Positions 1 to 64,000 of a stretch of 64,000 nucleotides of DNA are shown piece by piece; position 1 is the first letter of the stretch; every line of letters begins with the position of its first letter. The notes beneath the pieces are model-generated. The model worked only from the letters and a program-made list of their open reading frames with translations. It did not search any database and was not told the DNA's origin. Made by a program: the position numbers and the translations under genes. Source of the stretch: Peptococcia bacterium (GTDB lineage Bacteria; Bacillota; Peptococcia; Peptococcales; SKKY01); NCBI GenBank assembly GCA_965228015.1, contig OZ245787.1, positions 1,377,536-1,441,535 of the forward strand. The letters run 5' to 3'.

Positions 1-405
1 AGGTTGAGGCTGTGGCCGCCGCCATCAGGGAACTTGAAGAATCCAGGGCCATTTTAAAATACTCTGCGGTTATTGACTGGGAAAAGAATGACTCTGAAAA
101 AAACTAATGCTTTAATTGAGTTAACAATAACTCCCGAGCGGGAGTTTGGTTTTGATAAAATTGCTGAACGAATTTACGGTTTTCCTGAGGTGAAATCTTT
201 ATATCTGATGAGCGGGTCTTATGATCTTGCAGTTTTTGTGGAGGCGGATAGTTTTAAAGATATTTCCTTATTCGTGAGTGAAAAACTGGCTCCTTTGAAC
301 CAGGTTAAGGGAACTAAAACCCACTTTATTATGAAAAAATACAAGGAGCTAGGTGTTCCTTTTAAAAGTGAAGAAAATGCGAAAAGGCTGGTGGTTACTC
401 CGTGA
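1..405 (+). pseudogene. Lrp/AsnC family transcriptional regulator, 5' end outside window, frameshifted
   Basis: Frame from nt 3 reads VEAVAAAIRELEESRAILKYSAVIDWEK and hits TAA just after an A7 run (97-103). The C-terminal Lrp domain (YLMSGSYDLAVFVEA) continues in the 73..405 frame. Typical Lrp-aminotransferase pairing. Confidence 0.8.
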
Positions 406-478
406 GTATAGTTTTTGAGAAGGCGTTGAATGAAAAAATTAAAATGAACCTCCTTCAAAGATAAGAAAGTTTTTTGAT

Positions 479-1606
479 TTGGTTGTTAATACTTCTGGAG
501 TTATTTCTCTGGGTGTTGGTGAGCCGGATTTTATGACTCCCTGGCATATTCGGGAGGCGTCTTTCTATTCTTTGGAGAAAGATTACACAACATATACAAG
601 TAATAAAGGACTAATTGAGTTAAGACGGGCAATTTCAAAATATCTGACAAAACATGATGTAGAATATAATCCTGAAGATGAGATTCTGGTTACTATTGGT
701 GTTAGCGAGGGTGTGGATTTGGTCCTACGGGTGCTGGTTAAGGCTGAGGATGAAATTTTGGTTCCCGATCCTTCTTATGTAAGTTATTCCCCATTAATTG
801 GTTTGGCTATCGGAGTCTCTGTTCCTTTGAAACCCAGTTGTGAAAATGCTTTTAAGATTACCGCTGATGAACTTGAGGCGGCAATTACGCCAAAAACTAA
901 GGCATTAATTTTGACTTTCCCAAATAATCCTACAGGGGCGATTTTGACTAAGGAAGAGCTGGAAAAGCTGGCTGAGGTTATTATTCATCACGATTTAATT
1001 GTTATTTCAGATGAAATTTATGCTGAACTTACTTATGATGGGGTTCATGCTTCTGTGACAAGTTTGCCGGGAATGCAGGAGCGAACAATTTTGCTTAACG
1101 GATTTTCCAAGGCTTATGCTATGACAGGATGGCGTGTTGGCTATGTCCGCGGACCGGAAAACGTTATTTCTATGATGAACCGCATCCACCAGTATAGCAT
1201 TCTTTGCACCCCGGTTATGGGACAGCTGGCTGTAGTTGAAGCCCTGGAGAATGGGAATAAGGAAATGAAGCAGATGGTAATGTCATATAATTATAGAAGA
1301 AACTCAATGGTTAACGGATTTAATAAGATAGGGCTTGAATGCAGCCTGCCCCAGGGGGCTTTCTATGCCTTCCCCTCGGCGAAGAATACTGGTTTGAGTT
1401 CCGATGAGTTTGCGGAAAGGCTGGTGCTGGCAGAAAAAGTTGCCGTAGTGCCAGGAACTGCTTTTGGGGAAATGGGGGAAGGCTACATTCGCTGCTGCTA
1501 CGCCGCATCACAAGCCGACATCAACGAAGCAGTCAAGCGAATGGACCGCTTTCTAACCCGCACAGGAGGGGACGCTTCCAAAATCAGCGCGTCATCCACA
1601 GGCTGA
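479..1606 (+). CDS. PLP-dependent aminotransferase class I/II; the natural GTG start at 402 appears separated by a frameshift
   Basis: Motifs SLGVGEPDF, FPNNPTG, SDEIY and GFSKAYAMTGWRVG (PLP lysine). In-frame PSKIRKFFD lies upstream of 479, but GTG402, which overlaps the Lrp stop, is in another frame. Confidence 0.88.
   Translation: MVVNTSGVISLGVGEPDFMTPWHIREASFYSLEKDYTTYTSNKGLIELRRAISKYLTKHDVEYNPEDEILVTIGVSEGVDLVLRVLVKAEDEILVPDPSYVSYSPLIGLAIGVSVPLKPSCENAFKITADELEAAITPKTKALILTFPNNPTGAILTKEELEKLAEVIIHHDLIVISDEIYAELTYDGVHASVTSLPGMQERTILLNGFSKAYAMTGWRVGYVRGPENVISMMNRIHQYSILCTPVMGQLAVVEALENGNKEMKQMVMSYNYRRNSMVNGFNKIGLECSLPQGAFYAFPSAKNTGLSSDEFAERLVLAEKVAVVPGTAFGEMGEGYIRCCYAASQADINEAVKRMDRFLTRTGGDASKISASSTG
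1563..1604 (+). repeat. Gene-end motif copy 1: CAGG-AGGGGACGCTT-N14-TCATCCACA-GGCT
   Basis: 1567-1604 matches the reverse complement of 9075-9112 at 36 of 38 nt. It lies inside the last codons of the aminotransferase. Confidence 0.8.
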
Positions 1607-1658
1607 ATAGAAATAAATTGAAATTAGACAGAAATAAACTAATAAAATGAATTGAATT

Positions 1659-1718
1659 AAAAAAAGTGCGAAGTCTGAGTTAGAATTAAAAAATCCACTC
1701 AGACTTCGCACTTTTTTT
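1659..1718. terminator. Bidirectional intrinsic terminator
   Basis: AAAAAAAGTGCGAAGTCTGAGT...ACTCAGACTTCGCACTTTTTTT: 22-bp perfect stem including A/T tails, between convergent genes. Confidence 0.85.
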
Positions 1719-1774
1719 GTTTATATTAATTTTATTTCAAATCTGTACTATATATTTACTTATCTCCCTGCTCC

Positions 1775-1802
1775 CCTGTGGATAAATTGCACTAAATAGA
1801 AC
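1775..1802 (-). repeat. Distal half of motif copy 2 with a perfect DnaA box (TTATCCACA, 1777-1785), split from its proximal half (4505-4519) by the IS3
   Basis: Removing IS3 1803-4504 and one 3-bp duplicate gives, on the minus strand, CAGGAGGGGATGCTT-N14-TTATCCACAGG, with the same spacing as copies 1 and 3. The N14 spacer differs in sequence. Confidence 0.6.
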
Positions 1803-2984
1803 TGGTCTGACCCCCAAAAATTACACAAAATTGGGACAGTAAGATATACTAATTTTGGGGGCTGATTTTAATGACAAAGAACTATTCCGATGAATTTAAA
1901 CTCTCTGTAATTAAGGAATATTACGAAAGCAATCTTAGGGTAAGAAAGATTACTGCAAAGTACAATTTATCTTCAAAAAATCTTGTTCTTAATTGGGAAA
2001 AACAATTAAAAGAAAAAGGACTTCTTCCAACAGAAGCTAAGAAAGATCCGGATAAGATAAAAATCAGATCAGATAAAATAGATTTTCCTGAGAAAACACA
2101 AAGAGAAATTGAATACGAAAAAGAAATAGAACATCTTTATGCTAAAATTGAATACTACGAACAATTAGAGCATTTACAGCCCTTTATTTCTAAAAAAACA
2201 AAAGTCAGGGAGCTAAAGTACAGAGCTATATTTGCTTTGGAATTTAAATATACAGTAAAATTTCTTTGCGAAATTGCTGGAGTAAAAAGAAAAGCCTATT
2301 GCAATTTCAGAGACAAACCAATAAAAAAAGAAGATCCCATTGAGAAAATAATTATTCAAATATATAACAAATCAAAAGGAATTTTTGGTTACAGAAGAAT
2401 AGGAAATGAGCTAAGAAATACGTTTAAAATAGTTGTTAATCATAAAAAGATTCAAAGAATAATGCAGGAAAACAATCTCAGATCCAGAATCAGAAGAAAA
2501 AAGAATAGGATTCAAGATGATAAACAATTCAAAGCCAATATATTAAACAGGGATTTTAAGGCAAGTCGCCCAGGAGAAAAAATAGCCACAGATATTACCT
2601 GTATTCCTTACAGAAACTCTAAGCTATATCTGTGTGTTGCCCTAGATCTGTTTAACAATAAACCGGTAAGCCGGGAATACAGTAAGAATCCTGACAGCAA
2701 GCTGACTGTAAAAACTATTGAAAAACTTTCAAAAAAGATAGATATTAAGAATACTGTTATCCATAGTGATCAAGGTGTTTAATACACAAGCAAAGAATAT
2801 TCCAGCTATTTAAAGTCTTTAGGAGCAGTTCAAAGTATGTCCAGAAGAGGAAATTGCTGGGATAATGCGAAGATTGAAAGTTTCTTTAGCCATTACAAAA
2901 CAGAAAGTATTAATCTCTACAAGAAAAGAATCAAAAGTTTTAAAGATATAAAAGAAATTACTGAAGATTACATTAAATTTTATA

Positions 2985-4372
2985 GGTTCTACAATAAATG
3001 TTGGGGTGGCAAAAACCATTCTGACATTTATTTGCGAAAAAATACAGAGCATTGGGTAAGTCTATATTAGAGAACACCCACTGTAATCTAAGGAGGAATT
3101 TACTTATGCTCTGTAATAACTATTATATTAAAAAATTAATTGGTTTTAAAGGGATAATTTTAGAACAATTAGAAACTTCTTCTGATTCAATGTCCTTTTC
3201 TTTTTCTCTGGAGATTAAAACTCACAATTACCCCAAATGCCATCAACAAACCAGTAAAGTTCATGATTACAGAATTCAAATGATAAAAGATATTTCCATC
3301 TCAGGGAAGAAAACCTACCTTTACTATAAAAAAAGAAGGTACGTTTGTAATCACTGCAATAAAAAATTCTACGAAAAAAATGATTTTCTCCCCCGCTATC
3401 AAAGAATGACCAGCAGGCTGATAAAATACATAATTACTCGAATGAAAAATGTTTACTCTGTATCTGATATTGCCAAAGAGAATAATATTTCACCATCAAC
3501 GGCTCTCAGGCTTTTTAGATTCATAAACTATTCCCTAACAAAATTGCCCGAAGTAATCTCTATTGATGAATTTAAAGGTAATGCCGGGGGCAAAAAAGTA
3601 CCAGTGCATATTAACTGATCCCCAAAACAAGAAGGTACTTGATATTCTTCACGGAAGAGAACAACACATTTTATCGGACTATTTCAGGAAATTCAATGAC
3701 AGGGATAAAGTAAAATACTTCATTATGGATATGTGGCAACCTTACAAGGATATTGCTGAAACATATTTTAAAAATGCAACTATCATTATCGATAAATTCC
3801 ATTTCATTAGGCAGGTCACTTGGGCATTTGAAAGAATTAGGAAAGATGAGCAAAAGAAATTTGCCAAGGAAAGGCGAAGATATTTCAAAAGAAGTCGCTC
3901 CCTTCTCTTAAAAAGAATGAAGTATTTAACTCCTGAAGAAATTGACCAGGTAAATGTTATGCTTGCTACTTCTGAGAAACTGCAAAAAGCTTATATGTTA
4001 AAAGAAAAATTTTATAACTTTGTTGACAGCAGTGATTTAGAAAGTGCAAAAAAGAATTTGAAAGCCTGGTATATGTTTGTTATGTCCTGTGAGCTTGAAG
4101 AATTCGATAAATGCTCCAGAACCATTTTCAACTGGCAGAAATATATTCTTAATTCATTTACTTGTGCTTATACTAACGGATATACAGAAGGAGTTAACAA
4201 CAAAATTAAGGTTTTAAAAAGAAATGCTTATGGTGTAAGAAATTTTTGGAGATTCAAAAACAGAATAATGCACGTAATGAACTAAAAACAATTTAAATAA
4301 GTACCGCATTTTTCAATGCGGTACTTATGGAATCTAATCTAATTGGGTTACCCCAACATTTGACAAAGAACC
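2985..4372 (+). mobile_element. ISL3-family IS, copy 1, with 8-bp target duplication ATTTTATA
   Basis: Ends GGTTCT...AGAACC with IR core AAATGTTGGGG. ATTTTATA at 2977-2984 and 4373-4380. Confidence 0.93.
3106..4285 (+). pseudogene. ISL3 transposase, +1 frameshift
   Basis: Zn-finger region, SIDEF, DMW and TNGYTEGVNNKIK motifs. A6 at 3592-3597 versus A5 in the intact copy at 19419-20597. Confidence 0.9.
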
Positions 4373-4496
4373 ATTTTATATAAATGACAGGACGCATAGA
4401 GCCTTGGAGGTGTCCCTCCAAGGCTCTATAAACAGATTTTTTCATTTAATTAATTTGGTGAAATTTACTGTCCCAGAAGTGTACCCTTTTTGGGGT

Positions 4497-5429
4497 TCAC
4501 ACCAAAGCATCCCCTCCTGCGCTGCTAACTCGATTGCGGCCTTCTTGTTTAGCTCTGTACAAGGCTTTGTCGGCCTTTTCTAATATTTCCTGAGGTCTTG
4601 AATCCATTTGTGGAGCCATTGTGGCAACTCCTATACTAATGGTTACAAATTTACTCACCTTTGAAGCTTCATGGGGTATTTTTAAATTCTCAACACCCTT
4701 GCGTAATTCTTCTGCAAGTTTCATAGCACCTTCATGATTTGTACCCGGAAGAGCACAGGCAAACTCCTCACCACCCCAACGGGCAACAAGATCTGCACCT
4801 CTCTTCAATAAGTTTTTAAGAGCATAAGCAACCATCTTAAGACACTCATCTCCCTCAAGATGTCCATAAGTATCGTTGTAAATTTTGAAAAAATCCAAGT
4901 CCAACATTAGCACAGACAATTTTTCTTCATATCTTCTGGCCCGGCTCCATTCAGCCTCTAAAATTTCATTAAACTTATTTTTATTAGGAATTTTAGTAAG
5001 TCCATCCAGCATACTATTTTCTTTAATTACATCCCTTAGCTTTTTTAATTCAATATGATTTTTAACCCGGGCTTTTAGCACAGGTATGCTGTAAGGTTTA
5101 GTTATATAGTCGATGGCGCCGATTTTAAGGCCTTTTTCTTCATCTGCTTCCTTACTTAAAGCAGTAACAAAAATTACTGGAATTTCTTTAGTTTCCGGCA
5201 AACTTTTTAAAACCTCAAGAACCTGGAATCCATTCATTTCTGGCATCATTATATCCAAAAGAATAAGATCGGGAACCGGAAGCTTTGTTGCCATTTCCAA
5301 GGCCTCCTCACCACTTGTAGCAACTCTTATTTGACATTCATCTTGCAAGGCAGTGCCAAGCACACGAATATTCATTAGTGTGTCATCTACAATTAGAATT
5401 AAAGGTTTTTCATTAATATTATTTCTCAT
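4497..5429 (-). CDS. PleD-like response regulator diguanylate cyclase (REC-GGDEF)
   Basis: REC motifs VDD, LDIMMP, DYITKP. DLDFFK, I-site RGAD and active site GGEEF. Probable ATG at 5429 overlaps the kinase stop. The stop codon now falls in the IS3 right end. Confidence 0.9.
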
Positions 5430-7190
5430 CAGCGTCCATCCTTTGTAACAATTTTTCAACTTGATTTCTTGCCCCAGGATAATTAAAGTTATCCAAATTT
5501 AACTTAATTTTCGAAATTTCCTCTTCAAGACCAGGACATACAGATGCTAATATTTCAATTTCTTCTATAAGGGTATCTGAAATGAAAGCATTTGAGTTAA
5601 CCATATCCTTTAAGATCTGCATTTTTTCCAGCAATTCCAGAGATACTTCTGCTCCCAGGTTTGTACAATATTTAAAAATCCCTTTCGTTTCTTTGAGTAT
5701 TTCTAAATTTTCCGGTTCGGCAATTTTTCTCAAGGGAAGCTTAATAATAAAAGCTGTTCCAACCAAGTCAATACTACTGTTTTCTACATGGATACTTCCA
5801 CCCATTAATTCAACCAATCCTTTTACTATTGCCAGACCAAGGCCTGCCCCTTTATGGGTTCTTATTGTTGAATCTTCAAGCTGGGTAAATCCTTGAAAAA
5901 TTTTGTTCTTTTTATCTTCAGGTATTCCTACCCCTGTATCAGATACTATTATCTGAACTAAATTATTCAAATTTTTTAGGGTAATTCGAATCTCTCCGAT
6001 AGATGTGTGTTTTACTGCATTCCCTGCAACATGAAGTAAAATTTGTTTTAATTTATCTTCATCCCCAAGATAAATATCTTTATATCCTTCTTTTATATCT
6101 ATCGTAAATTTTAGTTTTTTCTTTTGGATTTCCTCTCTATAATATGTTTCTATTTCTGAAAGAATTCTCTCAAAATTCACTTGTTTTTCTTCAAGGCTGA
6201 TTTTCCCAAGCTCTATGTCTGCAAAATCCAGAATTTCATTTATTACTCTTAGTAAGTCCCTGGCGGATTCTTGTATGTCATTAAAGTATCCAATAAGCTC
6301 ATCTTTATTGGAGCCTGTAAGTTCTTTTTTAATAATGTAGCTAAGACCAATTATTCCGTTCATCGGGGTGCGGATTTCATGGCTCATATTTGCCAGGAAC
6401 ATACTTTTTGTTAAATTTGCTGATTCTGCCGCTTCTTTTGCAGCTTTCAATTCTTCTTCTGTGTTAATTTTTTCTGTAATGTCCTGAGTTGAGCCTACAA
6501 GATATTTTATTTTTCCCATTTCTTCTATAGGGAAAAGCTTGACGTGCCAGGTTTTTTCCCTCCAGGGAGATCATATGTTTCAGTATATGAGAGATTATCT
6601 TTTTGCTTAAGGCATTTATGATAGTAGGAAGAGAGCACCGCTCCCAAATTCTCACCATATACTTGTTCAGGAGTTTTTCCAAGTATTTCATTAAGAGGAA
6701 CTCCTGTTTTCTCCTGATAAATTCTATTCACTCTAAGATGTAAGAAATCATAGGCACCTGTTATTTTATTATGCACTGGTTGTACAAGAAACATTGACTC
6801 TTCAGTGGCATTAAATACAATTTCATATTCCTTGAGGATAAGCTCATTTTCAATTGTATCAATAAATAAGGTCACAAATTTATTAAGACCTGTTTTAAAA
6901 ACAGAAACTCTAAAATATTTTCCCGTTTCTTTAACAAAAACTGTTTCTAGAAATGGTTTCCCTGTTTTGACAACTTCTCCATAATTTTTAATTAGATTTT
7001 TATCTGTACCCGGAAGCACTTGCAGAACAGATTTATTTTTAATTTCATTAAATAAAAGTCCGGTAAGCTCTTCGAATTTCTTATTTCCCTCGAGAAAAAT
7101 GTAATCCACAGGATTTCCGAACTCATCAAAGACCATCTCATGAAGAACATAAGCTTCTTGCAATTGATCAATAATATTATTTTTATCCAT
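5419..7190 (-). pseudogene. PAS-PAS histidine kinase split by a frameshift
   Basis: 7190-6525 holds two PAS-like folds and 6519-5419 holds [20 protein letters not shown] and GAGLGL. One A is missing in the run at about 6552-6557; restoring it gives [18 protein letters not shown]. Confidence 0.82.
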
Positions 7191-7225
7191 ATAATCATCC
7201 TAACGTTCTTAGCTATATATCCAAA

Positions 7226-8572
7226 TTATTCTGTATAAAAAGGATATTCATCAAAAGGAAATAATTCCTTGATCTCCACCCTAGTTCCCCCCGAAACAAC
7301 ATCAAATCCATCTTTTGAGATAGCTAAACCTTCAAAAAAAGCACCTTCAAAAGTGATTTTTCCATTTGGCGCAAAAAGTATTCCTGAAAGGCCACTCCCA
7401 CCAAGGCCTTTAATAGATATGTCGCCGGTTTTAGCAACAATGATTACATTGTTTGTTGTTGGTAAATATATATTTGAATCATAACTCTCTGAGTATATTT
7501 TTATGTTATCTGAGAGATTGGGATTCCCAGCAACATAACCATTAAGATCATACCAAAAATCATTTTTAAGTGAAGGCATTAAATAAGGTGCTGTTATTAC
7601 AGACGGAACCTGAGCTTGTTTAATGCATTTATCTAGAATAGATTGATCAAAGTGAGAAGGATATTTTATCTCCCCAGCATAATAAATTTTAGTATCCTCA
7701 GATAGAAAGGGTGTCCAACCCAGTTTAAGATCCCCACTTACATAAACATTACCATGAATTCTCGCGTCTTTTAACTTAAAATCTCCGTTAACAAAAATAT
7801 CTCCATATATATTTCTAGTTCCGCTCCATAAACCTAAACTCCCATTTACATGTATTTGACCCGGATTACTACTAAAGCCCAACTCATTACTTCCGTTATT
7901 AAGTTTGACATCTCCGCCGAAAAAAATATTTGATACATGAATGGATCCATTTGATGGCAAATCATTATTTTTTAATTCCGAAGAAATAATAACTGTAGCC
8001 CCATCTCCAACAATATCATCTCCCTTAAAGTAGAGGTTCGTTCCCATAATAAATACCTTATCTTCAATAAATATGGGTAATTTATTTTTCTTCACTTCCC
8101 ACTCCCAGCGGGCTATTTTTAATTCGTGAAGGTAAGGATCTCCTTTATCATCAGTACTTGTAATTTGTGCATTATACAAATTATTATTCCCCGGCTCTTT
8201 TTCAAGATCAATATCGACAATATCTTTAAAATCTATAACTTCAGTTCCTCTTTGCCTTGAAATGTAATACCTTCCCTGGTCATCTTGCAGTCTTTTATAC
8301 AATATCTCTTCTGTTGAATTCAGGTTAATTTTATATTCATAAGTTTCCGGAGGACCGCTTTCTACAACATTTTTGCAATTCCTCAAATCGTCTTTCAAAA
8401 AACTTTCCAAACTACGAATGTCATTTCTTTTTGCCGATTCTTTTATCTGCTGTGTCGTTATTTTTTGATTCATGAACAACATGGGGTAAGCGATGCTGCT
8501 TATTACTCCCAAAATTATTATTACAATCATCATTTCTACTAAAGTTCTGCCTTTGTTATTAAGTAAGTGCAA
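7226..8572 (-). CDS. Type IV pilin-like (PilW-type N-terminus) protein fused to a C-terminal beta-helix domain, paralog B
   Basis: KG-RTLVEMMIVIIILGVI class III signal. Repeats such as IYGDIFVNGDF and IHGNVYVSGDL. Shares FKIARW(E/R)W, WTP and APxG.I.GxxFxG motifs with paralog A. Confidence 0.72.
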   Translation of the reverse strand: MHLLNNKGRTLVEMMIVIIILGVISSIAYPMLFMNQKITTQQIKESAKRNDIRSLESFLKDDLRNCKNVVESGPPETYEYKINLNSTEEILYKRLQDDQGRYYISRQRGTEVIDFKDIVDIDLEKEPGNNNLYNAQITSTDDKGDPYLHELKIARWEWEVKKNKLPIFIEDKVFIMGTNLYFKGDDIVGDGATVIISSELKNNDLPSNGSIHVSNIFFGGDVKLNNGSNELGFSSNPGQIHVNGSLGLWSGTRNIYGDIFVNGDFKLKDARIHGNVYVSGDLKLGWTPFLSEDTKIYYAGEIKYPSHFDQSILDKCIKQAQVPSVITAPYLMPSLKNDFWYDLNGYVAGNPNLSDNIKIYSESYDSNIYLPTTNNVIIVAKTGDISIKGLGGSGLSGILFAPNGKITFEGAFFEGLAISKDGFDVVSGGTRVEIKELFPFDEYPFYTE

Positions 8573-8629
8573 GTCATACCACCCCTGAATATTTTGCTGA
8601 TAAAATTCCGATACCTTTTTTAAACACCC

Positions 8630-9046
8630 TCAACTGCTGGTTATGGTTACCTCTCCGTTAGCGGCTATTGTTGCAGATATTGTAACACTCTGTATTACTT
8701 TTGTCCCACCCAAAATTTCACCTGTAGAAGAAATTGAAGTTGCAGTAAGTTGTGTAATTGTATACCTGTAAGTCAGGGCTCCTCCTAGATTCCAATCCGC
8801 TTGAAGTGGTGGCGTTGATACCAGGGGATTTTCGTTTTCTATCAAAGACAGAGCGTGTTCTATTCCTGCCTGGGCAAGATAATTTGCCCTCTCTCGCTCC
8901 TCTGTTCCTAAATTCAGGCGAACTTCTGTATTTAAAGTAAGGAGCATGGTACTTGTTAGAGTAATGACCACTGCAACGACAATTACAACAAGAACAAGTG
9001 CGTAGCCTTTATTATTTTTTATCATAGCTTGCATCATTTTTTGCAT
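8630..9046 (-). CDS. PilX-like minor pilin (N-terminal domain only)
   Basis: KG-YALVLVVIVVAVVITL without Glu5, plus the PilX-type motif ANYLAQAGIEHA. Confidence 0.7.
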   Translation of the reverse strand: MQKMMQAMIKNNKGYALVLVVIVVAVVITLTSTMLLTLNTEVRLNLGTEERERANYLAQAGIEHALSLIENENPLVSTPPLQADWNLGGALTYRYTITQLTATSISSTGEILGGTKVIQSVTISATIAANGEVTITSS

Positions 9047-9074
9047 CTCTCCTTAAAACCTTCAGCTTGAACTT

Positions 9075-9112
9075 AGCCTGCGGATAACGCGCTGATTTTG
9101 GAAGCGTCCCCT
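9075..9112 (-). repeat. Gene-end motif copy 3: AGGGGACGCTT-N14-TTATCCGCA-GGCT
   Basis: 36/38 identical to 1567-1604. Overlaps the TAG stop of the 9111 gene. Confidence 0.8.
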
Positions 9113-10586
9113 AATCCGCGGGGAGCATTTCGTTGAGGAATGGGTACAGGTTTGCGTCTGGGATGTAGGTTTCTATGCCTTCGAAGGTTACTTCCATTCC
9201 TCCTGAGGACATGTCGGCTCCTTCTGATGCTATAACCAGACCTGTGAAACTTGCTCCTCCGATTGTTACATATCCGTATGGTGCATAGATTACTCCGCTA
9301 AGATTAAGCCCTCCTCTTGATATAGTTATATCTCCTGCTAAATTGACTACTATAACATTGCTGATTGTCCCACCAATTGACTGAGTGTAATTTCCTGAGG
9401 TTACATATACTTTGGCGCCATTTGATAAAGGACCATTTAGCACATACCCATTATCAGCATACCACTGGGCATCTCTTGGTACTGGTACTTCATATTCTGG
9501 AACTGATTTTTGTGCTACTGCTACTGTTGTGACCATCTGTTCAAAGTGAGTTAGTGTGTATGATGCGGGGTGAGTAATTATTCCAAAATAATATACCATT
9601 GAGCCCGTTGTGAAACTGGGTGTCCAATTTACAGTTACATTTCCATTTACGTACATGTTTCCCTCTAAGGTTCCGTCCTTTATATACAAGTTACCATTAA
9701 CATAGACATCACCTTCAACTAATCCATTGGAGAAATTAAAATCCCCTTGAACATATACGTTACCATATATTTTTCCTGAGCCGGACATATTCAAATCACC
9801 ATTTACATAAACGTCTCCGTAAATGTCTGCCGCACCTGCCAATGTAACATTTCCATCTACTACTATTTCTCCTGGTTCTGTTATTGAACCAAGACTTCTG
9901 TTCCCATTTATATCTATATCCCCTGTAATATATAAATTAGAAACTCTTACTTTTGCATTTCCGTTAAGGTCACTGCTAGTGAGACTTGAGTCCACATAAA
10001 TTGTAGCTCCATCACCAGTTACTGTACCCCCACCCATTGCAAACCCTGCGCCAATTACAAATAAGTCTTCTTCTTCAAGGAGCTCATAAATAGCCTGCTC
10101 TTCTTCAGCCATAATATGCCAACGCCAGCGGGCTATTTTAAATTCATATATACTTTCTGTTCCTGTTTCTTCCATAATATATAACTTTACCTGAGCTAAA
10201 TCTTCTGTATCTGCCAGGTCATATATTTCTGCATTTGTTATTTCCGGGAAATTAATGTCTTTGCCTTCAAATCTTCTAACCACATGGTAAGTCCCATCTT
10301 CACCTTGAGCCCGGGTATAGATAATAGACTTGTCCAGATGTTTAACTGTAGAACGAAATCCCACAGGCTCGCCGAGATCTTTAACTACGATATCATAAGA
10401 TTCCCGAATATCTTCTTTGAGAAAATTGGCAATTGCTCTGACTTCGTTTCTTTCAAGGGAATTGCCTAGCTCATCTGTCACCAATTTATTATTTAAAAAT
10501 AAAACGGAGTGGGCGATAGCTCCAATAACTCCTATAATCAAAATTACTATGAGCATTTCAATTAAAGTTGTTCCTTTTTCATTCAT
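9111..10586 (-). CDS. Type IV pilin-like (PilW-type N-terminus) protein fused to a longer beta-helix domain, paralog A
   Basis: MNEKG-TTLIEMLIVILIIGVIG from ATG 10586 with a GGGGTGAG RBS. Tandem 16-17 aa repeats G[DN]VYVNG[DN]L. Confidence 0.75.
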   Translation of the reverse strand: MNEKGTTLIEMLIVILIIGVIGAIAHSVLFLNNKLVTDELGNSLERNEVRAIANFLKEDIRESYDIVVKDLGEPVGFRSTVKHLDKSIIYTRAQGEDGTYHVVRRFEGKDINFPEITNAEIYDLADTEDLAQVKLYIMEETGTESIYEFKIARWRWHIMAEEEQAIYELLEEEDLFVIGAGFAMGGGTVTGDGATIYVDSSLTSSDLNGNAKVRVSNLYITGDIDINGNRSLGSITEPGEIVVDGNVTLAGAADIYGDVYVNGDLNMSGSGKIYGNVYVQGDFNFSNGLVEGDVYVNGNLYIKDGTLEGNMYVNGNVTVNWTPSFTTGSMVYYFGIITHPASYTLTHFEQMVTTVAVAQKSVPEYEVPVPRDAQWYADNGYVLNGPLSNGAKVYVTSGNYTQSIGGTISNVIVVNLAGDITISRGGLNLSGVIYAPYGYVTIGGASFTGLVIASEGADMSSGGMEVTFEGIETYIPDANLYPFLNEMLPAD

Positions 10587-10587
10587 T

Positions 10588-11085
10588 TTACTCACCCCGT
10601 ATTCTGGTAATTGCCTTCCAGTCGGTAACATTTGGTGAATTAATAATTATTGTTAAATCAAAGGTGTGATTTAACCCATTGCTTGAGTTGATAATCAGCT
10701 TTGCATTGTAATCTATATTATTTGTATCTGCATAAGTCTTTAAAACAGTATTACCGCTTGCATCTGTAGCATCCTTTGTATAACCTAATGGTCCTGGAGT
10801 TGTTTCATCTGTTGCTAATTGTGTTTTCAGATGGGCAACCGTATTCCAGTTTACACCTGAGTCAGAATTTCCCCGGAAAGATTTAATTTCATCTATTGCC
10901 GAGGTTGCAATGGCCACGACTTCAAGACGTTCCCGGCTTACGCTCCTTGCTTTCAATGAAGAAAAGGAAATTTGGGCAAACATGGCACTTAGAATTCCAA
11001 GTATTGCAATTGCAACTATCACTTCCGCCAAGCTGTATCCTTTATTATTTTTTATAATGCTATTCTTACCCCTGCAAAAATTCAT
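10588..11085 (-). CDS. PilV-like minor pilin with prepilin cleavage/methylation motif
   Basis: KG-YSLAEVIVAIAILGIL. ATG 11085 is preceded by AAGGAG. Confidence 0.78.
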   Translation of the reverse strand: MNFCRGKNSIIKNNKGYSLAEVIVAIAILGILSAMFAQISFSSLKARSVSRERLEVVAIATSAIDEIKSFRGNSDSGVNWNTVAHLKTQLATDETTPGPLGYTKDATDASGNTVLKTYADTNNIDYNAKLIINSSNGLNHTFDLTIIINSPNVTDWKAITRIRGE

Positions 11086-11170
11086 TGTGATACTCCTTCT
11101 TTTATAAGGTAAAAAACGGTAAGAAAAGACAATCTTTTTCCTGCCGGTATATTTTGCCAAATTATTAAAT

Positions 11171-11818
11171 TTAAGATAAGTTTTTCTGGAAAGGAATAAT
11201 TTTCTCGGACAAAAGATACATTTCCTGATAAAGTCTTCCCCAGAAGCACAGCCCCCTTTGCCAGCTTCCTCTCAAATAAACCTTTTCGTCCATAGAAAGT
11301 TCTTGGCCAGACTTGATTTTTTTCTCAATTGCGTCAATTTCCTCGTGGTCATTTATTACAGTATCTAAAAATACATAAACGCTCCTCATTTCCTCTTCAG
11401 AAAGAACGTTTTGAAATTCCAGCTCAATTAATTTGTTGGTCAGCCAGTATGTGGCAATTGTTTTTGCAAGAACCATAACATTTTTATAATTAAAAATCAG
11501 ACAATTTGAATTTACAAAATCTCTGATTTGTTTAATATTATTTAAGGCTATTTCTTTAATCATTTCCTGATCTTCCGCAAAAACTTCTCCGCTTATAATA
11601 GAAGATTTTAGTTTCTCAGTAGTAATAGTTAATTTTTCCTGAAACTTTTCATCATCTTCTTGGAGATATTGTTTCATTTCCTCCACAGCAAAAGCTGTAC
11701 TGCTTGCGGACACTATCCAAAAAAATCCTTCCGAGGAAAACAGTTCAGGATTTATATTGTGAAGATCATTATCAGAGAAATCAATTAACTGATTATATCT
11801 TATTTTCAATTGGGCCAC
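11171..11818 (-). CDS. Hypothetical protein, about 215 aa
   Basis: Long open frame. A GTG at 11818 follows AAGGAA with a TATAAT upstream. The longer 11941 start would overlap the Gx gene. No motif recognised. Confidence 0.55.
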   Translation of the reverse strand: MAQLKIRYNQLIDFSDNDLHNINPELFSSEGFFWIVSASSTAFAVEEMKQYLQEDDEKFQEKLTITTEKLKSSIISGEVFAEDQEMIKEIALNNIKQIRDFVNSNCLIFNYKNVMVLAKTIATYWLTNKLIELEFQNVLSEEEMRSVYVFLDTVINDHEEIDAIEKKIKSGQELSMDEKVYLRGSWQRGLCFWGRLYQEMYLLSEKIIPFQKNLS

Positions 11819-11900
11819 TTCCTTTATTTGAGTTATGTAAAAATTATACCCAAATCTTCCATTTATTAAACAAGATTCAGCAAATATTATAGCAATTGAA

Positions 11901-12408
11901 TTAACAGGAAACGTAAACCCGATTAAAAGAATAGAAACCAATCGTATCTATAAAAAGTCCCATTATAACTCCTGAAACAGTTAGTATTGGCATATAGCTA
12001 AAAATCCGGAAATTTTCCATTATAATTGCTGCTGCCAAAAGCTGACCAGCATTATGAGCTATTCCACCGACAACGCTGATACTTTAAATACTAATAACAT
12101 CCTTGCCGTATTTATAAAGAATAGACATCAGGGCTCCGCTTAGTAAACCTCCAGTAAGGCTGAAAAATTAAACTGCCCAAACTTCCCGCGAAGAGACTTA
12201 CCAAAAAACTACGCAAGATTATTATAATTATTGTATCTTTAAAACCTAAAAAATATACTCCGTACAAGGTTGTAATATTTGCCAAACCAAGTTTTACACC
12301 GGGAATTGGTACCGGGGCAGGAATGTAACTTTCCAATATACGCAAAGAAAGAGCCAGGGAGATTAAAATTGCAGTCCTAGCAATTTTACTGGGTTTAATT
12401 ATTCCCAC
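11901..12408 (-). pseudogene. Gx transporter (heptaprenyl diphosphate synthase component I-like) membrane protein, disrupted
   Basis: LESYIPAPVPIPGVKLGLANI motif. Frameshift near 12160, then an in-frame TAA before ISVVGGIAHNAGQL. Confidence 0.82.
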
Positions 12409-12766
12409 CTCCTGATTCTTCTATATAAATAGCAGTTTTATAAGGCAGACAGATTATGCTCTCACCAATCTTAGATATTTCTCCAGTTTTAACACATATC
12501 TGATTTGGGCAGGTTGAGCTTTCCATAAAAATTTTTCCTCTTTCTGCAACAACATGAAAGGATCTGTTCTCATCAAAATTAAAATGAAATTCTTCTTTTT
12601 TCATATCCAGGGATAATTTTATTTTTTTAACAACCTGTCCATCTACTTCAATTAATGCTTCCTTGCTGTCAGAGCTATCTTTATTAATAATTGATGCTAT
12701 TGTAAAAATGGAAAGGAAGACCAAAAGAATAAATATAATATATTTGTCACCTTTTTTTAATTTCAT
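12395..12766 (-). CDS. NusG domain II-containing membrane-anchored protein
   Basis: MKLKKGDKYII signal anchor and STCPNQICVKTGEISKIGESIICLP three-Cys motif. Canonical neighbour of ApbE and Gx genes. Confidence 0.88.
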   Translation of the reverse strand: MKLKKGDKYIIFILLVFLSIFTIASIINKDSSDSKEALIEVDGQVVKKIKLSLDMKKEEFHFNFDENRSFHVVAERGKIFMESSTCPNQICVKTGEISKIGESIICLPYKTAIYIEESGGGNN

Positions 12767-13761
12767 ATTTGCCTCTTTTTACTAGCTGGAACTCTTGTTC
12801 AGAAATTCCGGAAGTCAAAAATATTTCATTATTTTTTGTAACAAAAACTCCTTCTGCTCCTTCATAATCTTCTAAAAGTTTTATTCCCTTATCAAGTCCA
12901 AGGGTAAAAGCAGCTGTGGAAAGAGCATCTCCGTCCAGGGATTTATCTGATATTACCGAAACGCTTAATAGTTCATTTTCCACAGGGTAGCCGGTTTCTG
13001 TATCAAAAATATGATGATATATTTTTCCCTTTTCTTTAAAATATCTTTCATGTATTCCCGATGTAACCAGTGACTGATTTTTTAAACTTGCTATCCCCAG
13101 AAAATCGCCCCTTTTCATAAAAGGATCTTGAATGCCAAACTTCCAAACATTTTCTCCAATGGCATATACACCCCCCAAGATTCAGGATGGCGGTATATAT
13201 TTCATTATTTTTTAATATTATTACCGCTCTGTCTGCTGCATATCCTTTTGCTATAGCTCCAAAATCAGCAAACATTTCTTCATTTTCTATATGTATTATT
13301 CCGGGACTAATTGTTTTAATTTTATTATAGTCAACTAAGGAAATGCATCTTTCCATTTCTTCTTTTTGAGGAATTTTATTCTCTTCTCCAGGGGAAATAT
13401 TCCAGAGCTTTGTCAAAGGGCCAACAGTAATATCAAAGGCTCCCTGAGTAATTTCTGAAAAATACATAGACTTCTCTAAAAGATACACCTCTTCTTCATC
13501 CAGATAAACAAGTTCGCCTCCTCTTATCATCCCTGCAGTAAAATTATTTTCAATGCTTTTAATTTCATTAAATACTTCTTTAAAAACTTTATCTGTATTA
13601 TCTTTATTTAATTCATTTTCATCCCCATATAAAATTACTTCTACAACAGTACCCATATGGAATTCAGTTTTTCTTACTTTTTCATTTTTTTCATCGGTAC
13701 TGCATCCAAATAAAATTAATGAAACTATTAATAATGTAACTGCCAAAATTTTATTATTCAT
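12747..13761 (-). pseudogene. apbE: FAD:protein FMN transferase ApbE lipoprotein, frameshifted
   Basis: Lipobox LFGC, MGTVV, GAFDITVGPL, DFGAIAKGYAAD, TSGIHERYF, YHHIFD and ADALSTA-like motifs. Frame break at a G6 run near 13172-13177. Confidence 0.9.
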
Positions 13762-13773
13762 ATTAATTTCCTT

Positions 13774-14558
13774 TTATACTGCTCTTACGGAGCACAAGGG
13801 AGACACCAAAGGAATTCCCCTTTTATCATAATTTACCTCTGCTTTGACACCATATACTTTTTCCAGCATTTCTTCTGTTATAACTTCATGGATTAAACCT
13901 GAACTAAAAGGCTGACCATTCTCATCAATAATTACAACATGATCTGCGTAACGACAGGCAAGATTAATATCATGGAGAATCAAAATTATATCCACCTTTT
14001 CTTTTTCTTTGACTTTTTCCAATAACTGGCAAAGCTCCAGCTGTTTTTGAAGGTCAAGAGAATTGACTGGTTCATCCATTAGTATTAGTTTTGGTGTTCT
14101 GACCAAGGTTTGAGCAATAAATACAAGCTTTTTTGTCCACCACTAAGTTCATCAAAATTTCTAAAAGCAAGGTCTTTTATATTTAATGTGTCCAATATAT
14201 TCATTACCAGATCAACATCTTCATCAGACATTTTATACCCCAAATCAGGTAGACGTCTCAACATTACCATTTCAAAAATAGTAAGAGTTGAAGTATCTAA
14301 ATCCATTTGAGGAAGATAAGACATAAACTTTATCTTCTCTTCCAGTTTCATGTTTGCAAGACTTTTATCTTTATAAAAAATTTCTCCTTCATGTTTTAAA
14401 AGGCCAAAGATAGACTTTATTAATGTGGATTTCCCTGCCCTATTTGGTCCAAGAATTACATTAAGACCTTCTTTGAATTCAACATTTAAATTTTTGAAAA
14501 CATGATGACATTTGCCTCTTTTTTTATAAGCAAAGGATAAATCTCTTACTTTTAACAT
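13774..14558 (-). pseudogene. ABC transporter ATP-binding subunit (FecE/BtuD-like), frameshifted
   Basis: Degenerate Walker A GPNRAGKST, LSGGQK, MDEP and LHDINLA split over two frames at about 14110. Confidence 0.85.
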
Positions 14559-15589
14559 TACATTGTCCTTATTTTCGTAAAGATTTTTGTTACAAAAAAC
14601 GGAATTCCTATAACTGCTGTTACCAGACCAATTGGAAGTATTACTCCAGGAATAATAATTTTACTTACTAAAAAGGCAAAAGAGAGCACAAAAGCTCCCA
14701 CTAATCCTGATAAGGGCATGAAAAATCGTTGGTCTTCTCCTGTTAATTGCCGGGCAACGTGGGGAGCAATAAGGCCTACAAAGCCTATTGTTCCCCACAA
14801 AACTTACTGCAACAGCTGAAAGGAGAGAAGAAATCAATATAGCTAATCTTCTTACTTTACCCGTATCAACCCCAATGCTTTTAGCTTTTGAATCATCAAG
14901 GGTCATTGCTGTTAATTTCCAGGCATTTTTAAATAAAATAAGAAAACATACTACCAAAACAAATAAAACGATATAAAATTTACTCCAGGTAATTTTTAAC
15001 AAACTTCCGAAATTCCAGAAAATTAAACTCTGGAGCTGATCCTCATCGGCAATATACTGTAATATCATTGTTAATGCATTGAATAGGAAATTTAGAGCAA
15101 TACCAAATAAAATAATTGCAGTTTTCCCGATTTATTTTTGAAGGAAAAACAAATATATAGCACCAGCAACAATTAAAGCAAAAACAAAAGCATTTACAGT
15201 TACCACCAAAGTTTCAGAAACTTTAAAAATACTGGCATTAAGAATTAACCCTAAGGCCGCCCCAAAAGAGGCTGCAGCAGAGATGCCAAGGGTATAAGGG
15301 CTTGCAATAGGATTTCTGAGGATAGTCTGTATTTCACAGCCACCTATCCCCAGAGCTGCTCCTACCACAATCGCCATCAGGGCCATTGGCAGTCTGATGT
15401 CTTTTATAATAAGGGGAGTATTATTATCACCTTCATTAAATATGAGAACTTTTAATATTTCCTTTATTAATATTGATGATGAACCTGTAGATATGTTAAA
15501 CAAAAACAATAGCACAAGGGCTGCCAAGAATATGGAAATAATTATTATTCTGTTTTTATTAATTTATTGTAAGAATCCCTATTGGACAT
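14558..15589 (-). pseudogene. FecCD/BtuC-family permease, multiple frameshifts
   Basis: IRLP, RNPIASPYTLGISAAA and GTIGFVGLIAPHVAR motifs spread over at least three frames. Confidence 0.85.
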
Positions 15590-17107
15590 TACTTGTATCT
15601 ACCTTCGTAAACCATGTTATAATATCTGTATCTAACAGCATATATCTATCAAAAAGCTCTTGTAATACAGCTTCTAGATCAAGGTTTGTAAACTCTTCAG
15701 GATAAAATAACTTTGCCATTTTTAAAGTTGGATAAAATGCATATATTGATCTGCTTGTTGAATGGGCAAATTCATAAACATTTCCATTTTTCACAGCTTG
15801 AAGATTTGACCATCTATTACGATTTAGAATATCAAAGCTTGGTTCTTTTTTCTCTCTTAGAATGTCAAGCCAACCATCATTTACACCACTTAAAATTACA
15901 AATTCAGGATTTTTCTCTAAAACATATTTCGGATCAAGGGTGTTGCTTGCTCCCCCAGACGCTGCAATATTTAAAAGAACTTCATCTGCAATATTTTTTC
16001 CTCCAGCCACTTTTACTGGAAGACCCCATCCACTCTTGCTAGTTGCTGTTGAATCAAATACTTGCGAGTAACCAGATTTTTCATAATAAACAGTAGGAAT
16101 GTTTTCTTTTTTATTTAGGATTTTAGATGCAATTAGTTTAAATTGGTCATCTATAAAAGCTGATGCTTCATTTGCTTTCTCTTCTTCTTGGAAAATTTTT
16201 CCAAGTATCTTCATTGTATCTGTTACAGATGTTTCAAGTTTTTTCCGGGGACATCTACTAAAATAATTTTAATTCCAGCACTTTCCAAAACATTTTCAAC
16301 TTCAAGAGCATATTTATGAGCTCCCATAGCTGAGTTTGCAACAAGAACTTCCGGTTGCATAGCTAGTGGCATTTCCAAATCGAAAGGAGCATTATGATCA
16401 GAAATCTGGCCAACATGTTCCATATAATTACCAACAACTGGTGTGTATAACTCTGCATACTTATTTAAACCATGACCGCCATCTTGCCCGGAGCCAACTA
16501 ACATGTTAAAAGCATCTTCACCTTTTAACGGGATAATATATTCAAAAACATCCATCGTACTAACTGCATAGGTTGATAAAGGCAACGGGATCTCTACTTC
16601 TCTACCTTTAGCATCAGTTATTATTACTGAGCTGGATTTTTCTGCTTTTTCTGGCATTTTATTACTATCTATTGAAGGAAGAGGATAATCTTCAGCCAGT
16701 CCAATATTTTCTTTAGACCAACCAAAATCAAGCAAATCTCCTCCAGCTTTTTCTATTGATGTGGCAACAGAATTTAATATCCCTGCCATTGTGATGGAAG
16801 CACCTGAAACACCATCTACATCAAGAGATTGCTTTTCGATAATTAACTCCGGCAGCTTTTCAATTGCTACAGTACCTACCCCATCTGTTTCTGAGTGATC
16901 ACCAATAATTACATCAACAATTTTTCCATCTTTATCTACCTTAGTTGTAACTTCAATTTTTCCATGATAACCATCAACAGTTTCTGTATATATACCTTCC
17001 TTAAGAGTTTTATCCTGCTTATCAGCACAACCTGCTAATACAAAAACAAGGGATAATGACAAAAATAACAGCAGCGCAACCTTACAAAAATTTCTAGTCT
17101 TTTTCAA
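15579..17107 (-). pseudogene. Lipoprotein: FMN-binding (flavinylation) domain fused to a Fe-siderophore/cobalamin-type solute-binding domain, single frameshift
   Basis: Lipobox LAGC. GYHGKIEV..SET..DVDGVSGASIT matches the FMN_bind [ST]GA[ST] motif (16796-16807). The rest is a type III SBP. One A is missing in the run at 16239-16244; restoring it gives about 509 aa. Confidence 0.82.
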
Positions 17108-17136
17108 TTCAATCTTCTCCTTTTTTATTCAGTTTT

Positions 17137-17983
17137 TTATACTTTCCAAATGATGTGTCCCGTAACCGCAACACTCTCTTCGTTAATCATTCCATCTTCA
17201 GCAATTTTTTCTAAATATCTTTTGATTTCATTTTTATCTTCATTACTAAGCTGATTTTTAATCGAAAGCTTATTTGTATAGCTTTCAAAAACTTCATTTA
17301 AAGGCTGTGAACTTTTCCAATTTCTTTCGTTATAACTTACCTCTGGATAATAGCCCATATTCCAGAGGATATTAAAAGCATAATAAATTTTATCTTCGAG
17401 AATCCCTGTTTTGCCTTCCTCTTTATTAATCAGATTAAATAATGCATCTTCAACCTTGGATTCCCGTTTGACCCAAGCACTTAAGTAGCAATAACCAGAG
17501 GAAGCATCACACATTTTTTTAATGTTTCATAATTATGTATCGCTGGAGACATAGATGCGAAAACCAAGTCAAACTTTTTATCCCATTGTTTTTCTTCAAG
17601 ATTAATATCTACCCAGTTAACTTTCATTGGATGAACATTTTCCAGACCAAGTTTTGTGGCTTTATCTTGCAAAATTTTAAGCATATTTTCAGAAATATCC
17701 ATGGAAAATACTTCTTGGCGCTTTTCCGCCATTGGAATTGAGTGGGTTCCTGGACCGCAGCCAATATCTAAAAACCTTGGCTTTGTGGTGCAAAATGTTT
17801 CTTTCCGTCATAGATTCAATTAAAATGCTTGTTTTTTCTCCTTGTCCTTTAAATTTTGATTAAAAGAGTCCGCGCGTCCATTCCAAAACTCTTCACATGC
17901 TGTAAAATCCATATCACAGTAGCTCCAAAGATTTTTCCAATATTCCAGTTTATTTTTGTCTTCTTATTTCTTTAATAAATCAC
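17137..17983 (-). pseudogene. Class I SAM-dependent methyltransferase, fragmented
   Basis: Motif I LDIGCGPGTHSIPMA, DISENML and FDLVFASMSPAI occur across several frames. The start is approximate. Confidence 0.8.
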
Positions 17984-18024
17984 TACCTTTCCTTTTATAC
18001 ATTTCATGATAAAAATTTTTATAT

Positions 18025-18064
18025 AAAAAAAGGCCCCAGATTTTTAATAAAATCCAAGAGACCT
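18025..18064 (-). terminator. Riboswitch expression-platform terminator
   Basis: On the minus strand, GGTCTCTTGGATTTT-ATT-AAAAATCTGGGGCC followed by T7, upstream of the methyltransferase. Confidence 0.65.
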
Positions 18065-18144
18065 TCCTATTTTTAAGTCTTCATGATTAAGCATCCAAAA
18101 CCGATGCTTTAATGACTAATAATTATCCCATTATTGTCATAGAT

Positions 18145-18320
18145 TTCCTCTAAGGCAGGTCTCCTGGCTCACGGGTCATTCTCCCCTCAACCTTCCCAGA
18201 ACAATTAATGTTCCAGTGGTATACTGAGGTTCGTCTTCGCATACAGTGGTGGGTCCGCGTCGTTTTTAACGATCTCCCTTATTCTCCTCAAATAATTTTG
18301 AGGCACCTTAAATTCCGAAA
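18145..18320 (-). ncRNA. Cobalamin (B12) riboswitch
   Basis: The minus strand has AAGGTGC..AATAAGGGA..CGGACCCACCACTGT..CCACTG..GGGAAGG..GAGCCAGGAGACCTGCC, i.e. the conserved core elements and B12 box. Confidence 0.92.
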
Positions 18321-18469
18321 AATATTAAGTTGTATTTTGGTGTTGAAGTTATTCTAGCACAACTTTTTTTAATGCAAATTATTTGCAAATTCCAAAAATA
18401 TTTTAAGTTTTAACACTTTGCCTTGAGGGTATAATTAAATAAGCACAAGATAAGAAGGAGGAAAGCATT

Positions 18470-19006
18470 ATGAAAGTTAATTTAAAAGGGAAAAATGTTC
18501 AGATTACAGATGGTATTAAAGATTACGCTGAAAAAAGATTCCAAAGACTGGAAAAATATTTCGAAAAGGATTTTGAGGTTAATGCTACAATGTCCGTTGA
18601 AAAAGATTTGCATAAAATAGATGTTGTTTTACCATTATCAGGCTTCGTTATTAAAGGTGAAGATAAAACCAGAGATATGTACAACACTATCGATAACGTA
18701 ATTGATAAACTCGAAAGACAAATCAGAAAATATAAAACAAGAATTAATCGGAAAGGTAAGCAAGTTGATCCAAAAGATGAATTCATTCCAGCTGTTGAAA
18801 CAACAGAACTTGAAATGGATATTCCTGAAATAGTAAAAACTAAAAGATTTGCAGTTAAGCCAATGAGTAAAGAAGAGGCTGTTCTTCAAATGGGTCTATT
18901 GGATCACAGTTTCTTCGTTTTCCTAAATGCAGATACTGAAGAAGTAAACGTTATTTACAGAAGAAATGATGGCCAGTACGGTTTAATCGAGCCAGATTTT
19001 AATTAA
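18470..19006 (+). CDS. hpf: Ribosome hibernation promoting factor (long HPF)
   Basis: ITDGIKDYAEKRFQRL, DMYNTID..KLERQIRKYK and the C-terminal KPMSKEEAVLQM..H.FFVF.N domain. Confidence 0.95.
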   Translation: MKVNLKGKNVQITDGIKDYAEKRFQRLEKYFEKDFEVNATMSVEKDLHKIDVVLPLSGFVIKGEDKTRDMYNTIDNVIDKLERQIRKYKTRINRKGKQVDPKDEFIPAVETTELEMDIPEIVKTKRFAVKPMSKEEAVLQMGLLDHSFFVFLNADTEEVNVIYRRNDGQYGLIEPDFN

Positions 19007-19122
19007 AAAACTATAATTAAATAAAAATAAAAAAAGTTTCCCTTTTCTTTACCGATGTGTTATAATTTTTCTTGTAGAAGTTTAGAGCTTTTATTAGATT
19101 ATTTAAAGGTAGGTTTTTTAAG

Positions 19123-19323
19123 ATGATGCAAGGTAAAGTAAAATGGTTTAACTCAGAAAAAGGTTTTGGTTTCATTGAAGTAGACGGTGGAGAAGATGTA
19201 TTTGTACATTTTTCAGCAATTCAAACTGATGGATTTAAAACTCTTGAGGACGGTCAAGACGTTCAATTCGACATAGTACAAGGCGAAAAAGGCCCACAAG
19301 CAGCTAATGTAATTAAATTGTAA
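19123..19323 (+). CDS. Cold-shock protein
   Basis: [15 protein letters not shown] and VFVHFSAI (RNP1/RNP2) motifs. Confidence 0.95.
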
Positions 19324-19331
19324 TTAAAACT

Positions 19332-20718
19332 GGTTCTTTGTCAAATGTTGGGGTAACTCAATTAGATTAGATTCCATGAGTACCGCATTGAAAAATGCGG
19401 TACTTTTTTAAATTGTTTTTAGTTTATTACGTGCATTATTCTGTTTTTGAATCTCCAAAAATTTCTTACACCATAAGCATTTCTTTTTAAAACCTTAATT
19501 TTGTTATTAACTCCTTCTGTATATCCGTTAGTATAAGTACAAGTAAATGAATTAAGAATATATTTCTGCCAGTTGAAAATGGTTCTGGAGCATTTATCGA
19601 ATTCTTCAAACTCACAGGACATAACAAACATATACCAGGCTTTCAAATTCTTTTTTGCACTTTCTAAATCACTGCTGTCAACAAAGTTATAAAATTTTTC
19701 TTTTAACATATAAGCTTTTTGCAGTTTCTCAGAAGTAGCAAGCATAACGTTTACCTGGTCAATTTCTTCAGGAGTTAAATACTTCATTCTTTTTAAGAGA
19801 AGGGAGCGACTTCTTTTGAAATATCTTCGCCTTTCCTTGGCAAATTTCTTTTGCTCATCTTTCCTAATTCTTTCAAATGCCCAAGTGACCTGCCTAATGA
19901 AATGGAATTTATCGATAATGATAGTTGCATTTTTAAAATATGTTTCAATAATATCCTTGTAAGGTTGCCACATATCCATAATGAAGTATTTTACTTTATC
20001 CCTGTCATTGAATTTCCTGAAATAGTCCGATAAAATGTGTTGTTCTCTTCCGTGAAGAATATCAAGTACCTTCTTGTTTTGGGGATCAGTTAATATGCAC
20101 TGGTACTTTTTGCCCCCGGCATTACCTTTAAATTCATCAATAGAGATTGCTTCGGGCAATTTTGTTAGGGAATAGTTTATGAATCTAAAAAGCCTGAGAG
20201 CCGTTGATGGTGAAATATTATTCTCTTTGGCAATATCAGATACAGAGTAAACATTTTTCATTCGAGTAATTATGTATTTTATCAGCCTGCTGGTCATTCT
20301 TTGATAGCGGGGGAGAAAATCATTTTTTTCGTAGAATTTTTTATTGCAGTGATTACAAACGTACCTTCTTTTTTTATAGTAAAGGTAGGTTTTCTTCCCT
20401 GAGATGGAAATATCTTTTATCATTTGAATTCTGTAATCATGAACTTTATTGGTTTGTTGATGGCATTTGGGGTAATTGTGAGTTTTAATCTCCAGAGAAA
20501 AAGAAAAGGACATTGAATCAGAAGAAGTTTCTAATTGTTCTAAAATTATCCCTTTAAAACCAATTAATTTTTTAATATAATAGTTATTATAGAGCATAAG
20601 TAAATTCCTCCTTAGATTACAGTGGGTGTTCTCTAATATGGATTTACCCAATGCTCTGTATTTTTTCGCAAATAAATGTCAGAATGGTTTTTACCACCCC
20701 AACATTTATTGTAGAACT
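19332..20718 (-). mobile_element. ISL3-family IS, copy 2, no target duplication
   Basis: Near-identical to 2985-4372 in reverse. The terminal base is changed (AGAACT) and the flanks TTAAAACT / TTTATTTA differ. Confidence 0.92.
19419..20597 (-). CDS. ISL3 transposase, apparently intact (392 aa from ATG 20597)
   Basis: Continuous frame with an AAGGAGG RBS and SIDEF, DMW, TNGYTEG motifs. Confidence 0.9.
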   Translation of the reverse strand: MLYNNYYIKKLIGFKGIILEQLETSSDSMSFSFSLEIKTHNYPKCHQQTNKVHDYRIQMIKDISISGKKTYLYYKKRRYVCNHCNKKFYEKNDFLPRYQRMTSRLIKYIITRMKNVYSVSDIAKENNISPSTALRLFRFINYSLTKLPEAISIDEFKGNAGGKKYQCILTDPQNKKVLDILHGREQHILSDYFRKFNDRDKVKYFIMDMWQPYKDIIETYFKNATIIIDKFHFIRQVTWAFERIRKDEQKKFAKERRRYFKRSRSLLLKRMKYLTPEEIDQVNVMLATSEKLQKAYMLKEKFYNFVDSSDLESAKKNLKAWYMFVMSCEFEEFDKCSRTIFNWQKYILNSFTCTYTNGYTEGVNNKIKVLKRNAYGVRNFWRFKNRIMHVIN

Positions 20719-20730
20719 TTTTATTTATCG

Positions 20731-20765
20731 CCCAGAAGTGTACCCTTTTTTGGGGGGTCACACCA
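20731..20765 (+). mobile_element. Solo IS3 right-end remnant
   Basis: CCCAGAAGTGTACCCTTTTTTGGGGGGTCACACCA closely matches the IS3 IRR at 4472-4504. Confidence 0.75.
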
Positions 20766-20796
20766 GTCAGCCCCCTTTTTTGCGACTCTTAATTAT

Positions 20797-21295
20797 TTAT
20801 TTTTCAATTAAAAATTTTTCCGTTATTACTGCGTCTACCCATTCTCCATTAAGTATTCCTTGATCTTTATATACTCCTACCAAAAAATAATCTAAACCTT
20901 CATAGAACTCTAGAGCTTTTGTATTTTTACTTATTACATTTAAAACTAATTTATAGAATCCTTCTTTTTTAGCTTCTTCTGCCAGATTCTCCAAAAATAT
21001 ACGGCCTATACCCTGGCCTCTGCAGTTTTTTCCTATATTATGTTGAAAGATCTGCAACTCCAGTATATGCACTTTTAAAATTAAATTTATTTAAAGAAAC
21101 ATAATCACAAACGTCTCCGGTAGCATCATCTTCAGCCACCAAAACCATATATCTGTTCTCCGTCCAAGACATTATATCAGACTCTTTTTGTATTCTGGTT
21201 TCTAAAGTTGCAACCCCAGCTTCAATACCCTGATTGAAAATCTCTGTAATTGCAGGAACGTCTTCAGTTGTTACTTTTCTCACCTTAACCGGCAT
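20797..21295 (-). pseudogene. GNAT acetyltransferase (phosphinothricin/ArsN1-like), frameshifted
   Basis: AITEIFNQGIEAGVATLETR, RGQGIGR and YEGLDY motifs. An extra base near 21040 (ACATAATATA) splits the frame. Confidence 0.8.
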
Positions 21296-21381
21296 TTCAA
21301 ACACCTCTGCATAAATATACATTCAATCGAACAATAATGTGAATGATACAATTATTTGGAAGTTTTATCAACACCTGTTTT

Positions 21382-22173
21382 TTAAATATTTACAACTTTT
21401 CCTGGCATATTTCTTGAAAGACAATCCAACTCAAAATCTAATTCTTTGCTAAAATCTTGTAAAAATTTACATACAGTATCTTTTGCAAGGTACGGCAAAT
21501 TATTCTCCTTACTTAAATGTCCTAAAAAAACATGACTCAAATTATTCCCACAAATATCATGAAGTATTTTTGCAGCAGCAGCATTAGATAAATGACCATC
21601 TCTTGATAAAATTCTACGCTTTAAAAACGCCGGATATTCTCCATTTTTCAGGGTATGTTCATCATAATTTGCTTCTATTACCAACAAGTTTACATCCTTT
21701 ATATTATTCATAATATTTGTATCAATTATCCCTGTATCTGTAACTATGCCTATTCTTTTTTCTTTACTCTTGTTCTCAAAAACGTACCCAACAGGATCGG
21801 CAGCATCATGAAAGACAGAAAAAGTTCTAAGATTTAACCCCAGAACATCCTGAACGGAATTAACAGGCAAATCGTTGTATCTAGATAAGGAAATATCAGG
21901 ATTCTTCCTTCTGATTTCCTCAATAGTACCTTTTGATGAAAAAATATCCATCTTTGTTTTTTTGCCAATCATTGGGATCCCGCTAATATGATCCGAATGT
22001 TCATGGGTTACAAAAATTCCGTCAATCTCTGACATATCCACCTGAATCAAACTTAAAACATCTTTTATCCTTTTAAAGCTGATTCCTGCATCAACAAGAA
22101 ATTTTTTATTTTCTGTTTCTATAAAGTAACAGTTTCCACTGGAACCACTTGCAATTGAATAAAAGTTCATCAT
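21382..22173 (-). CDS. yycJ: YycJ/WalJ-like metallo-beta-lactamase-fold hydrolase
   Basis: IASGSSGNC, THEHSDH, HDAADPVG, EANYD, GHLSN and HLSKENN motifs. Confidence 0.88.
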   Translation of the reverse strand: MMNFYSIASGSSGNCYFIETENKKFLVDAGISFKRIKDVLSLIQVDMSEIDGIFVTHEHSDHISGIPMIGKKTKMDIFSSKGTIEEIRRKNPDISLSRYNDLPVNSVQDVLGLNLRTFSVFHDAADPVGYVFENKSKEKRIGIVTDTGIIDTNIMNNIKDVNLLVIEANYDEHTLKNGEYPAFLKRRILSRDGHLSNAAAAKILHDICGNNLSHVFLGHLSKENNLPYLAKDTVCKFLQDFSKELDFELDCLSRNMPGKVVNI

Positions 22174-22193
22174 ATACCTCTTTCTCTATGACA

Positions 22194-22310
22194 TTAAATC
22201 AGAGCTGCTAGTAATGCTCCAAAAGAAGGAAGAATAAGCCCTAATGATAAAACTGTTACTAACACTATCAAAAAGATTCTTTGCCCTTTTGCACGCCCTT
22301 TATTATTCAA
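22194..22310 (-). CDS. Small single-pass membrane protein, 38 aa (absent from the ORF track)
   Basis: The TTG start overlaps the trxB stop, with a GGAGGTG/AAGGA RBS. Translation MNNKGRAKGQRIFLIVLVTVLSLGLILPSFGALLAALI: basic N-terminus plus a hydrophobic helix. Confidence 0.7.
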   Translation of the reverse strand: MNNKGRAKGQRIFLIVLVTVLSLGLILPSFGALLAALI

Positions 22311-23239
22311 CTTTCCTTCACCTCCGTTAAATAATGCTCAACTCCTGGATTAATTGCAGCTCCGTCTCCCGCGGCTGTTGCAACCTGACGAAGAATTTTT
22401 TCTCTCACATCTCCAACAGCAAAAACTCCTGGAATGCTTGTCATTAAATTTTCATCTGTAATTATATATCCATAAGAATTTTTTTCAATTCCATTTTCAT
22501 CAGATAAATAATCGGATTTTGGGATATACCCCACAAATATAAAGACTCCGGATGCAGCTATTGATTTTGTTTCTCCAGACTTTACATTTTTCAAAAGCAC
22601 TTCCGTAACCTTATTTTCATCACCAATAATTTCTTCAACAATATGATCCATTTCCGTTACAATATTATCCTTTAAATGAATTCTGTCCTGAATTACCTTC
22701 GCACCTCTAAAGGTGTCTCTTCTATGAACAAGGGTAACTTTTTTACAAATTTTTCCTAAAAACAGAGCCTCTTGAAGAGCAGAATTTCCACCACCAACTA
22801 CTACTACTTCCTTATCTTTAAAGAAAAAGCCGTCACATGTTGCGCAATAAGAAACTCCTCTGCCTCTATATTTACCTTCTCCTTTAGCTCCCAGCATCCC
22901 TGGAGTTGCTCCAGATGCAAGAATTAAAGCGTGACACTGATACTCTTCACCATCAGCAAATACTTTTTTTATTTTCCCGGAAACATCAATACGGTCAATA
23001 CGTTTCCCTTTCATTTCAACACCAAAATTCATCATTTGCTCAAAAAATCTGGACATTAATTCCGGACCAGAAACAGGTTCTGTAAATCCAGGATAATTTT
23101 CGATAGCATGGGTTGTTGCTGCCTGACCTCCTGGTGTGCCATTATCAAAAATCAAAACACTATACCCACTTCTTTTTGTATAGATACCCGCCGTCATTCC
23201 AGCAGGCCCTAATCCAATAATTATTACATCATAAATCAT
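22307..23239 (-). CDS. trxB: Thioredoxin reductase
   Basis: GLGPAG, IENYPG, SYCATCDG, GGGNSA, HRR and FAVGD motifs. Confidence 0.95.
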   Translation of the reverse strand: MIYDVIIIGLGPAGMTAGIYTKRSGYSVLIFDNGTPGGQAATTHAIENYPGFTEPVSGPELMSRFFEQMMNFGVEMKGKRIDRIDVSGKIKKVFADGEEYQCHALILASGATPGMLGAKGEGKYRGRGVSYCATCDGFFFKDKEVVVVGGGNSALQEALFLGKICKKVTLVHRRDTFRGAKVIQDRIHLKDNIVTEMDHIVEEIIGDENKVTEVLLKNVKSGETKSIAASGVFIFVGYIPKSDYLSDENGIEKNSYGYIITDENLMTSIPGVFAVGDVREKILRQVATAAGDGAAINPGVEHYLTEVKES

Positions 23240-23288
23240 ACATACACATCCTTTTAAAAATACACCTCACCATTCTACTATACCCATT

Positions 23289-25100
23289 TTACTCTTTTTC
23301 AGCCAAATAATCACTGTAATTACTTAAAATAATATATATATCACTTACTAAAGGATGTACCTGCCAAGTCCAGCTTTTGTCTTCTAACTTCCGAATAATA
23401 CCAGTTTCTGCTAAAAATATTTTCAGATCTTCTTCCTTTAGTTTATTGTAGTCACCGGTTTCAGTCTGATAAATTAACTCTCCAATACTTCCAAATGTTG
23501 GATATAAATCAATTTCCTTAAAAGACTCCTCTTTGCCAAAATATTCTAAAACTCCTTTAAAGATATGATCAAACTGCCATTTGTTTACAATATCCGAGAA
23601 AAAATATTCATTATGATATCCTCCTGATACTAATCCCATTCTTCTAAGATTTTTCATTTCTTCATATGAATATTCATTTTCAATAGGATTTTCTATTTCG
23701 CGAGCTTCAATATACCCACTGTTATTTACAATTTTCTCCTGTAATAAATTTAGCAGCATAGGATCTTTACTTATTTTTCTTAAATCTGCTCCATTTTCTA
23801 AAGCTGTAACAACAGCCAGAGCTCCTGCTTCAGAAGTAACCATCCCAACTGGAATTACTCTTGCACTACCCGCTGCCAGAGAGGAATAGCCTGCTTGTTT
23901 TCCCACAATAAGAAGATTCGTAAATTTTCCTGGAAGCAGAGATCTGTAAGGTATCCCATATCGGTCCGGATTCCCAACTATGTTCCCGAAGTCTCCCGGA
24001 AAAGCCGGCTGCACATCAACAGGATAACTTGCCACTGCAATCTGATCCGGGAAATTTTTATTCTCCAGAACATCATCGATACTTAGAACATATTCGGTAA
24101 TAAAATGTCTGGATTCCCTTACATATAATTCCTGGGCAATATCTCCAAGGACAGCATTTTCAAAACCAGAAAAATTTTCATTAATATAAGGAACAATATA
24201 CTCAAGTTCCTTTTTTCCTCTTTCAAAAGCCTTTGCCTTACTATCAGGATTCAAAGGATCAACATCAAAAATGATTAAGGCATTTACCAATACACTTCCA
24301 TCATTTTGCTTCGCCGCATTAAACCCTCTTAATCTCATATTTTTATCTTGATGTTCACACTTATATCCTTCGACAGAATATCCCCAGGCCGCATTCATAT
24401 TTGCCCCGTAAAATTGTCTTTCATCCTTCTTCAATTTCCCCTGAATCCGGCTATAATTCAAATAGGAAAAAACCTTTCCCCAATTTACATTTTCCAGCTG
24501 AAAAACCAGGGTCACTCCCATTAAACGATCTTTTTTTCTAATATCTTCCCCAAACAATGTATAAGGAACCCCCGCCTTTGCAGCTAAATCCCCATCCGTA
24601 GAGGCATCAATAAAGAACTTTGATGAATACGTCTTTATTTCACCGTCTTTCTCAATAATCAAAGAAAATATCTTCTCATCTTCAGTTTTAAGATCATGAA
24701 GTTTTACCCCCATCTCTACATCAACATTTCCATCAAGAAGAAAGGTCTTAAATACTTCTGAAGCTTTATCTATTTCAAAGGCATTTCCTCCAACAGCATC
24801 ATAAAATCTGCTAAAAACCCCACGGGTAAGAAGATACCCCTTTTTATCATAATTCATATCCAAAAAATTTAACTGCCCCAGGGTCATAAGTCCGCCAATT
24901 TCATTTTTCTCATCAATAAACAGAACATCTAACCCTTTTTCTCCAGCAACTGCCGCCGCCGAAACACCTTCTGGATCAGAACCATATACAATTAAATCAT
25001 AACTGGTTTTATTTGGAATATTATAATCTGCATTCTTATTATAAATCGGTTGACTTAGCCCCATACTAATAAAAAGAATTACTGCCAAGAATATAATCAC
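23289..25100 (-). CDS. Exported FAD-dependent oxidoreductase (FAD_oxidored-type), paralog 2
   Basis: Hydrophobic N-terminus, DLIVYGSDPEG, IDASTDGDLA, ELYVRESRH, YPVDVQP and AGSARV motifs. Confidence 0.8.
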   Translation of the reverse strand: MIIFLAVILFISMGLSQPIYNKNADYNIPNKTSYDLIVYGSDPEGVSAAAVAGEKGLDVLFIDEKNEIGGLMTLGQLNFLDMNYDKKGYLLTRGVFSRFYDAVGGNAFEIDKASEVFKTFLLDGNVDVEMGVKLHDLKTEDEKIFSLIIEKDGEIKTYSSKFFIDASTDGDLAAKAGVPYTLFGEDIRKKDRLMGVTLVFQLENVNWGKVFSYLNYSRIQGKLKKDERQFYGANMNAAWGYSVEGYKCEHQDKNMRLRGFNAAKQNDGSVLVNALIIFDVDPLNPDSKAKAFERGKKELEYIVPYINENFSGFENAVLGDIAQELYVRESRHFITEYVLSIDDVLENKNFPDQIAVASYPVDVQPAFPGDFGNIVGNPDRYGIPYRSLLPGKFTNLLIVGKQAGYSSLAAGSARVIPVGMVTSEAGALAVVTALENGADLRKISKDPMLLNLLQEKIVNNSGYIEAREIENPIENEYSYEEMKNLRRMGLVSGGYHNEYFFSDIVNKWQFDHIFKGVLEYFGKEESFKEIDLYPTFGSIGELIYQTETGDYNKLKEEDLKIFLAETGIIRKLEDKSWTWQVHPLVSDIYIILSNYSDYLAEKE

Positions 25101-25127
25101 TAAGTTTCTGATACCAAAAACCTCCCT

Positions 25128-26993
25128 TTAATTACTTGTAAGGAATGTGTAAAGATTCGCAGCAAGCCATGTTACCTCCGCAGCGTTCCCCTGAGCATTT
25201 TTATCTTGAAAATATGGTTCAAGAATTTCTGTCATTATGCCTTTTTCTTTAAGGATAGTAATTCCATCCTCATATTCTTTAACATTTTTATCAACAACTT
25301 TTACAATGTTAATTATAAATTCTTCATTTGAAGGAGGATCATTGACCTCAATTACTGGATACTCAACTCCCGCTTTTAAAATTACTTTATTAGCAAGATT
25401 TTGGAATCTCCATTTACTCATTTTTTCTTCAAGTCTGTAATTATTTTCATATCCCCCATCAAGTAATCCTAAAGATCTGACTACCTTAACTCCGGGATAA
25501 GCCCAGTGACTCATTGCTTCCGGTTTAGGAACATTAATATCCTCTAAATAGACCCCTCTTCTCTTTAACTCTTCCTGAAGATTTTTTATCAAAACTTCAT
25601 TTTTAGAAAGTTCTCTTGGGGTAATATTATTTTCTATCGCTATTTTTGCAGCAACCCCTGCCCCTTCAGCGGCAGCCATACCAATCGGAACTACTCTTGC
25701 ACTTCCTGCTGCTAAAGATGTGTATCCGGAAGCTTTACCTGCCACCATAAGATTATCTATTTCCAGAGGTACCAGACTTCTGAAAGGAATTGCGTACCTG
25801 TCCGGATTGCCTATAATTGTACCCCAACGCTGTGCTATTGTTGGCTGAACATCAACTGGGTAACTAGCTAATGCTACTTTATCCCATTGATCATTATATT
25901 CTAAAACATCATCTATAGTTAAAAGATACTCTGCAAGAATATGTCTTGATTCTCTAACATACAATTCATCTGCAGCCCTTATTAACTCTGCCTTTTCAAA
26001 TCCTGGAAAATTTGCTCTGACATAGGGAAGTATATGTTCCAGTTCCTTTTTACCTCTTTCAATGCCTTGTTTTTTACTTTCCGGATCAAGAACATCTACT
26101 CCAAAGATTACAAGAGTATTTATCAATACCTCACCATTTTCCTGACGGGCAGCATTAAAACCTCTTAGTCTCATTAGCGGGTCCACTGGCTCATAGGCAT
26201 AACCTAATTCCGTATATCCCCAGGCAGCTTTACTTGTAACCCCAGTATTAGGTTCTTTTCCGCTTTTTAAGTACGCTGTTACTTCTTTCCAATCAACGTT
26301 CCCAAGGGTAAAGACCAGGGTTACTCCCATTTGTCTTTCCTTTTCTCCAATATCTTCCCCCGCAAGAGTATACGGAACTCCTGCCATTGCAGCTAAATCC
26401 GCATCTGCCGATGCATCAATAAATTGTTTTGCATTTACTTGAAGTTCGTTTCCAGAGGCTGTTTCTTTAACAACTACTCCCTGCAAAACGCCATCTTTAA
26501 CCAAAACCTCTTCCAAAATATATCCAAGAGCCGTAGAAACTGTTTCTTCTTGTCCAAGCATGTCGCCAAAAACTTCTTTTGCTCTTTCTAAATCGAAGGC
26601 AGTATCTCCAACTCTGTTGTAAAACTCTTCAAAAATTCCTCTTGTAAGGAGAGTACGGTCTTTACCGTGATTCATATCAAGAAAATTTAAAGCTCCTAGG
26701 GTAAAAAGACCACCAAGCTCTTCCCTTGGATCCACAAGTAAAACCTGCAAATCTCCTCTGCCTCCTGCCACAGTAGCAGCTATTCCTTCTGGCTCAGAGC
26801 CATAAACCAAAAGATCTGTTTGGATTATATTTTTAGTATCCGGATCTTCAACAACAGCAGGAACCTTTATTTCTTCCCTTTTATTACATCCTGAAAAAAC
26901 CAACAAAACAACCATAAACATTATTACTGTTAAAATTAAAAAAGCTCTCTTTTTCATAGTCACCATCCATATAATTTTTCTTAAAAAAACCAC
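25128..26993 (-). CDS. Lipoprotein FAD-dependent oxidoreductase with SLH-like C-terminus, paralog 1
   Basis: Lipobox VFSGC, DLLVYGSEPEG, IDASADADLA, ELYVRESRH and C-terminal HWAYPGV..LGLL.G. The start may be ATG 26957. Confidence 0.82.
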   Translation of the reverse strand: MVFLRKIIWMVTMKKRAFLILTVIMFMVVLLVFSGCNKREEIKVPAVVEDPDTKNIIQTDLLVYGSEPEGIAATVAGGRGDLQVLLVDPREELGGLFTLGALNFLDMNHGKDRTLLTRGIFEEFYNRVGDTAFDLERAKEVFGDMLGQEETVSTALGYILEEVLVKDGVLQGVVVKETASGNELQVNAKQFIDASADADLAAMAGVPYTLAGEDIGEKERQMGVTLVFTLGNVDWKEVTAYLKSGKEPNTGVTSKAAWGYTELGYAYEPVDPLMRLRGFNAARQENGEVLINTLVIFGVDVLDPESKKQGIERGKKELEHILPYVRANFPGFEKAELIRAADELYVRESRHILAEYLLTIDDVLEYNDQWDKVALASYPVDVQPTIAQRWGTIIGNPDRYAIPFRSLVPLEIDNLMVAGKASGYTSLAAGSARVVPIGMAAAEGAGVAAKIAIENNITPRELSKNEVLIKNLQEELKRRGVYLEDINVPKPEAMSHWAYPGVKVVRSLGLLDGGYENNYRLEEKMSKWRFQNLANKVILKAGVEYPVIEVNDPPSNEEFIINIVKVVDKNVKEYEDGITILKEKGIMTEILEPYFQDKNAQGNAAEVTWLAANLYTFLTSN

Positions 26994-27013
26994 AGGTAAA
27001 AACCTGTGGTTTG

Positions 27014-28450
27014 TTATTTTCCTAAATATCTCATTGGATCTACGTGCCTTGAATTAACATTAGTTTCAAAGTGAAGATGATTTCCTGTACTTCTGCCAGT
27101 GGATCCCACTGTTCCTATAAGATCACCACGTTGGACTGTTTGTCCCAGGCTAACTTTAAAAGATGTTTGGTGGGCATATTTAGTAGTAAGCCCGTTGCCA
27201 TGATCAATTATAGTTAGATTACCATAACTTCCTGACCAGCCTGCAAAGATTACTCTTCCATTTCCCGCAGAATAAACTGGTGTACCTTTAGATCCGCCAA
27301 TATCAATTCCGGTATGAAAACCGCTGCCTCTGGGGCCATATCTTGATGTTATTGTTCCTCTTAATGGCCAGGCAAGCTGTCCGTCACCACCACCACGAGA
27401 TGCTACCATTTTTTGAGTTCCTCTAAGAACTTCTTTAGCCGTAGGCTCTTTTAATACACCTGCAGCAACTTCTTCTTTTTGAACTTCCTTACCATTTTCA
27501 GAAATCACTTTATATGTTACTTTTCTAAGACCATTTTGACCGGCCTTTTTAACCTCAGTCTGACCTGTCCATAACTCTGCTGTGTTAGTATACTTTATTG
27601 GATATGGAATTGCTTCCTCAACAGTTACTTCCTTAGCAACCATTACATGTACTACAGGTTCCAGCTTTACTAATTTTAATTCCTGGCCTATGGAAATAAA
27701 GTCACCCTTAACCTTCGGATTGGCTTCCCTTAATTTACTAAGACCGAGTCCATGGCTTTCAGCTATTGTTGACAGGGTGTCACCTTTTGCAACTTTATAG
27801 GTTTCAATCTTATCAGTCCCTGTTAAAACAAAATTATTTGCTTCATCAACTGACATAATTTTTGCTGCAGAAACATTACTTTCTACAACTTCAATTTCTT
27901 CTTTAAACTCATAAGACAATATTTCTTCCCCTTCTTTAAGAAATCCTGTCTTCAATTTTTCAAGAAGCTGTTCTCCTTCTTCTTGAGTTTTTAAGAATAC
28001 TCTTTCTTCACCATTTACTTTTAATGCAAAAGCACTGGTCCGACAATCAACATAAGATCTGATTAGATCAGCAAGTTCCTGAGGATCTTTAATTTTTTTG
28101 CCTTCAAATTCACTTTCTGAAGATAAAACAATTTTTGAATCTACTCCACTCAAAGTATATCCAAGTTCCTTTTCTTGCTCTGCCTTAATAATATCTAATG
28201 CTTTTTCATATGTTTTTGCGCTATTTATTTTTACAATATTCTGTTCATTTGCACTTAATACTTGTGTAGATCCACCAAAAGAGAAAGTTGCTATTATTGT
28301 TAGTATAAAAAATGCTGCGACCATAATATGCATTTTGTTATACTTTCCTGCTTTCAGTTTCGCTGTGAGCTGTTTGACTAAATCTTCTATGTCCAGGACA
28401 CCTCCTTTGCGCAAACTTATCACAAGAATAATTATATCATATGAAGACAA
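27014..28450 (-). CDS. LysM-G5-M23 peptidoglycan endopeptidase (start uncertain)
   Basis: LysM YKVAKGDTLSTIA, G5 domain, and M23 HTGID/HLHFE. AGGAGGT near 28400 suggests the real start is about 50 nt inside the called ORF. Confidence 0.88.
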   Translation of the reverse strand: MSSYDIIILVISLRKGGVLDIEDLVKQLTAKLKAGKYNKMHIMVAAFFILTIIATFSFGGSTQVLSANEQNIVKINSAKTYEKALDIIKAEQEKELGYTLSGVDSKIVLSSESEFEGKKIKDPQELADLIRSYVDCRTSAFALKVNGEERVFLKTQEEGEQLLEKLKTGFLKEGEEILSYEFKEEIEVVESNVSAAKIMSVDEANNFVLTGTDKIETYKVAKGDTLSTIAESHGLGLSKLREANPKVKGDFISIGQELKLVKLEPVVHVMVAKEVTVEEAIPYPIKYTNTAELWTGQTEVKKAGQNGLRKVTYKVISENGKEVQKEEVAAGVLKEPTAKEVLRGTQKMVASRGGGDGQLAWPLRGTITSRYGPRGSGFHTGIDIGGSKGTPVYSAGNGRVIFAGWSGSYGNLTIIDHGNGLTTKYAHQTSFKVSLGQTVQRGDLIGTVGSTGRSTGNHLHFETNVNSRHVDPMRYLGK

Positions 28451-28502
28451 AAAGAGACACCCTGAAGGTGTCTCTTTACAGTCCTATTTTCATTTACATT
28501 TA

Positions 28503-29831
28503 TTAACAACTCAAGTATATAGCGCATTCTACTCTTTTCTTCTGAAGTTCGCAACCTTTTTTGTACACTTTGTAAAAGTCGCCTGTATCGTGCCAGTTGC
28601 TGAAATGACAACCTCCGCTGCAATAAAATCTGGCCCAGCAATCCATACACTCTTCTTTATTCAATACATTTGCATCTTGAAACATTTTACCAATCTTTTT
28701 GGAAATGTCTCCTTGATAAACATTCCCAAGTAAAAAATCTTTGTTCCCCACAAACTGATGACAAGGATATATATCACCCTGCGGACTTATAGCTACATAC
28801 TCATGACCTGCACCACAAGCAGAAATTCTTTTTGGAAGGCATGGTCCTTTATATATGTCAATATTGAAGTGGAAGAAATTAAAGTCACTATTTTTTTCCA
28901 TATATTCTGTAAGCTTATCATACTCTTTAAGGATTAATGGTATATCTTCGTTTTTTATCGAATAAGAGGCTTCCTCTGGTCCCACAACCGGCTCAATAGA
29001 AAGATTTTTCAGACCCATTTCTTCAAGATGCTGCAAATCTTTTAAAAAGTCAGTATTTTCCCTGGTAAAAGTCCCTCGAACAATATAGCTCTTATATCCA
29101 TCGGCAATAAAGTTTTTAATATTATTTGAAACAACGTCATAAGAACCTTTATGATTTGCTGTATATCTCATTTTATTTTGCACTTCTGGTCTGCCGTCCA
29201 AGCTTAACACAACACTAATATTATGTTCTTTTAGAAAATCTCCCTTTTCTTTATCTAAAAGCAAAGCGTTCGTAGTTAAAGTCAATTCAGCAGCTTTTGC
29301 AAGTTCTTTTGTTCTTTTTTCAATATATAATATTAGCTCTTTAACAACCTGAAAATTCATTAGAGGTTCGCCACCAAAAAAATCAATATTAAAATTTTTT
29401 CGAGATCCAGACTCCTTAAACAGAAGTTCGACAGCTGCTTTTCCTGTTTCAAAGGACATCATTCCCCGGTCTCCTCCATATGGCCCCTGATCTGCAAAGC
29501 AATAAGGACAACGGAGATTACAATCGTGGGCAATATGAAGACACATAGCTTTAATAATTGGATTCTCAGGAGGAGTATATTCAGTTATTTCCCCTGGAGG
29601 AGAAAAGAGAACACCCTCTTCCGCCAACTCTTTAATTTCTTTTAAAACTTCTTTAGCCTCTTCAGAATCAGGAGTGTAACTTTCCCCTTGTTCTTTTAAA
29701 TTCTCAAGAATATTAAAAGTTAAATCATCAATAAGATGAATGCTGTCAGAATTAATATCCAGCAAAATATTTTTATCTTTATATTTGTAAAAATGGATTC
29801 TGGAAAAATCATATTTGTTCATCAAAAACAT
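28503..29831 (-). CDS. scfB: SCIFF radical SAM/SPASM maturase
   Basis: N-terminal RRE region, AMCLHIAHDCNLRCPYC, DFFGGEP and SPASM CGAG..YPCHQF..C..C...YCSGGC. Confidence 0.93.
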   Translation of the reverse strand: MFLMNKYDFSRIHFYKYKDKNILLDINSDSIHLIDDLTFNILENLKEQGESYTPDSEEAKEVLKEIKELAEEGVLFSPPGEITEYTPPENPIIKAMCLHIAHDCNLRCPYCFADQGPYGGDRGMMSFETGKAAVELLFKESGSRKNFNIDFFGGEPLMNFQVVKELILYIEKRTKELAKAAELTLTTNALLLDKEKGDFLKEHNISVVLSLDGRPEVQNKMRYTANHKGSYDVVSNNIKNFIADGYKSYIVRGTFTRENTDFLKDLQHLEEMGLKNLSIEPVVGPEEASYSIKNEDIPLILKEYDKLTEYMEKNSDFNFFHFNIDIYKGPCLPKRISACGAGHEYVAISPQGDIYPCHQFVGNKDFLLGNVYQGDISKKIGKMFQDANVLNKEECMDCWARFYCSGGCHFSNWHDTGDFYKVYKKGCELQKKRVECAIYLSC

Positions 29832-29894
29832 CCTTTACATAAATAAAAAAACAGATCCTTATATTTTATAAGGATCTGTTTTCAACTTTGTCTC

Positions 29895-30035
29895 TTAGTT
29901 TTTACAAGCCTGATTGCTTACTGTACATGAAGTCTTACAAGCCGATTGACAAGAAGTTGGACATTCCCCGCATCCACCTTTATGTATTGTACATTTTAAA
30001 TCTTTCTTTGTAATAGTTTTTATATGCTTTTTCAT
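29895..30035 (-). CDS. scfA: SCIFF ranthipeptide precursor, 46 aa (absent from the ORF track)
   Basis: MKKHIKTITKKDLKCTIHKGGCGECPTSCQSACKTSCTVSNQACKN with an AAGGAGG RBS, directly upstream of scfB. Confidence 0.95.
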   Translation of the reverse strand: MKKHIKTITKKDLKCTIHKGGCGECPTSCQSACKTSCTVSNQACKN

Positions 30036-30108
30036 ATAAATTCCTCCTTGATTAGTAAAAAAATTATAACAAAATAAATTATATAAAACAATATCTCTAA
30101 AAATAAAG

Positions 30109-31658
30109 ATCGTGTCAATTAATTATGGGTTTTAAAAGAATAAAAAAACTCCTTGTATGTATTACGTGCTAAATCGCACTCGCTATCCTTTTAAATAATT
30201 CTCTTTTCCAAGTTCTCTTACCAGTTAAAACTACTGGCACATTGCCGAATTTCTCATCTGATATTAGGTTCGTAGCTTTTTTATAACACGGCTTTCTAAT
30301 TTTATGATTCTTGTTTCTGTTTTTCTTGCTTCTTTCTTTTACTAAATCATATACATTACCTGAATTAGCCTTAAAAGCCCTCAGACGTGACATTTGATCA
30401 ACACCTTCTCTGCACCAGCTTAGAGGCCTTGAACTTAATCTTGCAGATAATATATGACTAATATGGCCTTCTGTGCTACAGCCTATATAATCCGGGTCAT
30501 ATTGATTCATTATACCTTCCCAATTATTTAACACATAACTTCTAGCATCTTTTATTGCTTCTATTTTTTGTTTCTGATTCTGTTTCTTCAATTATTGCTT
30601 TGAATAAATCTTTTACGAAATCTTTCCTTTTCGTATTTATGTAATACCACATCATTTGGTGTGTGCCTTTCATATGAGCAGTTGCCTTCTTTATATATTT
30701 CGACAAATAGTATCTATCTAAAACATAGATACTATCTTTAATCCATTCTTTGCCTTGTTTTATCCAGTTGGCTCCATCTCCTGATAAATATATCTTTTCA
30801 ATAGTTTCTTCTTCATAGTTGCTATCAATATAATCAGCTACTTCAAGCCATAAATCAGCACTATCTTGGTAGAGACCACTAAAGTATCTGGGATTTATTA
30901 ATTCATATCTATCTTTACTTACCTTTCACTTACCTTCGTGAACATAAATTAATCTAGGTTCGGCACATGTTCCTCTTTGAAGTGAAACATGATCTTCATC
31001 AACTTCGATGTACAAAATCTTAGCTTGAGAATCAGTTTTTTCACTGGTGCTGCATGATTAGAAATATCTTTAAGCTTTCTAATAGAATTCATTACTGTTT
31101 GACCAGTAAGATATACATTCTTCGATATTTTTTCGCTACTTTTTCTGTATGGTGTCTCTATTGCTTCTTCTATTAACATTGATTCTAGCAATATATCCAT
31201 TCTGTCATTTGCTTCAATACCAACAGCTTCATCAGATAAGTATTTATATTCACCGGTAATTTTATGAACATAATACGTTCTTTTATAGGTTACTTCACCA
31301 AATATCGTCGCCAAACTTTTCTTCGACTTTGTTTCCTTTATTTTCCAGTCTCTTTTTCTTGCACAATCTTTTTTAACTAAAATATCTACAGTTTCAAGTA
31401 CTTTTTCTGTAATTGCAACCCCAACTTCATCCAGCATTTTTTTGGTTTTTAAAATGAATTCAGATATATTATTTCCCTCAATTAAAGTTGTTTCCATATT
31501 TTCTGCTATTTCTTTACCGATTTTAGTTGCAATTTCATGTATAATATTATTCATTAGAGTTTCTCCTTTTTTGCGATTTGGTTTAGCGATTTAATTGTAA
31601 CATAAGGAGTTGCTCTAATATTTTTTTGTTTTTTTACCCATAATTATTTTACACTAAC
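30109..31658 (-). mobile_element. ISLre2-family IS, left copy
   Basis: IRs GTGTAAAATAATTATGGGT / GTGTCAATTAATTATGGGT. Near-identical inverted copy at 42834-44381. Confidence 0.88.
30169..31554 (-). pseudogene. ISLre2 transposase with two frameshifts
   Basis: YIEADEDHV, GDGANWIK, YHLSKY and EGHISH motifs in three frames, with breaks at two A6 runs. Confidence 0.85.
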
Positions 31659-31674
31659 AAAAATTTTTTATCAC

Positions 31675-31716
31675 TGTGGATAACTTTAATATTTATTAAC
31701 TGTTATCTGTTGATAA
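31675..31716 (+). promoter_or_regulatory. DnaA boxes upstream of dnaA, overlapping its promoter
   Basis: TGTGGATAA 31675-31683 (perfect) and TGTTGATAA 31708-31716. TTGATA-17-TAGTAT begins inside the second box. Confidence 0.8.
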
Positions 31717-31807
31717 ACTATTTTTATTTTGATAGTATAGCATTACAATTCTTAAGTTATAAACATTTTTAACAATAGGTTTATAATTATTCTCGGAGGT
31801 ATCTTTT

Positions 31808-33157
31808 ATGATAAAATCACAATTAAATGAAATATGGTCAGAAACCTTAAAAGTTATTCAAAATAAAATTAACAGGCCATCTTTTGATACCTGGTTTAAC
31901 CAAACAGAATTAGTTGCTTATTATGATGAAAATTTTATTATTAAAACCCCAAACAATATTGTAAAAGACTGGTTAAACAATAATTATATAGAGGTAATTA
32001 ATGAATCCTTTCAGGAAATTTTAAAAAGGAAGGTAATAACAAAATTTGTTGTCTCTAATGATCTTGAATTATTACCTATTGAAAATAATCAAACTGATAA
32101 TATCAGAAAAGAATCTATAGAAGAAAAAATAGCAAAATCAAATATTAATCCAAGGTATAATTTTGATAATTTTGTTGTTGGTAACAGTAATAAATTTACT
32201 CACGCAGCATGTATGTCTGTAGCAGAGTCTCTCTTTTTAAGATACAATCCATTATTTATTTACGGAGGCGTTGGCCTGGGTAAAACACATCTTATGCAGG
32301 CAATCGGAAATTATGTAATGATGAATTCAAATAAAAAGGTGCTTTATGTTTCTTCTGAAAAATTTACTAATGAATTAATTAATGGCATCCGGGATGATCG
32401 TACTGAAGCTTTTAGAAATAAATATAGAAATATTGACTTCTTATTAATTGATGATATTCAATTTTTAGCAAAAAAGGAAAGAACACAAGAAGAATTTTTC
32501 CATACTTTTAATGCTCTTTATGAAGCAAATAAACAAATTATTATTTCAAGTGATCGTCCTCCAAAAGAAATTCCAACACTAGAAGATCGTTTAAGAACAA
32601 GGTTTGAATGGGGTCTTATAACAGATATTCAATCACCTGATTATGAAACTAGAGTTGCGATTTTAAGAAAAAAAGCAAAAATGGAAAATTTTGACATACC
32701 AGATGAAATTATGTCATACATAGCCGAAAAAATTGATTCTAATATCAGAGAATTAGAAGGAGCTTTAATAAGAGTTATTGCTTACTCATCTTTAAGTGGA
32801 AAAAATATTGATTTAGAACTTGCAAAAAAAGCTTTAAAAGAAATCATCACAGATAAAAAACCAGTAATAATAACTCCGGATATAATTCAGGAAGTAGTAT
32901 CAGAAAATTTTAATATCCGAGTTGAAGATCTTAAATCTAAGAAAAGAAATAAAGATATAGTTTACCCAAGACAGATATCAATGTATTTATGCAGGACTCT
33001 TACTGATTTATCTCTTCCAAAAATTGGAGAGTATTTTGGTGGAAGGGATCATACTACAGTTATTCACTCATATGAAAAAATTAGTTCAGAAATAATAAAA
33101 AATCCATCCCTTTCAAATACAATAAATTCATTAACTGAAAAAATTAAAAAAGTATAA
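31808..33157 (+). CDS. dnaA: Chromosomal replication initiator DnaA
   Basis: YNPLFIYGGVGLGKTHL, LLIDDIQF, RLRTRFEWG and GGRDHTTVIH motifs. Confidence 0.99.
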   Translation: MIKSQLNEIWSETLKVIQNKINRPSFDTWFNQTELVAYYDENFIIKTPNNIVKDWLNNNYIEVINESFQEILKRKVITKFVVSNDLELLPIENNQTDNIRKESIEEKIAKSNINPRYNFDNFVVGNSNKFTHAACMSVAESLFLRYNPLFIYGGVGLGKTHLMQAIGNYVMMNSNKKVLYVSSEKFTNELINGIRDDRTEAFRNKYRNIDFLLIDDIQFLAKKERTQEEFFHTFNALYEANKQIIISSDRPPKEIPTLEDRLRTRFEWGLITDIQSPDYETRVAILRKKAKMENFDIPDEIMSYIAEKIDSNIRELEGALIRVIAYSSLSGKNIDLELAKKALKEIITDKKPVIITPDIIQEVVSENFNIRVEDLKSKKRNKDIVYPRQISMYLCRTLTDLSLPKIGEYFGGRDHTTVIHSYEKISSEIIKNPSLSNTINSLTEKIKKV

Positions 33158-33367
33158 TATTGTTAATAAACTTATAATAACTTGTTATTTAATTATGGAA
33201 AACTTTTAAAAATTTATTCTCCTGTTAATTTGTGGATAAACATAATTACTTTTCAACAGGATTTTTAACATCCATTTAACCATATAAAATATAAAGAATA
33301 TGGAGTTTTCAACATATCAACAATGCTTATTAATATTACTACTAAAAATCAATAAAAGGAGAAGACT
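33158..33367 (+). other. oriC (dnaA-dnaN intergenic region) with DnaA boxes and putative DnaA-trio unwinding element
   Basis: TGTGGATAA 33231-33239, TTTTCAACA 33250 and 33306, ATATCAACA 33314, then ATGC and TTATTAATATTACTACTA (33327-33344). Confidence 0.85.
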
Positions 33368-34465
33368 ATGAAAATTAAATGCTTAAAAGATAATTTAAGT
33401 TACGGATTACAAAATGTTCAAAAAGCAATATCAAATAAAAAGACTTTACCAATTTTGGATGGAATATTATTAAAAGCTGAAGGAAACTATTTAATTATCA
33501 CAGCAACAGATTTAGAATTAGCAATAGAAACAAAAATTCCAGCTAAAATAATTACACCAGGAGAAATAATTGTAACCTCAGGGAAATTTATTGAATTAGT
33601 AAAAAAAATTCCAAATATTTCAATAGAGTTAGAAAAAAACAATTTAAATTTAAATATTAAATATTTAAATTCTCAAGTTGAATTAAAAGGATTTAATACT
33701 AATGAATATCCAATGCTTCCAGAAATAAATGAAAACTTTAATTTTAAAATAAAAAGTAATAATTTAAATTCTTTAATCAAAAAAACACTCTTTGCCAGCT
33801 CACCAAATGAATCAAGACCAGTCTTTAATGGCTCTTTATTAAATATTTCTAATAATGAAATAAAATTTATTACAACAGATTCTTATAGATTAGCTATTAA
33901 TCATTTAAAAATAAATGATGATTATAATAATATAAATATAATAATTCCAAGAAAAACACTAAATGAAATACAAAAAATATTTAAAGATGATGATGAAATA
34001 ATTACTGTTTATGGAAATGATAAACAAATATGTTTCATAAATTCAGATACAAAAATTATTTCAAGATTAATTGATGGTAAATTTCCAAATTTTGAACAAG
34101 TGATACCAAGGTCATTTCAAACTTCATTTAAAGTAAATAAAAAAGAATTTTTAGAAACTATTGAAAGAGCAAGCTTATTTATAGATACTGTTGATAATTT
34201 ATCTATTGTAAAACTATTTATAACTAACTCTAATGTAAATATAACTTCTACTTCTGAAACAGGTTTTATAAATGAAAATATAAATACACATGTTGAAGGA
34301 GATAAATTAGAAATTAATTTTAATTCAAGATACTTAATAGAAGCATTAAAAATTATAGATACGGATGATATAGAATTTAAATTTTCTGGTAACCTAAGTC
34401 CTGTTATAATAAAGGAAACTAACGATAATTATACTTATCTTGTTCTGCCATTAAGAATAAGTTAA
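33368..34465 (+). CDS. dnaN: DNA polymerase III beta clamp
   Basis: TLPILDGILL, ATDLE, TDSYRLA, SRLIDGKFP and YLVLPLR motifs. Confidence 0.98.
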   Translation: MKIKCLKDNLSYGLQNVQKAISNKKTLPILDGILLKAEGNYLIITATDLELAIETKIPAKIITPGEIIVTSGKFIELVKKIPNISIELEKNNLNLNIKYLNSQVELKGFNTNEYPMLPEINENFNFKIKSNNLNSLIKKTLFASSPNESRPVFNGSLLNISNNEIKFITTDSYRLAINHLKINDDYNNINIIIPRKTLNEIQKIFKDDDEIITVYGNDKQICFINSDTKIISRLIDGKFPNFEQVIPRSFQTSFKVNKKEFLETIERASLFIDTVDNLSIVKLFITNSNVNITSTSETGFINENINTHVEGDKLEINFNSRYLIEALKIIDTDDIEFKFSGNLSPVIIKETNDNYTYLVLPLRIS

Positions 34466-34466
34466 A

Positions 34467-34500
34467 TTAAATGCCATTCTTTAAAAGGAATGGCATTTAA
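34467..34500. terminator. Hairpin between dnaN and recF
   Basis: TTAAATGCCATTCTTT-AAAAGGAATGGCATTTAA inverted repeat. Confidence 0.6.
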
Positions 34501-34548
34501 TTTTTGAAATAAAAAATATGATATAATCTAAATAAAAACTGGTGAATT

Positions 34549-35634
34549 ATGATAATTAATAAAATTAAAATAGAAAATTTTAGAAATTATAAAAAAGAAG
34601 AAATACTTTTTACTAATAAAATAAATTATATTTTGGGAAATAATGCTCAAGGTAAAACAAATTTATTAGAAAGTATTTTTTTTATTTTAAATAATGAATC
34701 GTTTAAAAGCATAAAAGAAGATGAATTATTTAATGAAAAAAGTAATTCGAAAAATTTAAATATTACATTAGAAATAAATAAAGAAGAAAAAAATTATTTA
34801 ATTGAATTAGAAAAAAATGAAAACAAAAAAATTTATAAAATAAATGGAGTAAAAAAAGATTTTAGAAATAAAATAATTAAAACAATAATTTTTATACCAG
34901 ATGATTTACAAATAGTAAAAGAAGGTCCTGGAAAAAGAAGAGATTTTTTAGATAATGAAATAAAAATTTTATTTCCAAATTATAAAAATTTAATTAAAAA
35001 TTATTATAAACTTCTATCTCAAAAGAACTATTTATTAAAAAACAAGAGGGATAAAAATTTAATTAAAACTTTTAATATTCAATTATCTAAAACCGGAAAA
35101 GAAATAATAAAATACAGGTTGTTTTTTTTAAAAAATATAATTCCAATAGCAAGAAAAATTTATAATTTAATTTCAGAAAAAAATGAAATATTATCTATAA
35201 ACTACAAACCAAGTTTTAATTTTAATTATTATCAACAAGAGTTAGATAATAATTTAGAAAATGAAATGTTAAAAAAACAATCTTTAATTGGAATTCACAG
35301 GGACGACATTGTTTTTTATATTAACGGTAAAAATACAAGATCCTTTGCCTCCCAAGGCCAGCAAAGATCTGTTATTTTATCTTTAAAAATAGCAGAGCTT
35401 GAATATTTAAAAAAATATTATAATTATTTTCCAATTTTATTACTTGATGATGTATTTAGTGAATTAGATGAAAAAAGAAAAAATATGCTAATGAAAATAT
35501 TAAAAGAAAATAATATTCAATCTTTTATTACTCTTGCTAATATTGAATTAATTAAAAATCAAATTAGTGAAAATGATAAAATTATAATAGTCAATAATGG
35601 AAAAATAGAAGAAAATATAATAATTGGAAAATAA
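34549..35634 (+). CDS. recF: DNA replication/repair protein RecF
   Basis: ENFRNY, GNNAQGKTNLLE, GPGKRRDFLD, GIHRDD, SQGQQRS and LLDDVFSELD motifs. Confidence 0.96.
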   Translation: MIINKIKIENFRNYKKEEILFTNKINYILGNNAQGKTNLLESIFFILNNESFKSIKEDELFNEKSNSKNLNITLEINKEEKNYLIELEKNENKKIYKINGVKKDFRNKIIKTIIFIPDDLQIVKEGPGKRRDFLDNEIKILFPNYKNLIKNYYKLLSQKNYLLKNKRDKNLIKTFNIQLSKTGKEIIKYRLFFLKNIIPIARKIYNLISEKNEILSINYKPSFNFNYYQQELDNNLENEMLKKQSLIGIHRDDIVFYINGKNTRSFASQGQQRSVILSLKIAELEYLKKYYNYFPILLLDDVFSELDEKRKNMLMKILKENNIQSFITLANIELIKNQISENDKIIIVNNGKIEENIIIGK

Positions 35635-35688
35635 AATTATATTTTGTTATAATTTTTATTTGGAAGATTATAAATTAAATTTAAATAA

Positions 35689-37617
<1,929 letters not shown>

Positions 37618-37636
37618 ATTGAAGGGAGATAATTAA

Positions 37637-40078
37637 GTGGAAAATTTTAACCATGGAAAAATGCTTCCAATAAGAATTGAAGATGAAATGAAAAATTCTT
37701 ATATTGATTATGCAATGAGCGTAATTGTTGGAAGAGCATTACCTGATATAAAAGATGGTTTAAAACCAGTGCATAGAAGAATTCTTTATTCAATGCATAA
37801 AATTGGTTTAACTCCGGAAAAGTCATTCAAAAAATCGGCCCATGTTGTTGGTGATGTTTTGGCAAAATACCATCCTCATGGTGATTCAGCAGTTTATGAT
37901 GCAATGGTAAGAATGGCCCAGGATTTCTCAACAAGACACCCTCTTATTAATGGCCAAGGAAACTTTGGTTCAGTTGATGGTGACTCAGCAGCAGCAATGA
38001 GATATACAGAAGTAAAAATGGCTAAAATAACTAATGAATTATTAGATGGAATAGAAAAAAATACAATTGATTATAACGAAAACTATGATGGTTCATTAGA
38101 AGAGCCTTCAGTATTACCATCAAGATATCCAAATCTTCTTGTCAACGGTTCTTCAGGGATTGCTGTTGGTATGGCGACTAATATTCCTCCTCATAATTTG
38201 AGGGAGGTTATAAATGGCGTTATAGCATATATTGAAAATCCTGATATTGAATTTGCAGAATTAAATAAAATAATTAAAGGACCAGATTTTCCAACAGGGG
38301 CAGTAATTCTTGGAAAAGAGGGAATAAAAAAAGCGTATGAAACTGGCCGTGGGGTTATAAAAATCAGGGCAAAAAGTGAAATTGAAGAATTAAAAAATGG
38401 GAAAAAGAGAATTATTGTAACTGAAATTCCATATATGGTTAATAAAGCAAGGTTAATTGAAAAAATAGCAGATTTAGTAAGAGATAAAAAAATAGATGGA
38501 ATAACTGATCTAAGGGATGAATCGGACCGTAAAGGTATAAGAATGGTAATTGAACTAAGGAAAAGTGTAAATGAGCAGGTTATTTTAAATCAGTTATATA
38601 AAAACACTCAATTACAAGATACTTTTGGAATTATTTTCCTTGCAATAGTAAATGGTGTTCCGAAAGTATTAAATTTAAAAGAAATATTAAAAGAATATAT
38701 TCTTCATCAGGAAAATATTATAAAAAGAAGAACCCAGTTTGATCTGGACAGAGCTGAAAAAAGAGCTCATATTGTAGAAGGATTAAGAATTGCAATTTCA
38801 AATATTGATGAAGTAATAAAAACCATCAAAAAAGCAAAAAATCCAGAAGAAGCCAGAATTAATCTTATGAGTAAGTTTTTATTAAGTGAAATTCAGGCTC
38901 AGGCAATTTTGGATATGAGATTACATCGTCTAACTTCTTTAGAAACTAAAAAACTGGAAGAAGAATATAAAGAACTTATAAAAACGATTAAAGAATTAAA
39001 AGGAATTCTTGGGGATGAAAATAAAATTCTTGAAATAATTAAAAAAGAGATTACTGAAATTAGAGACAAGTATTCTGATCCAAGAAGAACAATGATTGGA
39101 ATGTCTGATGAAAATATTGATATGGAAGATTTAATTCCTGAAGAAGAGGTTGTAATTACCATATCAAATAGTGGATATATAAAAAGAATGAATATCAGCA
39201 ACTACTCCAGCCAGAAAAGAGGGGGAAAGGGTATTCGTGGAATGAGTACAAAAGATGAAGATGCAGTTATAAAAATATTTACTTCATCAACACATCACTA
39301 CATCCTTTTCTTTACAAATAAAGGAAAAATTTATCGTATTAAGGGTTATGAAGTTCCGGAGCATTCCAGAATAGCTAAAGGAATGCATATGAAAAATTTA
39401 ATAAACCTGGATCCCGGAGAGAAAGTAACAACGGTAATACCAATAAAAGAATTTACTGATGGTTATTATATGATTGCTGCTACTAAACAGGGCATGATAA
39501 AGAAAACAGATCTGATAAGTTATAATACCCAAAGAAAAGATGGAATAGCTGCTATTACATTAAATGATGGGGATGAACTTGTTGGTATTGAATTAACAGA
39601 CGGGACAAAAAATGTAGTTATGGTTACAAAACTTGGTTTAGCCATCAGATTTAAAGAAAGTGATGTACGTGCAATGGGAAGAACAGCTAAGGGTGTAAAA
39701 GGTATTTCCGTTGGCAAAGGAGATGAAGTTGTTTCTGTTGGAATAGCTGAAGATGATTCTTCATTACTTGTTGTTTCAAATAAAGGATATGGCAAAAGAA
39801 CTCCCCTTGAACAATATAAAGTTCAGGCAAGAGGAGGAAAAGGGTTTATTTCTTTTAACAGAAACAAGAAAAAAGATGTAGAAATAGTCGGAGCAGAAAT
39901 TCTTAATAATGATGATGAAGTAATGATGATTTCTAAAAATGGAATAATTATCAGATTTGCAGCCCAGGACATCTCTTCAATGGGAAGGGCAACTAAAGGT
40001 GTTCGTTTAATGAATATGGGAAGTGATGATGAGGTTGTTTCAATTACAGTAATAAAAAATACAGAGGATGAACAATAA
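37637..40078 (+). CDS. gyrA: DNA gyrase subunit A
   Basis: [25 protein letters not shown] and the GyrA box QKRGGKG in the C-terminal domain. Confidence 0.99.
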
Positions 40079-40133
40079 AATCTTTCTTGATATAAAATAG
40101 TTATTATTGTAATATATTTGAAATAGAATATTA

Positions 40134-40357
40134 AAAAGTAATGATCAGGAAGTTTTAAATTTCTTTGTTGCAGAGAGCTGATGGAAGGTGAAAATCAGTA
40201 CAAGTATTTAAAATTCCGCCTGTAAACTGAGCATGATGAATATTTCCGTTGGTTACGTTATAACCGTCAAGTGGAATAGCGACAATGTTGTTATTTAATT
40301 TGGGTGGCAACGCGGGTAGACAGAACCCGTCCCATATTTTGGGACGGGTTTTTTTAT
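40134..40357 (+). ncRNA. Serine-specific T-box riboswitch with terminator
   Basis: AGAGAG/GGTGAAA stem I motifs, TCC (Ser) specifier at 40215-40217, T-box AATTTGGGTGGCAACGCGG (UGGC pairs with G73 of tRNA-Ser) and terminator AACCCGTCCC..GGGACGGGTT-T tract. Confidence 0.9.
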
Positions 40358-40389
40358 TTATTTAAAAATTATAGGGAGTGTGGTAAATC

Positions 40390-41547
40390 TTGAAAACAGA
40401 AAAATTATTAATGATACCGGGTCCAACAATGATTCCTGAAAAAATACTTAATGCAATAAATACCCAGGCTGTTGGGCATAGAACAGAATATTTTGAAAAT
40501 ATTATAAAAAATGTAACCATTAAACTTAAGAAAATATTCAGAACAAATAGAGATGTATATATTTTGACTTCTTCCGGAAGTGGAGCGATGGAAGCTTCTG
40601 TAGCAAACTTTATTAATGAAGGAGATAAAACCTTAGTATTAGTAAACGGGAAATTCGGAGAGAGATTTGTAAGCTTGAATAAAATTTATAGAGCAGAAGT
40701 TAGTGAAATAACTTATCCTTTAGGAGTTTCTGCAAATCCGGAAGATGTAGAAAAATTTCTTAAAAATAATCCAGACACTAAAGCAGTCTTTATGCAACAA
40801 AATGAGACATCCTCAGCGATACTCAATGGTGTTTTTGCAATTGCGGAGTTAGTAAAAAAATATGAAGCTTTATTAATTGTTGATTCAGTTTCAGGTTTAG
40901 GTGTTACAGAGATGAAAATGGATGAATGGGGAGTTGATGTAATTGCTGCAGGGTCTCAAAAAGCATTTATGTTGCCACCGGGATTAGCTTTCGTAGCTGT
41001 AAGTGAAAAAGCAGAGAAGAAATTGGTCTCTTGTGGTAACAAAAAGTATTATTTTTGCCTAAAAGCAGCAAAGGAAAACTTGGAAAAATCGACGACCCCA
41101 TACACTCCAGCAACTTCTTTAATTAAAGGTTTAGATGCTAGTTTAGATATGATATTAGAGTATGGAATAGAAAAAAACTATGAAAAACAAGAAAAATATA
41201 CAAAAATGCTGAGAGATGCTTTTAAAGCAATTGGTTTATCTATGGTTGTAGAAAATGAAAAGGCCGCTTCTCGTGCTGTTACAGGAGTGTATGTTCCGGA
41301 AGAAGTAAAGTGGTCTGAATTTGAGAAAATTCTTAGTGAGAAATACAATGTATTAGTTGCCGGAGGCCAGGACGAACTTAAAGGAAAAATATTCAGAGTT
41401 GGGACGATTGGCTACTTAGGAGATCTTGATATCTTATCTGGAATAGCTGCAATTGAAATGGCGCTTTATGAAGCGGGATATAAATTTGAGGTGGGCAAAG
41501 GTGTAAGTACAGCTCAAAAAATACTAATAGAGAGAGGTAGAGATTAA
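40390..41547 (+). CDS. Class V PLP aminotransferase (serine-pyruvate / SerC-like)
   Basis: [38 protein letters not shown] and TPYTP motifs. Under the Ser T-box. Confidence 0.88.
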
Positions 41548-42803
41548 TGTTGGATTTAAAATTTATTAGAGAAAATTCTGAAATAGTAGAAAAAGCTTTA
41601 GAAAAAAGAGGGGCAAAAGTTGATATAAAAAGAGTGTTGGAACTTGATGAGAGCAGAAGAAAATTATTAACTGAAGCAGAGGAAAAGAAGAATTTACGTA
41701 ACACCATTTCAAAAGAAATCGGTTTATTAAAAAAAGAAGGCAAAGATGCGTCGGAAGTAATGAATAAAGTTGGCGATCTTGGAGATAATATAAAAGAACT
41801 AGATATTAAGATAAGAGAAGTAGATGGAGAGTTAGGAGACATTTTGCTTCTTATTCCAAATATTCCTCACGAAAGTGTTCCTGTCGGATTAAAGGAAGAA
41901 GATTTCCGGCTTGAAAAAACTGTAGGAGAACCAAAAAAATATGGTTTTGAAGTTAAGGCCCACTGGGACTTGGGAGAAGACTTAAACATCCTTGATTTTG
42001 AAAGAGCAACAAAAGTAACAGGCGCAAGGTTTACTTTTTATAGAGGGATGGCAGCACGTTTGGAGAGAGCGTTAGTCAGTCTTATGCTTAATACACATTC
42101 AAATGGAGATTACATTGAATTATTGCCTCCTTTTATGGTAAATTCTGCAAGTATGACAGGAACAGGGCAGTTGCCAAAATTTGCTGAGGATATGTTTAAG
42201 CTTGAAAATACAGACTATTATCTTGTTCCAACAGCGGAGGTACCAGTTACAAACTATTACAGAGATGAAATTTTAGATGAAAAAGAACTTCCAATTTCTT
42301 ATTGTGCATATACTCCCTGTTTTAGAGCAGAAGCTGGTTCATATGGAAGAGATACAAGAGGAATAATAAGACAACATCAATTTAACAAAGTTGAACTTGT
42401 AAAATTTGCACATCCCGATGATTCTTATGAGCAGTTAGAAAAGCTTACTAAAAGCGCAGAATCTATTCTTGAAATCCTTGAACTTCCTTACAGAAGAATT
42501 GCACTTTCAACAGGGGATTTAGGGTTTTCATCAGCGAAAACATATGATCTTGAAGTATGGTTACCAAGTTTTGAAGGATACAGAGAGATTTCTTCCTGTA
42601 GTAATTTTGAGGATTTCCAGGCTAGAAGAGTTAACATCAGGTTCAGAGGTGCTGATGGTAAAGTAAGATTTGTTCACACTTTAAATGGTTCTGGATTAGC
42701 CGTTGGAAGAACAACAGCAGCAATAATGGAGAATTACCAAAATGAAGACGGAAGTATTACTGTACCGAAAGCATTAATTCACTATATGGGTGGAGTAGAA
42801 TAA
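41547..42803 (+). CDS. serS: Seryl-tRNA synthetase
   Basis: [36 protein letters not shown] and [13 protein letters not shown] motifs. Confidence 0.99.
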
Positions 42804-42833
42804 ATTACAAAATAAATTACAAAAAATATTGCA

Positions 42834-44381
42834 GTTAGTGTAAAATAATTATGGGTAAAAAAACAAAAAAATATTAGAGCAACTCCTTATGTTACAATTA
42901 AATCGCTAAACCAAATCGCAAAAAAGGAGAAACTCTAATGAATAATATTATACATGAAATTGCAACTAAAATCAGTAAAGAAATAGCAGAAAATATGGAA
43001 ACAACTTTAATTGAGGGAAATAATATATCTGAATTCATTTTAAAAACCAAAAAAATGCTGGATGAAGTTGGGGTTGCAATTACAGAAAAAGTACTTGAAA
43101 CTGTAGATATTTTAGTTAAAAAAGATTGTGCAAGAAAAAGAGACTGGAAAATAAAGGAAACAAAGTCGAAGAAAAGTTTGGCGACGATATTTGGTGAAGT
43201 AACCTATAAAAGAACGTATTATGTTCATAAAATTACCGGTGAATATAAATACTTATCTGATGAAGCTGTTGGTATTGAAGCAAATGACAGAATGGATATA
43301 TTGCTAGAATCAATGTTAATAGAAGAAGCAATAGAGACACCATACAGAAAAAGTAGCGAAAAAATATCGAAGAATGTATATCTTACTAGTCAAACAGTAA
43401 TGAATTCTATTAGAAAGCTTAAAGATATTTCTAATCATGCAGCACCAGTGAAAAAACTGATTCTCAAGCTAAGATTTTGTACATCGAAGCTGATGAAGAT
43501 CATGTTTCACTTCAAAGAGGAACATGTGCCGAACCTAGATTAATTTATGTTCACGAAGGTAAGTGAAAGGTAAGTAAAGATAGATATGAATTAATAAATC
43601 CCAGATACTTTAGTGGTCTCTACCGAGATAGTGCTGATTTATGGCTTGAAGTAGCTGATTATATTGATAGCAACTATGAAGAAGAAACTATTGAAAAGAT
43701 ATATTTATCAGGAGATGGAGCCAACTGGATAAAACAAGGCAAAGAATGGATTAAAGATAGTATCTATGTTTTAGATATATATCATTTGTCGAAATATATA
43801 AAGAAGGCAACTGCTCATATGAAAGGCACACACCAAATGATGTGGTATTACATAAATACGAAAAGGAAAGATTTCGTAAAAGATTTATTCAAAGCAATAA
43901 TTGAAGAAACAGAATCAGAAACAAAAAATAGAAGCAATAAAAGATGCTAGAAGTTATGTGTTAAACAATTGGGAAGGTATAATGAATCAATATGACCCGG
44001 ATTATATAGGTTGTAGCACAGAAGGCCATATTAGTCATATATTATCTGCAAGATTAAGTTCAAGGCCTCTAAGCTGGTGCAGAGAAGGTGTTGATCAAAT
44101 GTCACGTCTGAGGGCTTTTAAGGCTAATTCAGGTAATGTATATGATTTAGTAAAAGAAAGAAGCAAGAAAAACAGAAACAAGAATCATAAAATTAGAAAG
44201 CTGTGTTATAAAAAAGCTACGAACCTAATATCAGATGAGAAATTCGGCAATGTGCCAGTAGTTTTAACTGGTAAGAGAACTTGGAAAAGAGAATTGTTTA
44301 AAAGGATAGCGAGTGCGATTTAGCACGTAATACATACAAGGGGTTTTTATTCTTTTAAAACCCATAATTAATTGACACGAT
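42834..44381 (+). mobile_element. ISLre2-family IS, right copy (inverted relative to 30109-31658)
   Basis: Same ends, near-identical sequence with a few substitutions, and no duplicated flanks. Confidence 0.88.
42938..44323 (+). pseudogene. ISLre2 transposase with the same two frameshifts
   Basis: Frames 42938-43543, a middle frame and 43901-44323. A6 breaks near 43452 and 43923. Confidence 0.85.
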
Positions 44382-44397
44382 TAATTTTTATAATATC

Positions 44398-44426
44398 TTG
44401 ATAATTAACTAAGATTAGTATATAAT
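44398..44426 (+). promoter_or_regulatory. Sigma-A promoter of the rpmH operon
   Basis: TTGATA-17 nt-TATAAT. Confidence 0.75.
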
Positions 44427-44494
44427 TTCATGGTCAATGAGAATGATAAAGATTTATATTATATAAGATGGTTTTAATGGAGGTGTAGTTAAAA

Positions 44495-44629
44495 ATGAAA
44501 AGAACATATCAGCCAAGTAAAAGAAAAAGAAAAAGAGTTCATGGCTTTAGAGCTAGAATGGCAACTGTTGGTGGAAGAAATGTATTAAAAAGAAGAAGAG
44601 CAAAAGGAAGAAAAGTTTTATCTGCATAA
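44495..44629 (+). CDS. rpmH: 50S ribosomal protein L34 (absent from the ORF track)
   Basis: [44 protein letters not shown] with a GGAGG RBS. Confidence 0.99.
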
Positions 44630-44668
44630 GTTAGTTTTTTAAGTCCTTTTTAAACAGAGGGACTTATT

Positions 44669-45022
44669 TTGGAGTTGAAAGCTTTGCTTAAATCAGAGAA
44701 CCGGTTAAGGAAAAACAAAGAATTTAAAATTACTTATAAAAAAGGAAAGTCTTTTGCGAACAGAGATTTTGTAGTTTATTATAAGAAGAATTTTTTAGGA
44801 TTTTCCAGGATTGGTTTTTCTGTATCTAAGAAGGTTGGTAAAGCTTGGAAAAGAAATGAAATAAAAAGAAGATTAAGAGAAATATTAAGGAAAAATGACT
44901 CCTTATTATCAAAAAGTTATAATATTATCATAATTGTAAGACAAACGATAAAAGATACAGATTATTTTTTCGTTGAAAAATCTCTTAATCATGCTTTAAA
45001 GGGATCTGAGCTAATTGATTAA
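44669..45022 (+). CDS. rnpA: Ribonuclease P protein component
   Basis: [25 protein letters not shown] (RNR motif), in the expected position. Confidence 0.96.
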
Positions 45023-45224
45023 AAATATTTTAATTATTCTTATCAGAGGATATCAAAAGTTTCTTTCTCCTTTACTTGGAAAGAATTGCAGGTTTTGTCC
45101 AACTTGTTCTCAGTATGCAATAACTGCTTTACAAAAATATGGTTTACTTAAAGGAAGTTTTTTAGCAGTCAAAAGAATTTTAAAATGTAATCCTTTTCAC
45201 CCCGGGGGATATGATCCTGTTTAA
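45015..45224 (+). CDS. yidD: Membrane protein insertion efficiency factor YidD
   Basis: [11 protein letters not shown] and [16 protein letters not shown] motifs. Confidence 0.95.
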
Positions 45225-45280
45225 TAATTTGTATTAAAATAAATATCGGGAGGTGGAGCCTGTTTTAAACAGGTGTTAAT

Positions 45281-45937
45281 TTGAGTATTTTAAATGATTT
45301 TGTTGTATCTTTAATTACATATTTTTATACGATTTCAGTAAAGATTGGTTTACCAAGTTATGCATTAGCAATTATAATTTTGACTATTTTAATAAAAATA
45401 GCATTATTCCCTTTGAGTGTTAAGCAAATGAAGTCTATGAAAAATATGCAAAGTATACAGCCAGAGGTTCAAAAACTTCAGAAAAAGCATAAAAATGATA
45501 AAGAAAAATTAAACAAAGCTACTATGGAGTTATATCAAAAATACAATGTAAATCCGGCAGCAGGATGTTTGCCTTTATTGGTTCAAATGCCTATTTTATT
45601 TGCATTATTTAATTCGTTGAGAGCATATCCTTTTGAACCAGCTGAACATGCAACTTTTTTTTGGATAAATAATTTAACTAATCCGGATCCATTATATATT
45701 CTTCCTATATTAGTAGGTATTGCAACTTTTTTCCAAAGTAAATTAACTGCTGCTAGTTCAGGACCAGCAGGGCAAAATAAAATGTTATTATATTTTCTAC
45801 CTGTAATGATTGGTTATATAAGTTTACAATTCCCAGCAGGTCTATGTTTATATTGGGTTGTTTTTAACGCGATGGGCGTACTTCAGCAATATATAATTAA
45901 TCGTCTTCCTGACTCGAATAAGGAGGCAATAGAATGA
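45281..45937 (+). CDS. yidC: Membrane protein insertase YidC/SpoIIIJ
   Basis: GCLPLLVQMPIL and PAGLCLYW motifs, in the expected position. Confidence 0.96.
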   Translation: MSILNDFVVSLITYFYTISVKIGLPSYALAIIILTILIKIALFPLSVKQMKSMKNMQSIQPEVQKLQKKHKNDKEKLNKATMELYQKYNVNPAAGCLPLLVQMPILFALFNSLRAYPFEPAEHATFFWINNLTNPDPLYILPILVGIATFFQSKLTAASSGPAGQNKMLLYFLPVMIGYISLQFPAGLCLYWVVFNAMGVLQQYIINRLPDSNKEAIE

Positions 45938-46560
45938 GAGTAATTGAAAAATCAGGAAAAACAATTGATGAAGCAGTTAAAGCAGCTTTATCCGAATTAA
46001 ATTTAAAAGAAAATGATGTTGATATTGAAATATTAGAAGAACCAAAAAATGGTTTTTTAGGTTTTATTGGTGGCAAAGATGCTTTAGTTAGAGTTACTAA
46101 AAAAGAAAGTAATTTAAACAAGATAAATGAATTTTTACAGGTTCTTTTTGATAAAATGAGATTGAACCCTGAGATCTCGATAAAAGAAAAAGAGGGTAAT
46201 ATTTTAGTCAACCTTCAAGGAGAAGACTTAGGAATATTAATTGGCAGAAGAGGAGAGGCTTTAGATTCTTTGCAGTTTCTGGTAAATCTGTTTGTCAACA
46301 AGTCTAGTGAAAATTATAAAAAAGTAATTATTGATATAGAGGATTATAGAAAAAAGAGAGAAAATACATTATACAGCCTGGCAGAAAAATTATCCAATAA
46401 AGTTAAAAGAACAGGCAGAAAGATTTCTTTAGAACCAATGAGTCCTCAAGAAAGAAAAATTATTCATATGGCGTTACAGGAGAATAAAAGTGTAAACACC
46501 TATAGTGAAGGTGAAGAACCTTTTAGAAAAGTAGTAATAGCTCCTAAACGAAATTACTAA
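45934..46560 (+). CDS. jag: RNA-binding protein Jag/EloR/KhpB
   Basis: Jag_N, KH (GILIGRRGEALDSLQ) and R3H (ERKIIH) domains. Confidence 0.95.
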   Translation: MRVIEKSGKTIDEAVKAALSELNLKENDVDIEILEEPKNGFLGFIGGKDALVRVTKKESNLNKINEFLQVLFDKMRLNPEISIKEKEGNILVNLQGEDLGILIGRRGEALDSLQFLVNLFVNKSSENYKKVIIDIEDYRKKRENTLYSLAEKLSNKVKRTGRKISLEPMSPQERKIIHMALQENKSVNTYSEGEEPFRKVVIAPKRNY

Positions 46561-46611
46561 AATTTTGCCAGTAATCTTTTGATTACTGGCTTTTTTGCAA
46601 GGAGGAAAGAT

Positions 46612-47994
46612 ATGAAATTTACAGATACTATATGTTCAATAATAACAGGCATTGGCCCTGCGGCAGTTTCTATTATTCGTTTGAGCGGCGATGATTCAAT
46701 TGAAATTGCTGGAAAATTGTGGGGAGGAAGAAAAAACCTAAAATCTATTGAAAGTCACAGGGCTGTTTTGGGAAATATTATTGATAACTTTACAGGTCGG
46801 CTTATAGATGAAGGATTGTTTATTATAATGAAGGGGCCAAAATCTTATACTGGTGAGGATGTTGTTGAAATACAGTCACATGGCAGCTTCATTGGAATTA
46901 ATTATATTCTGGAACTGCTTATAAAGAATGGAGCAAGACATGCAGAACCTGGAGAATTTACTAAGAGAGCTTTTTTGAATGGAAAGCTGGATCTAACAAA
47001 AGCAGAAGGAATTATAGATTTAATAGAAGCTAAAAATAAACAGGGATTACAATTTGCTTCAAGAACTTTATCCGGGAAAAATTTTTCTGAAATAAATTCT
47101 TTAGTATCTAATATTGTAGAGTTGCTTGCATATCTTGAGGCAAGTATTGATTTCCCTGAGGATGATGTTCCGACTCTTTCAAAAGAAAATAAAATTGAAA
47201 AGATTACAAATATTAAGGAAAATATTGAAATATTATTACAAAGAAGTGAGAAAATTAAATATATTAATGAAGGAATCAGGATTTTAATACTAGGGGAACC
47301 AAATGTAGGAAAATCCAGCTTTTTAAATCTTTTGTTAAATGAAGAACGAGCTATTGTTTCTGATATACCAGGAACAACAAGAGACACTATAGAAGAATAT
47401 CTTACAATTGGGAAGATTCCGGCTAAAATAATTGATACTGCAGGGATAAGGAAAAGTGAAGATGTAATAGAAAAAATTGGTATTGAAAAGGCAAAAGAGG
47501 GAATAGAGAAAGCAGATCTAATTATTTATATGATAGATGTATCAAATAAATATATTTTTGAAGATGATGATATATTTGATTTAATTAAAAATAAGAATAA
47601 AATAATACTATTAAACAAAATTGATACAATAAACGATGTTAAAGACATTATGGATATTAAGAGGTATTTCCCAGAAGAAAAAGCCTTAAACTTTTCTACG
47701 GTAAAAAAAAAATATCTTGAACTCCTTGAGAAGGAAATTGAAAATATTTTCATTGATTCAGATTATGATTTTAATGAAGGCGCTTTTATAACTAATGTCA
47801 GACAAAAAAGTCTTTTGGAAAAAGCACTAATATATATCAATCAAGGGTTACTTTCTGTAAGCAAGGATATGGAGGATGACTTTATTACAATTGATTTATA
47901 TGATGCAAAAGCAACTTTAGAAGAAATAATTGGAAATAATATTAATGAAGATATTATGCATGAAATTTTTAGTAAATTTTGTATAGGAAAGTAG
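46612..47994 (+). CDS. mnmE: tRNA modification GTPase MnmE
   Basis: [39 protein letters not shown] and FCIGK motifs. Confidence 0.98.
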
Positions 47995-49904
47995 GTAGTT
48001 TAGTGTCTTATATTGGTGAAAAATGTGATGTTGTCGTTGTTGGTGCAGGTCATGCTGGATGTGAAGCAGCTTTAGCCTCAGCAAGAATGGGATTAAAAAC
48101 TATTGTATTTACTATAAGTCTGGATAATATAACTTTGATGCCCTGTAATCCTTCCATAGGAGGACCAGCTAAAGGCCATTTAGTTAGAGAAATAGATGCA
48201 TTAGGTGGTGAGATGGGCAAAAATATTGATAAAGCATATATGCAAATTAAATTGTTAAATACATCCAAGGGACCAGCTGTTCATGCTCTTCGTGCCCAAG
48301 CAGATAAAAAGAAATATCAGCAGGAAATGTATCTGACAATGTCCAAAGAAAAGAATCTTAAGGTAAAACAAGCAGTAGTTGAGAAAATTATTGTTGAAGA
48401 TGGTTTGGTAAAAGGAGTCCAGATACAGACGGGGGGTATGTTTTACTCAAAAGCTGTAGTAATTACAGCAGGTACTTATATGGATTCAAGGATTATAATT
48501 GGCGACTTGTTAGTTAAGTCTGGACCTCAAGGATTTATGACAACTGATTTGCTATCAAAATCTTTAAGGGAAAATGGTGTAGAGTTACTAAGATTAAAAA
48601 CAGGTACTCCATCCAGAATAGATGCAAACACCTTAGACTACACTAAAATGTCTATTCAGCCAGGTTCAGACGAAGGTCTTTATTTTTCCTTTGATAATTA
48701 TAAAAGGGAAAGAACTGAAAAAAACATTCCATGCTGGCTTACCTATACAAATGCTGAAACTCATCAGGTTATAAAAAATAATCTTCACAGATCTCCATTG
48801 TTTTCTGGAGTAATACAGGGGACAGGTCCTAGATATTGTCCCTCCATTGAGGATAAAATTGTTAGATTTGCAACTAAAGATCAGCATCAATTATTTATTG
48901 AGCCTGAAGGAGAAAACACCAATGAAATTTATGTTCAGGGAATGAACACCAGCCTTCCTGAGGAAGTTCAACTTGAAATGCTCAGAACAATACCTGGATT
49001 GGAAAATGCAGAAATATTGAGAACTGGATATGCTATTGAATATGACGCGGTTAAACCCTCTCAGCTAAAATTAAATTTTGAATTAAAATTGATTTCTGGT
49101 TTGTTTACTGCAGGACAAATTAATGGTACTTCTGGATACGAAGAAGCTGCTGCTCAGGGGATTCTTGCAGGGATAAATGCAGCCTTAAAAGTTAGGGGAG
49201 AAGAATCTCTTATCTTATCAAGAGCAGAGGCTTATATGGGAGTATTGATTGATGATCTTTTGACGAAAGAAACCACTGAACCGTACAGGCTTTTAACTTC
49301 AAGATCGGAACACCGCCTATATTTAAGGCAGGATAATGCAGACTTAAGGTTGACTGAAAAAGGTCATAAAATAGGATTAATCTCTGAAGCTAAATTTAAA
49401 GAATTTGCTGATAAAAAAGAGATTATTTCCCGGGAAATAAATACTTTAAAGAGAATATTGCTTCAACCAAGCAACCCGGAATTAAGAATGTTATTAGAAG
49501 AAAAAAATAGTCCTGAATTTAAGCAATCTATTTCTCTATATGACATCCTAAAAAGAAATGAGATTAGTTATTCTGATTTAGTTAGATTTGCTTTTATTCC
49601 GGGTGTTCATAGAAAGGATGTCCAAGAACAGATTAACATACAAATAAAGTATGAAGGCTATATTGAGAAGCAGTTAAAGCAAATTGAAAAGTTTAACAAG
49701 CTTGAAAACAAGGGATTGCCTGAGGAACTTGATTATTCGGAGATTTCTGGCTTGCGAAAAGAGGCATGTCAAAAGTTAAACAATATTAAGCCTGTTTCTG
49801 TTGGCCAGGCTTCAAGAATTCAGGGAGTTTCCCCGGCTGACATTTCTGTATTAATGATATATCTTGAGAAAATAAGAAGGGGAAATGATGAGCAAAATAT
49901 TTAA
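47979..49904 (+). CDS. mnmG: tRNA uridine-5-carboxymethylaminomethyl enzyme MnmG/GidA
   Basis: [28 protein letters not shown] and [13 protein letters not shown] motifs. Probable start is GTG 48003. Confidence 0.98.
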
Positions 49905-50601
49905 AGATTATTTTATAAAAGAAAACATAAATATTTCAGACCTGCAACTCAATAATTTTTTAAAATATAAAGATTTGCTTCGTGAATGGAACGAAAAAAT
50001 TAACCTTACTGCCATATTGGAAGATAAAGAAATATTTTACAAGCATTTTATTGACTCTTTGCTTATACTTAAGCTAGATAAGTTGAATTTTGCGGGGAAA
50101 TCTATTATTGATGTTGGCACAGGAGCAGGTTTTCCGGGGCTGCCATTGGCAATAATGATTAAAGAGCTTAATGTTACTTTGTCAGATTCTTTAAATAAAA
50201 GAATGGAATTTTTAAAAAAGGTAGGGAAAGAGTTAGATTTGTCAAACCTTTGTTTCTTAGAAGGCAGAGCAGAAGATTTGGGTAAAAACATTCTATATAG
50301 AGAGAAATATGATTATTCTGTTGCAAGGGCTGTATCCAGAATGCCTGTATTGTTAGAGTATACACTTCCCTTTGTAAAAAAAGAGGGGTTTGTTATTGCT
50401 TATAAAGGACCAGAATTTGAAGAAGAGCTTAAGAACTCAAATAATGTTCTTGAAATACTAGGGGGCAGGGTTGAAAATGTATATAATTTCAAAATTAATG
50501 ATTTTTCAATGGAAAGAAATATTATTTTAATTAAAAAAGTTCAAGTTACTCCTGAAAAATATCCCAGAAGGCCAGGAGTGCCAGTAAAAAAACCACTTTA
50601 G
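49885..50601 (+). CDS. rsmG: 16S rRNA m7G527 methyltransferase RsmG
   Basis: [25 protein letters not shown] and YPRRPG motifs. Confidence 0.97.
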
Positions 50602-50609
50602 GAGGGTAC

Positions 50610-51435
50610 ATGAATAAATTTAATTCGTTACTTGGCTTATCAGTAAATAAGTAGCAGGAAATTATAGAAAAAATTCCTGTTGAATTGATTTCAAGAAATC
50701 CTTTTCAGCCCAGACAGGTATTTGACAATGAATATCTTGAAGAACTTGCTTCATCAATAAAGCAGTATGGAGTTTTGCAACCAATTATATTAAAAAAGAT
50801 TTCTTCTAGGGAGTATATAATTATTGCCGGGGAATGTCGTTTTAGAGCGGCAAAATTAGCAGGCTTAACTGAAATATCATCTATAATAAAAGACTTAGAT
50901 GAAAGCGAAATGGCAGAGATTGCAATTATAGAAAATTTACAAAGAGAAAATCTGAATTATTTTGAGGAAGCGGAAGGCTTTAAGGTTCTTGCGGAACAAT
51001 TTGACATGACTCAAGAAGAAATCGTAAAAAAGTTGGGAAGTCTCAATCAATGGTTGCAAATAAGATCCGGCTTTTGAAATTATCCCCTAAAGTACGTCAG
51101 GAAATCTCCACCGAAGTATTATCCGAAAGACACTTAAGGGCGTTAATAAGGATTCCAGAGGAAGAGAATCAACTAATGATCCTAGGGAAAATATACGAAA
51201 AAAACTTAAATGTTAAACAAACTGAAGAATTAATTAATAATTTTTGTAAGAACGGAAAAACAGAAGAAAAAAGGAAGCTCTTTCGATTAAAGCTTCAAAA
51301 CCATCTGACTATAAACTATTCCAAAACACATTAAAAAAATCCATAGAAAGTATTGAATTTCTAGGCGCCAGAGCTGAGCATAGTGATGTTTTAAAAGATG
51401 ATCACTTAGAAGTTATAATTAAAATATACAAATAA
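50610..51435 (+). pseudogene. noc: Nucleoid occlusion protein Noc (ParB family), nonsense plus frameshifts
   Basis: ATG 50610, then an in-frame TAG at codon 15. NPFQPR, GVLQPI, AGECRFRA (Arg patch altered) and ENLQRENL. Frameshifts near 51040 and 51300. Lies between rsmG and parA. Confidence 0.88.
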
Positions 51436-51457
51436 AACACCGAAAGGTGTTTTATTT
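51431..51457 (+). terminator. Intrinsic terminator after noc
   Basis: AATAAAACACC-GAAA-GGTGTTTTATT. Confidence 0.75.
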
Positions 51458-51509
51458 GTATATTAATGAGGATTACAATATGTTAAAATCTTAAAGTGGA
51501 GGTGAAAAT

Positions 51510-52271
51510 ATGGGGAAAATTATTCCAATAGTTAATCAAAAAGGTGGAGTGGCAAAAACAACTACTGCGATTAATTTATCTGCCGTATTGGCCTTATCTG
51601 GGAAAAAGATTTTATTGGTAGATATGGATCCTCAAAGCAATGCCAGTAGTGGCTTAGCAATTGAAACTGACAATCTTGAATTTTCTATTTATGATGTATT
51701 AATAAATGGAAGGAAGATTTCAGAGACTATACATAAAACAGAAGTAAAAAACCTAGTTGTTTTACCTTCAAACATCCAGCTTGCTGGAGCAGAAATAGAG
51801 CTTGTTTCCATCAATCAGAGAGAGTTTTTATTAAAAAATGCATTAACTGAAGTGAAGAAATTTTTTGATTATATAATTATTGACTGCCCGCCATCTCTTG
51901 GGTTGCTTGCACTAAACTCACTTGTTGCTGCAACTAGCGTAATAATTCCTATTCAATGCGAATATTATGCTCTTGAGGGACTTTCTAAACTTATGAACAC
52001 AATAGAACTTGTTAGAAGCAATTTAAACAAAGACCTTGAAATCGAAGGTGTTTTAATGACAATGTTTGACAGCAGAACCAACCTTTCTATTCAAGTTGTT
52101 GATGAAGTTAAAAAGTATTTTGGCAACAAACTTTTCAAAGCAATTGTACCCAGAAATGTGAGAATAAGCGAATCCCCTAGTTATGGCAAACCGGTTATAC
52201 TTTATGCTCCCAGCTCAAAAGGAGCGGAGATGTATTATTTATTAGGAGAGGAAGTGCTTGAAAATGAATAA
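51510..52271 (+). CDS. parA: Chromosome partition ATPase ParA/Soj
   Basis: NQKGGVAKTTT, DMDPQ, DCPPSLG and QCEYYALEG motifs. Confidence 0.97.
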   Translation: MGKIIPIVNQKGGVAKTTTAINLSAVLALSGKKILLVDMDPQSNASSGLAIETDNLEFSIYDVLINGRKISETIHKTEVKNLVVLPSNIQLAGAEIELVSINQREFLLKNALTEVKKFFDYIIIDCPPSLGLLALNSLVAATSVIIPIQCEYYALEGLSKLMNTIELVRSNLNKDLEIEGVLMTMFDSRTNLSIQVVDEVKKYFGNKLFKAIVPRNVRISESPSYGKPVILYAPSSKGAEMYYLLGEEVLENE

Positions 52272-53148
52272 GAAGGGATTAGGAAAAGGCTTAGGAGCCC
52301 TTATTCCTGGCAATATTCAAAACATATCAGGGGGAAAAACAAAGGAAGAATTTAAAGGAGAGAAAGTTCTCCAAATCCCAATGGATAAAGTAATCCCCAA
52401 CCCAGATCAGCCAAGAAAAAGTTTTAACCAAGAAAAAATTCAGGAGTTGGCCCAATCCATTAAAGAAAATGGTTTAATACAACCTATAATTGTAAGAAAA
52501 AACAAAGACAAATATCAAATAATAGCTGGTGAGAGAAGATTTAGAGCATACACTCTTCTGGGGTATAAAGAAATTGACGGGATAGTAAAGGATTTTGATG
52601 ATAATAAAACCTCCAGAGTAGCACTAATAGAAAATATACAACGGCAAGGCTTAAATCCTATAGAAGAAGCAAAAGCTTACAAAAACCTTATAGATCAGCA
52701 CGGCCTAACCCAAGCAGAACTTGGCGAAATACTGGGTAAAAGCAGATCCGCTATAACAAACTCAACCAGACTTCTGGAGCTTCCGGAGAAAGTGGTTTCC
52801 TTAATTATTGATGGAAAAATCTCCATGGGCCATGGAAGAGCCCTTCTGCCTTTGGAAAAAACAAAGTTGATTGAAGAATCCGCAAAAGAAATTGCTGAAA
52901 AAGGGCTGAATGTTAGACAAGTAGAAGCCTTAGTTAAAAAAAAGCTGGAAGCAAAAAAAGTTGAAGATATTTTTAAGGTAGAAAACGTGGAACTAAAAAG
53001 AATAAAGGAAAATTTACAGACGATCTTTTCTACAAAAGTTGAAATTAAAGGCACAGAAAAAAGAGGGAAAATAGAGCTGGAGTATTACAACCTGGAAGAC
53101 CTAAATAGAATTATAGAAATTATTGATAAAAAGTGGTGTTTCACGTGA
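52258..53148 (+). CDS. parB: Chromosome partition protein ParB/Spo0J
   Basis: KGLGKGLGALI, NPDQPRK, IAGERRFRA, ENIQR and HGRALL motifs. Confidence 0.97.
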   Translation: MKMNKKGLGKGLGALIPGNIQNISGGKTKEEFKGEKVLQIPMDKVIPNPDQPRKSFNQEKIQELAQSIKENGLIQPIIVRKNKDKYQIIAGERRFRAYTLLGYKEIDGIVKDFDDNKTSRVALIENIQRQGLNPIEEAKAYKNLIDQHGLTQAELGEILGKSRSAITNSTRLLELPEKVVSLIIDGKISMGHGRALLPLEKTKLIEESAKEIAEKGLNVRQVEALVKKKLEAKKVEDIFKVENVELKRIKENLQTIFSTKVEIKGTEKRGKIELEYYNLEDLNRIIEIIDKKWCFT

Positions 53149-53152
53149 AACA
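53137..53152. promoter_or_regulatory. parS site 1 (overlaps the parB stop)
   Basis: TGTTTCACGTGAAACA perfect consensus palindrome. Confidence 0.95.
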
Positions 53153-53177
53153 TCACTTTTTATTTTCTAAAATCAAA

Positions 53178-53193
53178 CGTTTCACGTGAAACA
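53178..53193. promoter_or_regulatory. parS site 2
   Basis: CGTTTCACGTGAAACA, one mismatch. Confidence 0.9.
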
Positions 53194-53342
53194 TCGCTGC
53201 CCTTTGCTAGTGTTAGCATCTTAAACAGGAAAGATGGCTTAAAATGGAGTATAAGGGCCTTAAACAGAAAGCTGTCTGCAAATGAGAAGATGGGTAAATT
53301 TAGGGTTTACTATTTTAGAAAATACAAGTAAAATATAGTTGT

Positions 53343-54359
53343 TTGAATGGGCGGGAGTTGGTTAATAGAATGAAAAAAGGATTTAAAAATCATAAGTTCA
53401 CTTTAATGTTCATTCCTCACAATAATTCGGAAGTGAGGAGCATTAAAATTCCGGCTATCTTGATAAATAGTCTTGCAGTTTTTGGTCTTTTGTCCCTAGT
53501 GGTTGTGGGAGTTTTATTTATAAATTCTTCCAGGCTAGAGACAAAGCTGCTGGAAAATAATGAGCTGAAGTCGGTTAATTCAATTCAAAACCAAGAGATA
53601 AAAATCCTTAAGAAAGAAGCTACATTGGCTTTGGAAAAGTTAGAGGAAATTAAAAAAACTGATGCAAAAGTAAGAGAAATGGTTGGGCTAAAATCTAATG
53701 AGGACACAAACATAGCGGCTTCCAGAAGTGACAGCGGCGGAACAAGATATCCTTCTAGAAGCCTAATAAATGACAACTATGATTTGCTTAATTCTACATA
53801 TGCAACTAATAGTGAAAACGCAGAACAGTTTAGTGAAAAAAATGCTTCAGGATTGACGGATATAAAAGAAATAAAAGAAATACTCAAAGTTATCAATGAA
53901 GGAGTTGGAAATCAGGAAAAGATTTTAACAAGCTTGGAAAAAGAAACCTCGGACAAGATTCGCTTTTTAGCTGCGAAACCTTCTGGCCGTCCTTCTTCAG
54001 GGAGGCTAACATCTCCTTATGGTTGGAGAACAAGTCCTTTTTCCGGCAGAGGATCTGAGTTTCATTCTGGAATTGACATTGCTTCCGGGTATGGAGCCAG
54101 AATCGTAGCTACAGGGTCAGGAAAGGTTACTTTTTCAAGATATAGAGCTGGATTCGGCTATACGGTAGTTATTAATCATGGGTATGGATATACAACTATG
54201 TATGCTCACTGTTCTTCCTTAAATGTGAAAGTTGGAGATCAGGTAAAAAGAGGGGAACTTATAGCAAGGATGGGGAGATCTGGAAGAGCAACCGGGCCTC
54301 ATGTGCATTACGAGGTTACTTATAATGGAAGAACAATTAATCCTCAAACTACTATGTAA
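53343..54359 (+). CDS. Membrane-anchored coiled-coil M23 endopeptidase
   Basis: N-terminal TM segment, coiled coil, and HSGID/HVHYE zinc motifs. Confidence 0.9.
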   Translation: MNGRELVNRMKKGFKNHKFTLMFIPHNNSEVRSIKIPAILINSLAVFGLLSLVVVGVLFINSSRLETKLLENNELKSVNSIQNQEIKILKKEATLALEKLEEIKKTDAKVREMVGLKSNEDTNIAASRSDSGGTRYPSRSLINDNYDLLNSTYATNSENAEQFSEKNASGLTDIKEIKEILKVINEGVGNQEKILTSLEKETSDKIRFLAAKPSGRPSSGRLTSPYGWRTSPFSGRGSEFHSGIDIASGYGARIVATGSGKVTFSRYRAGFGYTVVINHGYGYTTMYAHCSSLNVKVGDQVKRGELIARMGRSGRATGPHVHYEVTYNGRTINPQTTM

Positions 54360-54376
54360 GTAAAGGAGAAAAAAGA

Positions 54377-54781
54377 ATGTTTGGATCAAAGGAAGCGAAA
54401 AAGGAAAATATCATTAATGCAGAAGTTATAGAAACGATAATTGGATTAAACTCAGAAATTGAAGGTTCTGTTCTTTCAAAAGGGTCTGTAAGAATTGACG
54501 GGAAGTTAAATGGAGATGTTTCTATAGAGGGCAACTTAATTGTTGGCGATCAGGGTTTGCTGAAAGGTAATGTTAAAGCGAAAAATATCATGGTTGCAGG
54601 AGAATTAATTGGAAATGTTGCTGCAAAAGAAAAAATTGAGATTAATAAATCTGGCAAGTTGTCGGGTGATATTTTGTCAAAATTTATTGTCATTGAAGAT
54701 GGTGCCCAGTTCACTGGCCATTGTAAAATGGAAACAGAAGAATCCAAGACCCCTTTACTAAAAGAAAACAACAAAAAGTAG
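54377..54781 (+). CDS. Bactofilin (polymer-forming cytoskeletal protein)
   Basis: TIIG..EIEG.V...G.VRIDG...GDV beta-helix, ending IEDGAQFTGHC. Confidence 0.9.
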   Translation: MFGSKEAKKENIINAEVIETIIGLNSEIEGSVLSKGSVRIDGKLNGDVSIEGNLIVGDQGLLKGNVKAKNIMVAGELIGNVAAKEKIEINKSGKLSGDILSKFIVIEDGAQFTGHCKMETEESKTPLLKENNKK

Positions 54782-54831
54782 TAAATTAAGGGCAGAGAAT
54801 CTGTCCTTTTTCTTTTTATATAGTACGAGGA

Positions 54832-55584
54832 GTGAATGATATGATTGATTATAACACTTTCGATATTGCCCTGGTTCTTATTGTTTTTTTCGGTGCTTTA
54901 TATGGCTCGTACAGGGGCTTTGTTGTTACGTTATTGAGTTTTGCCGGCAAAATATTGTCCGCAATTCTTGCTGGTAAATTTCTCGGAAAATTTATTGAAG
55001 TCTTTAGGGTGAAAGAACTTTTTTTGAATGATATTGGAAAAATACTTCAAGATTATTTACCTGTTTCGGAAGAAATTAAAAACATGAAGCTATCTGAAGA
55101 AGGGGTTAATCTCGCCGGTTCATCTTTTGAGGGTAACAATCTCATAAAAATTTTGGGTGAAAATATTTCCCGGGAAATAAAAAGGTTTTCTGAGATGGGT
55201 GATAGTGTTTCTTTTGAAACTGTTGGTGATATGATAAGTCTGGTAGTTTCAAATTATATTTTAAATATATTATCATTTATTTTTTTATTTTTGCTGTTCC
55301 TTTTTGGCTTCTCAATTTTAAAAGCAATAATGGTAAACTTGATAAGTTCTTCGGGAGCTGTAACTGGAGTGGATAAAATCTTTGGTTTTATCCTGGGCGC
55401 GGGAGTAAATGTATTTGTTCTTGCGTTATTTATTGGCATTTCATACGATCTTTTAAATGTAACGGCCCTTGAAGAAGGAGGGATTTTAAGCACCTATAGA
55501 ATTATGCTGAATGAGTCCTCCTTTAGGGCATATTTCTCTTATGTATATAATCTAATAATAAATGAAGGTATAAAATTATTGTAA
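54832..55584 (+). CDS. CvpA family membrane protein
   Basis: GSYRGFV near the N-terminus and VDKIFGFILG motif with four hydrophobic segments. Confidence 0.75.
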   Translation: MNDMIDYNTFDIALVLIVFFGALYGSYRGFVVTLLSFAGKILSAILAGKFLGKFIEVFRVKELFLNDIGKILQDYLPVSEEIKNMKLSEEGVNLAGSSFEGNNLIKILGENISREIKRFSEMGDSVSFETVGDMISLVVSNYILNILSFIFLFLLFLFGFSILKAIMVNLISSSGAVTGVDKIFGFILGAGVNVFVLALFIGISYDLLNVTALEEGGILSTYRIMLNESSFRAYFSYVYNLIINEGIKLL

Positions 55585-55596
55585 AGAGGGTTTAAT

Positions 55597-56550
55597 TTGG
55601 ATAAAAGATATAATATATATTCGGATTTCTTGAAAGAAAAATATAATGAAAAGGTTTACAAGCTGCCGGTTAACCTTCCTGGAACTTGTCCAAACAGAGA
55701 TGGTAATTTATCTGTAAATGGTTGTACTTTTTGTGATGAAGATGGCTCTGGTTTCGAGTGTTTGCCTAATGAATTGTCGGTTACAAAACAAATTGAAGCT
55801 AACAGGGCTTTCTTTATTAGAAGGTTTAAAGCTAAAAAGTTTATTGTCTATTTTCAAGCTTTCACAAATACTTATATGGAATTTGATGTTTTTAAGAAAT
55901 GCATATTGGAGGCAACTTCTTTTGAGGATGTTGTAGGGATTTCTATTTCTACAAGACCAGACTGCCTCCCAGACCAATACTTAGATTTTCTTAAAGAAGT
56001 TAAATTGGAATTTAATTTAGAAATTGAAATAGAGTTAGGTTTACAGACTGTAAACTATCATACTCTTATTAAAGTTAACAGAGGGCATACGTTAGCAGAA
56101 TATATTGACGCGGTACTCCAAATAAAAAAGAGAGGATTTGCTCTGGTTACACATCTGATGTTGAATTTACCTTATGATAATGAAACAGATGTTGTTGAAA
56201 ATGCTAAAATACTATCCGCAATAGGAAGTGACTATGTTAAACTACATTCTTTATATATTGTTAAAGGCGCCCCGATTAGTGAAGAATATAATTTGAAAAA
56301 ATTTGAAATGATTTCCTTAGAAGAATATGTTCAAAGAGTAGTAACCTTTTTAGAGTATCTTGATCCAAAAATTATAGTTCAGAGAATTGTAGGCAAAGGC
56401 CCTCAGGGGAATATGGATTTTTGCAACTGGAGTACAAGTTGGTGGAAAATTAAGATAATGATAGAAGAAGCTCTTGTGAAGAAAAACACTTTTCAGGGAA
56501 AAAAGTTTAATTATTTATATGGAAGTGCAGTTGTAAAAAAAGAATTTTAA
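55597..56550 (+). CDS. TIGR01212/YhcC-family radical SAM protein
   Basis: CPNRDG..GCTFC, YFQAFTNTY, STRPDC, ELGLQT and VKLHSL motifs. Confidence 0.88.
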   Translation: MDKRYNIYSDFLKEKYNEKVYKLPVNLPGTCPNRDGNLSVNGCTFCDEDGSGFECLPNELSVTKQIEANRAFFIRRFKAKKFIVYFQAFTNTYMEFDVFKKCILEATSFEDVVGISISTRPDCLPDQYLDFLKEVKLEFNLEIEIELGLQTVNYHTLIKVNRGHTLAEYIDAVLQIKKRGFALVTHLMLNLPYDNETDVVENAKILSAIGSDYVKLHSLYIVKGAPISEEYNLKKFEMISLEEYVQRVVTFLEYLDPKIIVQRIVGKGPQGNMDFCNWSTSWWKIKIMIEEALVKKNTFQGKKFNYLYGSAVVKKEF

Positions 56551-56565
56551 GAAGGTGGATATGCA

Positions 56566-56754
56566 ATGCCTCTGAAAATAAATGTTGGTAATTTAATTGT
56601 TACAAAAAAAAATCACCCCTGTGGGGGAAATCGCTGGATAGTTATCAGAACGGGAGCGGATTTTATAATTAAGTGTGAAAAATGTAATCATCAGACTTGG
56701 ATTTCCCGTGTTAAGCTGGAAAAATCCATAAAAGAAATAATAAGTAAAAAGTAA
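56566..56754 (+). CDS. DUF951 family protein
   Basis: KKNHPCGGNRW..RTGADFIIKCEKC, upstream of rpsF. Confidence 0.85.
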   Translation: MPLKINVGNLIVTKKNHPCGGNRWIVIRTGADFIIKCEKCNHQTWISRVKLEKSIKEIISKK

Positions 56755-56799
56755 CCATATTCTTTACAAACAATTAATAATATGATAAAATTTAATGTT

Positions 56800-56853
56800 G
56801 AAGACCCTGCTCTGTAAAAGGAGCCTAAGTCCATGGGGGGGAGGTGAAGACTA
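56800..56853 (+). promoter_or_regulatory. Putative S6:S18 autoregulatory leader of rpsF, downstream of a TTTACA-17-TAAAAT promoter
   Basis: ACCCTGCTC..GAGCC..GGGGGGGAGGTG: a hairpin whose CCC can pair with the Shine-Dalgarno region, in the established position for this leader. Confidence 0.55.
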
Positions 56854-57138
56854 GTGCGCGAATACGAAATTATGTATATTTTAAACCCAGCTGAGGAAGC
56901 TGTTATCGAAGCGAATATTGAAAAATATAATAAAATAATTGCTGATAACGGTGGAGAATTGAAAAACCTTACTAAAATGGGTAATCGCAAACTAGCCTAT
57001 GAAATTGACAAGAAGAATGATGGTTTTTATGTTCTTGCTCGTTTTATGGGTGATTCAAAAGTTGCAGATGAGCTTAACAGAGTAATGAAAATCTCTGAAG
57101 AAGTAATTCGTAACTTAATTGTTAGAGTAGAAGAATAA
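56854..57138 (+). CDS. rpsF: 30S ribosomal protein S6
   Basis: [12 protein letters not shown] and GNRKLAYEI motifs. Confidence 0.98.
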
Positions 57139-57154
57139 TCTTGGAGGTAAAGTC

Positions 57155-57559
57155 ATGAACAGAGCCGTGTTAGTAGGAAGATTAACAAAAGATCCTGAGC
57201 TAAGATATACACAATCAGGTATTGCGGTTGCTAATTTTACAATTGCGGTAAACAGAAGATTTGTCCGGGAGGGTGAACAATCTGCAGACTTTATTCCGGT
57301 TATTGTTTGGCAAAAAGCAGCTGAAAATGTTGCAAAATATTTAAACAAAGGAAGTCAGGTGGCTGTTGAAGGACGCATACAGACTTCAAGTTATGATAAT
57401 AAAGAAGGTCAAAGAGTTTTCAGAACCGAGGTTGTAGCTGATCAAGTTGAGTTTATTGGATCAAAAGGTGGCGGCAGCAGTAGTTCCAGAGACGATAATT
57501 TTACTGATTCTGATGGAGATTCCTTTAAAGGAGACTTTAGTGAGGAAATTCCTTTTTGA
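57155..57559 (+). CDS. ssb: Single-stranded DNA-binding protein
   Basis: [14 protein letters not shown] fold and acidic IPF tail. Confidence 0.98.
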
Positions 57560-57575
57560 TAGGAGATGAGATAAA

Positions 57576-57806
57576 TTGGTTAAACGCGAACGTGGAAGAA
57601 GAAAAAAACGTGTTTGCAGTTTCTGTGCCGACAAAAGAAGTGTTATTGATTATAAAGAGCTAAATAAGCTTTCTAAATATACTTCTGAAAGAGGTAAAAT
57701 TTTACCAAGAAGAGTAACAGGAAATTGTGCAAAACATCAAAGAGCTTTAACAGTTGCTATTAAAAGAGCAAGATATATTGCATTAATGTCATATATTATT
57801 GACTAA
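57576..57806 (+). CDS. rpsR: 30S ribosomal protein S18 (Zn-ribbon form)
   Basis: [23 protein letters not shown]. Confidence 0.98.
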
Positions 57807-57911
57807 TATAAAAATATTTTAGAAAGACAAGGAGTTATATTAAGCGCCTTGTCTTTCTTTATTGTTATAAATTATAATAAAAGAATAGTTATAATAAGTA
57901 GGAGTGAAAAA

Positions 57912-58901
57912 ATGAGCTCAATTTATAAAACAAGACAATTAACTGAAGGTGCTATTATGGCGGTTATAACAGCCATTGCTGCCCTGTTAGGAACTTTTAT
58001 CCCTTTACTTAATGCTCTGACGGTAATGGTTATAACTGCTCCAATAATATTCGTAATAGTAAGAAATAATCTTTCTACAGGTGTTTTGTCCTCCATAGTA
58101 GCGGCTTTTTTGGTAGGTATAATTGCTGGTCCAATTGCTTCAATCTTTTTTTATATTCAGTTTATGTTCTTGGCAATTGTTTATGGGTATTTATTTAGGA
58201 AAGAATCCTCTGTAGCAACATTTTTATCTGTTGGAACAGTTGTTTCTGTAACCGCGACAATACTGGTTTTTCTATTGGTTATGATAACCGGACAGATTAG
58301 CTTTGAAGAGCAAAAAGAAGTTTTTAATGAAGCGATGGAAAGAACTATAATTCAATATGAGGAATCCGGAGTTTTTGATGACCTAAAAAATCAGGGTTAT
58401 TCACAGGAAGAAATTCGCACAATGCTGGATGGAATGATCAAGTTTGTGATAAACGTTATTCCTACAATTATTGTAATTGCCAGTGCTTTAACAGCAATTT
58501 TAAATTTTGTTTTCTCTAGGCTGCTGTTAAAAAAGTTCAATCATAAAGTGCCGGTTTTCCCTAAGTTTACAGAGTGGCATATGCCGTGGAATTTTATCTG
58601 GGGCTTTATTGTAGCCTGGGGGGTATTGCTATTTGGCGATGTTATTGATAATCCTGCGGTATTAATCATTGGACAAAATGTTCTGATTGCTTATGGAGCA
58701 GCTTTTTTTATTGTGGGTTTATCAACCATGGCTTATATATTTAAAAATGCTGAGATTTCCCCAATTGCAAGAACAGCCTTTGTATTTTTAATATTCTTTT
58801 TGTTTCAAAGTATAGTTGTTATTACTGCATTTATAGGTCTTTTAGATTTGCTTCTGGATATAAGGAAAAAAATAGCTGAGAGAAAGGAAGGTAAAAAATG
58901 A
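57912..58901 (+). CDS. YybS/DUF2232 membrane protein
   Basis: [10 protein letters not shown] start, multiple TM segments and [13 protein letters not shown] end, between rpsR and rplI. Confidence 0.85.
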
Positions 58902-59347
58902 AGGTAATATTATTAGAAGATGTTAATAAGATTGGTAAAAAGGGAGAAATTAAAGAGGTTAAGGATGGATATGCTCATAATTTCCTTTTTGCAAAAAAAT
59001 TAGCAGTACCTGCCACAAAACAAAACTTGGATGCTGTTGAGAAGGAAAAAGATTTAAAAGAAGAAGAAGAAAAGAAGAAGAAGAAACAAGCCTTGGAAAT
59101 CGGTAAAAGCCTTACTGATAAGGAATTTGAATTTGGGGTTAAAGCCGGAGATAAAGGCAGATTGTTTGGATCGATTACTACAAAAGAGATTGCTCTTGAG
59201 ATAGAAAAGCAATACGGAATAAAGCTTGATAAAAGAAAGCTTACAATTGATGAGCCCATCAAGGCTCTTGGAACATATAATGTAACTGCAAAACTTCATC
59301 CGGAAGCAAACTTTGGTTTTAAAATAAAAGTAACTGAACTGGAATAG
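58898..59347 (+). CDS. rplI: 50S ribosomal protein L9
   Basis: [19 protein letters not shown] and LFGSIT motifs. Confidence 0.98.
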
Positions 59348-59359
59348 GAAGGTTAAATT

Positions 59360-60691
59360 ATGGAACAGGTAAGTTTTGAAAAACGTCAGCCTGCAAATAT
59401 TGAAGCAGAAGAAGCAATTATAGCAGCGATGATTTTGGATAAAGAAGTTATCAATAACGTTGTTCAGTTATTGAACGCGTCGGATTTTTACAGGGAAGAA
59501 AATGGGGTTTTATTTGAAACCATTGCTTCTTTAAGTGACAGAGGAGAGGTAATTGAGCTTCTGACTATTTCAGAGGATTTAAGAAAAAAGAATCTTCTGG
59601 AAAAAACCGGTGGTCTTTCTGAAATAGCAAGAATTGCAAATTCAACGGCAACGACTCAGGGCGTAGACCGTTATGCAGAGATTGTAAAAGAACGTTCAAC
59701 ATTAAGACAATTAATAAGAATTAACACTCAGCTGTTAAACCGTTGTTATGAAGAATCGGAAGATGTTGAAGGTATTCTTGATGATGCAGAAAGACAAATT
59801 TTAGAAATTTCAAAAGAAAGAGAAACTTCTGGTCTTGTTCCAATAAAAGGTGTCGTTAATGATGTAATAACAAAACTAGAGGAATTATATGATCAAAAGA
59901 CGGATATAACAGGAGTTCCTTCGGGTTTTGTTGATTTAGATAAAATGACTTCTGGCTTTCAAAGATCAGATTTGGTTATTGTTGCCGCAAGACCAGGTAT
60001 GGGTAAAACATCCTTTTGTTTAAATATTGCTCAAAATGTTACAACAAAGAAAAACTTGTCAGTAGCTGTATTCAGCCTGGAGATGTCAAAAGAGCAATTA
60101 GTGCAGCGTATTATATCTTCGGCAGCTGCTATTGACCAAATTTCAATAAGAACAGGAAAAATTAAGTCAGAAGAGTGGAGCCGCCTTATTGATGCAGTAA
60201 GTCCTTTGTCAGAAGCGAAAATTTTTATTGATGACACCCCTGCCATTTCAATACGTGAAATTCGTGCAAAAGCCCGGAGGTTGAAAGCGGAAAGAGGTTT
60301 GGATATTCTTTTTGTGGATTATATTCAGCTTATGACAGGTGGTATTAAAACTGAGTCCAGGCAACAGGAAATCTCTTACATATCAAGATCTCTTAAAGCT
60401 TTAGCCCGGGAGTTAAATATCCCAATTATTGCTCTTTCCCAGTTATCCCGTGCTGCAGAGCAAAGCCAGGATAAACGCCCAAGTCTGAGTCATCTACGTG
60501 AGTCTGGAGCCCTTGAACAGGACGCGGACATAGTTATGTTTATATACAGAGAGGAATATTACGACCCGGAAAGTGAAAAAAAGGCAATAGCAGAAATTAT
60601 TATCGCTAAGCACAGAAATGGACCTGTCGGCAGTGTAGATTTAGCATTTTTTGGCGAATATACTCGTTTTGGCAATCTCTCAAAGAAATAA
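59360..60691 (+). CDS. dnaB: Replicative DNA helicase (DnaB family)
   Basis: AARPGMGKT, FSLEM, DYIQL, LSQLSR and RESGALEQDAD motifs. Confidence 0.98.
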   Translation: MEQVSFEKRQPANIEAEEAIIAAMILDKEVINNVVQLLNASDFYREENGVLFETIASLSDRGEVIELLTISEDLRKKNLLEKTGGLSEIARIANSTATTQGVDRYAEIVKERSTLRQLIRINTQLLNRCYEESEDVEGILDDAERQILEISKERETSGLVPIKGVVNDVITKLEELYDQKTDITGVPSGFVDLDKMTSGFQRSDLVIVAARPGMGKTSFCLNIAQNVTTKKNLSVAVFSLEMSKEQLVQRIISSAAAIDQISIRTGKIKSEEWSRLIDAVSPLSEAKIFIDDTPAISIREIRAKARRLKAERGLDILFVDYIQLMTGGIKTESRQQEISYISRSLKALARELNIPIIALSQLSRAAEQSQDKRPSLSHLRESGALEQDADIVMFIYREEYYDPESEKKAIAEIIIAKHRNGPVGSVDLAFFGEYTRFGNLSKK

Positions 60692-60810
60692 TATTGTATA
60701 CAAGAAGGTTATTTTTCTCAAAATATTGTATACATATTCAAAGAATGATAAGATAAAATTTTAAAAATATTTTCATATTTTCAGATGTATTACTTAAGGG
60801 GAAAAGTAAG

Positions 60811-62144
<1,334 letters not shown>

Positions 62145-62262
62145 GTTGACGGATAAAGTTTTTGCTGATAAAATTTATTTGCTTTGATAAGGATTAGAAA
62201 AGACTCAAGCAGAGGCGACTTTGTTTGAGTATTTTTATGTTTGATTTAAGGAGGCAGAAATT

Positions 62263-63669
62263 ATGACCAAACACCAGGTAGATGTTTTAATAGTAGGGGC
62301 AGGTCCTGCTGGTATCTTTACAGCAATTGAACTGGAAAGAAAAAAGCCCGGGTTGAAAATTTTAATTGTTGACAAGGGTGTTGAAATTAACAAAAGAAAA
62401 TGTCCCGAAAAAACAAAGGGGTATTGCATTAAATGCCCGGTGTGCAGTATTACTTCCGGATGGAGTGGTGCAGGAGCTTTTTCAGATGGAAAATTAAGCC
62501 TTTCTACTGACGTTGGAGGCAGAATTACTGAATATTTGGGACAGGAAGCCAGCCAGGATTTAATTGATTATGCAGATACTATTTATCTGGAATTTGGAGC
62601 AAACAATACTGTTTATGGATTAAACAACTCTAAAACTGATGATATTGCCTATGAGGCCTCAAAACACGATCTTCAGCTTATAGCTTGTCCAGTAAGACAT
62701 TTAGGTACAGAGAAAGCCTTTGCAGTTCTTAAGGCTATGTATGACTATCTGGTTGCTAAGGATAATGTTGAATTTTGGTCTCTTGCGAGAGCTGAAGATT
62801 TATTAGTAGAGAATAACGTAGCGGTAGGTGCTAAGCTTAGAAGAGGAAATAAAGAGTTTATAATAGAAGCGAAAAAAATAGTAGTTGCTCCCGGCAGAGG
62901 CGGAGCGGAGTGGCTGAATAAACAAACTAATAAGCTAAATATCCAGACAGAAAACAATGAAGTTGATGTAGGAGTAAGGGTTGAAGTTCCTAATTCAATT
63001 ATGGATCATTTAACCAAAGATTTATATGAAGCTAAACTAGTATATTATTCAGACGCTTATGATAACAAAGTAAGAACTTTTTGTATGAATCCCGGGGGAG
63101 TTGTTTCCGGAGAGTCTTATGAAGGTATATCTGTTGTAAATGGTCACAGCTATTCAGACCAAAGTTTGGGAACTCAAAATACAAATTTTGCTTTATTAGT
63201 ATCCACTAAATTTACAAAGCCATTTAATGAACCAATTGAATATGGTAAATATGTGGCAAGACTGGCAAATATGCTTACCGGTGGGGGGATAATGGTTCAA
63301 CGTCTTGGAGATTTGCTAAAGGGAAGAAGGTCAGATTACTCTAGATTGGAGAAATCATCAATAATTCCGACATTAAAAAGTGCTGTTCCGGGAGACTTAA
63401 GTTATGTTCTTCCTACAAGATATCTAACATCTATAGTTGAAGCATTAAAAGCATTAGATAAAATAGCTCCTGGCTTATATTCAAGGAATACTCTTCTTTA
63501 TGGAGTTGAAGTAAAATTTTATTCATCAAAAGTAAAGTTGGATAATAATTTTGAGACAGAAGTAAAAAATCTTTATTCTATTGGAGATGGGGCAGGAATT
63601 ACCAGAGGTTTAATGCAAGCTTCTGTTAATGGTATAGCAGTTGCAAGAGATTTAGCGAAGGTACTATAA
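62263..63669 (+). CDS. NAD(P)/FAD-dependent oxidoreductase, uncharacterised
   Basis: GAGPAG, CPEKTKGYCIKCPVC, GAGAFSDGKL, RTFCMNPGG, NGHS and GDGAGITRG motifs. Confidence 0.85.
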   Translation: MTKHQVDVLIVGAGPAGIFTAIELERKKPGLKILIVDKGVEINKRKCPEKTKGYCIKCPVCSITSGWSGAGAFSDGKLSLSTDVGGRITEYLGQEASQDLIDYADTIYLEFGANNTVYGLNNSKTDDIAYEASKHDLQLIACPVRHLGTEKAFAVLKAMYDYLVAKDNVEFWSLARAEDLLVENNVAVGAKLRRGNKEFIIEAKKIVVAPGRGGAEWLNKQTNKLNIQTENNEVDVGVRVEVPNSIMDHLTKDLYEAKLVYYSDAYDNKVRTFCMNPGGVVSGESYEGISVVNGHSYSDQSLGTQNTNFALLVSTKFTKPFNEPIEYGKYVARLANMLTGGGIMVQRLGDLLKGRRSDYSRLEKSSIIPTLKSAVPGDLSYVLPTRYLTSIVEALKALDKIAPGLYSRNTLLYGVEVKFYSSKVKLDNNFETEVKNLYSIGDGAGITRGLMQASVNGIAVARDLAKVL

Positions 63670-63685
63670 AATTTATTTTGGATAA

Positions 63686-64000
<315 letters not shown>

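What the first reader, a model, noticed from the sequence alone, without database searches (positions are those of the whole stretch)
30109..44381. The replication origin block appears flipped between two inverted ISLre2 copies
Established: Firmicute rpmH and dnaA are adjacent and divergent. Seen: dnaA..serS (+) is bounded by inverted near-identical 1.55-kb IS copies, and rpmH follows serS in the same direction. Reversing the block restores rpmH/dnaA divergence and puts serS in line with scfA and the left-arm genes. Neither IS has matching flanks as assembled, but the reconstructed dnaA/rpmH junction gives AAATTTTT versus TAATTTTT (7/8). Because oriC is inside, every gene stays on the leading strand and oriC moves only about 8 kb, so the flip could be near-neutral and reversible by homologous recombination. 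It also splits the dnaA-rpmH regulatory region. Misassembly across the repeats is a real alternative.
Basis: partly seen in the sequence, partly recalled or inferred. Interest (0 to 1): 0.75.

Follow-up and report, generated by a model that had tools for sequence, protein, structure and literature searches.

The report
IS-bounded origin block, two nested inversions
Two inverted copies of a dead insertion sequence bracket the replication-origin genes of an uncultured Clostridia bacterium; relatives show that the origin region was reshuffled by two overlapping inversions, not one simple flip, which is a well-known kind of rearrangement.

Summary
Two inverted ISLre2-family copies (30109-31658, minus strand; 42834-44381, plus strand) differ by 12 substitutions and one TT indel. 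They bracket dnaA-dnaN-recF-gyrB-gyrA-aminotransferase-serS, and rpmH follows in the same direction.

Same-species contigs (98% nt) and sister species have the canonical rpmH<>dnaA spacer with no IS. The two halves of that spacer now sit at the inner end of the left IS and the outer end of the right IS. Each carries AAAAATT, which is single-copy in the empty site. The dnaA/rpmH split at an IS is therefore real.

The proposed single flip is incomplete. In relatives serS is followed by tRNA-Ser/Arg and tadA. scfA lies about 19-22 kb beyond rpmH, after dnaB and tRNA-Phe. The window is therefore two inversions from the ancestor: about 33 kb (rpmH..tRNA-Phe plus dnaA..serS) and 11 kb (dnaA..serS). 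The origin block keeps its ancestral polarity relative to scfA. The rpmH-parAB-ssb-dnaB segment has changed replichore.

Un-flipping the block gives an order only one inversion from the ancestor, so a minority isomer or a wrong assembly path cannot be excluded from sequence alone. The mechanism is ordinary: recombination between inverted IS copies. Interest is low to moderate.

The parts
30109..31658 (-). Left ISLre2-family IS copy (1550 nt). Its IRR end faces scfA and its IRL end faces dnaA. The transposase is a pseudogene.
   Evidence: Lesions relative to intact homologues L051 and L030: a 1-nt deletion, an AAA>TGA stop and a 1-nt insertion, all shared with the right copy. The conceptually repaired protein scores 316.6 bits on NF033529 (cut-off 200).
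42834..44381 (+). Right ISLre2-family IS copy (1548 nt). Its IRL end faces serS and its IRR end faces rpmH. It carries the same three transposase lesions (about 43453, 43564-43566, about 43925).
31659..31665 (+). Target-site duplication copy 1, AAAAATT (the 8th base is T), next to the IRL of the left IS.
   Evidence: The empty sites are L001 ATTATAAAAATTTTTTATTCC and L025 ATTATAAAAAATTTTTATCGC.
44383..44389 (-). Target-site duplication copy 2. It reads AAAAATT on the minus strand (the 8th base is A rather than T), next to the IRR of the right IS.
31659..42833 (+). Block B: dnaA upstream region, dnaA, dnaN, recF, gyrB, gyrA, aminotransferase and serS. It is collinear with relatives over its whole length.
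   Evidence: families. L001, 85.6% nt over 11.2 kb. L025, 98.3% nt, window 31659-42834 = L025 9850-21030.
31675..31716 (-). DnaA boxes upstream of dnaA: TTATCCACA at 31675-31683 and TTATCAACA at 31708-31716. They begin 16 nt from the IS end, and none remains on the rpmH side.
33231..33239 (-). Perfect DnaA box in the AT-rich dnaA-dnaN spacer.
44382..64000 (+). Segment S (continues beyond the window): rpmH promoter, rpmH, rnpA, yidD, yidC, jag, mnmE, mnmG, rsmG, noc, parA, parB, M23, bactofilin, CvpA, ssb, DUF2232, rplI, dnaB, FAD-dependent protein. It is inverted relative to its ancestral position between dnaA and scfA.
   Evidence: window 44385-54236 = L025 9854-1, 98.1%; collinear with L013..
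20766..30108 (-). Segment F': scfA, scfB, LysM/M23 peptidase, two FAD oxidoreductases, trxB, MBL hydrolase. In relatives it lies directly after tRNA-Phe at the end of segment S.
   Evidence: L010 65-9415 = window 30107-20766, 98.0%..

Best explanation
The structure is a chromosomal rearrangement scar, not a device. After the lineage split from its about 98%-identical relatives, an ISLre2-family element, now a shared pseudogene, came to occupy three sites near oriC: the rpmH-dnaA spacer, the serS 3' end, and the tRNA-Phe/scfA spacer.

Exchange between inverted copies then produced two overlapping inversions, in either order. The exchange was most likely RecA-dependent homologous recombination. 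Alternatively it was intramolecular replicative transposition driven in trans. One inversion covers about 33 kb (rpmH...dnaB...tRNA-Phe plus dnaA...serS). The other covers the 11.2-kb dnaA...serS block.

The ancestral order was scfA-cluster(-) | tRNA-Phe...dnaB...parB...rpmH(-) | dnaA...serS(+) | tRNA-Ser, tadA(+). The window shows scfA-cluster(-) | IS | dnaA...serS(+) | IS | rpmH...parB...dnaB(+).

Both inversions contain oriC, so every gene keeps leading-strand orientation and GC skew stays smooth. This explains why the rearrangement is tolerated. The net effect is that the oriC/dnaA block now abuts scfA, and the roughly 22-kb rpmH-to-dnaB segment has moved to the other replichore.

Shown: the IS pair, the split spacer with its duplication, and the three broken ancestral adjacencies. 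Inferred: the order of events, the recombination mechanism, and a third IS-bearing junction (tRNA-Phe | IS | tRNA-Ser-tadA) about 2.5-3 kb beyond the window's right end.
For: - IS pair and gene content.
- Empty site and 7-bp duplication: L001, L003 and L025 have one uninterrupted rpmH-dnaA spacer. Window 31659 onward and the reverse complement of 44383 onward both start at L001 3997-4003 and L025 9850-9854.
- serS is followed by tRNA-Ser, Ser, Arg, Arg and tadA in L001, L002, L003 and L025. The window has no tRNA.
- tRNA-Phe and its terminator lie directly upstream of scfA in the same-species contig L010 (98% nt) and in L011 and L012. The homology with L010 stops at window 30107, 2 nt from the IS end (30109).
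- One 78.6-kb contig (L016 and L013, ERZ4239849 NODE_246) carries serS...dnaA | rpmH...parB...ssb...rplI-dnaB...FemAB-tRNA-Lys/Glu/Phe-scfA-scfB-M23-FAD-trxB-MBL in one line. A second assembly (L062) repeats the dnaB...tRNA...scfA part.
- Signed-block arithmetic gives (F', B, -S) versus (F', S, B). That is three breakpoints, so a minimum of two reversals (own reasoning from the above).
- The skew minimum is at 31-33 kb and the DnaA boxes lie only inside the block.
- The window comes from a 1.9-Mb contig. The two IS copies are resolved, with 12 interspersed copy-specific substitutions. This argues for long-read resolution of a 1.55-kb repeat.
Against: - The third junction lies outside the window and was not seen.
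- The S-to-scfA linkage upstream of tRNA-Phe is shown only in a sister species (DnaA 86%). Same-species contigs end inside the tRNA.
- The un-flipped isomer needs one event fewer. Parsimony therefore slightly favours an order different from the assembled one.
- No read-level evidence is available. The only independent contig touching a junction (L009) is a fold-back chimera that reaches just 294 nt into the IS.
- Both IS copies share the same inactivating lesions, so a transposition-based mechanism would need a helper copy that was not observed.
Confidence: 0.68

Rival explanations
1. The 11-kb flip is an assembly artefact or a minority isomer. The true or dominant chromosome would be scfA(-) | IS | serS...dnaA(-) | IS | rpmH(+). 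That is one 33-kb IS-mediated inversion plus a plain IS insertion in the rpmH-dnaA spacer, flanked by its own duplication.
For: - This order is one reversal from the ancestral order, against two for the assembled order (own reasoning).
- It places AAAAATT(T) directly on both sides of a single IS, as a simple insertion would.
- The flank/IS-end junctions are identical in both isomers, so no k-mer-level evidence distinguishes them.
- Repeat-driven misassemblies of this type are documented, for example Bifidobacterium longum NCC2705 (PMC1285363).
- Several 1-nt shortfalls in A7/T7 runs relative to L025 hint at imperfect long-read consensus.
Against: - The source contig is 1.9 Mb, which implies reads long enough to span a 1.55-kb repeat.
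- The two copies carry 12 copy-specific substitutions spread over the element and were not collapsed.
- L009 attaches the left-copy alleles to the scfA flank at 100% identity, but it does not cross the IS.
Confidence: 0.17
2. One reading: one 11-kb flip between two pre-existing IS copies is the only change, and reversing it restores the ancestral chromosome.
For: Reversal does rebuild the rpmH-IS-dnaA junction with its duplication. It also leaves all genes co-oriented with replication.
Against: Reversal leaves serS joined to scfA through an IS. No relative has that adjacency. L001, L002, L003 and L025 have serS followed by tRNA-Ser...tadA. L010-L013 and L062 have tRNA-Phe followed by scfA. The second flank pair shows no duplication.
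Confidence: 0.03
3. The order and history are the same, but the 11-kb flip arose in one step. A copy sitting at the scfA/serS junction underwent intramolecular replicative transposition into the rpmH-dnaA spacer. That single event created the second copy, the inversion and the inverted 'duplication' together.
For: The predicted product is identical to what is seen. The duplicated heptamer lies at the inner flank of one copy and the outer flank of the other, and the donor flanks do not match. Only one prior IS copy is needed.
Against: - Both copies share a stop codon and two frameshifts relative to intact homologues, so a helper transposase would be required.
- The transposition chemistry of the ISLre2 family is not established (my own knowledge).
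- 0.8% divergence with derived alleles on both copies fits either route.
Confidence: 0.2
4. The IS-bracketed oriC/dnaA cassette is an actively flipping, RecA-driven bistable segment. On this reading the population holds both orientations, and the flip changes the upstream context of dnaA, rpmH and scfA.
For: The inverted repeats are 1.55 kb long, 99.2% identical and only 11.2 kb apart. Both orientations preserve leading-strand bias. The IRR ends carry an outward TTGACA that forms promoter-like hybrids toward rpmH and scfA.
Against: - Twelve substitutions with derived alleles interspersed on both copies show no recent gene conversion or homogenisation. That argues against frequent exchange.
- There is no site-specific recombinase in or next to the block.
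- The core promoters of dnaA and rpmH and all DnaA boxes stay with their genes in both states.
Confidence: 0.08

Closest known systems
IS-mediated chromosomal inversions across the replication axis. Examples: IS1548/IS1239 in Streptococcus pyogenes (PMC11602124); IS481 in Bordetella pertussis and IS905 in Lactococcus lactis (from my own knowledge).
   Same: Inverted IS copies lie at both breakpoints. The inverted segment includes the origin, so gene-strand bias and GC skew are preserved. The duplicated target sequences are exchanged between copies. The event occurred within a species-level clade.
   Different: The inversions here are tiny and highly asymmetric (11 kb and about 33 kb), not hundreds of kb. 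Two are nested. One breakpoint sits inside the rpmH-dnaA spacer, 16 nt from a DnaA box, so the near-universal Firmicute rpmH<>dnaA pair is separated.
Intramolecular replicative transposition giving inversion plus IS duplication (the textbook behaviour of IS1, IS903 and the Tn3/IS26 types; from my own knowledge).
   Same: The product geometry is the same: two inverted copies, with the target duplication split between the inner flank of one copy and the outer flank of the other.
   Different: The transposase is a pseudogene in both copies. The mechanism has not been demonstrated for the ISLre2 family.
Composite transposon (Tn10/Tn5 architecture: IS-cargo-IS, with the IS copies inverted).
   Same: Inverted IS copies bracket an 11-kb cargo, with like ends (IRR) facing outward.
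   Different: The outer flanks share no duplication. Instead they map to two different ancestral loci. The cargo is the native origin region, collinear with relatives. The structure did not insert as a unit.
Repeat-induced misassembly of origin-proximal segments, as in Bifidobacterium longum NCC2705 (PMC1285363).
   Same: Pairs of long homologous sequences allow an alternative configuration, and comparison with relatives is the diagnostic.
   Different: In that case the wrong configuration broke the skew and gene-orientation curves. Here both configurations give perfect skew, so genometrics cannot decide.

Membership tests
ISLre2 family insertion sequence | DDE transposase matching the family model over its full length | tested here: met
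   The ORF fragments alone score 66.8 and 81 bits, below the cut-off of 200. The conceptual translation joined across the three lesions scores 316.6 bits over profile positions 1-382 of 382. The intact homologue on L051 scores 324.5 bits.
ISLre2 family insertion sequence | Terminal inverted repeats and a short target-site duplication | tested here: met
   The IRL is GTTAGTGTAAAATAATTATGGGT. The reverse complement of the IRR is ATCGTGTCAATTAATTATGGGT. Both ends are shared with L051 and L030. The duplication AAAAATT (7 bp, or 8 bp with one mismatch) is inferred from the empty sites. I did not check the family's usual duplication length against ISfinder.
ISLre2 family insertion sequence | Autonomy (an intact transposase gene) | tested here: not met
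   Both copies have a 1-nt deletion near 43453, a TGA in place of AAA at 43564-43566, and a 1-nt insertion near 43925, relative to L051 and L030. The two indels lie in A-runs and could be consensus errors. The stop needs two substitutions.
IS-mediated inversion by exchange between inverted copies | Homologous inverted repeats exactly at both synteny breakpoints relative to an outgroup | tested here: met
   Collinearity with L025 and L001 ends at 31659 and 42834, and restarts in reverse at 44383-44385. Collinearity with L010 ends at 30107.
IS-mediated inversion by exchange between inverted copies | Target duplications redistributed: inner flank of one copy matches outer flank of the other | tested here: met
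   Met for the rpmH-dnaA pair. The second pair is not expected to match under the two-inversion history, and it does not.
IS-mediated inversion by exchange between inverted copies | Physical confirmation by molecules that span a whole repeat | not testable with these tools
   No reads are available. Exact-protein look-ups of the window's DnaA, SerS and the 468-aa protein found no other record.
Composite transposon | Direct target duplication at the two outer flanks, and cargo foreign to the site | tested here: not met
   The outer flanks are CTTTATTT and TAATTTTT and are unrelated. The cargo is collinear with relatives' native origin region.
Site-specific invertible switch (inverton) | A dedicated serine or tyrosine recombinase with short inverted recombination sites | tested here: not met
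   All ORFs in and beside the block are housekeeping genes or the IS transposase. The repeats are full-length IS copies.

The most novel reading that the evidence does not exclude
The oriC/dnaA cassette bracketed by inverted IS copies behaves as a reversible, RecA-driven flip-flop within the natural population. The chromosome would then exist as two isomers, one with dnaA facing rpmH through an IS and one with dnaA facing scfA. The isomers would differ in origin position (8-11 kb) and in the read-in that the IS ends give to dnaA, rpmH and scfA. This would be a structural polymorphism of the origin itself.
Probability: 0.1. Interest if true: 0.55.

Novelty: new member of a known kind. Interest (0 to 1): 0.3.

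Why it matters
It is a clean, base-pair-resolved example of how IS expansion can dismantle one of the most conserved gene neighbourhoods in Firmicutes (rpmH<>dnaA) without cost. Every step keeps oriC inside the inverted segment, so gene-strand bias and skew are preserved.

It is also a practical warning. Skew-based checks cannot tell the two isomers apart. Origin-anchored genome start conventions and synteny-based MAG quality control can therefore be misled at such sites. It does not reveal a new mechanism.

Tried and rejected
- Exact-sequence look-ups of the window's DnaA, SerS and the last right-arm protein, to find other assemblies of the same strain: nothing on record.
- Metagenome scan for the exact IRR end: 0 hits.
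- Degenerate IR pattern: 33 loci. Only L030 and L051 were true homologues (79% nt). None came from this species, so no third copy or alternative junction was found.
- L009 looked like independent support, but it is a fold-back chimera that enters the IS by only 294 nt.
- The contig ends 178 nt upstream of dnaA in L022 and L024 were checked for a polymorphic IS. They are plain contig ends within a normal spacer.
- GC skew and gene orientation cannot discriminate the isomers, because oriC is inside the block.
- Composite-transposon insertion was rejected on the flank evidence.
- Polarising the 12 inter-copy differences with outgroups, to look for a crossover mosaic, gave an interspersed pattern with no block structure.
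- The apparent similarity between the scfA promoter region and the tRNA-Ser promoter region of L001 was judged to be AT-rich promoter resemblance, not homology.

Full report
**1. What is in the window**

A self-comparison finds one long inverted repeat in the region, 1526 nt at 99%. Gapped alignment of the two copies with their flanks sets the element at 30109-31658 (minus orientation) and 42834-44381 (plus orientation). The copies differ at 12 substitution sites and by one TT indel near the IRR end.

The termini are imperfect inverted repeats: GTTAGTGTAAAATAATTATGGGT and ATCGTGTCAATTAATTATGGGT. The IRL ends face the enclosed block and the IRR ends face outward.

The reading frame is broken in both copies in the same three places. 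Two homologues from metagenomes (L051, L030; 79% nt) have an uninterrupted gene. Against them, the window copies have:
- a 1-nt deletion near 43453;
- TGA in place of an AAA codon at 43564-43566;
- a 1-nt insertion near 43925.

The translation joined across these lesions matches the ISLre2 transposase model end to end, at 316.6 bits against a cut-off of 200. The family assignment holds. The element is a shared pseudogene. One caveat applies: the two indels lie in A-runs and could be consensus errors, but the stop cannot.

NCBIfam assigns the enclosed genes, all on the plus strand, to dnaA, dnaN, recF, gyrB, gyrA, a class-V aminotransferase and serS. To the right, also plus, lie rpmH, rnpA, yidD, yidC, jag, mnmE, mnmG, rsmG, noc and parA. 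They continue through parB, an M23 peptidase, bactofilin, CvpA, ssb, DUF2232, rplI and dnaB. To the left, on the minus strand, lie the SCIFF peptide gene scfA, its maturase scfB, a LysM/M23 peptidase, two FAD oxidoreductases, trxB and an MBL hydrolase.

The cumulative GC skew has its minimum at 31-33 kb. Perfect DnaA boxes lie at 31675 and 33231, with a one-mismatch box at 31708. None lies on the rpmH side of the IS.

**2. The dnaA/rpmH split is real and has a base-pair signature**

A scan of one genome per species with GyrA returned relatives at 95, 91, 85 and 80% identity. Cluster members and homologues of DnaA led to same-species contigs. L025, from a JGI metagenome, is 98.2% identical in nucleotides over 21 kb.

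In L001, L003, L016, L019, L020, L021, L023, L025, L026 and L027, rpmH and dnaA are adjacent and divergent, with a spacer of about 255 nt and no IS.

Window 31659-42834 aligns to L025 9850-21030. Window 44385-54236 aligns in reverse to L025 9854-1. The same holds for L001 (3997 and 4003).

- Empty sites: ATTATAAAAATTTTTTATTCC (L001) and ATTATAAAAAATTTTTATCGC (L025).
- Window, dnaA side: IS-CTAAC|AAAAATTTTTTATCAC.
- Window, rpmH side (reverse complement): ATTATAAAAATTA|ATCGTGTC-IS.

One heptamer, AAAAATT, is single-copy in relatives. In the window it sits at the inner flank of the left copy and at the outer flank of the right copy.

The insertion point lies 16 nt from the first DnaA box and 16 nt from the -35 of the rpmH promoter-like site, TTGATA-17-TATAAT at 44398-44426. 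The two divergent promoters were separated, but neither was destroyed. All DnaA boxes stayed with dnaA.

**3. The other two flanks were never neighbours**

In L001, L002, L003 and L025, serS is followed within about 60 nt by a promoter, then tRNA-Ser(TGA), tRNA-Ser(GCT), tRNA-Arg(ACG), tRNA-Arg(CCT) and tadA. The window follows L025 up to ...ATATTGCAG and then enters the IS. It contains no tRNA gene at all and none of the downstream proteins.

On the other side, homologues of ScfB led to L010, which is 98.0% nt identical over 9.35 kb, and to L011, L012 and L015. In L010-L012 the sequence immediately upstream of the scfA promoter is the 3' end of tRNA-Phe and its terminator hairpin. The window's homology to L010 stops at 30107, 2 nt from the IS end (30109), within the terminator's T-run.

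The flank pair serS-3' and scfA-5' shows no duplication.

**4. The ancestral order**

In a sister species (DnaA 86%, ScfB 76%), a single 78.6-kb contig, seen through L016 and L013, carries the following in one line:

serS...gyrA-gyrB-recF-dnaN-dnaA | rpmH-rnpA-yidC-jag-mnmE-mnmG-rsmG-noc-parA-parB-M23-bactofilin-CvpA-DUF951-rpsF-ssb-rpsR-DUF2232-rplI-dnaB-FAD protein-407 aa-FemAB-tRNA-Lys/Glu/Phe-scfA-scfB-M23-FAD-trxB-MBL.

A second assembly (L062) repeats the CvpA...dnaB...FemAB...scfA...MBL part. The window's right arm (plus strand) and the reverse complement of its left arm are therefore consecutive and co-directional in relatives. The distance from rpmH to scfA is about 19 kb there, and by extrapolation about 22 kb here.

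I write the blocks as follows:
- F' = scfA cluster
- S = tRNA-Phe...rpmH
- B = dnaA...serS
- D = tRNA-Ser...tadA

The ancestor is F' S B D. The window is F' B -S, presumably followed by D. That is three broken adjacencies, so the minimum is two reversals: one of S+B (about 33 kb) and one of B (11.2 kb), in either order.

Reversing it yields F' -B -S. That order restores rpmH-IS-dnaA but still differs from the ancestor by the 33-kb inversion.

Relative to the scfA cluster, the dnaA block has its ancestral polarity. The rpmH-to-dnaB segment is what has been turned and carried to the other replichore. Each inversion contains oriC, so strand bias and skew are preserved. This fits the smooth profile.

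**5. Mechanism**

The geometry fits homologous recombination between inverted IS copies. It fits equally well a one-step intramolecular replicative transposition from a copy at the scfA/serS junction into the rpmH-dnaA spacer. Both give the same sequence.

I favour recombination, because both copies carry the same inactivating lesions.

The 12 differences (0.8%) have derived alleles interspersed on both copies when polarised with L051 and L030. The copies have therefore coexisted without homogenisation. That argues against frequent flip-flopping, though not against rare reversal.

No copy of this IS occurs in any relative's origin locus fetched here. The events therefore post-date the roughly 2% divergence from L025 and L010.

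**6. Is the assembled orientation right?**

Flank/IS-end junctions are the same in both isomers, so only molecules spanning a whole IS can decide. None was accessible.

In favour of the assembly:
- The window comes from a 1.9-Mb contig.
- The copies were resolved with copy-specific alleles.
- L009 ties left-copy alleles to the scfA flank, although that contig is chimeric.

Against the assembly:
- The alternative isomer needs one event fewer.
- A few 1-nt shortfalls in A7/T7 runs relative to L025 suggest an imperfect consensus.

I put the artefact or minority-isomer alternative at about 0.17.

**7. Comparison with what is known**

IS-mediated inversions across the replication axis are common, for example in S. 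pyogenes (PMC11602124). Repeat-driven misassembly near origins is also documented (PMC1285363).

This case is a small, nested, asymmetric instance that separates rpmH from dnaA. It is not a composite-transposon insertion, because the outer flanks are unrelated and the cargo is native. It is not a site-specific inverton, because no recombinase is present.

I rate it a new member of a known kind, with interest 0.3.

Noticed in passing
window 2986-4377 and 19327-20717: A second inverted IS pair, of the ISL3 family at 98-99% identity, brackets 15 kb that encodes a two-component system, a GGDEF regulator, ApbE, an FMN-binding protein and hpf. The left copy's transposase is split (3052-3618 and 3563-4285). 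The right copy is intact (410 aa). Synteny with the same-species contig L010 stops at 20766, 49 nt from this IS, so it marks another rearrangement breakpoint.
   Followed up: partly
window 1871-2782: An IS3-type transposase fragment (HTH_Tnp_1, HTH_21, truncated rve) lies about 200 nt from the ISL3 copy (2986). With it, the window holds five IS copies or fragments in 64 kb, which suggests an IS-expanded genome.
   Followed up: no
window 50685-51500 (noc): noc is cut to 130 aa. Relative to L025 there are two separate 1-nt shortfalls in A7 runs (51024 and 51266). This is either a real pseudogene of the nucleoid-occlusion protein or homopolymer consensus error.
   Followed up: partly
window 33368-35634; also L001 and L003: dnaN (21% GC) and recF (17% GC) are far below the 33% window average. 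The same is true in relatives, so it is a lineage feature of the origin-proximal genes, not a local anomaly.
   Followed up: partly
window 44372-44399 and 30090-30118: The IRR end of the ISLre2 element carries an outward-facing TTGACA. It forms promoter-like hybrids with the flanks (TTGACA-16-TATCTT toward rpmH; TTGACA-17-GATATT toward scfA). Both scans found about as many promoter-like sites as shuffled controls, so this is only a lead.
   Followed up: no
window 20797-21330: The GNAT acetyltransferase gene that follows the MBL hydrolase in relatives has a +1 and a -9 indel relative to L010, and no ORF of 100 aa or more. It is a probable pseudogene next to the ISL3 copy.
   Followed up: no
L009 (ENA ERZ25074352 ctg15053_7x_l), 1-5514: This public contig from what appears to be the same strain is a fold-back chimera. 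It holds two inverted copies of the scfA-scfB region joined inside the IS and inside the M23 gene. It should not be used as structural evidence.
   Followed up: yes
L002 4357-5652: In the relative with GyrA at 91% identity, a 431-aa ORF that looks like a transposase (my reading of its sequence; no family search was run) sits between gyrA and the aminotransferase gene. It has no counterpart in the window, L001 or L003, so origin-proximal mobile-element insertions may recur in this clade.
   Followed up: no
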